Assembly: GCA_964016885.1 (NCBI GenBank)
Contig: CAXHJY010001738.1
Span: forward strand, 62,001 to 126,000
Length of the DNA: 64,000 nt
Reading direction: 5' to 3'
Origin: Eledone cirrhosa
Lineage: Eukaryota
Positions 1 to 64,000 of this stretch are shown piece by piece (positions within the stretch are counted from its first letter, which is position 1; every line of letters starts with the position of its first letter). Position numbers and translations under genes: made by a program. Below the pieces are notes generated by a model. The model searched no databases and was not told the DNA's origin. It saw nothing but the letters and a program-made list of their open reading frames with translations.

Positions 1-1260
1 TTTTCACCTGGTTGAGATGCTGTCACATGCTAGCAGCTCACAGAGCTTAATCCACTGGATTCAAACAGGCACCGCAACACGAGAATACATTGCAGCTGAA
101 CTCAAACAGCTTCGCATCTCGTTGCACACTGATCGTCCATGACGGCCATCGGTCTTGTTGTTTTTGCCCGACTCGCTGGGAAAGCAACAAATTGAACTGG
201 ACTTGTCAATATTTCAGCCACTTCTGTGGATTCGCCCGAATTATGGAATTTACACTGCAACCCACCTACAGATTAAACTTGCCTTTTGTTCTTTACAAAG
301 CAACCAGCCATTTTTTCCTGGCTCCACAGAACATCCGACAATACATCTGGGGGCCATCATTTTCTCGCCAGCACTGGTAAACTACCATAATAGCTTCGTT
401 CACAGCTACTGGTACAACGCTTACCATTAACATTTAATGCAAGAACAGCAACTTCGCCCATGTCAGACTTTATCCGTTTTTTGTTAGACCTTTGGCGGTC
501 ACGTATAAACAACAAAACAACTGGTCATTTGACACAGCGGCTCAACACGGCCCGTAGCGCCTAATTTTTTGTTCTTGCATGCAACCTTCTGCTCAATTAT
601 TTTTTCACTGATGTGCACTTTCAGCATTTGTTCTTGCTGATTTAATAATATGTGGGTCCTTGGTTTCTTCGTTATCGATTTTCGGCTGAAAATCTGGTTG
701 GAGGTGATGTAGTGACCTACATTCCGCGGGCTCACATACATTCTCTGTGCGTGATTTGGCTCAGTTCAGCCAATCAGCGCCAGTAGAAGAGGATGTATCC
801 CTACGCGCCCTGAGGAAGAAATTCACCGCGAAGATTTGAAGAATCTCGCTCTTGTACCAGAAACTTCGAGCCAGCAACACGCATAATGTAACAGTGAGAT
901 ATTGCACCACTAGCCTCGCCGGCTTAACGGCGCAATGGCACATTCCATTTTGTAACCTCTTTGTATCTGTAACTTCAACCATATAAATAAACAAACATTT
1001 CATCTCTAATTACTGCGGTTGAAGTCGTTGTTATGTTACTGGTGTCTCAATAACATCTTTAATCCATGCTGCTGGAATTGGCGACCTGACGAAAGGAATA
1101 TTGTAAATAGATGGTAAATAGATCGAGGGACCTTCCCTCACGTCTATGTCAACAAGATAATCCAACGAGGATACTATCACTTACCACACTGGCAACTAAC
1201 GACCACTGATTCTACCACCCTGCTAAAGTGGCGATAACATCTATAACCAATAACTGCTAA

Positions 1261-1698
1261 ACCAAATTACCTAGCACAAACCCACAACCAACTGTCAAAA
1301 AATGTGGTCGCTCTAATTGTGGAACCTGCACTCACCTCATTGAAGGCAACACGTATACATTTAAATCAGGACAAAATTTTGGTGTAAAAAATCACTTCAC
1401 TTGCTCATCAAAAAATCTAATTTATGCCATTAAATGTAAAGGATGCAATGAAGATTATATAGGACAAACTAAACTCACACTTAGAAACAGGATGACGGTT
1501 CATCGCCAACAATTACGAGATCCAACCACGAGACAGATACCACTAAGCGCATATCTAGATATTTGCGCAAGTAATAAGACACCCAAATTCCAAGTCTTCC
1601 AATTTTACCTTTGCGCTGACAATACAACAGAACAAATATGAATAAATAAGGAAAATATGTTTATTCAAAAATATAGACCAGCAATAAATATGGTTTAA
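1261..1698 (+). pseudogene. C-terminal Zn-finger + GIY-YIG endonuclease remnant of a Penelope-like element (Neptune-like linker)
   Basis: Manual translation gives KKCGRSNCGTC...FTCSSKNLIYAIKCKGCNEDYIGQTKLTLRNRMTVH...KENMFIQKYRPAIN; premature TGA at 1639-1641; no RT upstream. Confidence 0.8.
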
Positions 1699-2171
1699 TA
1701 TACATTATGTCAACACCATAACATGCTAACCACCCAAACAGACACATACACACACACACATAACACCTACTTTAGAAAATAAAAACCCGAACTAAATAAA
1801 CCTTAACATAAGTTTGCACTGACAATACAACAGAACAAATACGAATAAATAGGGAAAATATATTCATTCAAAAATATTTCTACTAACGGAATCATTTTCC
1901 TACACACACACACACACACACAATATATATATTCTCTTCATCTTAACATGCTAACCATACTCCCACACACACCACATAAGACCCCCCCCCCCCACACACA
2001 CACAACTCCCTCCCCCATTTCTACTAATAGAATCACTTTCCTACACACATACACACACACAAAATATATATTCTCTCCATCTTAACATACCCCCGCCCCT
2101 ACACACACATAACACCCATATACAAACACACACAACTCCCTCCCCCATTTCTACTAATAGAATCATCTTCC

Positions 2172-2202
<31 letters not shown>

Positions 2203-2968
2203 CAGCACACAAATAAACATACATATCTCTACTTTCTTTATTTCAATAGAAAGTCTGAATTGTGACACCCCACCACACCAGCCATACTCACTGAACCAGA
2301 ACAATTCTCCCCATCCCATTTCTCTTGACCATTATCTTTTGTTGTCATAAAATTCTCTAAAAGGCTACAAAATAAATTCATAGATACGGGCGCGAAATTT
2401 AATGAACTTGTTCACGTGACAATCATAATTTCATTTATAACCAATCAAATCACATTTATTTTAAAAAAAGCCTTCGTGAGCCACTTTTTTTTAAAGTAAA
2501 AAGAAATTCAAATAAACTGACGCGAAAGCTGATGTGCTTATTCACGTGACTGCATCAACCAACCATATATGAAAAAACAACCTGACCCCCCACCCCCTCT
2601 TGTTTGAAGAACTTTGTAACGCGAACTGGCGCGAAATTTATTGTACTTATTGACCAACCAATCAAATTACTTCTCTAAAAACCTGGCGTTTTGAGCCACT
2701 TTTCTCCATATAAAACAAGTAACATTCAAAGACCAACCAGATGTGAGAAAAACCACAGACCCTCCATCTCAACTCTACTTTTGAAAAGCAGAAGAACTGC
2801 GAAACCGGTAAAGGCACCAAATAAATAAATATATTTTTTTTTAAATAAGACTTCAGTTGCATTTTCAATTTCATCTTTTTTTCTTTAAACTTTCTCTCGT
2901 GTAGGACACCTCGGTTATTTTTCATTTTGTAAAGAAAACCTCACTTTCTAATTTTCTAATATATATAT

Positions 2969-3098
<130 letters not shown>

Positions 3099-3256
3099 TG
3101 TGTGTTTGTGTGTGTGTGTTCAAATCGTAAGGTTCCAGATTCGCTAAGGTGAAAAGAATACTAACTATAGACTAGACAATAGGGTTTGCCAGACTCAATT
3201 TAAGAATTAATCAAGAAAATAAGTAGGAACCGGAATTGTGGTAACTACAATTGTCT

Positions 3257-3334
3257 ATTTCGAAAAACGTTGCAACCGAAGGAAGACAGTCGTCTCCCTG
3301 TCTTCCTTCGGCTGCAACGTTTTTCGAAATATTT
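3257..3334. repeat. Near-perfect palindrome (fold-back)
   Basis: tatttcgaaaaacgttgcaaccgaaggaagacag / ctgtcttccttcggctgcaacgtttttcgaaata with 8-nt spacer. Confidence 0.9.
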
Positions 3335-3451
3335 ACTACTGCGTTCACATATTGATTTTTTTAGTTTCAGAAGATCCCGTTGAGGGTGAAGCAGCGATTC
3401 TTTGCTTAAACTTTAATCTGTTATTTTAATAAATAAATATATATATATATA

Positions 3452-3572
3452 CATAAGTTGAAAAAAATGAAAACGAAATTTCATTTCTCACTCTTAGTAT
3501 GGCACTTACTTAAATGTAAGTATGTATGTATACGTACATACATATATGTATACAGACGTACAGTAGCATGCA
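3452..3572 (-). mobile_element. Fragment of ~423-nt hammerhead-bearing non-coding repeat (family E)
   Basis: Nearly identical to 7789-7906; continues at 7457 after the 511-bp array. Confidence 0.75.
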
Positions 3573-3710
3573 TATATATATATATATAAAGCGCTCATAT
3601 ATTCACCTAGCTTACGCTAAACAGAATAATTATGAAGCTTGTTTCTTTCCCCTACGGTTAGCTATACTCTTTGTTGTTCTCCTGTCTCACTCGCTTTACG
3701 CGTTTCAATT

Positions 3711-3811
3711 GTCCTAATAACTTATTTTGTTTATTCTTGCACCGACGTGTGGTATATGATTTTTAATGCAATGAAATATCTATGATCGTCGGCAAATCAT
3801 TGATGAGGGAC
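3711..3811 (+). ncRNA. Rearranged hammerhead ribozyme, array copy 1 (degenerate)
   Basis: Same fold as other copies but core UUGAUGA (C3U without compensation) and k-turn GA changed to GU. Confidence 0.55.
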
Positions 3812-4221
3812 TCATTTTATTGCATGTTATCCATGTGCTACCTGCAGTATTTTTCTCTATATTTTATTACATATATTTACCCAAACTGCGATTCTGTGTT
3901 TTTTTCTCTCTCTCTCTTACTGCTCCCACATTCTCTCTGTTTCTCCTACCTTCTTTCGCCCCCTCTGTCATGTCAGTTAACTCATCCTCACACTTTCACT
4001 TACTCACTGTTTCTCCTCTCTTCATTTCATCCTGTACACCACGAAGGCTATTTTTCTCTCTTCTCACATGGCCATCGTTCGTGCCAGGTTTTTTTTCTAA
4101 AGCGCTCATATATTCACCTAGCTTATGCTAAACAGAATAATTTTGAAGCTTGTTTCTTTCCCCTACGGTTAGCTATACTCTTTGTTGTTCTCCTGTCTCA
4201 CTCGCTTTACGCGTTTCAATT

Positions 4222-4322
4222 GTCCTAATAACTTATTTTGGTTATTATTGCACCGACGTGAGGTATATGATTTTTAATGCAATGAAATATCTATGATCGT
4301 CGGCAAATCACTGATGAGGGAC
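4222..4322 (+). ncRNA. Rearranged (non-circularly permuted) hammerhead ribozyme, array copy 2 (intact)
   Basis: GGUAU-A^UGAUUU ... UGCAAU-GAAA-UAUC ... AAAUCA-CUGAUGA-GGGAC; predicted cleavage after 4267. Confidence 0.75.
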
Positions 4323-4733
4323 TCATTTTATTGCATGTTATCCATGTGCTACCTGCAGTATTTTTCTCTATATTTTATTACATATATTTACCCAAACTGC
4401 GATTCTGTGTTTTTTTCTCTCTCTCTCTTACTGCTCCCACATTCTCTCTGTTTCTCCTACCTTCTTTCGCCCCCTCTGTCATATCAGTTAACTCATCCTC
4501 ACACTTTCACTTACTCACTGTTTCTCCTCTCTTCATTTCATCCTGTACACCACGAAGGTTATTTTTCTCTCTTCTCACATGGCCATCGTTCGTGCCAGGT
4601 TTTTTTTTCTAAAGCGCTCATATATTCACCTAGCTTATGCTAAACAGAATAATTTTGAAGCTTGTTTCTTTCCCCTACGGTTAGCTATACTCTTTGTTGT
4701 TCTCCTGTCTCACTCGCTTTACGCGTTTCAATT

Positions 4734-4834
4734 GTCCTAATAACTTATTTTGTTTATTCTTGCACCGACGTGAGGTATATGATTTTTAATGCAATGAAAT
4801 ATCTATGATCGTCGGCAAATCACTGATGAGGGAC
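4734..4834 (+). ncRNA. Rearranged hammerhead ribozyme, array copy 3 (intact)
   Basis: All core residues and helices present; predicted cleavage after 4779. Confidence 0.75.
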
Positions 4835-5245
4835 TCATTTTATTACATGTTATCCATGTGCTACCTGCAGTATTTTTCTCTATATTTTATTACATATATT
4901 TACCCAAACTGCGATTCTGTGTTTTTTTCTCTCTCTCTCTTACTGCTCCCACATTCTGTCTGTTTCTCCTACCTTCTTTCGCCCCCTCTGTCATGTCAGT
5001 TAACTCATCCTCACACTTTCACTTACTCACTGTTTCTCCTCTCTTCATTTCATCCTGTACACCACGAAGGCTATTTTTCTCTCTTCTCACATGGCCATCG
5101 TTCGTGTCAGGTCTTTTTTTCTAAAGCGCTCATATATTCACCTAGCTTATGCTAAACAGAATAATTTTGAAGCTTGTTTCTTTCCCCTACGGTTAGCTAT
5201 ACTCTTTGTTGTTCTCCTGTCTCACTCGCTTTACGCGTTTCAATT

Positions 5246-5346
5246 GTCCTAATAACTTATTTTGTTTATTATTGCACCGACGTGAGGTATATGATTTTTA
5301 ATGCAATGAAATATCTATGATCGTCGGCAAATCACTGATGAGGGAC
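5246..5346 (+). ncRNA. Rearranged hammerhead ribozyme, array copy 4 (intact)
   Basis: All core residues and helices present; predicted cleavage after 5291. Confidence 0.75.
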
Positions 5347-5756
5347 TCATTTTATTACATGTTATCCATGTGCTACCTGCAGTATTTTTCTCTATATTTT
5401 ATTACTTATATTTACCCAAACTGCGCTTCTGTGTTTTTTTCTCTCTCTCTCTTACTGATCCCCCATTCTCTCTGTTTCTCCTACCTTCTTTCGCCCCCTC
5501 TGTCATGTCAGTTAACTCTTCCTCACACTTTCACTTATTCACTGTTTCTCCTCTCTTCATTTCATCCTGTACACCACGAAGGCTATTTTTCTCTCTTCTC
5601 ACATGGCCATCGTTCGTGTCAGGTCTTTTTTCTAAAGCGCTCATATATTCACCTAGCTTATGCTAAACAGAATAATTTTGAAGCTTGTTTCTTTCCCCTA
5701 CGGTTAGCTATACTCTTTGTTGTTCTCATGTCTCACTCGCTTTACGCGTTTCAATT

Positions 5757-5857
5757 GTCCTAATAACTTATTTTGTTTATTCTTGCACCGACGTGAGGTA
5801 TATGATTTTTAATGCAATGAAATATCTATGATCGTCGGCAAAACACTGATGAGTGAC
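5757..5857 (+). ncRNA. Rearranged hammerhead ribozyme, array copy 5 (helix mismatches)
   Basis: Core intact; stem I AAAACA and closing helix GUGAC mismatched. Confidence 0.6.
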
Positions 5858-6267
5858 TCATTTTATTACATGTTATCCATGTGCTACCTGCAGTATTTTT
5901 CTCTATATTTTATTACATATATTTACCCAAACTGCGATTCTGTGTTTTTTTCTCTCTCTCTCTTACTGCTCCCCCATTCTCTCTGTTTCACCTACTTTCT
6001 TTCGCCCCCTCTGTCATGTCAGTTAACTCTTCCTCACACTTTCACTTACTCACTGTTTCTCCTCTCTTCATTTCATCCTGTACACCACGAAGGCTATTTT
6101 TCTCTCTTCTCACATGGCCATCGTTCGTGTCAGGTCTTTTTTCTAAAGCGCTCATATATTCACCTAGCTTATGCTAAACAGAATAATTCTGAAGCTTGTT
6201 TCTTTCCCCTACGGTTAGCTATATTCTTTGTTGTTCTCCTGTCTCACTCGCTTTACGCGTTTCAATT

Positions 6268-6368
6268 GTCCTAATAACTTATTTTGGTTATTATTGCACC
6301 GACGTGTGGTATATGATTTTTAATGCAATGAAATATCTATGATCGTCGGCAAATCACTGATGAGGGAC
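6268..6368 (+). ncRNA. Rearranged hammerhead ribozyme, array copy 6 (k-turn variant)
   Basis: Core intact; k-turn strand UGU instead of UGA. Confidence 0.65.
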
Positions 6369-6780
6369 TCATTTTATTACATGTTATCCATGTGCTACCT
6401 GCAGTATTTTTCTCTATATTTTATTACATATATTTACCCAAACTGCGATTCTGTGTTTTTTTCTCTCTCTCTCTCTTACTGCTCCCCCATTCTCTCTGTT
6501 TCTCCTACCTTCTTTCGCCCCCTCTGTCATGTCAGTTAACTCTTCCTCACACTTTCACTCACTCACTGTTTCTCCTCTCTTCATTTCATCCCGTACACCA
6601 CGAAGGCTATTTTTCTCTCTTCTCACATGGCCATCGTTCGTGTCAGGTCTTTTTTCTAAAGCGCTCATATATTCACCTAGCTTATGCTAAACAGAATAAT
6701 TCTGAAGCTTGTTTCTTTCCCCTACGGTTAGCTATACTCTTTGTTGTTCTCCTGTCTCACTCGCTTTACGCGTTTCAATT

Positions 6781-6881
6781 GTCCTAATAACTTATTTTGT
6801 TTATTATTGCACCGACGTGAGGTATATGATTTTTAATGCAATGAAATATCTATGATCGTCGGCAAATCACTGATGAGTGAC
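6781..6881 (+). ncRNA. Rearranged hammerhead ribozyme, array copy 7
   Basis: Core intact; closing helix GUGAC variant. Confidence 0.65.
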
Positions 6882-7291
6882 TCATTTTATTACATGTTAT
6901 CCATGTGCTACCTGCAGTATTTTTCTCTATATTTTATTACATATATTTACCCAAACTGCGATTCTGTGTTTTTTTCTCTCTCTCTCTTACTGCTCCCCCA
7001 TTCTCTCTGTTTCTCCTACCTTCTTTCGCCCCCTCTGTCATGTCAGTTAACTCATCCTCACACTTTCACTCACTCACTGTTTCTCCTCTCTTCATTTCAT
7101 CCTGTACACCACGAAGGCTATTTTTCTCTCTTCTCACATGGCCATCGTTCGTGTCAGGTCTTTTTTCTAAAGCGCTCATATATTCACCTAGCTTATGCTA
7201 AACAGAATAATTCTGAAGCTTGTTTCTTTCCCCTACGGTTAGCTATACTCTTTGTTGTTCTCCTGTCTCACTCGCTTTACGCGTTTCAATT

Positions 7292-7392
7292 GTCCTAATA
7301 ACTTATTTTGTTTATTATTGCACCGACGTGAGGTATATGATTTTTAATGCAATGAAATATCTATGATCGTCGGCAAATCACTGATGAGGGAC
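7292..7392 (+). ncRNA. Rearranged hammerhead ribozyme, array copy 8 (intact)
   Basis: All core residues and helices present; predicted cleavage after 7337. Confidence 0.75.
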
Positions 7393-7456
7393 TCATTTTA
7401 TTACATGTTATCCATGTGCTACCTGCAGTATTTTTCTCTATATTTTATTACATATA

Positions 7457-7903
7457 TATATATATATATATACATACAGGTACACATACATATATGCACG
7501 CATCAGTTTAGCGGACGCTTATTATAACGCCGCTTTTTTCGTTTGTCAACAAACTGAACAGCCCGAATTTATGCCATACGGTGTTAAGGCAACCACGTCA
7601 CCTTTTTGTTCAACACTGACACAGGAACGATGTACTAGTTTCAAGCTTGTTAACTATCATCAGCACCGTTTACCCATCTGCCAGATAGTTGAACGTTCGA
7701 AAGTATATACTTTCCTTATGTAAATTAACGGCTGAGCAGCCTAATTTGCATATTGAGTGAGTTAAATCGGTCAGGCATACCGAAAACGATAAGTTGAAAA
7801 AAATGAAAACGAAATTTCATTTCTCACTCTTAGTATGGCACTTTCTTAAATGTAAGTATGTATGTATACGTACATACATATATGTATACAGACGTACAGT
7901 AGC

Positions 7904-7906
<3 letters not shown>
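7457..7906 (-). mobile_element. Family E non-coding hammerhead repeat (one unit)
   Basis: Homologous to 18336-18860 and 57995-58408; contains hammerhead 7626-7670. Confidence 0.8.
7626..7670 (-). ncRNA. Minimal type I hammerhead ribozyme
   Basis: Minus strand AACGGUG-CUGAUGA-UAGUUAACAAGCUU-GAAA-CUAG-UA^CAUCGUU; palindromic stem III. Confidence 0.85.
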
Positions 7907-7949
<43 letters not shown>

Positions 7950-7981
7950 AGATCAAAAGATGGTTAAAGGAGTTCAATATA

Positions 7982-8048
7982 TTTTATTATGCGCATTTCA
8001 AAAACAAACATCATCAAACAATAATATTTGTGTTTTCATCAGATAAAA
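7982..8048 (-). ncRNA. Type I hammerhead ribozyme of the PLE pseudo-LTR
   Basis: UUUUAU-CUGAUGA-(long stem II)-GAAA-UGCGCA-UA^AUAAAA. Confidence 0.85.
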
Positions 8049-9267
8049 CAGGAGAACATGATATGAAGGCTAAAAAAACACTTGTTGATAGTGCGGTTTT
8101 AAATCAACATATGAAAAGTGGTTTTAGATTGATGTGTGATATTGGGAAAAATATTTTATTTAGAGAGGGGGGGAGAGAAAAGGATGAAAAGGGAAGGAGA
8201 TGAGAGGGAGAGATGGGTGATAGAGAGAAAGAGATAGTTTTTATAACAGAGAGGAGATATATATTATATAGAGGGGTTGAAAACCGTTGGAAGATACTGT
8301 ATAAATTAAAAATTTTGAAAATTAACGAAGGGAGGATATGTGCGAGGAAAAAATATATTATATTTAGGGAGGGGTGGGGGTGGAAAGGATGAAAAAAAGG
8401 GGAGGAGATGAGAGTGAAGGTGGAAAGGGAGAGATGGGTGATAGAGAGAAAGAGATAGTTTTTATAACTGAGAAAAAGATATAATGTTTTAATATAGAGA
8501 GGTTGGGAACCGTTGGAAGATAATGTATAAATTAAAGGAATTTGAAAATTAACGAAGGGAAAATATGTATGGAGATAGAGAGAAAAAAATAACGAAGGGA
8601 GATTATGTATGGAGATAGAGAGAAAAAAATAATAATTGTGGGTGAATATTCAAAAGGAGAAATGTAGGAATCTTAAAATTAGCAAAGAGAAAATGTTTAT
8701 GTATAGGATTTGAGAAAAATTTATATTGAATTCATATGTATTAATAATGAGTTTGTTGATGGGGAGAAAAAAATAATAATAATGATAAATTAAGGATGAA
8801 ATTGAGATTAAAAAGATTTATGATAGAGAGAAAAAATAATAATGATTGCGGATGAATACTCAAAATGTCAAAAACAAATGTTATTGTTTTACGAAGAGAT
8901 ATAATGAGGGTGATGAGTAAACGGGTATTATAGAGTGTATAATGCCCTTTAAAGTAAGGTAGATGGGTATATTTTAAAGAATATATGAGTATATATTAAA
9001 AAAATATATATAATAATAAATTAAGGATGAAATTGAGATTAAAAAGATTTATGATAGAGGGAAAAAAATAATAATGATTGCGGATGAATATTCAAAATGT
9101 CAAAAACAAATGTTATTGTTTTACGAGAAGATAGGATGAGGTAAATGAATAAACGAGTACTATAGAGTGTATAATGCCCTTTAAAGTAAGGTAGATGGGT
9201 ATATTTTAAAGAGGTGTATGTATATGTGCCTTTGAGAAAAGATTCTAAATTGATAAAGAATTGAATA

Positions 9268-11730
9268 TTAACTGTATACTTTGTGAAAAGTTCTATGGAA
9301 TTTATGAAGGCAGATGGAAAACAAATCCGAGCGTCTATTTATTATGGATTCTAGGTTAGAGATAATGGTAAATTTTTCATTTAGGCAGAGATTACAGATT
9401 TTAGATAGAGAACTGTTCAAGTACGAGGATGCAGAAGAAATCTTTTTCCAAAAGATGTTATATTTAATGTTTTTGTCTTTTAAGGACCATATGAGTTCTG
9501 AGAGAGCAGTGTTAGTTCTTTTAAGTTTGTATTTGAAAGATGAATGATGATTATAGAGACGAGCTTTAAAAGAGGTGGAAGTGGAGCCAAAATAGGTGAA
9601 GGAGTTGGTGCTAGTTATAATTTTACATTCATAAATTAAGTTTTTATCGAGGCAATGGTTGTTGAGAGGACATTTATTTTTAATGCGGCAGTTGCAATTA
9701 GAGAGATTATTAATGAGTGATCTAGTGTTATCTATAGAAGGAATTGGATTGGAGAAGTTGTTTGCGATAGGAATAATAGGAGTAATAGTTTCTTGATTTA
9801 GAGTTGGATTATGAACATTTAACGAAGTTGTGTTTGACGTTGTATTTGGGTTTACAGAAGTTAGCCTAGGGTTTACAATGACGTCAGGAGTGCTATTATT
9901 GTTATTATGAGATTCAATATTGGAAGGAAGAGATTTAGTATTTAATATTTTGTTGTTGTGTTTAGAAATGATGTTGGAAATATTGGAGGATGTAGAATAC
10001 GAAAATTTAATGGTGTGTTTGTTAAATATTTTACTATAGATATGTGAGGGAGGGAAGCATTTATTTAAGGCACTAAAAAATAATTTAGGAATATTGTTAT
10101 TAATAGAGATGGAGAAAGGAGCATTATACCAGATTATGTTTTTGTATCTAGGTCTTTTATTAAAATTATTGGAATGGTTATGATTAAATATTCTACTGTA
10201 AGTTTTCCTAGAATTTGTTTCTTTATTATATTTGATTTTATCTGGATAGCCAGCTTTAGAAAGTGCGTTATTATAGTAATTGGCGTTAGCATCAAAGATG
10301 TTTTTATTAGAAGATATGTTAGATATTCTATTTCCAATATTATTAACTATAGCATTCTTGATATTGGTAGGATGGTTAGATTTAAAGTTAACATAATTAA
10401 GATTCTCATTGTTTTTATGGTAAGGGTAATATAGGCCAGTGTCAAGATTAAGAGATACATCCAAGAAATTAGCTAGTTTGGTACTATTATCAAATTCAAT
10501 TTTTAGGTTATGTTGGTTAAAGAGATTACGTATATTGTTCTTAATAATATTAAGTTTAACTATATTGCAATTTAGGATAGTAAAGAGTCCATCGTCACGA
10601 TAAATTCCACCGCGAAGTTGAGGAATTTTCCGACTCAAAGAGTTCAAAATGAAGATACCAATTAAATCAGTCAATTGGGATGAATCGGATGCTCCCATTG
10701 TGATGTCGAAGTTGTTAGAGGTATCGGCTCTGGTCCAATATTCGTTGTTGAACTCTAGGATGGTTTTACGTGCGGTGAGGATGATGTGAAGTTCATCTGT
10801 GGTGATGTCAGAATATTTAAGTGCGAAAGATAGAGCATTATTGAGAAGTGAAGGCGAAATGGAGGAATAGTAGCTGGCAATATCGAATTGAATAAATTTT
10901 AGTTTGTTTTTATTATCCAATTTGTTGAACCAGCCAATCACTTCAGAAGTACCAAACCATAAATTTAGGTTTAAAGAAGAGCAATTAGAACTAACCTGTG
11001 GGATAATCCTATCCAAGATGGCTTTACTAACAACCCCCAGATCAGATTTAGAGGGGGCGATTAATCTAACAGGTAGTTCAGTGCGAAAATTGTTTTTGTG
11101 ATCCTTGAGATTTATCCTCGGAGTTCTTGGGAGGAATGGTTCGGTCTTTTTTTCAATGCCAAGTTTTGACATAATCTCATAGGCTTCAAGGTTTATGCAT
11201 TCTAAATTTTCATGGTTGGTTTTACGATACTTTTTCCTAAGTTCCTTTAGGATAAGGTTGTTATAATTATCCTTGGAAATACCATATAGGTTATTGGTTT
11301 TGTCAGAGTGGACTAAAACATTTTTTGAGGAATTTAGGTTAGAGATTGTGTTCTTGAGATTTACAAGGTGCTCTTGTCCTTTGTAAGGGTATCTCTTGAA
11401 TTTAAGATTTTTTATAATTTTAGTTAATTCTTCCTCGAATTGTGCTAGATTTTTGTTGGAAGGAGGATTTCGTCTGGAATTAAAAAGATGATCGAGGAAG
11501 TTGTGTTCTTTGGTATGAAAGTTCCCTTTTAGGCGCTGGTCATAGAAATAGGCTGTCCATCTAAGTCTTCTTACGAAGGAGTCAGTTTTTTCAATAAGAA
11601 GTTTGGTGAATTCAGATTTACCAGGTATAGGAATGTCTTTAGTAGAATTGGTTATGTTGTAATAATCCATGTTGTAGAAGAAGAGGTGAAGGACCATCAA
11701 AAGGTATCCAATATGAGAGTAAGCGCTCAA
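9268..11730 (-). CDS. PLE polyprotein: reverse transcriptase + C-terminal GIY-YIG endonuclease (intact; true start may be the downstream ATG of MDYYN)
   Basis: SDKT, QFDIASYY, TMGASDS, GIYRDDG, NFLDV, SNHP; LIYECKI..TYFGST..FKARLYNH; CNLCLNEK. Confidence 0.93.
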   Translation of the reverse strand: MSAYSHIGYLLMVLHLFFYNMDYYNITNSTKDIPIPGKSEFTKLLIEKTDSFVRRLRWTAYFYDQRLKGNFHTKEHNFLDHLFNSRRNPPSNKNLAQFEEELTKIIKNLKFKRYPYKGQEHLVNLKNTISNLNSSKNVLVHSDKTNNLYGISKDNYNNLILKELRKKYRKTNHENLECINLEAYEIMSKLGIEKKTEPFLPRTPRINLKDHKNNFRTELPVRLIAPSKSDLGVVSKAILDRIIPQVSSNCSSLNLNLWFGTSEVIGWFNKLDNKNKLKFIQFDIASYYSSISPSLLNNALSFALKYSDITTDELHIILTARKTILEFNNEYWTRADTSNNFDITMGASDSSQLTDLIGIFILNSLSRKIPQLRGGIYRDDGLFTILNCNIVKLNIIKNNIRNLFNQHNLKIEFDNSTKLANFLDVSLNLDTGLYYPYHKNNENLNYVNFKSNHPTNIKNAIVNNIGNRISNISSNKNIFDANANYYNNALSKAGYPDKIKYNKETNSRKTYSRIFNHNHSNNFNKRPRYKNIIWYNAPFSISINNNIPKLFFSALNKCFPPSHIYSKIFNKHTIKFSYSTSSNISNIISKHNNKILNTKSLPSNIESHNNNNSTPDVIVNPRLTSVNPNTTSNTTSLNVHNPTLNQETITPIIPIANNFSNPIPSIDNTRSLINNLSNCNCRIKNKCPLNNHCLDKNLIYECKIITSTNSFTYFGSTSTSFKARLYNHHSSFKYKLKRTNTALSELIWSLKDKNIKYNIFWKKISSASSYLNSSLSKICNLCLNEKFTIISNLESIINRRSDLFSICLHKFHRTFHKVYS

Positions 11731-11876
11731 CCGTTAAGGAGCAAGTAAATGTAGGAGGTGAGTTTTATTGTAGTACAATAAAGCAATGCAGATATCGGAT
11801 AAGAAGCACTCTACAGTTTGTGGGACTGGAGTATGCATAATATAAGATCAAAAGATGGTTAAAGGAGTTCAATATA

Positions 11877-11943
11877 TTTTATTATGCGCATTTCAAAAAC
11901 AAACATCATCAAACAATAATATTTGTGTTTTCATCAGATAAAA
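11877..11943 (-). ncRNA. Type I hammerhead ribozyme at the junction between PLE units
   Basis: Identical to 7982-8048; lies ~150 nt upstream of the left ORF. Confidence 0.85.
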
Positions 11944-13162
11944 CAGGAGAACATGATATGAAGGCTAAAAAAACACTTGTTGATAGTGCGGTTTTAAATC
12001 AACATATGAAAAGTGGTTTTAGATTGATGTGTGATATTGGGAAAAATATTTTATTTAGAGAGGGGGGGAGAGAAAAGGATGAAAAGGGAAGGAGATGAGA
12101 GGGAGAGATGGGTGATAGAGAGAAAGAGATAGTTTTTATAACAGAGAGGAGATATATATTATATAGAGGGGTTGAAAACCGTTGGAAGATACTGTATAAA
12201 TTAAAAATTTTGAAAATTAACGAAGGGAGGATATGTGCGAGGAAAAAATATATTATATTTAGGGAGGGGTGGGGGTGGAAAGGATGAAAAAAAGGGGAGG
12301 AGATGAGAGTGAAGGTGGAAAGGGAGAGATGGGTGATAGAGAGAAAGAGATAGTTTTTATAACTGAGAAAAAGATATAATGTTTTAATATAGAGAGGTTG
12401 GGAACCGTTGGAAGATAATGTATAAATTAAAGGAATTTGAAAATTAACGAAGGGAAAATATGTATGGAGATAGAGAGAAAAAAATAACGAAGGGAGATTA
12501 TGTATGGAGATAGAGAGAAAAAAATAATAATTGTGGGTGAATATTCAAAAGGAGAAATGTAGGAATCTTAAAATTAGCAAAGAGAAAATGTTTATGTATA
12601 GGATTTGAGAAAAATTTATATTGAATTCATATGTATTAATAATGAGTTTGTTGATGGGGAGAAAAAAATAATAATAATGATAAATTAAGGATGAAATTGA
12701 GATTAAAAAGATTTATGATAGAGAGAAAAAATAATAATGATTGCGGATGAATACTCAAAATGTCAAAAACAAATGTTATTGTTTTACGAAGAGATATAAT
12801 GAGGGTGATGAGTAAACGGGTATTATAGAGTGTATAATGCCCTTTAAAGTAAGGTAGATGGGTATATTTTAAAGAATATATGAGTATATATTAAAAAAAT
12901 ATATATAATAATAAATTAAGGATGAAATTGAGATTAAAAAGATTTATGATAGAGGGAAAAAAATAATAATGATTGCGGATGAATATTCAAAATGTCAAAA
13001 ACAAATGTTATTGTTTTACGAGAAGATAGGATGAGGTAAATGAATAAACGAGTACTATAGAGTGTATAATGCCCTTTAAAGTAAGGTAGATGGGTATATT
13101 TTAAAGAGGTGTATGTATATGTGCCTTTGAGAAAAGATTCTAAATTGATAAAGAATTGAATA

Positions 13163-15625
13163 TTAACTGTATACTTTGTGAAAAGTTCTATGGAATTTAT
13201 GAAGGCAGATGGAAAACAAATCCGAGCGTCTATTTATTATGGATTCTAGGTTAGAGATAATGGTAAATTTTTCATTTAGGCAGAGATTACAGATTTTAGA
13301 TAGAGAACTGTTCAAGTACGAGGATGCAGAAGAAATCTTTTTCCAAAAGATGTTATATTTAATGTTTTTGTCTTTTAAGGACCATATGAGTTCTGAGAGA
13401 GCAGTGTTAGTTCTTTTAAGTTTGTATTTGAAAGATGAATGATGATTATAGAGACGAGCTTTAAAAGAGGTGGAAGTGGAGCCAAAATAGGTGAAGGAGT
13501 TGGTGCTAGTTATAATTTTACATTCATAAATTAAGTTTTTATCGAGGCAATGGTTGTTGAGAGGACATTTATTTTTAATGCGGCAGTTGCAATTAGAGAG
13601 ATTATTAATGAGTGATCTAGTGTTATCTATAGAAGGAATTGGATTGGAGAAGTTGTTTGCGATAGGAATAATAGGAGTAATAGTTTCTTGATTTAGAGTT
13701 GGATTATGAACATTTAACGAAGTTGTGTTTGACGTTGTATTTGGGTTTACAGAAGTTAGCCTAGGGTTTACAATGACGTCAGGAGTGCTATTATTGTTAT
13801 TATGAGATTCAATATTGGAAGGAAGAGATTTAGTATTTAATATTTTGTTGTTGTGTTTAGAAATGATGTTGGAAATATTGGAGGATGTAGAATACGAAAA
13901 TTTAATGGTGTGTTTGTTAAATATTTTACTATAGATATGTGAGGGAGGGAAGCATTTATTTAAGGCACTAAAAAATAATTTAGGAATATTGTTATTAATA
14001 GAGATGGAGAAAGGAGCATTATACCAGATTATGTTTTTGTATCTAGGTCTTTTATTAAAATTATTGGAATGGTTATGATTAAATATTCTACTGTAAGTTT
14101 TCCTAGAATTTGTTTCTTTATTATATTTGATTTTATCTGGATAGCCAGCTTTAGAAAGTGCGTTATTATAGTAATTGGCGTTAGCATCAAAGATGTTTTT
14201 ATTAGAAGATATGTTAGATATTCTATTTCCAATATTATTAACTATAGCATTCTTGATATTGGTAGGATGGTTAGATTTAAAGTTAACATAATTAAGATTC
14301 TCATTGTTTTTATGGTAAGGGTAATATAGGCCAGTGTCAAGATTAAGAGATACATCCAAGAAATTAGCTAGTTTGGTACTATTATCAAATTCAATTTTTA
14401 GGTTATGTTGGTTAAAGAGATTACGTATATTGTTCTTAATAATATTAAGTTTAACTATATTGCAATTTAGGATAGTAAAGAGTCCATCGTCACGATAAAT
14501 TCCACCGCGAAGTTGAGGAATTTTCCGACTCAAAGAGTTCAAAATGAAGATACCAATTAAATCAGTCAATTGGGATGAATCGGATGCTCCCATTGTGATG
14601 TCGAAGTTGTTAGAGGTATCGGCTCTGGTCCAATATTCGTTGTTGAACTCTAGGATGGTTTTACGTGCGGTGAGGATGATGTGAAGTTCATCTGTGGTGA
14701 TGTCAGAATATTTAAGTGCGAAAGATAGAGCATTATTGAGAAGTGAAGGCGAAATGGAGGAATAGTAGCTGGCAATATCGAATTGAATAAATTTTAGTTT
14801 GTTTTTATTATCCAATTTGTTGAACCAGCCAATCACTTCAGAAGTACCAAACCATAAATTTAGGTTTAAAGAAGAGCAATTAGAACTAACCTGTGGGATA
14901 ATCCTATCCAAGATGGCTTTACTAACAACCCCCAGATCAGATTTAGAGGGGGCGATTAATCTAACAGGTAGTTCAGTGCGAAAATTGTTTTTGTGATCCT
15001 TGAGATTTATCCTCGGAGTTCTTGGGAGGAATGGTTCGGTCTTTTTTTCAATGCCAAGTTTTGACATAATCTCATAGGCTTCAAGGTTTATGCATTCTAA
15101 ATTTTCATGGTTGGTTTTACGATACTTTTTCCTAAGTTCCTTTAGGATAAGGTTGTTATAATTATCCTTGGAAATACCATATAGGTTATTGGTTTTGTCA
15201 GAGTGGACTAAAACATTTTTTGAGGAATTTAGGTTAGAGATTGTGTTCTTGAGATTTACAAGGTGCTCTTGTCCTTTGTAAGGGTATCTCTTGAATTTAA
15301 GATTTTTTATAATTTTAGTTAATTCTTCCTCGAATTGTGCTAGATTTTTGTTGGAAGGAGGATTTCGTCTGGAATTAAAAAGATGATCGAGGAAGTTGTG
15401 TTCTTTGGTATGAAAGTTCCCTTTTAGGCGCTGGTCATAGAAATAGGCTGTCCATCTAAGTCTTCTTACGAAGGAGTCAGTTTTTTCAATAAGAAGTTTG
15501 GTGAATTCAGATTTACCAGGTATAGGAATGTCTTTAGTAGAATTGGTTATGTTGTAATAATCCATGTTGTAGAAGAAGAGGTGAAGGACCATCAAAAGGT
15601 ATCCAATATGAGAGTAAGCGCTCAA
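13163..15625 (-). CDS. PLE polyprotein RT + GIY-YIG, second identical copy
   Basis: Translation identical to 9268-11730. Confidence 0.93.
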   Translation of the reverse strand: MSAYSHIGYLLMVLHLFFYNMDYYNITNSTKDIPIPGKSEFTKLLIEKTDSFVRRLRWTAYFYDQRLKGNFHTKEHNFLDHLFNSRRNPPSNKNLAQFEEELTKIIKNLKFKRYPYKGQEHLVNLKNTISNLNSSKNVLVHSDKTNNLYGISKDNYNNLILKELRKKYRKTNHENLECINLEAYEIMSKLGIEKKTEPFLPRTPRINLKDHKNNFRTELPVRLIAPSKSDLGVVSKAILDRIIPQVSSNCSSLNLNLWFGTSEVIGWFNKLDNKNKLKFIQFDIASYYSSISPSLLNNALSFALKYSDITTDELHIILTARKTILEFNNEYWTRADTSNNFDITMGASDSSQLTDLIGIFILNSLSRKIPQLRGGIYRDDGLFTILNCNIVKLNIIKNNIRNLFNQHNLKIEFDNSTKLANFLDVSLNLDTGLYYPYHKNNENLNYVNFKSNHPTNIKNAIVNNIGNRISNISSNKNIFDANANYYNNALSKAGYPDKIKYNKETNSRKTYSRIFNHNHSNNFNKRPRYKNIIWYNAPFSISINNNIPKLFFSALNKCFPPSHIYSKIFNKHTIKFSYSTSSNISNIISKHNNKILNTKSLPSNIESHNNNNSTPDVIVNPRLTSVNPNTTSNTTSLNVHNPTLNQETITPIIPIANNFSNPIPSIDNTRSLINNLSNCNCRIKNKCPLNNHCLDKNLIYECKIITSTNSFTYFGSTSTSFKARLYNHHSSFKYKLKRTNTALSELIWSLKDKNIKYNIFWKKISSASSYLNSSLSKICNLCLNEKFTIISNLESIINRRSDLFSICLHKFHRTFHKVYS

Positions 15626-15805
15626 CCGTTAAGGAGCAAGTAAATGTAGGAGGTGAGTTTTATTGTAGTACAATAAAGCAATGCAGATATCCTTTAACCA
15701 TCTTTTGATCTTATATTATGCATACTCCAGTCCCACAAACTGTAGAGTGCTTCTTATCCGATATCTGCATTGCTTTATTGTACTACAATAAAACTCACCT
15801 CCTAC

Positions 15806-15897
<92 letters not shown>

Positions 15898-15902
<5 letters not shown>

Positions 15903-16006
15903 CGTATGGCATAAATTCGGGCTGTTCAGTTTGTCGACAAACGAACAAAGCGGCCTTATAATAAGCGTCCGCTAAACTGATGCGTGCATATATGTATGTG
16001 TACCTG

Positions 16007-16066
<60 letters not shown>

Positions 16067-16119
16067 TGTTACTCTACGTCTGTATACATATATGTATGTA
16101 CGTATACATACATACTTAC

Positions 16120-16168
<49 letters not shown>

Positions 16169-16372
16169 GGACTGTTTGTTTACAAACAAACTGAACATAA
16201 TAATAAATGTTCGGTAAACCCATATGTACATATATATATATGTGTACATGTATGTATGTATATACATACTACTGTACGTCTGTATACATATATGTATGTA
16301 CGTATACATACTTATATTTAAATATCAGCCGTACTAAGAGTGAGAAATGAAATTTGAATTTCATTTTTTTCT
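15898..16372 (+). mobile_element. Inverted fragments of family E
   Basis: 15901-16012 is the reverse complement of ~7472-7580; 16255-16370 matches the family E end. Confidence 0.7.
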
Positions 16373-16722
16373 ATATATATATATATATTCCTCTTTCCTT
16401 TTTTCTCTTTCTTCCTCTCTCTTCACTATCTTTTCTTTCCCTCAGGGCCTTTTGATTGATAAAAGGCCTTGGGCGCGCTGCTGATCAATTTCGATGTCCT
16501 GTTTGAAGCGCTGAAACATCTATGATCTGCAGTTAACAGCTGATGAATGGTTTCTTCTCTTGTTACGTCCATATTACGATCTTTGTTTAGTGTAACTACA
16601 CAGCCTGCTTCGTTTCTTATATATATATATATATGAAAGACGTAAAATAAGAAAATTATAAAAATTAACTTACTTACTAAAATTTCACTCCAACTAATTC
16701 TTTATATATATTTATATATATG

Positions 16723-16785
<63 letters not shown>

Positions 16786-18001
16786 GTGTGTACTAGGTAT
16801 GAATCGAAGTTGTAGCTGCCATATAGCAGATACTAATCGAGTTATTTGAAGCAACCACGAAGTACTCAATGGAGTGATTATGTTAATACATTACCGTCTA
16901 GCACCTAGGTTCTCAACCTTTTTTGTTCCATGCCTCCTCAAGACGTCCGGATTTTTCAAATGCCTCCCCCCACACACACACACACTATATTACTGATATT
17001 TATATAAGTAGACACACACATCTAAATAAAGACAACATGACAACGGATGTTACAAATGAATACAAAAAAGATTTTTTGGTAAATGTACAGAAAATAAGTT
17101 AAACACTGCATAATTGTGGTAAATAGATTGTAATTGGGATCTAAATGCTGTTTTTTGAAAACTTTTAAAGACTTATATACACTTCCCTAAGTAACCGGTT
17201 AAAAGACTGGTATGGAGTAGTAAAGTATGTAATACAGGCAAAGGCACTTTGTACAGGATATGCACTGGCTTTTATATAGTTGAAGAGAACATCGAAACGT
17301 ATCAATTGAACAGTAAAATTAAAATGACAAACGAGTACAGTGGTCATCAAACTTAATGTGATGGTTGACTTTGATGTCTGGATGCAAGCTTCGCTATATC
17401 AAGATTTAGTTTTTAACCGCTTACGCAAACTCCGCAGTTTTCAATTTCAAGGCGGTTTCTCTTTCTTGTTAAGAGATCGTTGGCTCCGCTGAAACCACTC
17501 TATACAATAAGGGCTTTATTCACATTGCTGACAATTGTTTCTTTGATCTGGTAGGTCTAGAGTTCGCTACTCCCTTGATGTTGCGTCAATCGATCTCCAA
17601 TACTTTGTTTATAACCAGTCGTTTTCATCAAGGCATGGCTTTTATAGAGAAGTGGTATTAAACCAGAACAATAATATCAATAATAAAATAACTAGATACT
17701 GAATAGTTAAAATAATAACATCAATATAAGTAAGAAATAGAGTATAATGATGAATCTAGCATATTAAACGAACTGATATGATACAGATGTATGAAATTGA
17801 CATGTGAAAACTGCTATAGGGTACATTAGATGTAGTGTTAAGGTGGTGAAGAGATAACTGATAAAATGTACTTGGAGTCAGGATTTAGGAGGTATATGCG
17901 TGTGCTGTAGGTCACTCGATCTCCAATACATTATTTACCTCTGATCAAATCCTCGGAATACCTGAAAATGTATGAGATCCTTGGTACAGTTAGGTATATT
18001 T

Positions 18002-18320
18002 AAAAAAAAGAAAAGAATGACTTCACTTGTAGTTCTGAATAATTTGATTTAATTTTATAATATTATAATATTATGAGTTGGTAGATCTAGTAAGTTCTTT
18101 GTTAACTTCGGTGGGAAGAATTTTAAAGATTCCTGGTTAACGTTCTTGGAGAACTTTCTCGCATTCGTCGGTGGCGATTGTCAAACTGAGATCTTTAAAA
18201 TTCTTCCCACCGAATTTAACAAAGAACTTACTAGATCTACCAACTCATAATATTATAATACTATAAAATTAAATCAAATTATTTAGAACTACAAGTGAAG
18301 TCATTCTTTTCCTTTTTTTT
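18002..18320. repeat. Fold-back (inverted arms 18002-18130 / 18191-18320)
   Basis: ~130-bp arms with few mismatches and a 60-bp spacer. Confidence 0.9.
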
Positions 18321-18335
18321 CAAATATATATATAT

Positions 18336-19000
18336 AAATATAAGTATGTATACGTATATACATATATGTATACAGACGTACAGTAGTATGTATATACATA
18401 CATACATGCACACATATATATATGTACGTATGGGTTTACCGAACATTTATTATAATGCTCGGTTTGCATGTAAACAAACATCCCGTATTAAGCCGTACAG
18501 TGTTCGGCAACCATCGTTGCCCTTTTGTTCAACACTGACTAAGGGACGATGTACTAGTTTCTAGCTTATTAGCTGTCATCAGCATCGTATACCTTCTTGT
18601 CCGTCGATTGAACGTTTGAAACTATATACTTTCCTTATGCATATTAACGGCTGAGCAGCCTAATTTGCATATCGAGTGAGTTAGTCGCCCGGGTGTACTG
18701 AAAACGATAAATGGAAAAAATGAAATTTCATTTCTCACTCTTACTACGGCTGATACTTAAATATAAGTATGTATACGTACATACATATATGTATACAGAC
18801 GTACAGTAATATGTATATATATATATACATGTATACAGACGTACAGTAGTATGTATATACATGCATATATTTATACAGACGTACAGTAGTATGTATATAT
18901 ATATACATATATATATATATATGTACGTATGGCTTGCCGAATATGCTTAAGGAAAATATATACTTTCAAACGTTCAATTGACTGACAGGAAGGTATATAT
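18336..19000 (-). mobile_element. Family E repeat, ~1.2 units (period 423) plus inverted piece
   Basis: taagtatgtatacgta at 18341 and 18764; internal hammerhead. Confidence 0.8.
18546..18588 (-). ncRNA. Minimal type I hammerhead ribozyme (family E)
   Basis: ACGAUG-CUGAUGA-CAGCUAAUAAGCUA-GAAA-CUAG-UA^CAUCGU. Confidence 0.8.
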
Positions 19001-19021
19001 ATATGTGTGTGTATATTAGAT

Positions 19022-19158
19022 TCGTCCGCAGGGGGACTTGAACCCACGATCCTCAGATGACTTCTCAATGATGTCATTAGTCGGTAGAGCATCATACTTT
19101 TAATGACATCATTGAGAAGTCATCTCAGGGTCATGGGTTCAAGTCCCCCTGCAGGCGA
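19022..19158 (+). pseudogene. 5'-truncated intron-containing tRNA-Lys(UUU)-like copy (19079-19158) with an inverted partial copy (19022-19078)
   Basis: AGTCGGTAGAGCATCAtACTTTTA-[atgacatcattgagaagtc]-ATCTcAGGGTC..GGGTTCAAGTCCC matches the eukaryotic tRNA-Lys(TTT) layout with a 19-nt insert after position 37. Confidence 0.7.
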
Positions 19159-19197
19159 AGCTAATATACATATATATATATACTGTATATATATATA

Positions 19198-19249
<52 letters not shown>

Positions 19250-19483
19250 GAAAAAGTCAAGAATAACAGGGTCAAAAGTACAAAAAAGGTTTTTATTTAC
19301 AGTCTTAACAATTGTTTCACTGATTATCTAAGTTAAACTTAGATAGGGATGCAAGAGAACTGAAACTCGCCATGTACGGAAACCTCTTGTTGACTCAAAC
19401 AACGCCGTACGCTAAAACTATCCACAATACGAAGTATTCACAACCTCTAACTGGATTACCTATAACGATATTTTGTTATCCCT

Positions 19484-19517
<34 letters not shown>

Positions 19518-19669
19518 TTGTTATGCTTTGGGAGGGTCATGTTGCCAATAAGAAACACACGCACCAGTTGCGTGTGTTTCTTATTGGCAACACGACCCTC
19601 CCAAAGCATAACAATATCGGTTTCAACACACGTTTTCAGATAAAGAATCTTACTAAACAAATTCAGAAA

Positions 19670-19721
<52 letters not shown>

Positions 19722-19755
19722 TTTCTGAATTTGTTTAGTAAGATTCTTTAATAAC

Positions 19756-19801
<46 letters not shown>

Positions 19802-19813
19802 TTAATATAGATG

Positions 19814-19864
19814 AGATTCTACAGGACTAGAACTGTTTCATTCATTAGAAATCATCAGGAATCT
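19814..19864 (-). ncRNA. Type I hammerhead ribozyme in a PLE 3' remnant
   Basis: AGAUUC-CUGAUGA-UUUCUAAUGAAU-GAAA-CAG..CUG-UA^GAAUCU; partial relatives near 26385 and 27495. Confidence 0.8.
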
Positions 19865-20299
19865 GGGTATCAAAAAATAAATATGGTATTTATAGGTCTC
19901 TACAAGTGGTAGGAGAGGGTGGGGAGTGGGATGGGTGCAGGTCATTGGTTGATAGAAAAGGGAATTCATTAAAAGCTAATTCTACAAAGCTATAGTTTAT
20001 TTTTATTTATTTATGTTTTTAGAGTAACAAGGGCAGACAGAATTCTATAAACAGGTTCCGGATGGCATACCATTCCTTGTCATTAAGTTTCTCTTAAGCT
20101 AACAGATGTCTATAAAATCAGTGGGGGGTCAGTCATGGTCGATAGAACTAAAGAAAAGGGAGATTCTTTAAAAGCTAAATCATTAAGGTTCTACTAAGTG
20201 ACAAAGGTCTAGAGAATTCTGGACAGATTCAAAATACTGAGTGCATATCTTACTATTATCTTCGAACTTCTCTTAAACTAATCAACTATATGCCAAAAA

Positions 20300-22710
<2,411 letters not shown>

Positions 22711-22835
22711 AACCAGTATATATAGGAACCCAGTATATATAGGAACCAGTATATATAGGAACCCACTCTACTACCTCAAGTATTGAGTACTTTGGTGCGT
22801 TATGGTCCACCTGGTTCCTTACCACATTTCCTTCG

Positions 22836-22882
<47 letters not shown>

Positions 22883-23028
22883 TTTTGAGTTTATGTTGGT
22901 TGTATACCAACACCTCAGTATGCAGGCTGGAGCACTCGACGAAGTGCGCAGGATGGTTTGGTTACTCCGGAGTAGTGTAAAATAAAGTTAAATAAAAGTC
23001 AAATGATTAAAATTTAGCTTCGTTTATT

Positions 23029-23083
23029 ACTGCTATATATATTTCAGTGACAGCCATCTTTGGCTGTGACCTCTTCAGGCAGT
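23029..23083 (-). ncRNA. Type I hammerhead ribozyme
   Basis: ACUGC-CUGAAGA-G(GUCACAGCCA/UGGCUGUCAC)U-GAAA-UAUAUA-UA^GCAGU. Confidence 0.85.
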
Positions 23084-24454
23084 TTGAATTAGTATGGTAT
23101 AGACAAGTACATATGTTGTTTAGGTGTATGATATTGTCAATACTCTGATATGCCCAGTTCCTTGCTGGGTTGTTAATTCACTGGGGAACTGGAGTCATAT
23201 GAATTCAAACAAACGAATTTTCGTGTCACAGGTCCCCTTCTCCTCTCATTGGTCAGTTATTAGTGTTGTCATTGTTGGAGTTAGCTTAAAAATTGATAAA
23301 ATGGTAGAAGGGAAAAGGTGTTGAAGGAACAAAATATCAAAAAATGTGTCAAACTTCCCATTGTTCAGTTCTGAGAGCATTCCTCAGTCAGAAGTCTATA
23401 GAATTCTTTCTGGGGTGAGGCTCCCTGTAGTGTTTATGCCTGCTATTGTTCAGTACATTTGACCTCCACCATTATTTTGGTACTGTTGTTGTTGTAGTGG
23501 TCAGCTTATATCTTGCTGCTGCTAACAATTTAGAAGTATTCAGTTTGTGTTTTCTCTTCATCCCACCCGCCACCATCGTAGTGGTGGTGGCCGGGGGGGG
23601 GGGGTTCTTTCATGTATATGAAGAAATATAAGGCAATAAATGAAGAAAACAGAAGATAAATAAATAATATAATAAAATAAAATAATTAATATAATTTGTG
23701 TAATTTGAAAATAAATAAATAAATAAATAGAGAATAAAGAATAAAGAGTAAATGAGAGATTGGTGAAAAAGTAATGATAATGTATATGGAGAAGTGAGAA
23801 ATAATGTAGGATAAAGTGTGTGTGTGTGTGTGCTATAACCAATCTCAAGTTCAGAATATGTTGGATAGATTGGTATGATACAAGATGTTAAGATGAGATA
23901 TTCAATGTGTTTGTGTTATAATCTATCTCAACTTAAAATAAATATAAGGTTATACAGTGAAGAGGGCAGAAAACAAATAACAAATTAATAAAGAGAAATC
24001 AAGATTTAAGATTGGAACTTTAAGGTCAGAAATCTGGTAAATTAAAAGTGTTTGTGTTATAGATGTTGGCCAGATTATTATGGCTGTGTCCGATTCTATC
24101 TCTAGGCTATCATGGTGTCTGCTCCGCCTGGGTTGTTCCCTATGGCTTGAGGGGAGTTCACAACCTAGGGTGTTGTAATTGTCCATATAGCTTGAGGGAG
24201 GTCTGGCCGAGAGGTGTTTTCATGGACAGTAGCAACACAAGAAGATGTGAACTCCCCTCAAGCTATAGGGACTTCTACAGAACATGAAAACACCTCTCGG
24301 CCAGAGTGTGTATAGTGTTTTGTTTGATGTGTGTTCGTGTTTGGGTGACTGTGTATTGGTTATTGTATTCTATCTTAGTTTACTAGTGTGTGTTTATATG
24401 TGTTTGTTGTTATTGTGCTTGTGTATTTATTTATTTATTTACTTATTAATTTAT

Positions 24455-25033
24455 TTATACTTCTCTTAGGTCAGTGTTGTTTGTTTGGGTGTTGTTATTC
24501 CATTCATTTTCTCGGTTTAGCCTTGGCCTTCTAAATTCTATTTCGCTGGCCTCTCTGATTTGCCTATCCGCTGGGTCATTTCTATGTTTAGATATTATTC
24601 TAATTTCTATGTTGTCTATGTTACCATCGTGTTGTTGTCTAGCATGTTCGTATAGTACTGAACCGTTTTTTCGTCCTTTTAGTTCCCCCCAGTGTTTGTC
24701 TATCCTTTCACCTATACTACGAGCTGTCTCGCCTATGTATGTTGTTGTCATGTTTCTGCAAGTACCCTCTGTACATCTTATGCTATAGACTACGTTTCTA
24801 GTTTTACAGTTTATCTGGGGGTTTACTTTACATATAATACATTTCCTATTAGTAGAGTGGGTTTTCATAAAAGGGTAGATTTTGCTGATCAGGGATTTTA
24901 TGGTGGTTCCTGGCTTTTCTACCACCTTAATCTTTAAGTGGGTCTTTCTCAGGGCCTTTCTACACTAGTTAGCTAATTTCCCCCCACGGTAGCGTCCACA
25001 AACATGACACTCTGGTATCTCTGGTTGTCGTAC
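24455..25033 (-). pseudogene. PLE GIY-YIG endonuclease remnant (CCHH type)
   Basis: CIICK..NCKTRNVVYSIRCTEGTC..TYIGETARSIGERIDKH..HARQQH..REASEI..PRLN; upstream frame disrupted. Confidence 0.85.
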
Positions 25034-25105
25034 CAAGTATAACAATATTTGTTTCGTCACACGATTTCATATCAAAAACCTCGCACAACTAATTCATCGC
25101 CGTTG

Positions 25106-25290
25106 AATTGGCAGTATCGGTAGAGGGTCAGACGCCCTGCTTTGACGCATAGAGTTACGGCCCTTGCCATTCTGAGTTCAAACCCTGCCGAGGTTAACTT
25201 TGCCTTTCATCCTTACGGGGTCGATAAAATAAAGTACCAGTAATGTACTGGCTAATTGCTGGCCTTGTGCCAATAGTAGAAACAGTTATA
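25106..25290 (+). mobile_element. tRNA-derived SINE (octopus-type, Meta-domain-like core)
   Basis: A-box-like TGGCAGTATCGGTAGAG, B-box GAGTTCAAACCC, core gcctttcatccttacggggtcgataaaataaagtaccag. Confidence 0.85.
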
Positions 25291-25362
25291 TATATATATA
25301 TATTTTTATTAAAATAAATATATATTTTGGATTTTAGTCTTCAAATTTATTATTAATACTAC

Positions 25363-25432
<70 letters not shown>

Positions 25433-26073
25433 GTATGTATGTAAAAGGTAAATAGAAATAACAACACAATTGGTACAGTATATGAAAGGAATATATTAGG
25501 TAAAGTTTGAAACACCAGGAAAAGGGTTTCGGACGCTAGTCCTTTATCAACGAGAAATTAGAAATCGGGGTGGAATCGGAAAAAATGTTTTTAGAGAAAA
25601 ATAACAGATCCTTTCATGTTGCCATCTCTTGGAAAACTGTTGATGCTGGCGTTTTGCGTATGATTTAGTTTTTTAGAAAAGTGGATGATGGAGCGCGTCT
25701 ACTTGAAATGGAAAAAAAAAAGACGTTGTGTATATAGAGCTATACGTACACGCGTGCGTATGTGTGTATGTGTGTATACGTGCGTGCAAAGCTAAGAGAA
25801 TATATGTGTGTGTGTGTATGTAAGTAAAAGGGTGTGTGCGTGCTTGTAAGTGCAAAGCTGTGCGCAAAAGTATGTTAATATAAGAGCGTGTGTGGGTGTG
25901 TGTATACAGAGCTGTGAAGGGAAAAGTAGGTGTGTGTGCGTATTTTGTTGGTCTGCATCAGCTGTAAGAGTATGTTTCTGGCCATAAGAGAGCCAGGGGA
26001 ATCTAGAGGTGAATATTCAAGCGTGTGTGTGTGTGTCTATTAAAATATGGGTATTGTGTGAACGTGTGTGTAC

Positions 26074-26147
<74 letters not shown>

Positions 26148-26503
26148 GTGTTATTATATAACCAAACTACAAAAACTATCATAGTCATGTGTTCTTCCAC
26201 AAAGAAATATATTTATGTCCTGCTATTTATAAACTATCAACACGCCGTTGTCTAATAATTACAAGACATTTCCAAAAGTAGGAAACAACACATTTAACAT
26301 TATAGAATAGTTTACTGCAAATGTTCACAACCATCTGTATTTCTGCTGAATGAAATTGTCATTACAGTATTTCACCACAATTTCATACGAATGAAACAGT
26401 CCTAGTCCTGTAAAAGTCATTACTCTCTCTCTCTCTCTCCCTCACTCACTCACTCTCTCTCACTCACTCACTCTCTCTCTCACTCTCTCTCTCTCTCACT
26501 CTC

Positions 26504-26609
<106 letters not shown>

Positions 26610-26776
26610 TATATATATATATATATCTGTTAGAACACGAAAAGTGTGAAACAACAGAATGTTCACTTTTCGTGTTCTAACATATATGCCTAACATCTTC
26701 ATAAATTTTCCCGGGATAGCCGTGGTGGTGGTGATCGTATGTCATTGGCTAATTTTCAACCAATCAGAGTAAGTGT

Positions 26777-26826
<50 letters not shown>

Positions 26827-28627
26827 TATTCCCCCTCTCTCTATATATATCTTACGCTTTACACTCCTCCCCTTCAATAACACATTTCCCCCTCTCTATA
26901 TATCTCTTCCACTGTTACTTACGCCTGTTTCTCTCTATCTGTTCCGTCTCTCTATATATATCTCTTACTCTTTCGCTTTGCACTCCTCCCCTTCAATACC
27001 ATCTCTCCCCCTCTCTATATATTTGTTACTCTATCGCTGCACGCTCCCCTCCTTCAATATATCAATTACACACGCTTTACACTCCTTTATCCCCAGCGCC
27101 CCTATATATACACCCCCCCTCCCGCATCTATATTTTAATGTTCCGTTGCACCGTGAATATATGTGTCTATATATATATACATATATATTGTATATACACA
27201 TTCATGTATGTTTATACACACTCATGTATGTATATACACTGGTTTTATGTGTGTATTGTAAATTTGTACTGTTAAAACACGAAACTAACATTCGATTGAC
27301 ACTTTGATTACCTGTACAGGCAATAGTTATTAGAATGCTGTTGAAGTGTGTATATATATTTGGGGGACATCCTGTATATACACACATTATATATAATACA
27401 ATAAACAGATAAATACACACATATATATATGAGCTTATTTAATTATAAATATTGTGAATTTTTAACTCAGTTCAATTATATATATAAATGGCTTCTACAG
27501 GACTAGAACTGTTTCATTCGAAAGAAATCATCATAATATTGAGAGGGGGGACTAGATAAAATATTTCAAATCAAATGTGTATAAGTTATAAGTTAAAATG
27601 TATAAATCGAGACGATAGTGGAGGTATATCTGTTTAGTGGAACAGTAGACGATAGAATTAAGGTAATTTAAATTTTAAGCATTTGCATTTCATCGTTACG
27701 GGGTCGATAAAATAAAGTACCAGTAATACACTGTCACTATAAGTAGACGACTTTTAAATTGAATTGTTGGTTCCATTTCTTTAGTATTTTCAATTGTAGT
27801 TATCTACTTAAAAAGCGTTACACGGTTAGAGACATAATTGGTAAGTTATATCTTCCCTATTAAACCATTGCATTATTTCGCCTACAATAGAACAAAAATG
27901 AAATGTTCTTTAAAGAAACAGGAATATAACTTTATAAAAAAAAAAGTTGCATCCGCTTCTTTTATCATTAATAATTTTTTCGTTTTAATATTAATTGTTT
28001 TTTGTAGTTGTTTATATTAAAAATCTTACTGTAATATTTACTTAAACGAAGGCAGACATCTAAACTTATAGATTAATCTTGAGCGAAGGACTAGATAAAT
28101 CTCTCTCTCTCTATATATATATATAAACGAAGAATGATAAAATTTCAAGCAGAGAGTTTAATTAGGTAATGACTTACAAATTTGTTTCAGTATATAGACA
28201 AAGCCTGAAGCGCTAATTATAATAATTAGTTAATAATATTACAAAATATATTAATATTATATTAAATATATACTGAAACAAATTTGTTTAGCAGAAAGTT
28301 TCCAGACAAGAAACACGCATATTTTGCTATCCTCAAACACGTTTACACATGGCATGAAATATAACTAATCCGAGATGGCTAGGTTTCATCTTCTAACTGG
28401 ATAAACGAAATCCATTATGTCTTGACAACAACATGAGGTAACATTATGTTATTCACAGACACACTTTGTACACTGTTCCATATCAGAATGTATTTCCTTC
28501 CTCACATTCACAAACAGTATTGAAAATATGTTCTTCGGCAAATAAAAATGTTTTGTTCATAATATTTCAACTAGCGATTGCTCTACTCCACGCACGACCA
28601 CCATAAAGTAATGACCAGCTCAACACA

Positions 28628-28800
28628 AGTATTGGTAGAGCGTCAGACACCATGCTTTGCAGTATTGTTATGGTCCTTTGCATTCTAAGTTCAAATCCTG
28701 CCGAGGTTAACTTCGACTTTCATACTTACTAATTCGATAAAATAAAGTACCAGTAATGGACTGCCGTAATGGATTTGTGCCGAAAAATAGAAACACTATT
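28628..28800 (+). mobile_element. tRNA-derived SINE, diverged copy
   Basis: Homology to 25106-25290. Confidence 0.75.
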
Positions 28801-29352
28801 AATGTGCAATAAGAGCAAAATATAACGACATTGCTCAATTATTTTATCTAATGTTGTAATAACACAAGGAAATGTTGTTTGTGTATTTGTTTTTATATTT
28901 GCTCATAGGCTTTTACAATTTCGCTCAGCCAACAACTATTAAAAAGTGAGTTGCTTAAGATAACAATTTAATCACAAATTGTTGCTATCTTTTAATACAC
29001 ACCAACAAGTCATCAAATTATGTACAATAAAAACAAATCTTATTAATTTGCTCAGGGAATATAAAGAAAATGTATATACACTGATAATTGCAATTGTATG
29101 TAAATATTTTGTATTTGTATTGTTTATTTTATGTCTTCTATTATGTATAATATATTGATTTAATATTGATTGTTTTTTGTAGTTGTTTATATTAAAAGTC
29201 TGAAAATATTTTTATACATCTTACACTAATATTTATAAGATAATTTATAATAACAATTACATAATCTAATTACATTACAACGATAATTTATTATTAATAT
29301 ATATCCTGTTTAACTAGAGTTATTACAAGCGTTGCCTTAAAAAAATATTAAA

Positions 29353-30308
29353 CTAGACATGAAAAATGCGCAAGCTCAAAAGTGCCACAGAATGTTATAA
29401 TAAACCTTCAAAAGTGTGGGACTAGAGTTGTTGCTAAAAAATATTGTAATCATTATATATCGTACATTCTGTGGCATCCTTTATAAAAATAGCTTAAACC
29501 AACGAAGCCTTTATTTTTACGCTATTTCACTTAGTTAATTCTTAGAGTGTAACATATAAAAATAAATACATCTATGTTTAATGTAATAACAGCTATAAAT
29601 AATTACGTAATATTATTATCATATACTCATAGTAACAAAATAATTGTGTTGAAAATTAATATGATGCTTATATGAACGATCAAATCTATAATGATAATTT
29701 CTTAAATATACTAATAGTAAAATAATTTAGTTATCTATTGTTACATTTTCATAGAACTATAATATTAACAATCGTATTGCATTATCAAATTTTTATCACT
29801 ACAAACTTTCATATTGGAATTACCTTAAGCCACTTATTATTACTTCGCTTTCGTACTTTTACAGCTGTAGATATTGCGCTGTATCTTATATCTAATATCA
29901 ATATCTCATGGTAATTTGCATGCAGTGTAAAATAGGTTTATTAATAACTTTAATATGAAATGTATTATACAGGGCTGCGGAGTCGGCTAAAAATTGACTG
30001 GCTCCAACTCAGGATCCGATACTCCATTATTTCCTAAATTTCAGCTCCGCAGCTCTGTTATTATATTAATTAATTTATTTTATAGTTGTAAATCATATTT
30101 TTATATGTTACACTCTAAGAATTAACTAAGTGAAATAGCGTAAAAATAAAGGCTTCGTTGGTTTAAGCTATTTTTATAAAGGATGCCACAGAATGTACGA
30201 TATATAATGATTACAATATTTTTTAGCAACAACTCTAGTCCCACACTTTTGAAGGTTTATTATAACATTCTGTGGCACTTTTGAGCTTGCGCATTTTTCA
30301 TGTCTAGT
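29353..30308. repeat. Inverted repeat, ~220-bp arms (29353-29575 / 30095-30308)
   Basis: actagacatgaaaaatgcgc... / ...gcgcatttttcatgtctagt, arms essentially identical. Confidence 0.9.
29970..30057. mobile_element. hAT-type MITE (88 bp)
   Basis: TIRs cagggctgcggag / ctccgcagctctg; near-perfect 8-bp TSD gtattata / ttattata. Confidence 0.7.
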
Positions 30309-30739
30309 ATATATATATATATAACAGCGATGAATTAGTTTTGCGAGGTTTTTGATATGAAATCGTGTGTCGAAACAAATATAGTTATACTTGGGGAGGG
30401 TTATATTTGTGTAATATTGTCAGAATTAATAACAGAACACACTCACTGTTTGGTTGGTTTTCGCTTCTCGCTTCTGTGTCTTTTATATCGGTAATCTAAC
30501 TTACTCGGTCCTCAATGTTGCCATTGACTGACCGACGGTCAAAAATAATACAGATACAATATAGACACAAACACATTATATAGTTTATCAAAGTTCTTTC
30601 GTTGCACATCTGCAACATCGTCAGTGGTGCTGTTGTTTCCTCCCGTTGCATTGTATTTTCTACGCCATCTTTATTTAGTCTGTTTATATATTTATTTATT
30701 TGTTTATTTTATTTTGTCTTCTTTGCGCATGCGTTTGCG

Positions 30740-31511
30740 TGTGTGTATAGTGTTTTGTTTGATGTGTGTTCGTGATTGGGTGACTGTGTATTGGTTATTG
30801 TATTCTATCTTTACTAGTGTGTGTTTATATGTGTTTGTTGTTATTGTGCTTGTGTATGTATTTATTTATTTGTTTATCTATTTATTTATTTATACTTCTC
30901 TTAGGTCAGTGTTGTTTGTTTGGGTGTTGTTATTCCATTCATTCTTTCTGTTTAGCCTTGGCCTTCTAAGTTCTATTTCGCTGGCCTCTCTGATTTGCCT
31001 ATCTGCTGGGTCATTTCTATGTTTAGATATTATTCTAATTTCTATGTTGTCTATGTTACTGTCGTGTTGTTGTCTAGCATGTTCGTATAGTACTGAACCG
31101 TTTTTTCGTCCTTTTAGTTCCCCCCAGTGTTTGTCTATCCTTTCACCTATGCTACGAGCTGTCTCGCCTATGTATGTTGTTGTCATGTTTCTGCAAGTAC
31201 CCTCTGTATATCTTATGCTATAGACTACGTTTCTAGTTTTACAGTTTATCTGGGGGTTTACTTTACATATAATACATTTCCTATTAGTAGAGTGGGTTTT
31301 CATAAAAGGGTAGGTTTTGCTGCTCAGGGATTTTATGGTGGTTCCTGGCTTTTCTACCACCTTAATCTTTAAGTGGGTCTTTCTCAGGGCCTTTCTACAC
31401 TAGTTAGCTAATATCCCTCCAGGGGTAGCGTCCACAAACATGACACTCTGGTATCTCTGGTTGTCGTACCATGAGGTGGCTTTCCCTATCTTATGTCTAG
31501 CCCTATCTAAG
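30740..31511 (-). pseudogene. Second copy of the PLE GIY-YIG remnant seen at 24455
   Basis: ORF 30890-31360 nearly identical to 24455-24925. Confidence 0.85.
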
Positions 31512-32908
31512 CTATTCAACGTCGCATAATCGACAGCTTCTCATACCACTCCGATATGGGGGCGCGTTCGATAATTTTTTCCACTTCAGGGTGTATTGAT
31601 GGTTACTTTCCATCAGTTGCCAGGTCTTGTTTGCAAGAGTAGTTACATAACGATGCTGGGAATGTTTCATTGCGTAACGGTGTGTATACCAACGGGCTTT
31701 AAATGTATTCCCAGTCGCTCCGATGTAATACCATTTCTGGTTGTCTGATTCCACTGTGCATTGGTAAACCAGGTTAGACTACATACATTCATTATGTAAT
31801 GGACAGGTTTCAGGTAGGTGGCAGTTAAAATTCTTATCATGGGCAACTTTGGCATTATTGGTGGAATCAGACAACCAGAAATGGCGACTGGGAATACATT
31901 TAAAGCCCGTTGGTATACACACCGTTATGCAATTAAACATTCCCAGCATCGTTATGCAAACAAGACCTGGCAACTGAGGGAAAGTAACCATTAATACACC
32001 CTGAAGTGGAAAAACTTATCGAACGCGCCCCCATATCGGAGTGGTATGAGAAGCTGTCGATTATGCGACCTTGAGCTGTTCCACATCTTGAGTTCGAAGA
32101 ATAAGTTACTCAACAATAAAATCGAAAGATCAATTTATTGTAACCATAGACTCAAAGAGAAGTGTTCGCACTACAAGTGCAAATCGAACCCTTAACCTCT
32201 TACTACCAACTGACAAACTGCATATACTTAGACTTTATACCCTCTTGTTGTATCTAAACCCTTTTAGTTACCCACAAAAACCAATACCTATACCCCCCCC
32301 CTTCTCCTTTATTCCTCTTCTATTTCTTCGTTTTCTTCCTTCCTTCTCTCCCCTTCTTGGCTATCTTTTCTTTTCTTCTTTCTCCCCCTCCTTTGCTTTT
32401 ATTTTTGTCATTATTATCTTTATCTTTATTTTTTATATATATATTTATCTCTTTATATCCCCCCCCCCTCTCTCTCTCTCTATCGATCCCTCCCACTATA
32501 ATCAATTTAATTCTCTTTACCTCACAACATTCCACGACATGAAGTCTCCTATCAAAACTGATCAAGGAATCCTTCCACCTCTACCCCTCCCTCCATCTCA
32601 GTTTGTCACTCTACTTCCTAACTCTTCTCCCCTTCCTCTCTCTATACTATTCCGTTTGTCCCTTCACCTTCTGATTCCTCTCTCCATACTAGTAAATACA
32701 ATTCCAAATAAATGTTTTTCTCTATATATTAAGAATTATTTCAAGAGTAACTTACTCACTATTTTGAAAATTTTGACTGTGAACAACAATTATAATTGAG
32801 TGGCTGCTATTTGCAGTATAGCAATATAAGGTTGCAATTACCAATGAAACGGTCGTAAATACCTGGATAAAATCCTCCTCTTAATGCTTACCTGTGTTTT
32901 CTCTTTTA

Positions 32909-32910
<2 letters not shown>
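31512..32910 (+). mobile_element. Decayed Hydra-like PLE 3' end with inverted endonuclease segment (31512-31860 minus, 31856-32195 plus)
   Basis: NCHLPETCPLHNEC..LVYQC..YYIGATGNTFKARW..CRLCD.E on both strands. Confidence 0.8.
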
Positions 32911-32963
<53 letters not shown>

Positions 32964-33511
32964 TATATAGTAGTGAAAGAGTGAAAAATAACATGGTCGG
33001 CTGTACAGAAAGGCTTTTATTTACAGTATTAACAATTGTTTCATTGATCAGGTGAAATTGCGTCACTCGACCTTAATTACAATGTGTGTCTCTGATCAAA
33101 ACATCGGAATACTATATATACATATATATATATATATATTTAGAAACACACAGATACATGCGGACACACACATATATATGAATGCATCCACACCCAACCG
33201 TGAATTATGGGGCCAACCTTACCGATGTTGCTCAATGAATGACTGGGACAGACCAATCCGGTTGAATTAGACTTAATGAAGTGTAGTGACTGCTGGAAAG
33301 CTGCCATTACTCATACTTCTCTCCCCCTTCACCACCTCTTCTACGGCTTCGATATAAATACCCCCTCCGCCTCCGTGGTATTTTCTTCGGGGTTATAAGA
33401 GGCTTAGCTCTGTTTCTCGACCGTTATATCGCGTGACTATCTCCTCCTCCGCCTTTTGGGATTCTTTCTCACGTCGTGTAGACGCGTTCTTGAAGCTAGT
33501 AAAATGAGGTA

Positions 33512-33601
33512 TCCTCTTGATAAGTCGGCAGACCTCGCAAGAACTCTATATCTTTATGATGTATTGTTTTTGTTTATGCCACGAAACTACGTAGTCGAGG
33601 A
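33512..33601 (+). ncRNA. Type I hammerhead, U3-A8 core variant
   Basis: UCCUC-UUGAUAA-GUCGGCA...UGCCAC-GAAA-CUACGUAG-UC^GAGGA. Confidence 0.75.
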
Positions 33602-34104
33602 ATCTAGGAGCAGTTTAGGTATGATACATTTTATTACTAATTATATCTAAATGTTTCTTCTCTCTTCATAATGTATTTTTAACTCTGATACTGGTTCAGT
33701 CTAATTCAACCGGATTGGTCTGTCCCAGTCATTCATTGAGCAACATCGGTGAGGTTGGCACCCTTAACTCACGGTTGGGTGTGGATGCATTCATGTATAT
33801 GTGTGTGTCCGCATGTATCTGTGTGTTTCTAAATATATTGTTCATAACTCCCTCTGGTCGAGTAATCTTTGAAGTGTAGTGACTGCTGGAAAGCTGCCAT
33901 TACTCATACTTCTCGCCTCCTTCACCACCTCTTCTACGGCTTCGATATAAATACCCCCTCCGCCTCCGTGGTATTTTCTTTGGGGTTATAAGAGGCTTAG
34001 CTCTGTTTCTCGACCGTTATATCGCGTGACTATCTCCTCCTCCGCCTTTTGGGATTCTTTCTCACGTCGTGTAGACGCGTTCTTGAAGCTAGTAAAATGA
34101 GGTA

Positions 34105-34194
34105 TCCTCTTGATAAGTCGGCAGACCTCGCAAGAACTCTATATCTTTATGATGTATTGTTTTTGTTTATGCCACGAAACTACGTAGTCGAGGA
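34105..34194 (+). ncRNA. Type I hammerhead, U3-A8 variant (second unit)
   Basis: Identical to 33512-33601. Confidence 0.75.
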
Positions 34195-34263
34195 ATCTAG
34201 GAGCAGTTTAGGTATGATACATTTTATTACTAATTATATCTAAATGTTTCTTCTCTCTTCATA

Positions 34264-34338
<75 letters not shown>

Positions 34339-34343
<5 letters not shown>

Positions 34344-35036
34344 AAGGACCACTTTATTCATATGTAACCCATTTGCAACTCCGCAGCACGTTTATTCTCA
34401 TATTTACACATATTTTTTTTCCCCGCTGTGACCCGTCTATTTCGTTCTTACTGCTTCCTCTTTCTCTGTATCTTTACCCTCTCTAACAGTCACACTCTCT
34501 CTGTTAGCCTCTCCCTCACTCACTCACTCTCTGTTACTACCTCTCCTCCTCCTCCTTCTTCCCGTTTGACCTGTGCGTAATTCTTTTCTTTCGCACGTTT
34601 GGCCAGGCCGGTCGGCATTTTTTCTCTCTCTCGTCTACGATTTCACAGAACTTATGTTTACCGAATTCACGGACTAGACCCCTTCTTCCTCCCGTTAGAC
34701 CTGTGCGAAATTCCTTCCTTGCTCACATTTCAACCAGGTTTGATGGTCTTTATTCTCTCTCGTTCACGATTTCACCGAACTTATATTCATAGAAATTTTT
34801 TGACTTGACTCGTTCTTCCTCACTTTTCGTTGCTTCACCATCTTTGTTTGTTTACACTCTCGCTGTTCCCTTTATTTACATGTCCCAACGACTTTCTTTA
34901 GCCGTTGCTCGCACCAACCGGAGGTATATGGTCTTTAAAGCGAAGAAATACCGATGATGGTTGGAAGATCACTGATGAAGGACCACTTTATTCATATGTA
35001 ACCCATTTGCAACTCCGTAGCACGTTTATTCTCATA
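34339..35036 (+). mobile_element. Non-coding element related to the 511-bp unit: 634-nt monomer with ~60-nt terminal redundancy (family B)
   Basis: gatgaaggaccactttattcatatgtaacccatttgc.. at 34340 and 34974; bounded by (TA)n. Confidence 0.85.
34882..34983 (+). ncRNA. Rearranged hammerhead ribozyme (diverged homolog)
   Basis: GGUAU-A^UGGUCUU..GCGAA-GAAA-UACC..AAGAUCA-CUGAUGA-AGGAC; predicted cleavage after 34928. Confidence 0.75.
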
Positions 35037-35052
35037 TATATATATATATATA

Positions 35053-35268
35053 TGAGGGGAGTGTTAAAAAGTTCCTGGTTTTTGGTAAAATAAAATAGAG
35101 GAGGATCAGTTAGTTATGATTTTATTCAACATATTCCTTTGTCAGATTCACACACTTATTGCAGCGGTCCTCCAGTTTTTCTAAGCCCAGTAAAAAGAAC
35201 TCAGAAGGTTTGGCCTCAAACCAAGCCTCTAAATCAGCGAACAGCCAGGAACTTTTCAACACCCCTTC

Positions 35269-35269
<1 letters not shown>
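35053..35269. mobile_element. Tc1/mariner-type MITE
   Basis: TIRs tgaggggagtgttaaaaagttcctgg / ccaggaacttttcaacaccccttcg in TA context. Confidence 0.75.
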
Positions 35270-35312
<43 letters not shown>

Positions 35313-35485
35313 CTATACTTGGGGAGGGTCATATTGTTGTAATAATATTGCCAGAAATAATAACAGAACACACTCAGTGTTTGGTTGGTTTTCGCTTCTG
35401 TGTCTTTTATATCTCCACAGTAACTGTGGAGATATAAAAGATACATAAGTGAAAACCAACCAAACACTGAGTGTGTTCTGTTAGG

Positions 35486-35680
35486 AGGGCGGTGTATTGG
35501 CAGTATCGGTAGAGAGTCGGACGCCATGCTTTGCAGCAAAGAGTTACGGCCCTTTATGATCTGAGTTCAAATCCCGCCGAGGTTAACTTTGCCTTTCATC
35601 CTTATGGAGTTGATAAAATAAAGTACCAGTAATACCCTGGGATAATTGCTGGCCTTGTGCCAAAAGTAGAAACAATTATT
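35486..35680 (+). mobile_element. tRNA-derived SINE
   Basis: Homology to 25106-25290. Confidence 0.85.
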
Positions 35681-35935
35681 TCTGGCATTATTACAATAAT
35701 ATGACCCTCCCCAAGTATAACAATATTTGTTTCGACACACGATTTCATATCAAAAACCTCGCAAAACAAATATATATATATATATTTATATAATCAAAAG
35801 TTTAACAAGGTTCATTGATTAATCAATGAATAAAGTTTTACAATAGATTAGAAGCACTCAACCGGTAGGTTTTCTGGAGTTATTAATATTACTTCAAAAT
35901 ATTAATAAATATAGACATACATGTGATCAAATATA

Positions 35936-35997
35936 TTTTATTATACATATTTCAGAGGTACTGAGCTATTTCATCAGTACGTCCTCATCAGATAAAA
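35936..35997 (-). ncRNA. Type I hammerhead ribozyme of the pLTR
   Basis: UUUUAU-CUGAUGA-GGACGUACUG..CAGUACCUCU-GAAA-UAUGUA-UA^AUAAAA. Confidence 0.85.
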
Positions 35998-37564
35998 TAA
36001 ATTGATGTCTGACATACCTCAACTGTGCTGATGGTTCAATTCCAGTCTTGGCAGTGATTAGTTATGACAAAATTCAATATTTATATACCGTAAGTTGTAA
36101 CATGAAAAATTACATATAATAGAGAGGGTACGTAGGAAGATGTGTATAAAAATATATAATAATAAATATAATAAGTATATATAAATAAGTATATATAAAG
36201 GCAAGTAATAAATATAAACATAAAACTACATAACTGTTAAAAATTTAAATAATAAAATATGTATACCTTCGTATTATGGAGGGAGTAAATGAGAGAGGGA
36301 GAGGGCTAACAGGAGGAGAGAGAGAAAAGAAAAGAGAGATGATAGTAAAAACAAAGAAAGGGAGATATGTATGGTAACATATAATTACATAAGGAGAAGG
36401 AGAATCAAGATATATGATGCGTGACTGGTTTTTTTTCAAATATTAATTTAATTAGAAATAATCAATTAGTTAAATAACTTGAAATTTTTCGACTATAATA
36501 TCTGAAAGAACCTATATTATTGTATTATATCAAAATTAAGACAAATATAAAGTGGAAAAGATAATTTAACATAACTCCAAGAGTAATGAAGAGTATATTT
36601 AAATTATTAAATATAGTCAATAATTTAGTTAAAAAGATTAAAATTAAAAATGTTATTAACTAACCATAAAGCTTATAAATGTAGTAAATATGATATTATT
36701 AAACCAGATTTATTTAGATATAAGCATTTGTATAGTTCATATATAAACTATAAGATTTAAATCAATATTTGTCAAAATTACACTTAAGAATGTTATAGAT
36801 TTGATTTAATTAGATTTTACTGTATTCAAAATTATGCATCAAGTTAAGTACAGATTATTAATCAATTTAAATAAAACGAAACTTTTATACGATAAATGTA
36901 AACAATATCCTCGTAAGACGTAAACAAACATTTAAAGTAATTAAACGGTTTATAAGTCTGAAGACATTACAGGTATCAAATTTATAAGATACAAGATTTA
37001 AAAAATACAAAATCAAAACTAAATGTATTTAAACAATCTAGAGATTAAGATACTCTATAAGAGAGCAGGTAAACAATTTCTATGGTTAGGTAGAAACCTT
37101 ATATCCAATATTAATAATTACAAGAATTATTAATCAGAGTCAATATCATTTCACACTCGGAATTATTAATAAAAGTCGAAATCATTTCACGTTTAGACAA
37201 TGTTTTTTCCTAATTTTATATGATGCTTGGAATGTAGATGCAGATTTGTGCAGGCAATTTGAGAATAATTCACTTTTTTTGTTAATTAAGTTACCATAAT
37301 TAGCTATTATTAATAGATTCTCGGTATCACAAAGATTGCAGTTAGGATAAATAGAGGAATTTTGGTAGACTTGACAATTGTGAAGCTTGGACCAAAATAT
37401 TGAGTATTTTAAATGTTTCTCTTTTAAAGACCATATTAGTTGTGATAAAGAAGTAGAAAATTTCTTATCCGGATTAGAAAAAGAATGTTTATGATTGGAA
37501 AATTTCAGTTTAAAGCTCGATGAAGTTGCACCTATGTAATTGTAGGTAATGTTATTTGCTTTAA

Positions 37565-37749
37565 GGGCGGTGGATTGGCAGTATCGGTAGAGGGCCAGAC
37601 ACCATGCTTTCCAGCATAGTTACGTCCCTTTACGATCTGAATTCAAATCCCGCCGAGGTTGACTTTGCCTTTCATCCTTACGGGGTCGATAAAATAAAGT
37701 ACCAGTAATGCACTGGATAATTGCTGGCCTTGTGCCTAAAGTAGAAACA
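37565..37749 (+). mobile_element. Full-length SINE inserted in the PLE endonuclease with a 14-bp TSD
   Basis: gttatttgctttaa at 37551-37564 and 37750-37763. Confidence 0.9.
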
Positions 37750-38394
37750 GTTATTTGCTTTAACGGTACATTTATATACTAAGTTCTTATCAAGGCAATT
37801 ATTTTGCAAAGGGCAATCAGATCTATTTCTACAGTTACATTTCGATTTTCTGTTATTACTATAATTTAAACTGTACGCGTTATCATTGCTAATATTTGTA
37901 GGTGTTCTACTGTAAGTGCTTAAATTAATGTTATTCTTATTCTCAGTATCAATATTATTGCTAATATTAATATTGTCATTATCACTAATTATCTGTTAGT
38001 TATAACTAAGAATTCTGCTATTTATTTTTGCAATGTTCTGAGCCATATTCATAGTTGTAGAGTAAGATAGCTTAACTGTGTGTCTATTGAAGATGGAATA
38101 GTATTTATGCGTTCTAGGGAAACATTTATCTAATACCTTAAAAAATAATTGTGCTAGGGGTGTTTTAATAGCTAAAGACGCTGGTGGTGCGTACCAAATA
38201 ACTGGTTTGGTTCTGATTTTTTTCCCCGATTTATTCACGAAATTAGTATTTCTCTCATTTACTCCTTCTATAATACGGAGGTATACATATTTTATTATTT
38301 AAATTTTTAACAGTTATGTAGTTTTATGTTTATATTTGTTACTTGCCTTTATATATACTTATTTATATATATACTTATTATATTATATTATAAA

Positions 38395-38785
38395 AACAGA
38401 GCTGCGCCTGTACAAGAGCATCGTGCTGCCGACAGTGCTTTACGCGAGCGAAATCTGGAAGAGCACGGCAGAGATAGAGAGACTGTTGAACACAATCCAC
38501 CAGCGGTGCCTGTGAATAGGCCTTCGTGTGTCCTGGCACGACCGAGTGTGAAACGAGGAAATCCTGCAGAGAGCCGAGTCTTGGGTGCTACAGAAGGTGG
38601 TCAAGGAGCGCCTGTGCCGCCTGATTGGCCATATTCTGCGCCTGTCCAACGAACGACACTCGAAAACAGCGATGGACTAAACTCCACCTGGCGGCAAACG
38701 GAGGGGATTACCTCAGGATCACATGGTGACGAACGTTCCGAAAAGACCTGATGGCAGCCAGCATCATTTAGCATGGACGATGTAT
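38395..38785 (+). pseudogene. Non-LTR (RTE-like) RT C-terminal fragment
   Basis: Frame reads ELRLYKSIVLPTVLYASEIWKST..RLLNTIHQRCL, then a GHILR motif; frameshifted. Confidence 0.6.
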
Positions 38786-39956
38786 TATATGTGTGTGTAT
38801 ATGTATGTATGTATATGTGTATGTATGTGTGTATGTATGTATATATATATGTATGTATTTACGTCAGGTTGCTCTTGAGTACTACTGGTAACATGTAACC
38901 CAGTACAACCTGTCGCATGCTCGGGTCGTCGGCGACTAAACCGGCAACCCCACCAAGTTTACTTGGTGAGGAGGGTGATGTTGGACACTTTGCAGGACAA
39001 AAAACAAAACCTGACAAAGGGCGGAAGAACTCATAAGGGTGAACGGCCATCCCCCAAAAATGTGTAAATATGTCTATGCATATGTATGTATATGTATATA
39101 TGTATATGCATGTGTGCATGCGTATGTATATGCGCGGGGACATAGAAATAGTCGGGCTGGACACCCGATCGCGTGGTTAAACGACTTGGAGTGAAGGACC
39201 CCTAGCCTTAATCAGGGCATTCTTCCAGAAGGCAACTCAGGAAACTGGGATAACTCCGATATAAAACCTGCGGTTCAGTAGTTACCGATGATATTGATCT
39301 TTTCTTCTTTTCAGGTTATAGCTACTGTCGCTCAGACAGTGGGATTGGCTCAGTGCACAGTCTTTCCTCACTTTAAAAAATATCATGCGCAGGCATTGCA
39401 CGATGGCATTAATTAATAATTATTAATAATAGTATATCGTGCAATGGCCATATTCGATAACGGGAGTGGAGGGGGTGGCAGCCATGATGCATGTATGTAT
39501 GTATATATATATATACATCTGTATGTATGTATATATATATATATATATCCGGGAGAGATGACCCCTGAGCCTTTGTCAAGGCAGAATTCTAGGAGAAGGA
39601 AAACTCTGATATAACACCTGCAACCCTGATGGTATCCAATGATGTTGACTTGTTCTTCTTTTTGGTAAATATCATCTTGGTTAAGAGAGTGGGACTGGCT
39701 TTGTGCAGTGCCTTTGCTCACTATAAAAGCCTCACGGCACAGGCATTGCTTTATATCTGGAGATCTCTCTGCACTTGTCGTCACATGGTACCATGGGCCC
39801 AACACTATGTGTCAATAATTGTCACAAGTGTAGTGTTTGTACCAGAGTTTTTAAGTTGCTGGCTGGACTAAAAAGTCACACTCGTTCAGCGCATCGGTAG
39901 GGGTTCTCCTACTAGATATAAAGTAGTGGCCGTACTCGAAAACGAGTTGGCAGCCA

Positions 39957-40061
<105 letters not shown>

Positions 40062-40080
40062 TATATGTATGTATGTGTGA

Positions 40081-40168
<88 letters not shown>

Positions 40169-40196
40169 ATATATGTATGTATGTATATATGTGTGA

Positions 40197-40250
<54 letters not shown>

Positions 40251-40280
40251 ATGTATGTATGTATGTATGTATATATATAT

Positions 40281-43200
40281 AACAACTAGAAATTGATTAA
40301 CATATAAATAAACATATGAACCAATCACAGGGGATCATTTTTACAAGTGTGTAAGCACACATAGCTAAGTAGGTAACTAAATAAAGTTAACTAGAACTTC
40401 AAAAATAGATACCTTATAATATGATTAATCTTCCTGTATATATTCCATTAAAGAAATATATTTCACCAATTAATGGAATAGTTGTCGATAACCCTATCTA
40501 CATATTTTTACTGTTCCATTAATGGATTGTTCTTGTAATTTCCTAACTAGTTGTGTTCTTTCTGTTCCTGTGAAGCCCAGCTTCTCAAGATTTGTATTGA
40601 GGCAGTTACTAACATACCCCAGTGCCCCAATAATCACAGGCATAAATCTGAAGGTGTAATCAGGGTGGAGTATCTGCAGATTTCTCATCAGTTCTGCATA
40701 AATATTCTCCTTTTCACTAATCTTTGATATTATATTGGCATCTGCTGGGCAGCTAATTTCCACTACTGTGAATGCCTTTTTTTCCCTGTCCCATATCATA
40801 ATATCTGGTCTGTTATGCCTGCATTTTACTGGGGTTTTTACTGGAACATTCCACCAGTACTCTTTCATATTATGTACATGGATATCTTCCACATTGCTGT
40901 AGCTTTTATGTGTTTATTATCGGGGCTATCTTTTTTACGAACTGCATTGTACAGTGTTGTGGCCACTACATTATGCCTCATAGGTAGATAGTACCGCGAT
41001 GACATCTTTGGACAACTGTTGATGACATGGGTGATATCCTCGATGTTAGTTCGCAGAGTCTGCACTTGTTATTACATCTAGGTGTTTTGCCTGCATCCCT
41101 ATCTCTTTTCTGAATCAGGTATTTCGTGTTAATCTCCTGTACTTGGATTGCAAAAGCGTATCCTTCAAAGTGGGAGCCAATATAGCGGTTGTTGGTCCAA
41201 GATAGACTACTTTCCTTATGTATATTACTCTCACTCTGGAGTTTCCTGGCAACATATCCATGCATGATTTTTTGCTGATAAGTATGCAGTTTTTCATCCA
41301 TGGATTCACTGTGATACTGCTGAGCGACTTCCCTGGGTGTGAGTTTTTGATTATCACACAGGGAATATCTCTCGAACAGTTCCTTCCCAAATCTCATGAT
41401 CTTATCTGTTTCATGCAGATAGACTTGCTCGAGAAACGGGCTCCTACGCTTCGAGGTTCGTAGATGTTGTCGGAGAGATATGATGCCACATTCAAATGTC
41501 GTCTGGACTGATGTTAGGCCTCTGCCTCCCTGCTTACGTTTCAAGTAAGGGCGGTCTATGTCACTGTTGATGTGGAAGTTTCCGGTGTTGTTTCGTATTT
41601 TTCGAGTTCTAACATCAACTGCTCGGATTTCGTCTACCATCCAATTGAGTATTCCAAACGTTGGTGTTAGGACAGGCACAGCAAACACATTGTGAGCCAA
41701 TGTTTTGTTTTGCGCAGAGAGTTCCGATGACCAGATCTTCCTTAATCAGGCGTAGTATTCTCTGGTTACGCGTTCTTTATTACAGATACCATTATAGGAT
41801 ATGTTCTCATCTATCCCCAGGTATCTGTAACCGTCCTCATCAGATATCGGTGAAACAGTTAGGCCATTGATGACAATGTTGCTAGATTGGGTTGTTGTTT
41901 TTCCCCGCTTTACAGTCATGTATGAGCATTTATCTTGGCCAAACTCCATTCCTACATCCTTTGAGAACGTTGTAACCAGGTCAAGATTTTTCTTCATCCC
42001 ATCCATGTTCTTGGCATAGAGTTTCAGATCGTCCACAAAGAAATTATGGGTTAGGTTCGTATTTCTGTCCTCCTGTGATCCAATGATGTATCCCTCACAT
42101 TTCTTGAGCAGAAAGGAGAAGGGGTTTAATGACAAGATGAATAATATCACACAGAGACTGTCCCCTGAAATATACCCCTGCAATATTTTATTTTATCAGT
42201 GAAAATAGAATCCTCCCTCTCTGTCTTTAACCTTAGGATAGTAGCCCAAGAAGAAGACAGCCTCTCTATGGCTCTGACAATAATGTCTGGGACTTTAGCA
42301 AGTTGGAGGGCCTCTATCATCCCAGAGTGAGGAACAGAATCGAAAGCTTTCCTGTAGTCCAGCCAGACTGTAGTCATATTCCTCCTAAGTTGTCGCACCT
42401 CCGACATCGCAGTTTTGTTGATTAGGAGTTGTTCAGCACATCCCCAAACCACTTTCTTTCCAGCTGCTTGTTCATCTGTGATGATGTTATTATTTTCACA
42501 GTGATCTTGGAGGAAATGGTTCAGGCAGGCTGTATACATCTTATACATCAGGTTCTGGCATGCAATGGGTCGGTAGTTTTTTGCCAAGTGAGTGTCTTTG
42601 TTCTTGGGGACCAGTAATGTTTGTGCTAATGTCAACCATTCTGGTATAAGTGTATCTCCCTTAAGAACTTGTTGGTAGAGGTCAGTAAGATACCTCCGAT
42701 AGAATATCAGTTTTTTTGTACCAGTAGCCGACAATCATGTTTCTTCCTGGTGTTTTCTTATCTTGGAGTTTTCCTATCACAGTCTCAAGGGTATCATCCT
42801 TTATTTCGTATGTTTTTGTTGTAGTGTAGGAGCAATAGTTCTTTTGGATTTCTCTTAGCCACACTGCATCTTGGTTGAAATTCTTCTTTTCACCCCATAT
42901 TTTGCTCCAAAAGGAATCTATGTCTTTCTGGGATGGGGCCTCAATGACACTTATTATTTTGCCCTTCATATCTCTATAGACTGATGTTTGGTTTCGTCTG
43001 AATCTTTTATTAAGCACTTTTCTCTCATCTACCTTCTTCAGGTATCGGCGTTTTTCGCTAACAGCTCTCAATTCTTGTTTGAGGGTGATCAGCTTATATT
43101 GAAGAGTTCTGCTTCTACTGTTACCAAACATCGTCTCTATTTTATTTTTCACTCTTTGTTGGTGAGGAGTGAGGTTTTTTTGTGTTTGTTTGTATGTAAG

Positions 43201-44295
43201 GAGCATTGTCACATATCCTATGTTTTTTCGTAGGTCAGCAATTTTTTTTTTCTAATTTAGTTGTATATGATGGCATTTTTGGTGGTGTTCTGTTCTTGTT
43301 AATATCTCTGTTATCATCAAGATAATGCTTCACTGTCGTTGCTAGGACATATAAACAGGCGTTGATTTGCCAAAATGTTGGGGGTTTTATCCGTCGTAAA
43401 TATTCAACCCCTATTTGGTCAATAACACGTAGTATTTCATTATTTGTTTTTTTATTAAACATTGTCGTTTTAATACGTTCAGCAAGAGAGATATTTATAT
43501 ATGAATTAATTTCTCTCTGGAAGATTTCGTTGAGGGGAAATTTCAATTGTTTATACTTTTGATTATTATCATTATCGATAGTATTTTCCACAACAGTCGA
43601 GGTAGACTCGGATGGTACACGTGGTGTCAAATTTCTTCGATTATTATTATTATCGATAGTGTTTTCCCCAGCATTCGAGGTAGACTTAAATGGTACATGT
43701 GGTGTCAAGTTTCTTACAGGCATAGTTGTTTCAAGGCACTGTTCGACCTGGCTGCTAGGAAGTCTAGTAGCATGGCGACCTGTAGCACGTGTTGTTGATA
43801 ACATGTTTGTTGTGGAGGACTTACAATTAATAATATTTATCTTATTTTTACGTTCAACAAACGTCGCTTGTTGGCGTAATTGTTTCGCTATGAAATAATT
43901 TAGCTCTGGGTGCATTTCGTTCCAGTGTAGCTTCATTCTGTTCATATAGCCAATGGAGGGATTGTTTTTTGCCATTTTATAACAATTAAATAAATCATTA
44001 TTAAGTTCAAAACTCCAAAAGAAATGCGATTTATAATTTCGGTTTCTTCTGTAGTTACAACTGAATAAAGTTTGTTTACCTCTCTCGTTGTGTTCAGCCA
44101 TGCTGTTTGTAGCAAATCCTTGTAAAATGAATTATGTATTTAGTCGGATATCTCTACGAATTCGAATAAAAGGTGTCTTCAGTAGATATAGTTAGAAGAA
44201 TAACCAGTTATTCAACATGACTGGTAGTTGTGGCATTACTGCCGGAGATAGTATTCATCTTAAATTTAATAAATAGTCTCCCACACCAAAATATG
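40281..44295 (-). mobile_element. Near full-length, frameshifted R4/Dong-type non-LTR retrotransposon (RT + restriction-like endonuclease)
   Basis: Consecutive minus ORFs: NYRPIAC, WLDYRKAFDSVPH, GIFQG/GDSL, FFVDDLKLY, YRYLG, GGRGL, CRLC..H...C, RHN, RPDI..D, VEISCP; 3' UTR ends in (TA)n. Confidence 0.88.
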
Positions 44296-44324
44296 CGACT
44301 GATCGCGTTGACTGTATATGTATG

Positions 44325-44356
<32 letters not shown>

Positions 44357-44458
44357 TGTATGTATGTATGTATGTATGTATGTATGTATGTATGTATGTA
44401 TGTATGCATGCATGTATGTATGTATGTATGTATGTATGTATGTATGTATGTATGTATG

Positions 44459-44492
<34 letters not shown>

Positions 44493-44507
44493 TGTATGTA
44501 TGTGTGA

Positions 44508-44619
<112 letters not shown>

Positions 44620-44799
44620 ACGACGATGATATATACGGTGTTTTGAGTATTTTAAAACAAACCAATTCTCCTTCCTCTCCAGAACACACCAGATTTCTCG
44701 CAGAGAATGATAGAGAGAGTGAGAGAGAGTGAACGAGAGGAAGTGAGAGATTTAGGAGAGAGGCTCAATCCCATTATGAGACTGGTATTTTTTTATCAA

Positions 44800-44965
44800 C
44801 CGCGAAATAATTGTTTCTACTTTAGGCACAAGGCCAACAATTTTTTGAGGGAGGTGAAAATCGATTAAATCAACCCCAGTGTATTACTGGTACTTTATGT
44901 TATCGACCCCGTAAGGATGAAAGGCAAAGCTAACCTCGGTGGGATTTGAACTCAGAATGTAAAGA
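44800..44965 (-). mobile_element. tRNA-derived SINE
   Basis: Reverse complement of the SINE core (tatcgaccccgtaaggatgaaaggc). Confidence 0.8.
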
Positions 44966-45625
44966 GTCGAAATATGAAGGTTGAAATGATGAAATCCTAA
45001 GTTGACTTGGGCAGGATTTGAACTGAGGGAGCAGAGAAGGGCGGAACGAAAGATTCAACTTGTCGTCCTCCGAGGAAACACCTTCTCTATTCTGTCCGTC
45101 GGAGCTGTGGGGAGGCCACCAATATGATTGACTGACTTGTCATTTTACCAGTCAGATTCAGCTTTACATTTAGTAGAGTTAATACACAGACATATATACA
45201 GAAAAATGTCCTCTCTCTAGCAATTGTCTCAACAACCTCACTCAACCAAGATTCAATGGTCGATTCAGTCAATTCAGCAGCGATTCAGGGATTGAGATAA
45301 AAGAAGATGAGTGTTTTTCAGCCCTATAAACTCGCTGCTTATTTCCGTTTGACTTAGAACAAACAGTTCACACTCCATCTTGGCATCAGCCTCCTTCCTG
45401 CTACGTTAAAAAATTACAAAACTTCTGTTTTATTAACCTGAAACATCAGCTGAGCTAATTGTACCGGAAGTCATTTACAAACCGGTTATGTTTATCATCA
45501 TCGCATATCTGTGTGTATGAGTATATATATTTGTGTGTGTGTATGTGCGCGTGTGTGTGCGTGTATATATATATATATATATATATACACATCCACGCAC
45601 ACACATACACACACATATATATTGT

Positions 45626-45716
<91 letters not shown>

Positions 45717-45719
<3 letters not shown>

Positions 45720-47600
45720 GAAGAACGCTGGAAGGTAATATCCGTAGTGGTAGAGCACTCAGTCCAAGGGACGAGTTAGGTAGAAGTGGTTACACAACAG
45801 TTAGGTCACCATACCGAGAATGAGAACAATTGTTTCACCTTAGCGGATCCTCAGCTCGTAATGGACATGGTATACGGAACAGGAAGGACAACCGTACGAA
45901 CGCGCATGCGCAGAAACGATCATTTCACACAGGCAATACTAAATTGCACATGTAGACTAATCCCACATGTAGACTAATAAACCCGGAACACACAGATATG
46001 GGACCAGTCAGTAAGGTGATACTTAGAAACATAGTTAAGACCATTAGGACCAAGTCCAACCTGCCCCAGTGGGAGAACAGCGACCCGTAATTAAGTGGTT
46101 TAACTCCTTCAAATCCAAAAAAGCGAAGTTCACACAGTTTGACATTCTCGATTTTTACCCGTCGATCTCAGAGACCCTGTTAAACAAAGCGTTGGACTTT
46201 GCTACCACTTATACCACCGTCGATGGTTTAGACAGGGAAATCATCGCTCACTGCCGGAAAACCCTCCTCTTCAACGACGGAGTAGCCTGGGCAAAGAAGT
46301 CTACATCTTCAGACCTGTTCGACGTCTCCATGGGATCGTTCGACAGTGCTGACGTATGCGACTTGGTTGGCCTTTTTATTTTAGACATATTACGTGTTAG
46401 ATTCCCGGACTTCCACACGGGAATATACCGCGACGATGGACTGACCTTATCGAGCCATAAAAGTGGTCACGACCTCGACCGGTTTAAAAAAGACTTAGCT
46501 TCTACCTTCAATGAGTTAGGACTTAAGATAACAGTAGCCACCAACCTCTCTAGCGTAGATTTCGCACACACACCTACAGACCCTTCCATAAGCTAAACGA
46601 AAAACTCAATTACATTCACAAGGACTCATGCCACCCTCCCACTGTTTTTAGAAACTTCGTAAATAATATCAGTACTAGAATCTCAAACCTCTCCTCTAAT
46701 AAGGCTATCTTTGACAGGGCGGCACCCTACTATAACACGGCATTAGCTAACAGCGGCTTCTCGCAACCTATCACTCACTCTCCCACTAACAACAACAGCA
46801 ATAAGAAAAGAAAGCGTAACAATAGACAAACTATCTGGTTCTCTCCTCCCTTCTCACTCAACGTTAAAACCAATGTAGGCAAAACATTTCTAGCCCTCTT
46901 AGATAGACACTTTCCCATAGGTCATAAATACTGCTCCATCTTTAACCGACACAAAGTAAAACTAGGATACTCCTGCGCTAAGAACATGAAGGCCCACATC
47001 ACCAACAGCCCTAAGAGCAACGCCCCACCAGGGTGCTCTTGCCGTAAGCCTGAATCTTGCCCCCTTCAACAGCAATGCAACACACCCGCTGTAGTTTATG
47101 AAGCTGTAGTCACTTCCAACCGACCGAATCAACCACAGGAGATCAAATCCTATGTGGGTATGGCGGAGGGCCGATTTAAGGAACCACCAGTCGACCTTTA
47201 GGTATCCGGACAGACGTTCATCCATGAAACTCGCGAGCCACGTATAGTCCTCCAAGGACTCAAGTATAGACTACTCCATTCAATGGAAAGCCATCAATAA
47301 GTCCAAGCCATACGCAAGGGGCAATCCGTCGTGTGGACTATGTATTGATGAACGAATAAATATTCTAAAGAGATTACGCAATAGTGATTGCCTAAACACG
47401 AGAAATGAATTCTTCACACGTTGTCCACACGTCTGGAAACACCTCTTACATAACTACAAAGCTCCGGATTGAATTACAACAACATCCTAATTTTCTTATC
47501 AACCAGAAACTTTTGGACGTTCGCAGTTATCTCCCTTACACCTCTCGCACGCAATTTAGTATTGTAAAATGTTGAACTAACTGTTGTATAACCACTTCTA
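45717..47600 (+). mobile_element. Decayed Hydra-like PLE (RT+EN remnant ~45975-47472) with inverted pLTR at the 5' end
   Basis: QFDILDFYPSI, SMGSFDS, GIYRDDG, CSCRKPESCPL, VVYEA..SYVG; 45781-45810 is the reverse complement of 47570-47600. Confidence 0.88.
45822..45857 (-). ncRNA. Minimal type I hammerhead in the inverted pLTR
   Basis: GAG-CUGAGGA-UCCGCUAAGGU-GAAA-CAAUUG-UU^CUC. Confidence 0.65.
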
Positions 47601-47803
47601 TATATATATATATATACAGTGGCGGACTGGCCAGGTCGTCAGCTTGCCTGGTGGTAAGTGAACCCCTGGGGGGCACTGTAGCGCTTTAGGGGCCAATACA
47701 TATAACGGTGCTTTCAAAGAAAATATCAGAAGTCCTAGAGACAGAATAAAAAATAAGAAGGACAACTAAGCATACTAGGGTCGACTTTTGCATGAGATCG
47801 AGT

Positions 47804-47929
<126 letters not shown>

Positions 47930-48084
47930 AAATTCCCGAGATCCATGGACAAGTTCTCTCCAGCAGTCTCTGTCCTTAGGGCGTCATACGTATGTTAACC
48001 TCGGTCTTCCTCTTCCAGTGTGTCCATGCAGGGGCTCCCACAAGAGCACTGAGTGGAGTGTCAACTGTGGATGTCGGTCTGCTC

Positions 48085-48300
48085 AGGGAAGATCAACCAT
48101 CAGTCATATCCTGATGCTGAGGAGGATATTAGAGGGAGCTAGAGCAAAGTGCCTTCCTGCAGCCATGGTTTTTATTGACGTTAGGAAGGCTTTTGATTCT
48201 GTGGACCGTCACTGCTTGATGAAGATCTTACAGGCTTATGGAATCCCCAAGAAGACAGTGGACCTGATATCACTGCTCTACACCAACACCAAAGCCCAAG

Positions 48301-48303
<3 letters not shown>
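48085..48303 (+). pseudogene. Non-LTR RT fragment (RTE-like)
   Basis: RSTISHILMLRRILE..VFIDVRKAFDSVDR..LQAYGIP. Confidence 0.75.
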
Positions 48304-48373
<70 letters not shown>

Positions 48374-48540
48374 AAGGTTAAACAAGGTTCAATTAATAAA
48401 TCAAAGAACTAGTTTTACAATAGATTGGAACCACTCAACAGAAATGGTTTTCCGGAGTTATTAATATTAATTCCAAATATCAACTACCATGACTGGGTCT
48501 TAACCATCTACTATGTCAGGGTATGTCATGCATCATCTTA

Positions 48541-48603
48541 TTTTATCTGATGAGGACGTACTGTTGAAGTTAGCTCAGTACCTCTGAAATATGTATAATA
48601 AAA
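48541..48603 (+). ncRNA. Type I hammerhead in a solo pLTR fold-back (48372-48650), same family as 35936
   Basis: UUUUAU-CUGAUGA-GGACGUACUG..CAGUACCUCU-GAAA-UAUGUA-UA^AUAAAA. Confidence 0.85.
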
Positions 48604-48877
48604 TATACTTGATCACAAGAAGTTCTATTTTTGTTAATATTTTGAATTAATATATATATATATATATATATACAAAGTTATAACCAGTCAGTTCATCGGA
48701 GCTTGCATTTCTTGCAAACTCCGATGAACTGACTGGTTATAACTTTGTATTGGCGATCGAGTAACGTGAAAATAAGCGGATAGCGATCTCTAGACCTACC
48801 AGTTCAGGGAAACAATTGTCAGTAATGAGATTAAAAACATTTTTTGTATAGCAAACTGTGTCACTCTTCTTCAATAA

Positions 48878-50706
<1,829 letters not shown>

Positions 50707-51049
50707 AAATGAGAGAGACAATTCTTTTTAAAAAAGAATTTTATAATGTATATAAAGTATATAAAGTATTACCGGTTTCGATGTATTAGTAAAATTCATC
50801 TTATCAAAGGTTGAGTATTACAATTAAAAAGAATAAGAAAAAAAACTAAAAATTAAAGATTTAAAATTACGAGGTAAGTTTTTTTCATCTTCCTTGTTAT
50901 ATATATCATTAGTTGTTTGTAGGGGAAAATATGAAAATAAATAATATTATGTATATTCGGCTATATTAGTACAACACTCACGAATATCTGTGTAGGCATG
51001 TCTGTCCATCTTTCTCTCCCTGTCTTTATGTATATGTATATATATATAT

Positions 51050-51873
51050 ATAATACATTATGAAAAGAGAAGAAACATTAGATATAATTAGTAATAAGAT
51101 ATATCATACCTAAGCTGCTTCTATAGTCCCCGACTACGTAGTTTCGTGGCATATTATGCAAAAACACTACATCATAGAGATATAGAGTTTTTGTGAGGTT
51201 CTGCCGACTTATCAAGAGGATACCTCATTAAGGGTTTCAAAACACGTCTGTGATGCGCGAGATAGAATCTCGAAAAGGCGGAGGGGGAGTCAATCACGTG
51301 ATACAGCAGTCAAGAAACAGAGCTAAGCCCTTTATAACCCTGAAAAAAATACCACGGAGGCAGAGGGGGTATTTATATCAAAGCCGTAGAAGAGGTGGTT
51401 TGAGGAGGCGAGAAGTATGAGTAATGGTAGCTATCCAGCAGTCACTACACTTCAAAGGTTACTCGACGAAAGGGAGTTATAAACAATATATAGAGAGAAA
51501 CACACAGATACATGCGGACACATACACATGAATATATCCACACATATCCCTGAGTTAGTGGTGCCAACCTCAACCGATGTTGCTCTATGAATAACTGGGA
51601 CAAACCAATCCGAATGGATTAGACTGATTCAGTATCAGAGCTATATAATACATTATGGAGAGAGAAGAAACATTAGATATAATTAGTAATAAGATATATC
51701 ATACCCAAACTGTCCCCGACTACGTAGTTTCGTGGCATACTGAATCAGTCTAATCCATTCGGATTGGTTTGTCCCAGTTATTCATAGAGCAACATCGGTT
51801 GAGGTTGGTACCACTAACTCAAGGATATATGTGGATATATTCATGTGTATGTATGTGTCCGCATGTATCTGTG

Positions 51874-51880
<7 letters not shown>
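51050..51880 (-). mobile_element. Family D diverged copy (period ~595) with inverted piece 51739-51880
   Basis: Reverse-complement homolog of 33278-34268; agaaacatta at 51071 and 51666. Confidence 0.85.
51127..51220 (-). ncRNA. Type I hammerhead, U3-A8 variant
   Basis: UCCUC-UUGAUAA-GUCGGCA...UGCCAC-GAAA-CUACGUAG-UC^GGGGA. Confidence 0.75.
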
Positions 51881-51955
<75 letters not shown>

Positions 51956-51961
<6 letters not shown>

Positions 51962-52396
51962 TAAAATTAGTCCGTCATCAGTGATCTTCCAGCCTTCATT
52001 GGTATTTCTTCGCTTTAAAGATCATATACCTCTGGTTGGTGCGAGCAATAACTAAAGAAAATTATTGGGACACGTAAAATAGGGTGAAGCGAGCGAGACA
52101 TGTAAACAAACATAGATGGTAATGCAACGGAAAGATAGGAAGAGGGGAAAACAAGTCTGTGATATCTGTGAACTTAAGTTCTGTGAAATCATAGACGAGG
52201 AGAGATACAGGCCATCCGACCTATGTGAGATGTGAGCGAGAAAAGGATTTCACACAGGTCAAACGGGAGGAAGTGAGAGAGGGGGAGAAGCAGAGAGTGA
52301 GTGAGTGAAAGTGTGAGGCTGAAATATCACTGATGAAGGACTAATTTTATTCATATGTAACCCATGTGCAACCACGCAGCACGCCATTTTTCATAT
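51956..52396 (-). mobile_element. Truncated relative of families A/B with inverted 3' tail (52326-52396)
   Basis: Homology to 34500-35036; PLE-type inverted terminus; bounded by (TA)n. Confidence 0.8.
51970..52071 (-). ncRNA. Rearranged hammerhead ribozyme (third homolog)
   Basis: GGUAU-A^UGAUCUU..GCGAA-GAAA-UACC..AAGAUCA-CUGAUGA-CGGAC. Confidence 0.72.
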
Positions 52397-52405
52397 ATAT
52401 ATATA

Positions 52406-53172
52406 TAAATTAGCGAGAATCGAATTTCAGCTCAGGAATTAACGAAAAACACTTCCGTGTTGTGTGGCAAGCGCTCGATAATTCATATGAATCAGAGCTA
52501 CAACATACGTTAAAGGCCAAACACACTGAGATGGTGGTTAAACTAATCATCCGCACAGCAAAAAAAAACAAAAAACGATCAAGCAATTCGGGTCAAACAA
52601 ATAAAAATATATGTGATTGAAAATTTACCCGGACCCCTGGAGATGGTAAATCCAGTATTTGGGTTTCTGCGGCTCCATAAGTCAATTACTGTCCGATTAC
52701 ATAAAGAATGTTAGGCTTCTGGTAAGATGACTGAACAAGGAAGCCACTTTGTCAACAGGTTTCTGCTCAATGCTATACATAAGTGTGACTATTACTGACC
52801 CCACGTGGAGTTCAGTAAGGGAGGCAACACCTATATTAGGCGAATGAATTCAGTTGTGTATAATATTGCGAGAATGCAAAATATCACAAATCGAATAAAG
52901 CTCTCGACAGAATGGTTAAATATAACAAAGCTATTGATCAGTCAATAGAATCAACCAAAAAAAAATCGATAAAATTAACTGGCCAATAGCTAGACTCTGG
53001 AGATTAATATAAATATAAATTAGCGAGAATCGAATTTCAGCTCAGGAATTAACGAAAAACACTTGCGAGTTGTGTGGCAAGCGCTCGATGATTCATATGA
53101 ATCAGAGCTACAACATACGTTAAAGGCCAAACACACTGAGATGGTGGTTAAACTAATCATCCGCACAGCAAA
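52406..53172. repeat. 610-bp unit with ~155-bp direct terminal repeat
   Basis: tagcgagaatcgaatttcagc.. at 52411 and 53021. Confidence 0.85.
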
Positions 53173-53314
53173 GCTGTTTGCCGGGGAAACAATTGTAACA
53201 CACAATAAATTGAGTTCCGATCCATCACTGATTTTTCGTTTTCCATTCTATAATACTCTGCTCCGTAAGAGCATAGAGTGCTCAACCGGCATACCGCCTA
53301 TGGAAGCATCTTAG

Positions 53315-53402
<88 letters not shown>

Positions 53403-53488
53403 GGTTGCCCACTCTATGCTCCTGCGGAGCAGAGTATTATAGAATGGAAAACGAAAAATCAGTGATGGATCGGAACTCAATTTATTGT

Positions 53489-53576
53489 GTGTTACAATTG
53501 TTTCCCCGGCGAACAGCTCGAGGTGCGATCCGTGTGTGGATCGACCTGACTCTAGACTCGCAGGTTCCTCGGACAC
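53489..53576 (-). ncRNA. Hammerhead-like motif, CCGAGGA core variant (inverted copy at 53808-53895)
   Basis: GUGU-CCGAGGA-(branched stem II)-GAAA-CAAUUG-UA^ACAC. Confidence 0.55.
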
Positions 53577-53959
53577 GTTTAGTGATTTCGGAGCATATCC
53601 TCTTTCTGGGGTTTTCTGGCCTTACAAGCCTATATCGTCCACACACATATACACACATATATATATATATATACACACACACATACCCTTATACACTTTT
53701 TCCCCTGCACGTGTGCATACACACACAGAATCGCACATATATTTTTACACATATGTATATATGTATATACACACATCTACACATACATAAAAAAATATAC
53801 AACAGATGTGTCCGAGGAACCTGCGAGTCTAAAGTCAGGTCGATCCACACACGGATCGCACCTCGAGCTGTTCGCCGGGGAAACAATTGTAAAACAATAA
53901 ATTGAGTTCCGATGCATCACTGATTTTTCGTTTTCCATTCTATATATATATATGTATAT

Positions 53960-57220
<3,261 letters not shown>

Positions 57221-57720
57221 AGGAGAAAGAGAGAGGAGGGATTAGTTATTTGTAGAGGTAAACATGAGATTAATTAAATAAATAAAAGTAAATATTAATC
57301 TTTGATAGTTGATAAAAGAACCGAACCCGATGTAAAATATTTAAGTAAATCCAAAAGTGTAAAGTAGGTAATACTATAAAGTTTCCAATATAACTTTAAA
57401 TATAATATAACTTTAAAATTGGTCCACAGATTCGAAGAGTCTCGATGGTTGTGTGGTAAAGTCGCTAGTTACATAATAGTTACTAGTTTTAAATGGCACA
57501 GACTGTTCAGAGTTCAAGAAGAAGAATTTTGTTTCTCGTTTTGCTAACTAGAAGAAGGCCGGGCCCCGCTCGCCTCGCAGGCCCTAGCGCCGTGTATCTG
57601 GCTATAGCACATCATTAGCATCATGTATACACACACATATATATATACATTTAGGTTTGTTGGTTCACCACTGGATAGAACTGGTCATTTTGCTTTTCAG
57701 CCCCTTGGATTGTGTTTATT

Positions 57721-57858
57721 AGTTACGTCCCTTTACGATCTGAGTTCAAATCCCGCCGAGGTTGACTTTGCCTTTCATCCTTACGGGGTCGATAAAATAA
57801 AGTACCAGTAATGCACTGGGTAATTGCTGGCCTTGTGCCTAAAGTAGAAACAATTATA
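57721..57858 (+). mobile_element. 5'-truncated SINE
   Basis: SINE core and tail. Confidence 0.8.
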
Positions 57859-57882
57859 TTCCTTTGTTGGATAAATTTCGGA

Positions 57883-57928
57883 ATACCTGATGATGTCATC
57901 GGATTCATACTGAAACCGGTCATAGTAT
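57883..57928 (+). ncRNA. Degenerate type I hammerhead
   Basis: AUAC-CUGAUGA...GAAA-CCGGUCA-UA^GUAU; stems II/III imperfect. Confidence 0.5.
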
Positions 57929-57994
57929 AATAAACCTTTAAGGAATTACGCCAGTCCAGCTTCCTGTTATTTTATAATTATATATATATATATA

Positions 57995-58408
57995 CTAAGA
58001 GTGGGAAAGGAAATTTCGTTTCATTTTTTCCGTTTATCGTTTTCGGTGCACCCGGCCGATTAACCCACTCGATATGCAAATTGGGCTACTCAGCCGTTAA
58101 TATGCATAAGGAAAGTATATACGTTCGGACGCTCAACTATCTGGCAGGAAGGTATACGTTGCTGACGATAGCTAATAAGCTTGAAACTAGTACAGCGTTC
58201 CTTTGTCAGTGTTTAACAAACGAGCAACGGTGGTTGCGAGACACTACGGCTTAATACGGGATGTTTGTTTACAAACACACCGAGCATTATAATAAATGTT
58301 TGGTGAATCCATACGTACATATATATGTGTGCATGTATGTATATATATATATATATATACATACTACTGTACGTCTGTATACATATATGTATGTACGTAT
58401 ACATACTT
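57995..58408 (+). mobile_element. Family E repeat (one unit)
   Basis: Reverse-complement homolog of 18336-18745. Confidence 0.8.
58156..58198 (+). ncRNA. Minimal type I hammerhead (family E)
   Basis: ACGUUG-CUGACGA-UAGCUAAUAAGCUU-GAAA-CUAG-UA^CAGCGU. Confidence 0.8.
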
Positions 58409-58410
58409 AT

Positions 58411-58603
<193 letters not shown>

Positions 58604-58675
58604 ATATATATATACAATATATATATATATATAAGAAATAAGATTTCGCTTCAAGCATAGCTTTATACAAATATG

Positions 58676-58986
58676 TATAGAAATTTCTTATTTCTAAAGA
58701 AACACGGTTTTAGAAAGCCGTACCTATGCAAACACCGGGGCTAACGCCCTCTGGTGGTGTCCAGCAGAAGCAAGGGGGACAACCATCTATGCATTTCAGG
58801 CTTGACTGGCCTTTTTCCCTGCCACCGCTTGCGACTACTGGACTTGAAAACAGTCGAGAAGGCCAGTCAAGCCTGAAATGCATAGATGGTTGTCCCCTTG
58901 CTTCTGCTGGACACCACCAGAGGGCGTTAGCCCCGCTGTTTGCATATCTACGGCTTTCTAATACCGTGTTTCTTTAGAAATACGAA

Positions 58987-58992
<6 letters not shown>
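58676..58992. repeat. Fold-back insertion between (TA)n tracts
   Basis: ~130-bp arms (58680-58812 / 58860-58990) containing hammerhead 3' half GAAAUGCAUA. Confidence 0.85.
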
Positions 58993-59044
<52 letters not shown>

Positions 59045-59350
59045 TATATATATACTATAAATTATGTCCATAGAATCATTTGATAAGATATATACTCAAT
59101 TTCCTCTCCCAATTAGCATAATCAACCACACAAAAAAAAACAATTAAACCAGGCTATAAGATTAAAAGGCACCTATGAAGAAATAATAGATAAATAAACG
59201 ACAGCCATCTATTCGCGATCAACAGCTACAGAATATTTACCCAGCATTTCAATAGCACGTGGAAATCGATTAAATATATCGTCAACCATACACAATTAGG
59301 TATAAAATTAAAGTTAGAAGAAAAAATGCATATACACATACCATGATTAC

Positions 59351-59430
59351 GTTTCTACCCTTAGGGTTTCGTTCGCTTTGGAAATATCCTATCAAGGATA
59401 AATTATCGAGCTTCGAACTCATCAGGAAAC
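59351..59430 (-). ncRNA. Canonical type I hammerhead ribozyme
   Basis: GUUUC-CUGAUGA-GUUCG...CGAAC-GAAA-CCC-UAA-GGG-UA^GAAAC; all three stems Watson-Crick. Confidence 0.9.
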
Positions 59431-59734
59431 AAACTCACTTGGACGAACATTTTTCTTAAATGATCCCCGCCAGAAACGAATTCAAAATGACTAAGAACTG
59501 TGACGTGGCAGTGGTCAAGTCAGAAAGAATGTGATTGGTGCCTTACGGTGAGTGGCCTGGTTGCTAGAAAGCGCAGCCTAATATTGCCTAAATTGCATCT
59601 CAACCTTATGGGAGATTATCAATATATATATATATATATTGTCTCTTCCTGGCAACCAATGTCTTTAGACCCAGTCCAGCAATGTATATATATGTTATAT
59701 ATATATTTATATATTATATTCTATATAAATACGT

Positions 59735-59855
59735 GAAGGCGCATGGCTGAGTCGTTAGGGAATTGGATTCACAATCTTGAGGCTGTGAGTTCGATTTCTG
59801 GACCGGGTGATGCGTTATGTCCTTGAGCAAGACACTTTATTTCACGTTGCTCCTT
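59735..59855 (+). mobile_element. Second tRNA-derived SINE family (inverted fragment at ~60355-60403)
   Basis: GGCGCATGGCTGAGTCGTTAG A-box, GAGTTCGATT B-box, tgtccttgagcaagacactttatttcac core. Confidence 0.7.
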
Positions 59856-60412
59856 CTACCTGGAGTTGCGACCGATAGATAGTACTAGCAACTGGAAAGA
59901 CCAATGGAAACATTGTTTCCTCGGTCCGATTTGACGAAAGTCGATCGTTTCTATATATAAATACATATGTGTAAATATATATGTGTGTGTGTAAATATAT
60001 ATGTATGTGTGTGAGAGAGAGTATTTGTATGTATTTCCTCCTATCTATAACATACCAACAGATCTATATATCGATCTCTAATAACCTATACGGTACACAT
60101 TAAAGACAGCATCATAACCTATAATGTACTCATTCACACATAAATACATACACACACACATACAAACACACATACATATACACACATACACACATATACA
60201 CACATGCACACACACACACACACATACACACACATACATTCACATACATTCACACACATACACACACATACGCACATATACACACATATACACATACACA
60301 CACATACACACACAACTACACAAAGAGCCACATTCATTCACCTACCACAACCACACAGTGGACTGGAGCAATGTGAAGTAAAGTGTCTTGCTCAAGGACA
60401 CAACCATTCCCT

Positions 60413-60596
60413 TGCAGTATCGGTAGAGGGTCGGACGCCATGCTTTGACGCATAGAGTTACGGCCCTTTCCATTCTGAGTTCAAATCCAGCCGAGGTTAA
60501 CTTGGCCTTTCATCCTTACGGGGTCGATAAAATAAAGTACCAGTAATACACTGGGGTAATTGCTGGCCTTGTGCCCAAAGTAGAAACAATTATTAT
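60413..60596 (+). mobile_element. tRNA-derived SINE
   Basis: Homology to 25106-25290. Confidence 0.85.
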
Positions 60597-60634
60597 CGTG
60601 CGCCGAACGCAATAACAATTTAACCACGCATCTT

Positions 60635-63600
60635 CACAACAACTACAACAACAACAACTACAATAACAACAACTACTACAACAACAACACCACCAACACA
60701 CCACCACCAACACACCAACACCACCACCACGAACACACCACCACGAACACACCACCACCAACACACCACCACCACCACACCAACACACCACCACCACCAC
60801 CACCAACACACCACCACCAACACACCACCACCAACACACCACCACCACCACACCAACACACCACCACCACCACCAACACACCACCACCACCACCAACACA
60901 CCAACACCACCACCAACACACGACCACCACCAACACACCACCACCACCACCACACCAACACACCACCACCACACCACCACCACCACCAACACACCACCAC
61001 CACACCAACACACCACCACCACCACCAACACACCACCACCACACCAACATACCACCACCACACCACCACACCACCACCACACCAACACACCACCACCACC
61101 ACCACACCAACACACCACCACCACCACCAACACACCACCACCACACCACCACCACACCAACAAACCACCACCACACCACCACACCACCACCACACCACCA
61201 CACCACCACCACCACCACACCAACACACCACCACCACCACCAACACACCACCACCACACCACCACCACACCACCACCACACCAACACACCACCACCACCA
61301 CCACCAACACACCACCACCACACCACCACCACACCAACACACCACCACCACCACCACCACACCACCACCACACCACCACCACCACACCACCACCACACCA
61401 CCACCACCACCACCACCACACCACCACCACCACCACACCACCACCACACCACCACCACCACCACACCAACACACCACCACCACCACCACACCAACACACC
61501 ACCACCACACCACCACCACACCACCACCACACCACCACCACACCACCACCACCACCACACCAACACACCACCACCACACCAACACACCACCACCACCACC
61601 ACACCACCACCACACCACCACCACCACCACCACCACACCAACACACCACCACCACCACCACACCAACACACCACCACCACCACCACCAACACACCACCAC
61701 CACACCAACACACCACCACCACACCACCACCACACCACCACCACACCACCACCACCACACCAACATACCACCACCACACCACCACACCACCACCACACCA
61801 ACACACCACCACCACACCAACACACCACCACCACCAACACCACACCACCACCACCACCAACACACCACCACCACACCACCACCACACCAACACACCACCA
61901 CCACACCAACACACCACCACCACCACCACACCACCACCACCACCACCACCACCAACACACCACCACCACCACCAACACACCACCACCACACCACCACCAC
62001 ACCAACATACCACCACCACACCACCACACCACCACCACACCAACACACCACCACCACTCCAACACACCACCACCACACCAACACACCACCACCACCACAC
62101 CACCACCACACCACCACCACCACCACCACCAACACACCACCACCACCACCAACACACCACCACCACACCAACATACCACCACCACACCACCACACCACCA
62201 CCACACCAACACACCACCACCACACCAACACACCACCACCACACCAATACACCACCACCACACCAACACACCACCACCACACCAACACACCACCACCACA
62301 CCAACACACCACCACCACACCAACACACCACCACCACACCAACACACCACCACCACACCAACACACCACCACCACACCACCACCACACCACCACCACACC
62401 AATACACCACCACCACACCACCACCACACCAACACACCACCACCACACCACCACCACCACCACACCACCACCACACCAACATACCACCACCACACCACCA
62501 CACCACCACCACACCACCACACCACCACCACACCAACACACCACCACCACACCAACACACCACCACCACCACCAACACACCACCACCACCACCAACACAC
62601 CACCACCACACCACCACCACACCAACACACCACCACCACACCAACACACCACCACCACCACCACACCACCACCACCACCACCACCACCAACACACCACCA
62701 CCACCACCAACACACCACCACCACACCACCACCACACCAACACACCACCACCACACCAACACACCACCACCACACCAACACACCACCACCACACCAACAC
62801 ACCACCACCACCACACCACCACCACACCACCACCACCACCACCACCAACACACCACCACCACCACCAACATACCACCACCACACCACCACCACACCAACA
62901 CACCACCACCACACCACCACACCACCACCACACCAACACACCACCACCACACCAACACACCACCACCACATCAACACACCACCACCACACCACCACACCA
63001 CCACCACACCAACACACCACCACCACACCAACACACCACCACCACACCACCACCACACCACCACCACACCAACACACCACCACCAAACCACCACCACACC
63101 AACACACCACCACCACACCACCACCACCACCACACCACCACCACACCAACATACCACCACCACACCACCACACCACCACCACACCACCACACCACCACCA
63201 CACCAACACACCACCACCACACCAATACACCACCACCACACCACCACCACACCGCCACCACACCAACATACCTCCACCACACCACCACCACACCAACACA
63301 CCACCACCACACCAACACACCACCACAACCACCACCAGCACCACCACAACCACCACCACCACCACCAACACACCACCACCACACCAACACACCACCACCA
63401 CACCAACACACCACCACCACACCACCACCACACCACCACCACACCAACATACCACCACCACACCACCACCACACCAACACACCACCACCACACCAACACA
63501 CCACCACAACCACCACCACAACCACCACCACCACCACCACACCAACACACCACCACCACACCAATACACCACCACCACACCACCACCACACCACCACCAC

Positions 63601-63968
63601 ACCAACATACCTCCACCACACCACCACCACACCAACACACCACCACCACACCAACACACCACCACAACCACCACCAGCACCACCACAACCACCACCACCA
63701 CCACCAACACACCACCACCACACCAACACACCACCACCACACCAACACACCACCACCACACCACCACCACACCACCACCACACCAACATACCACCACCAC
63801 ACCACCACCACACCAACACACCACCACCACACCAACACACCACCACAACCACCACCACAACCACCACCACCACCACCACACCAACACACCACCACCACAC
63901 CAACACACCACCACCACACCACCACCACACCAACATACCACCACCACACCACCACCACACCAACACAC
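60635..63968. repeat. CAC/CCAACA-rich complex satellite
   Basis: Direct reading; higher-order period ~339 near the end (ccagcac with g at 63338 and 63677). Confidence 0.95.
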
Positions 63969-64000
63969 TACCGATCAAAGATGAACGTTTTAACAAACAA

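Follow-up and report, generated by a model that had tools for sequence, protein, structure and literature searches.

A tandem array in the Eledone cirrhosa genome is a likely retrozyme with a predicted hammerhead ribozyme in non-circular S-G-C order

Closest described systems

Animal non-LTR retrozymes, as described in PMC7229834 and 10.64898/2026.07.22.740005, are non-coding, low-GC tandem repeats with one hammerhead ribozyme per unit, occurring as monomers to multimers in thousands of copies and presumed to depend on PLEs and to originate from pLTRs. An array found in 64,000 nucleotides of Eledone cirrhosa DNA (GenBank assembly GCA_964016885.1, contig CAXHJY010001738.1, positions 62,001 to 126,000; here called the window) resembles them in these respects. 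The retrozymes of those reports carry type I hammerheads, form highly self-paired circles of ~170-400 nt and are linked to Poseidon or Neptune, whereas the array family has a predicted S-G-C hammerhead, 511-790-bp units and weak self-pairing, and appears linked to Naiad. Naiads, in the account of Craig et al. 2021 (PMC8557442), resemble the array family in targeting (TA)n, in forming partial tandems and inverted 5' segments and in having a tail, and they have the same predicted ribozyme fold near the 3' end; the array unit differs from an autonomous Naiad in lacking the ORF, which in Naiad joins an N-terminal GIY-YIG domain to RT.

The S-G-C block order has itself been described. The type-SGC hammerhead HRIMA-1 was shown to cleave (Eckert et al. 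2023, PMC10085705), and that paper reports the type from metatranscriptomes and from no genome of a known organism. As described there, HRIMA-1 has S-G-C order, a full core and a stem I joined by a short linker to the strand that precedes GAAA, all as in the array ribozyme. HRIMA-1 is drawn with blocks C and G paired directly as stem II and with a I/II helix, whereas in the array ribozyme both stem II flanks would pair with a third, upstream strand (helices a and c). A precedent for another helix substituting for stem II is the PK hammerhead, PDB 8YDC (Zhan et al. 2024, PMC11300833), in which the stem II loop is reported to pair with a single stem-loop; the array ribozyme differs in having its stem II flanks on separate strands and a non-circular block order.

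Our best explanation is that the array is likely a non-autonomous retrotransposon (retrozyme) with a predicted S-G-C hammerhead, derived from the 3' end of a Naiad and likely copied by the enzyme of another PLE. A wider proposal, to which we give an even chance, is that Naiads are the natural home of non-circularly permuted hammerheads, with S-G-C ribozymes and a four-way junction in most lineages and C-S-G in nematode Naiads, and that the array, a circular-RNA parasite born from Naiad, outlived its parent, switched to the enzyme of another PLE clade and reached >11,000 ribozyme copies. If true, a non-circularly permuted ribozyme so far seen only in environmental sequence would be present in animal chromosomes at that copy number, and a four-way junction acting as stem II would be added to hammerhead architecture. 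It would also offer an answer to the puzzle of Naiads thriving without a canonical hammerhead: many would carry one that descriptors and Rfam missed. Retrozyme censuses built on type I descriptors would overlook the S-G-C class entirely. We found no published description of an S-G-C Naiad or retrozyme ribozyme in the open-licence literature, a scope that excludes Repbase, Dfam and ZWD alignments.

Structure of the array

Self-BLAST delimited 7.6 units of 511-513 bp with ~98% identity. An anchor motif recurs at 3588, 4099, 4611, 5123, 5634, 6145, 6658 and 7169 (periods 511, 512, 512, 511, 511, 513 and 511), and units differ pairwise at 8-17 positions. The unit is non-coding, with 38% GC, below the 45-50% limit for non-LTR retrozymes, and one predicted hammerhead; its 153-aa stop-to-stop frame has no Pfam match. 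The array starts 169 nt 5' of the first of eight predicted cuts, ends 119 nt 3' of the last and is bordered by (TA)n at both ends. These figures agree with the earlier note, which had described ~7.5 near-identical units beginning mid-unit and stopping ~120 nt past the last cut in (TA)n, 0.5 kb from an intact PLE; the PLE, with an open frame of 821 aa, begins at 7942, 485 bp from the array. The 3' segment at 7393..7457 matches a PLE 'tail'. The monomer is weakly self-paired (z = -1.78, with 5 of 100 shuffles equally good) and 39-46% paired when folded as a circle. The array and its ribozymes are as follows.

3587..7457, plus strand: tandem array of family A, 5'-truncated, with a fixed 3' end in (TA)n
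7393..7457, plus strand: 3' segment with two inferred reverse-transcription start zones (~+65 and +105 to +121 past the cut; mechanism by analogy to PMC11167929)
3711..3811, plus strand: ribozyme 1, predicted cut after 3756; U in place of core C3 and hence likely impaired
4222..4322, plus strand: ribozyme 2, predicted cut after A4267; all six helices perfect
4734..4834, plus strand: ribozyme 3, predicted cut after 4779; an end mismatch, one in b and one in c
5246..5346, plus strand: ribozyme 4, predicted cut after 5291; one end mismatch in b
5757..5857, plus strand: ribozyme 5, predicted cut after 5802; internal mismatches in stem I and helix a
6268..6368, plus strand: ribozyme 6, predicted cut after 6313; end mismatch in stem III
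6781..6881, plus strand: ribozyme 7, predicted cut after 6826; internal mismatch in helix a
7292..7392, plus strand: ribozyme 8, predicted cut after 7337; one end mismatch in b

One ribozyme per unit had been proposed, and eight sites are indeed predicted, but units 1, 5 and 7 have core or internal helix changes, so not every unit can be counted on to release a clean monomer. The hammerhead core (CUGANGA, GAAA, NUH; stems I and III) is complete in seven of the eight units.

A predicted hammerhead in S-G-C order

Each array ribozyme presents the cleavage site, then GAAA, then CUGAUGA; the circular orders (CGS, GSC, SCG) and a direct stem II are absent. Read from its sequence, the array ribozyme is thus a predicted hammerhead in non-circular S-G-C order and not of type I, II or III, as the earlier suggestion of a topology other than type I had implied. 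The fold is illustrated by ribozyme 2.

4222-4226 with 4318-4322: helix a
4227-4246: hairpin b
4247-4252 with 4278-4283: helix c
4253-4258 with 4298-4303: helix d
4261-4266 with 4287-4292: stem III
4268-4273 with 4305-4310: stem I
4284-4287 and 4311-4317: core GAAA and CUGAUGA

In this fold the 5' strand (a, hairpin b, c) would clamp the nucleotide that follows CUGAUGA and the one that precedes GAAA. Since the upstream strand would clamp both core flanks, a four-way junction closed by it would lie at the usual place of stem II and replace it.

A generic S-G-C descriptor matched the window 9 times, compared with 0.1 matches per window after local shuffling (20 shuffles), and these matches are not due to chance. 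Stems I and III covary across genomic variants. Among 41 such variants, 95.0% of 1311 cells were paired (shuffles 90.5%), 11 of 32 pairs changed on both sides (shuffles 8.1) and 72 cells did so (shuffles 17.7), in a shuffle test that is inflated by related sequences; slid controls were 25-46% paired. Because the collecting patterns fixed core letters, core conservation among these variants is partly by construction. Compensatory pairs occur in five of the six helices, helix a having none within the E. cirrhosa genome.

A pseudoknot-free model prefers competing folds: in units 1, 2 and 6 GAAA is sequestered in a helix (probability 0.88-0.98), and in units 4 and 8 the core is covered by a hairpin. 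We also considered a direct stem II formed with a downstream 12-bp complement; this pairing is limited to family A and hides GAAA, and was therefore treated as a competing fold. Rfam returned no ribozyme in the 64-kb window at the gathering threshold, and only simple-repeat miRNA noise at E<=5. Readings of the unit as twister, HDV-like, pistol or hairpin ribozymes were dropped by eye against the consensus features of those classes.

Proposed origin of the arrays

According to our best explanation, read-through RNA would cut at AUA, slowly or incompletely, and the resulting monomers and multimers, some probably ligated into circles, would be bound by a PLE RT-endonuclease. The enzyme would nick (TA)n and initiate reverse transcription at an internal position of the RNA, ~65 or 110 nt beyond the cut, and the cDNA would extend back across intact ribozyme junctions, so that the template must be circular, uncut or switched. 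The expected outcome of an internal start and back-running cDNA would be 5'-truncated partial tandems.

The window array is a mosaic, as the earlier note had inferred from variants shared between units (GUGAC in units 5 and 7; UGU in units 1 and 6): among its 7 monomers, 20 of 55 pairs of informative columns are four-gamete incompatible, which shows that the mosaic is real and supports the secondary duplication or conversion suggested there. Its rolling-circle origin fares less well, since all 7 monomers differ and the array therefore cannot come from a single round on one monomer. Only 5 of the 28 polymorphic columns have both their alleles among 30 outside monomers examined. The array may have been reshuffled after its formation through unequal exchange or conversion, or may be a copy of a source that was mixed already. 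Other arrays are periodic instead: one has 0 mismatches over 3096 nt at a 3-unit lag, an exact period that spans both of its partial end units, and a further array has a 4-unit period, with lag-4 distances of 0-5 in 8 of 9 comparisons. Such exact 3- and 4-unit periods are as multimeric templates would give and, if the explanation is true, would provide a genomic handle on whether PLE enzymes copy circular templates.

It is also possible, though we think it clearly the less likely course, that the element moves without circles, as a linear, uncut multimeric RNA in the manner of a SINE-type PLE derivative, with the ribozyme serving as a protein-binding handle or to trim transcripts and the periods arising by duplication of DNA blocks. 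The competing folds and the weak monomer structure fit such a route, as does the report that insertion of an anole PLE in vitro did not need hammerhead cleavage (PMC11167929). A quarter of the units in the 4-periodic array have a dead core, and only 160 (TA)n-joined 5' ends lie at the cut site, against 7,865 intact pattern matches; among the first 100 listed of these 160, 24 are of family A type, and relative to a control of 18 5' ends at a family A site with similar microhomology, the cut site is about twofold higher, a difference that we did not take as evidence of cleavage in vivo. Against a linear route, the core and all helices are kept across families that range from 511 to ~790 bp in unit length and show little alignment elsewhere, and the array with the exact 3-unit period keeps it across its two partial end units and ends at a start site. 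As for the retrozyme explanation that we favour, the points that count against it are the competing folds, the weakly structured monomer, helix a without compensatory change, the Naiad loci and local Naiad remnants that lack the fold, the anole PLE result and the lack of a sequence tie to the Hydra-clade PLE.

The neighbouring PLE

The element adjacent to the array is autonomous and has Hydra-clade motifs.

7942..15810, minus strand: autonomous PLE in two identical 3855-bp copies, with 821-aa frames at 9268-11733 and 13163-15628 and an inverted 121-bp 5' segment
7968..8052, minus strand: canonical type I hammerhead of the PLE, read from the sequence; second copy at 11863-11947

The PLE hammerhead would cut ~43 nt before the PLE 3' end. 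The element is active in E. cirrhosa and resembles the array family in its (TA)n target and its tandem and inverted insertions, whereas its ribozyme is of canonical type I and the sequence it shares with the array unit amounts to simple-repeat matches only. For these two reasons we rejected it as the parent; the ribozyme points to the Naiad clade instead. The active Hydra-clade family is the best candidate for the enzyme donor, on the shared target only.

Probable link to Naiad

Naiads are said in PMC8557442 to be without canonical hammerheads, the motifs flagged in that account being 'core' or 'half core' only. A descriptor of the full S-G-C fold nevertheless matched 16 of 80 metagenome Naiad retrotransposon loci on the sense strand and outside the ORF, one match within an RT frame (L300) being excluded from the count; controls on the 80 loci gave 3 weak antisense matches, and shuffles gave 0. 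Helix d, which lies outside the descriptor, exceeds shuffles (p<=0.02) in 13 of the 16 loci. Of 43 Naiad loci with at least 300 nt of 3' sequence, 30 had no fold match, and some of these stop short of the element end. Rfam found nothing in 6 Naiad loci, and a C-S-G descriptor had 0 matches in the 80. In two Octopus Naiad consensus sequences (PMC8557442, File S5), the fold layout and the 8-nt hairpin loop match the unit by eye, and the 3' end lies ~120 nt past the cut. Since Naiad retrotransposons have the same predicted fold at their ends, we regard the repeat as a likely offshoot of Naiad, now orphaned.

In the E. cirrhosa genome itself the Octopus-Naiad ribozyme motif has 0 matches, and Naiads were found as decayed copies only. 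Among 31 extended Naiad remnants, not one has the ribozyme within its own 3' end, so direct descent from Naiad is not shown locally; two of the 31 loci contain separate retrozyme insertions. Homology at the 3' end to an autonomous partner is likewise absent, both against the Hydra-clade neighbour and against the 31 remnants, and tblastn gave no Naiad-like ORF in any locus fetched by ribozyme or unit query.

The ribozyme, the (TA)n target and the 3' geometry, all Naiad-like, would also suit an improbable alternative, in which the donor is an intact Naiad family that was missed, being unassembled or too divergent, and the repeat is the ordinary partner of a living Naiad; the own-genome searches scored the best 150 of 165 and the best 131 of 3517 candidates. 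Against such a family, two unrelated Naiad RT queries (<=29% alike) returned identical decayed loci and no young family, 10 of the 11 matches to a conserved-motif Naiad pattern were decayed Naiad-like sequences, and cephalopod Naiads are reported in PMC8557442 to be long inactive.

Copies elsewhere in the genome

Two ribozyme patterns had 7,865 and 3,780 matches genome-wide, and control patterns had 0. Copies are dispersed on many contigs at 92-99% identity with common 3' ends; further families are more divergent, with other stems and AUC or GUC cleavage sites. A GAAAC-type pattern gave 116 matches, mostly mutated copies or unrelated sequences, and pointed to families D and E. Among 149 ribozyme copies in the fetched loci, (TA)n lies no farther than 220 nt from the cut in 97: at +58 to +70 in 26, at +102 to +128 in 68 and elsewhere in 3. 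The copies thus end at two fixed 3' positions in (TA)n, begin at varying 5' positions and include inversions, and these ends and inversions, as read from the sequence, are those of Penelope-type insertion; initiation at two internal sites is a trait of PLEs (PMC11167929). The non-autonomous Penelope-type retrozyme proposed in the earlier note is supported by the fixed 3' ends with a tail, the 5' truncation, the inversions and the microsatellite target, and no autonomous element carrying the unit as its pLTR was found. That the array is a plain satellite amplified at the DNA level, its hammerhead resemblance a functionless relic, is very improbable: its mosaic structure and the small share of columns with both alleles among outside monomers would fit, whereas the dispersed copies and the compensatory changes in the helices do not, and the fixed 3' ends largely refute it. 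Three further insertions lie in the window, one of them with an inverted segment.

16440..16555, plus strand: copy of family E, a short (TA)n-flanked insertion with an S-G-C ribozyme and a GUC site
34340..35040, plus strand: insertion of family B, one ~640-bp unit with an S-G-C ribozyme at ~34885-34985
51960..52395, no single strand: family B-like copy with one segment inverted; ribozyme at ~51965-52075 on the minus strand

The array and its predicted ribozyme

The array is composed of near-identical repeats, whose successive ribozyme-bearing units are numbered 1-8 here:

3587-7457, tandem array of 7.6 units of 511-513 bp each, with (TA)n at both flanks

In line with the earlier note, which had described about 7.5 near-identical units set in (TA)n and ending about 120 nt after the last site, the array has eight predicted cut sites and ends 119 nt past the last one. 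Units differ pairwise at 8-17 positions, and comparison across unit lags revealed no 3- or 4-unit period, the variants being shared in a mosaic, as the note had also proposed. The unit holds a 153-aa stop-to-stop frame without a Pfam match. Related families have units of about 511-530, 610-640, and 720-790 bp that align chiefly across the ribozyme, and the unit is therefore treated as noncoding. An Rfam search of the window returned no ribozyme at the array.

Each unit contains three hammerhead blocks in the order AUA cleavage site, GAAA, CUGAUGA (S-G-C), which agrees with the proposal of a topology other than type I and, read from sequence, is the noncircular permutation named type SGC by Eckert et al. 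Type SGC ribozymes came from metatranscriptomes and were validated in vitro, and that paper places none in genomes of known organisms (PMC10085705). The array ribozyme shares their block order but lacks their direct stem II. In the predicted fold, the sequences 3' of CUGAUGA and 5' of GAAA are not partners of one another; the complement of each lies on a strand farther upstream. Along that strand, helix a, hairpin b, and helix c are contiguous and gapless, implying a four-way junction in place of stem II, and helix d extends stem III. Substitution of stem II has a precedent in the PK hammerhead (PMC11300833); we found no description of the present fold in Naiads, a clade of Penelope-like elements (PLEs), or in retrozymes in the open-licence literature.

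All six helices are perfect in unit 2. Unit 1 carries a C3-to-U change in the core, whereas mismatches affect both stem I and helix a in unit 5 and helix a alone in unit 7. A pseudoknot-free folding model yielded competing structures that hide GAAA or the core, suggesting that the predicted cleavage may be slow or regulated.

Covariation was assessed on 103 distinct variants, reduced to 90 by a truncation filter (13 removed), clustered to 47, and trimmed of 6 truncated or rearranged sequences to leave 41. In these, 95.0% of 1311 cells were paired and 11 of 32 pairs had changed on both sides, with the core letters preset by the patterns used to collect the variants and with kinship among sequences inflating the shuffle test; slid controls in the same covariation test were 25-46% paired. 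Helix a is invariant in this genome, and its support is thus drawn from Naiad sequences. Families D and E and one further family, from a descriptor search, retain the fold with different stems and AUC or GUC sites. Overall, the S-G-C four-way-junction fold is well supported by covariation and very probably correct; self-cleavage is a prediction.

Genomic copies and insertion pattern

A search with the array unit, which belongs to family A, gave 2,579 candidate places across 3.0 Gb of genome, of which 40 scored copies, on many contigs, were 92-100% identical; the related family B has 3,756. Ribozyme patterns matched 7,865 and 3,780 times genome-wide, and controls 0 times. Three further insertions of related S-G-C families lie within the same 64 kb:

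16440-16555, S-G-C ribozyme insertion
34340-35040, S-G-C ribozyme insertion
51960-52395, S-G-C ribozyme insertion

In a nonrandom sample of fetched loci, 97 of 149 copies reached (TA)n at most 220 nt past the cut, with junctions at +58 to +70 (26 copies), +102 to +128 (68 copies), or elsewhere (3 copies). These two 3' end zones match the PLE tail signature, in which reverse transcription of an anole element was seen in vitro to start at two internal positions separated by 30-40 nt (PMC11167929). The 5' ends vary among family A loci, one of which is inverted, and inversions are frequent in family B; 5' ends may be about twofold commoner at the predicted cut site than at a family A control site with similar microhomology. 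Insertions start past the cut, on its downstream side, and extend back across intact junctions, suggesting a template that was circular, uncut, or switched. Judged from sequence, the array would work like non-LTR retrozymes, but it lacks the type I hammerhead by which they are defined (PMC7229834; 10.64898/2026.07.22.740005).

Two other family A arrays are periodic:

G000:C4:43235210-43242485, array with a 4-unit period, beginning at the cleavage site
G000:C4:232630160-232634788, array with an exact 3-unit period

In the former, lag-4 distances are 0-5 in 8 of 9 comparisons and every fourth unit has a dead core; in the latter, a lag of 3 units gives 0 mismatches over 3096 nt, versus 22 over 4118 at one unit. 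A trimeric or tetrameric circle copied over and over could generate such periods, and duplication of DNA blocks may instead account for them.

A probable link to Naiad elements

Naiads are described as inserting into (TA)n and as having no canonical hammerhead, some having a "half core" (PMC8557442). By eye, the layout of the array recurs in both Octopus Naiads of that paper's File S5, which have an identical 8-nt hairpin b loop and end about 120 nt 3' of the cut position. Among matches to three core spellings in the 54 records, also read by eye, the same layout was seen in ctenophore, squid, and three Acropora coral Naiads and in four records placed by file position. A computed test covered 80 Naiad-related metagenome loci, using a query with an N-terminal GIY-YIG and RT. 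Sixteen had the full fold in sense orientation beyond the ORF limits (14 downstream, 2 upstream; one in-frame match left out), representing about eight sequence types; antisense controls gave 3 weak matches and shuffles 0. Helix d, absent from the descriptor, beat shuffles in 13 of the 16. The descriptor found no match in 30 of 43 loci with at least 300 nt of 3' sequence, and the fold is therefore not taken as universal among Naiads. These data make Naiad ancestry of the array likely.

By eye, six nematode Naiad consensus 3' ends (PMC8557442 File S5 parts 13-16) show order C-S-G, with stem II formed directly and one additional helix, a layout corresponding to type CSG, a permutation for which Eckert et al. 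had two metagenome sequences (PMC10085705).

A probable orphan repeat and a candidate enzyme donor

A Naiad motif pattern had 11 matches in the genome, 10 of them decayed and Naiad-like, and searches with two proteins found 115 and 46 matches, which were fragments, most of them interrupted by stops, among which no young Naiad family was found. These remnants resemble Octopus Naiads, which, together with an Argonauta match, suggests a cephalopod host; none of 31 extended remnants had a ribozyme in its own 3' end. As a tentative lead, two bivalve-position Naiad 3' ends (PMC8557442 File S5 part 23) appear twister-like against the twister consensus.

The repeat is young and the detectable Naiads are dead, so that its enzyme likely comes from another PLE. 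One lies beside the array:

7942-15810, minus strand, PLE in two 3855-bp copies, 100% identical

Its family has 113,600 first-look candidates in the genome, and 55 of 55 scored copies were 99-100% identical, 52 without stops, so that, judged by sequence, the family is very young and active. Its protein motifs (RW, DKT, CxCx5C, CxxC, and CxH) agree, by motif comparison only, with those given for the Hydra clade in PMC8557442, and it bears a canonical type I hammerhead. Comparison of the array unit with this PLE found only simple repeats in common. Among the PLE families examined, it is the obvious candidate donor, as judged from target site and activity only.

Other features of the window

Pieces of a high-copy repeat of about 470 bp lie at 3453-3588, 7459-7928, 15903-16046, and 18387-18835; 136 bp of it is duplicated ahead of both the array and the neighboring PLE, and an inverted copy lies past the 5' end of that PLE, the whole forming a compound insertion site. 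The window also contains:

1261-1641, plus strand, GIY-YIG fragment of another PLE
40978-44131, minus strand, frameshifted reverse-transcriptase remnant with RVT_1 matches
60682-63972, long degenerate CAC-rich tandem repeat

A possible decayed minimal hammerhead, seen by eye at about 2785-2815, accompanies the GIY-YIG fragment. Another noncoding family, at 33134-34296 and 51027-51884, has partial tandem and inverted ends beside (TA)n in a PLE-like layout.

Follow-up and report, generated by a model that had tools for sequence, protein, structure and literature searches.

A kink-turn signature in the stem III extension of a re-ordered hammerhead repeated across the Eledone cirrhosa genome

How can a hammerhead whose strands follow one another in a rearranged order still close into a fold able to cut itself? 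The question is raised by a tandem array in the window, the whole 64,000-nucleotide stretch of Eledone cirrhosa DNA analysed here, for which an initial annotation proposed that a kink-turn (k-turn) built into stem III provides the answer. Ribozyme copies in the window are located as follows.

3587..7457 (+): non-coding units of 511-513 nt in tandem, about 7.6 of them, carrying 8 copies of the ribozyme; flanked by (TA)n runs
16472..16546 (+): copy of a subfamily without tandem G.A (GAU pairs with AUC; 6 extra nucleotides in the non-bulged strand)
34908..34978 (+): ribozyme of the second subfamily, its k-turn with U.G at 3b.3n, within a 634-nt unit that is repeated in part
51975..52045 (-): third copy of the ribozyme, with A.A at 3b.3n of its k-turn

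The k-turn duplexes reported for array copy 2, for 34.9 kb (+) and for 52.0 kb (-) were all confirmed letter by letter. The accompanying list of copies was incomplete, having overlooked 16472-16546, which is without the G.A/A.G pairs. Partial ribozyme 3' pieces are also present at 52314-52399 (+) and 34339-34403 (+), and the 52-kb locus holds two ribozyme pieces that are inverted relative to each other, a situation it shares with many other loci (L028, L069 and L075 among them). (TA)n runs border the array and stand at the 3' ends of most non-coding carriers; a long CAC-rich low-complexity tandem array occupies 60636-63984. The sequencing runs listed as carrying the sequence include no RNA run. 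Among the contigs from sequencing runs, X1 covers the array unit and is informative on neither expression nor cleavage, and run X4 gave three contigs less than 90% alike, one of them spanning the ribozyme, that are likewise silent on both.

The arrangement of the ribozyme is described here for array copy 2.

4248..4251 (+): stem II 5' strand, from upstream of the cleavage block, pairing with 4279-4282 (covariation)
4253..4261 (+): k-turn non-bulged strand, with NC helix 4253-4258, U3n 4259, G2n 4260 and A1n 4261
4262..4267 (+): strand of stem III (the C helix of the k-turn) and AUA as the NUH triplet; the cut is predicted 3' of 4267
4268..4283 (+): 4268-4273 as the 5' strand of stem I, then the linker containing a near-invariant UAA, 4279-4282 as the 3' strand of stem II, and U11.1 at 4283
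4284..4294 (+): GAA core, stem III strand 4287-4291 and bulge L1-L3 4292-4294
4295..4303 (+): G1b 4295, A2b 4296, U3b 4297 and NC helix 4298-4303
4305..4317 (+): 3' strand of stem I, followed by the CUGAUGA core
4319..4325 (+): short closing helix P0, likely its 3' strand, with the partner at about 4238-4243 (by eye)

The non-bulged strand of the k-turn duplex, including the C helix, spans 4253-4266 and the bulged strand 4287-4303; position 4252, where the annotated feature had begun, is the A of the junction and lies outside this duplex. The 5' half runs from the stem II 5' strand through a single nucleotide, the k-turn arm, the stem III strand and the NUH triplet to the stem I strand. In the 3' half, the UAA linker is followed by the stem II 3' strand, GAAA, the stem III strand, the bulge, GA and the second k-turn arm, after which come one nucleotide, the other stem I strand and CUGANGA. 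All the hallmarks of a hammerhead are thereby present (CUGANGA, GAAA, NUH and stems I-III), with A, C or U at H17 and U, C or A (G once) at N7 across the family. A pairing of stem II with the sequence after CUGAUGA was considered and excluded: the upstream strand covaries and is therefore taken as the stem II 5' strand. One-pair extensions of stems I and II found no support in the E. cirrhosa genome. Single-strand folding gave z = -0.35, a value that is uninformative because the RNA is pseudoknotted.

The re-ordered sequence occurs more than 20,000 times in the E. cirrhosa genome, core patterns returning between 8,869 and 23,548 matches against 0 to 61 for reversed controls. The pattern GAAA-N23-CUGAHGA gave 198 matches in the fetched loci and the window, 142 of which passed a filter restricted to stems I and III and reduced to 109 distinct copies. 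Alignment A1 comprises 98 of these 109, together with two rows in which U16.1 is changed to C; 11 truncated or indel-bearing rows were dropped by eye. Pairing was found in 94.3% of the paired cells of A1, and the covariation score was 0.525, compared with 0.219 for shuffled alignments and at most 0.127 for slid partners, the shuffle control ignoring relatedness although transposon copies share ancestry. Two-sided changes were seen at 20 of the 21 pairs, which bears out the proposal of a second junction where stems I and II meet the k-turn arm; since all four helices covary, this junction is well supported by the comparison of copies. Furthermore, the UAA of the stem I-II linker (4275-4277 and equivalents) is 99-100% conserved in A1, as a core element would be, and on the internal branches of the A1 tree the k-turn arm's distal C-G pair shows zero changes. 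A tertiary contact made at the second junction possibly involves this near-invariant UAA and the distal C-G. No hammerhead or k-turn family appeared in Rfam among the 150 of 189 window matches listed, nor among 18 matches from seven loci; the rearranged layout explains why more than 20,000 copies in a single genome escape the models of Rfam.

More distant relatives were collected with a pattern that fixed the core, the UAA and the k-turn dinucleotides. Metagenomes yielded 85 matches: in 17 of them 18-21 of the 21 positions pair, in the other 68 between 2 and 16; the 17 have the same layout with unrelated stem sequences. Because the pattern demanded GA, this set shows the layout and not the frequency of k-turn-less relatives. 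None of four matches in viral contigs pairs, and one of 44 in prokaryote genomes does. That one, a perfect copy (L364), comes from a bacterial metagenome-assembled genome, where its contig measures 2.7 kb, and is nearly the same as the retrotransposon-linked type described below, so that it is likely carried-over eukaryotic DNA. The distant rows also place the break in the hammerhead. In 13 of 14 distinct rows the base that opens the upstream strand is paired with 11.1 (as G-C in 10), in columns (10.1-11.1) that formed no part of the selection; the break therefore falls between A9 and G10.1. By its sequence the ribozyme is a non-circular permutation opened at this point. In the best-preserved copies linked to open reading frames, a helix of 9-12 bp begins at A9 or one base after, and a hairpin precedes G10.1 to give a four-way junction (about 7 of the 17 loci examined). 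This helix, P0, is short in the window carriers, as judged by eye.

In 12 of 15 translated matches the motif comes after, or overlaps with, the end of an ORF of retrotransposon type (linked loci include L250, L188, L220, L211 and L167, and L263-L281 and L322 in genome G000). These elements have a single ORF with a reverse transcriptase (RT) followed by a C-terminal endonuclease domain, the arrangement of the R2 group; we take the endonuclease label from motifs, and on the same basis presume the elements to be HERO-like. The full protein P0001 has 1,132 aa and includes an RT domain; among its homologues are proteins named from fish genomes, its best solved-structure matches are R2 proteins, and its C-terminus is matched at 138 places in the E. 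cirrhosa genome. When 60 loci were picked by protein alone, 17 parsed fully as the ribozyme compared with 0 of 180 shuffles. Eleven of the 17 carry G.A, A.A, U.G and A.A, which comes close to variants of Kt-23; one is, by eye, from a family whose GA/GA is canonical; and five form family C, which can be read either as a plain 3-nt bulge or as a Kt-23-like k-turn (G.A, A.U, G.U) with a 4-nt loop. At G000:C2:317.45 Mb a 610-nt 3' piece abuts a full 3,599-nt unit, making the insert 1.17 units long, and at L188 related sequence is found downstream of the ribozyme. Non-coding carriers mostly end 61-126 nt past the cut at a (TA)n run, with a variable 5' end, and blastn of the three window carriers against the ORF-linked loci L262-L327 detected no similarity at E<0.01.

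Other mobile sequence in the window includes a broken non-LTR element with RT and endonuclease, weakly similar to P0001 (40494-44131, -). Two identical 821-aa ORFs lie in a 3.9-kb tandem duplication at 9268-11733 (-) and 13163-15628 (-), each near a hammerhead-like CUGAUGA...GAAA sequence (about 8.0 and 11.9 kb). From their motifs we take them to encode a Penelope-like RT; a Pfam search of the 821-aa ORF gave no match. GIY-YIG and RT fragments of Penelope-like type are found at 1261-1641 (+), which has a Pfam GIY-YIG match, and at 24455-24964 (-), 30890-31399 (-), 46048-47201 (+) and 54433-54900 (+). Classic type I hammerheads, in which stem II is long and stem III short and palindromic, are present at about 35940-36000 (-) and 48540-48615 (+).

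A k-turn is a kink of about 50 degrees with A-minor hydrogen bonds, and its consensus, a Watson-Crick C helix, a 3-nt bulge and tandem G.A/A.G pairs, was recognised correctly in the array and proves to be conserved genome-wide. With the positions left free in the search, 22,449 of 23,548 core matches retain G1b-A2b (the controls giving 61 and 2), and G2n-A1n reads GA before the stem III/I/II block in 14,809 of 16,078 matches, the remainder being UA in 608, the commonest variant counted (G2n to U), and something else in 661. GA at both positions would be expected at about 0.2% from the GA frequency of the window. Among the 100 matches listed, the UA variant belongs mostly to two amplified subfamilies. 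The GA/GA columns of A1 do not pair in Watson-Crick fashion. On the internal branches of its tree A1n does not change, G2n changes three times and L1, 3b and 3n change 6-10 times, columns 1b, 2b and L3 being biased as many rows were chosen by patterns that fix them. The pattern of variation is hence that of a k-turn: A1n, G1b and A2b are conserved, 2n tolerates U or A, and L1 and 3b.3n vary. Replacement of G2n by U or A with both adenines retained is natural k-turn variation, as in Kt-23 (PMC2790904, PMC3985660). Taken together, the comparison of sequences leaves the k-turn signature well supported.

It appears that the full-consensus motif folds as a real k-turn hinge and that the re-ordered hammerhead folds and cleaves, probably without a host protein, a reading to which we give a probability of roughly 0.7. 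The k-turn, whose sharp bend we infer from the motif, would turn the stem III extension back to the second junction with stems I and II, and the closed cage so formed would let the re-ordered hammerhead fold and cut itself, the predicted site lying after H17. Folding of the k-turn would be driven by Mg2+ and by tertiary contacts, the latter of which can fold k-turns unaided (PMC5061560). In the ORF-linked copies, the gap at A9/G10.1 is filled by the closing helix and hairpin. Self-cleavage may define a unit-length, perhaps circular, RNA both in R2-group retrotransposons and in non-coding carriers such as the array. Reverse transcription could start downstream of the ribozyme and copy across the cut site, on either a circle or an uncut longer transcript.

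The initial annotation had also called the motif box C/D-like and suggested modulation by a host k-turn-binding protein. The U.U pair at 3b.3n holds for the array; it is replaced by U.G at 34.9 kb, and at 52.0 kb by A.A with a C.A mismatch in the arm. Among the 109 copies U.U is found in 42, and in none of the 14 distant ones, so that it is not a conserved feature. The full C/D core, U.U with G-C at 4b:4n, is present in 14 of the 109 and 0 of the 14. The array itself has C-G at 4b:4n and at -1, the Kt-7 pattern, which favours folding in Mg2+; U.U is an intermediate 3b.3n pair, and the failure of C/D k-turns to fold requires G-C at 4b:4n (PMC5689011). Moreover, 3b=C or 3n=G, either of which promotes folding in Mg2+ (PMC8191799, PMC4382518), occurs in 51 of the 109 copies and 11 of the 14. 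The case for a protein comes from the bulge. L3 is U in 91 of the 109 copies, many of them chosen by patterns fixing L3, and in 12 of the 14 distant relatives, where L3 was free in the pattern and L2 is a purine in all 14. L3 faces the solvent (PMC4316175), so its conservation may reflect a binding pocket, and L7Ae binds a wide range of k-turns (PMC3985660). The enrichment of L3=U and purine L2 therefore keeps 15.5K binding in play, and, judged by sequence, a protein of the 15.5K/L7Ae family would likely bind in vitro. That regulation depends on such binding is not likely. A protein-gated switch, in which the k-turn folds and the ribozyme acts mainly with host 15.5K/Snu13 or another L7Ae-family protein, would draw on the same bulge and on the 14 copies with a full C/D core, but sits poorly with the loss of U.U, with amplified subfamilies that have G, C or A at L3 and 3b=C, and with the pro-folding pairs of the array; we regard it as unlikely.

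Three observations count against the hinge. In one subfamily (151 exact genome matches, NUH intact) AUC stands opposite GAU, so that A1n has become C, the tandem G.A/A.G is gone and the I-II linker is 2 nt shorter; one branch gains six nucleotides. Change of A1n to C disables the SAM-I k-turn (PMC5061560), and the kink is therefore not strictly required. Family C can be read in a Watson-Crick register with a plain 3-nt bulge. In the array L1=U is able to pair with A1n, and the predicted minimum-energy duplex has that pair. The loss of GA in further homologues had been named beforehand as one test of the k-turn: the dinucleotides are kept in most families and lost in one, that with A1n to C. 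The annotation also offered array copies 1 and 6, with A1n changed to U, as natural comparators. Both carry the change (3750 and 6307), but the core of copy 1 also has C3 changed to U (3800), and the clean comparator is therefore copy 6 only. The A1n to C subfamily with its insertion branch and the Watson-Crick register of family C lend weight to a flexible bulge being sufficient, with G.A pairs common but replaceable and no true k-turn needed, as does the substitution of k-turns by other bends in RNase P and lysine riboswitches (PMC5061560). Against this, GA/GA persists while all flanking stem positions change, both here and in unrelated contigs, departures from it amount to about 1% of copies, and family C fits a Kt-23-like k-turn as well, which makes the plain bulge a decidedly improbable account.

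That the structure is chiefly a platform binding the element's own RT, with little or no self-cleavage, would suit its place directly behind the ORF, 60-120 nt upstream of a fixed 3' end, and the presence of both sides of the cut site in genomic copies, but it is very hard to credit given that the hallmarks of the catalytic core (N7 and H17) all vary hammerhead-style and that G10.1-C11.1 is present in distant relatives.

The hinge may belong to a larger picture: a seventh natural hammerhead topology opened at A9/G10.1, caged by k-turn and four-way junction, marking the unit boundary in a widespread clade of R2-group elements, cutting and re-sealing their RNA to circles that are reverse-transcribed into inserts exceeding unit length, and tuned through the k-turn by 15.5K, a host splicing/snoRNP protein. 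As a whole this is doubtful at present.

Among known systems the closest is the type SGC (HRIMA-1) non-circularly permuted hammerhead, which has been shown to cleave and whose stems I and II are connected by an interaction stem (PMC10085705, Eckert et al., 2023). The ribozyme shares with it the S-G-C block order, a short I-II linker and a stem that connects stems I and II at their far sides, the interaction stem corresponding to the k-turn arm; as we read Supplementary Table 1, SGC-1 carries a single additional nucleotide between A9 and G10.1 (PMC10085705). It differs in that the stem II 5' strand lies upstream, interrupting block C, which PMC10085705 assumes impossible, its six-type scheme excluding an opening between A9 and G10.1. 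CUGANGA here has no stem II 5' strand within 1-2 nt and a closing helix follows A9; with block C interrupted, the ribozyme is therefore not a type SGC member. In addition, stem III and the interaction stem are linked on both strands through the k-turn, whereas those of type SGC have free ends (PMC10085705), and the ribozyme occurs in eukaryotic genomic repeats and not in metatranscriptomes alone. A term search for 'kink' and 'k-turn' in the text and supplement of PMC10085705 gave 0 occurrences. If the reading is true, the assumption of an uninterruptible CUGANGA block is broken.

As a k-turn, the motif resembles Kt-7, SAM-I and Kt-23 in its 3-nt bulge, G1b.A1n and A2b.G2n, C-G at -1 and non-Watson-Crick 3b.3n, and resembles simple k-turns in the variation of 2n to U or A and in being placed so as to close a tertiary contact. 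Unlike in these, both arms are tied into junctions of a predicted self-cleaving ribozyme. With the box C/D k-turn bound by 15.5K/Snu13 it has in common L3=U and, in the array and some subfamilies, U.U at 3b.3n, but the array has C-G in place of the G-C at 4b:4n. Literature searched outside subscription journals and Repbase contained no earlier description of this k-turn hammerhead and no k-turn with both arms in self-cleaving-ribozyme junctions, and passages of PMC13725137, PMC10162972, PMC3088659, PMC3636483 and PMC7650587 describe no motif of the kind. Use of a k-turn by a small self-cleaving ribozyme in nature would thus be a combination not met with in that search. Its natural variants (2n G/U/A, A1n to C, many 3b.3n pairs) would offer material for the folding rules of k-turns in catalytic RNA, and a hammerhead into which a site for L7Ae is built would lend itself directly to use as a protein-responsive switch.

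The genomic setting recalls the non-LTR retrozymes, which likewise have non-coding tandem units of a few hundred nucleotides, one hammerhead each, in animal-type genomes, and which employ type I hammerheads and Penelope-like elements (PMC7229834; bioRxiv 10.64898/2026.07.22.740005). Here the permutation is another, not type I, and the link is to ORFs with RT and a restriction-like endonuclease. The R2 group of non-LTR retrotransposons comprises the clades CRE, NeSL, R2 and Hero as well as R4 (PMC3636483), and the ORF-linked elements match it in their single ORF with RT and then a C-terminal endonuclease-like domain. Unlike R2, with its 5' HDV-like ribozyme, they carry a hammerhead directly behind the stop codon, which would tie a hammerhead to R2-group retrotransposons rather than to Penelope-like elements.
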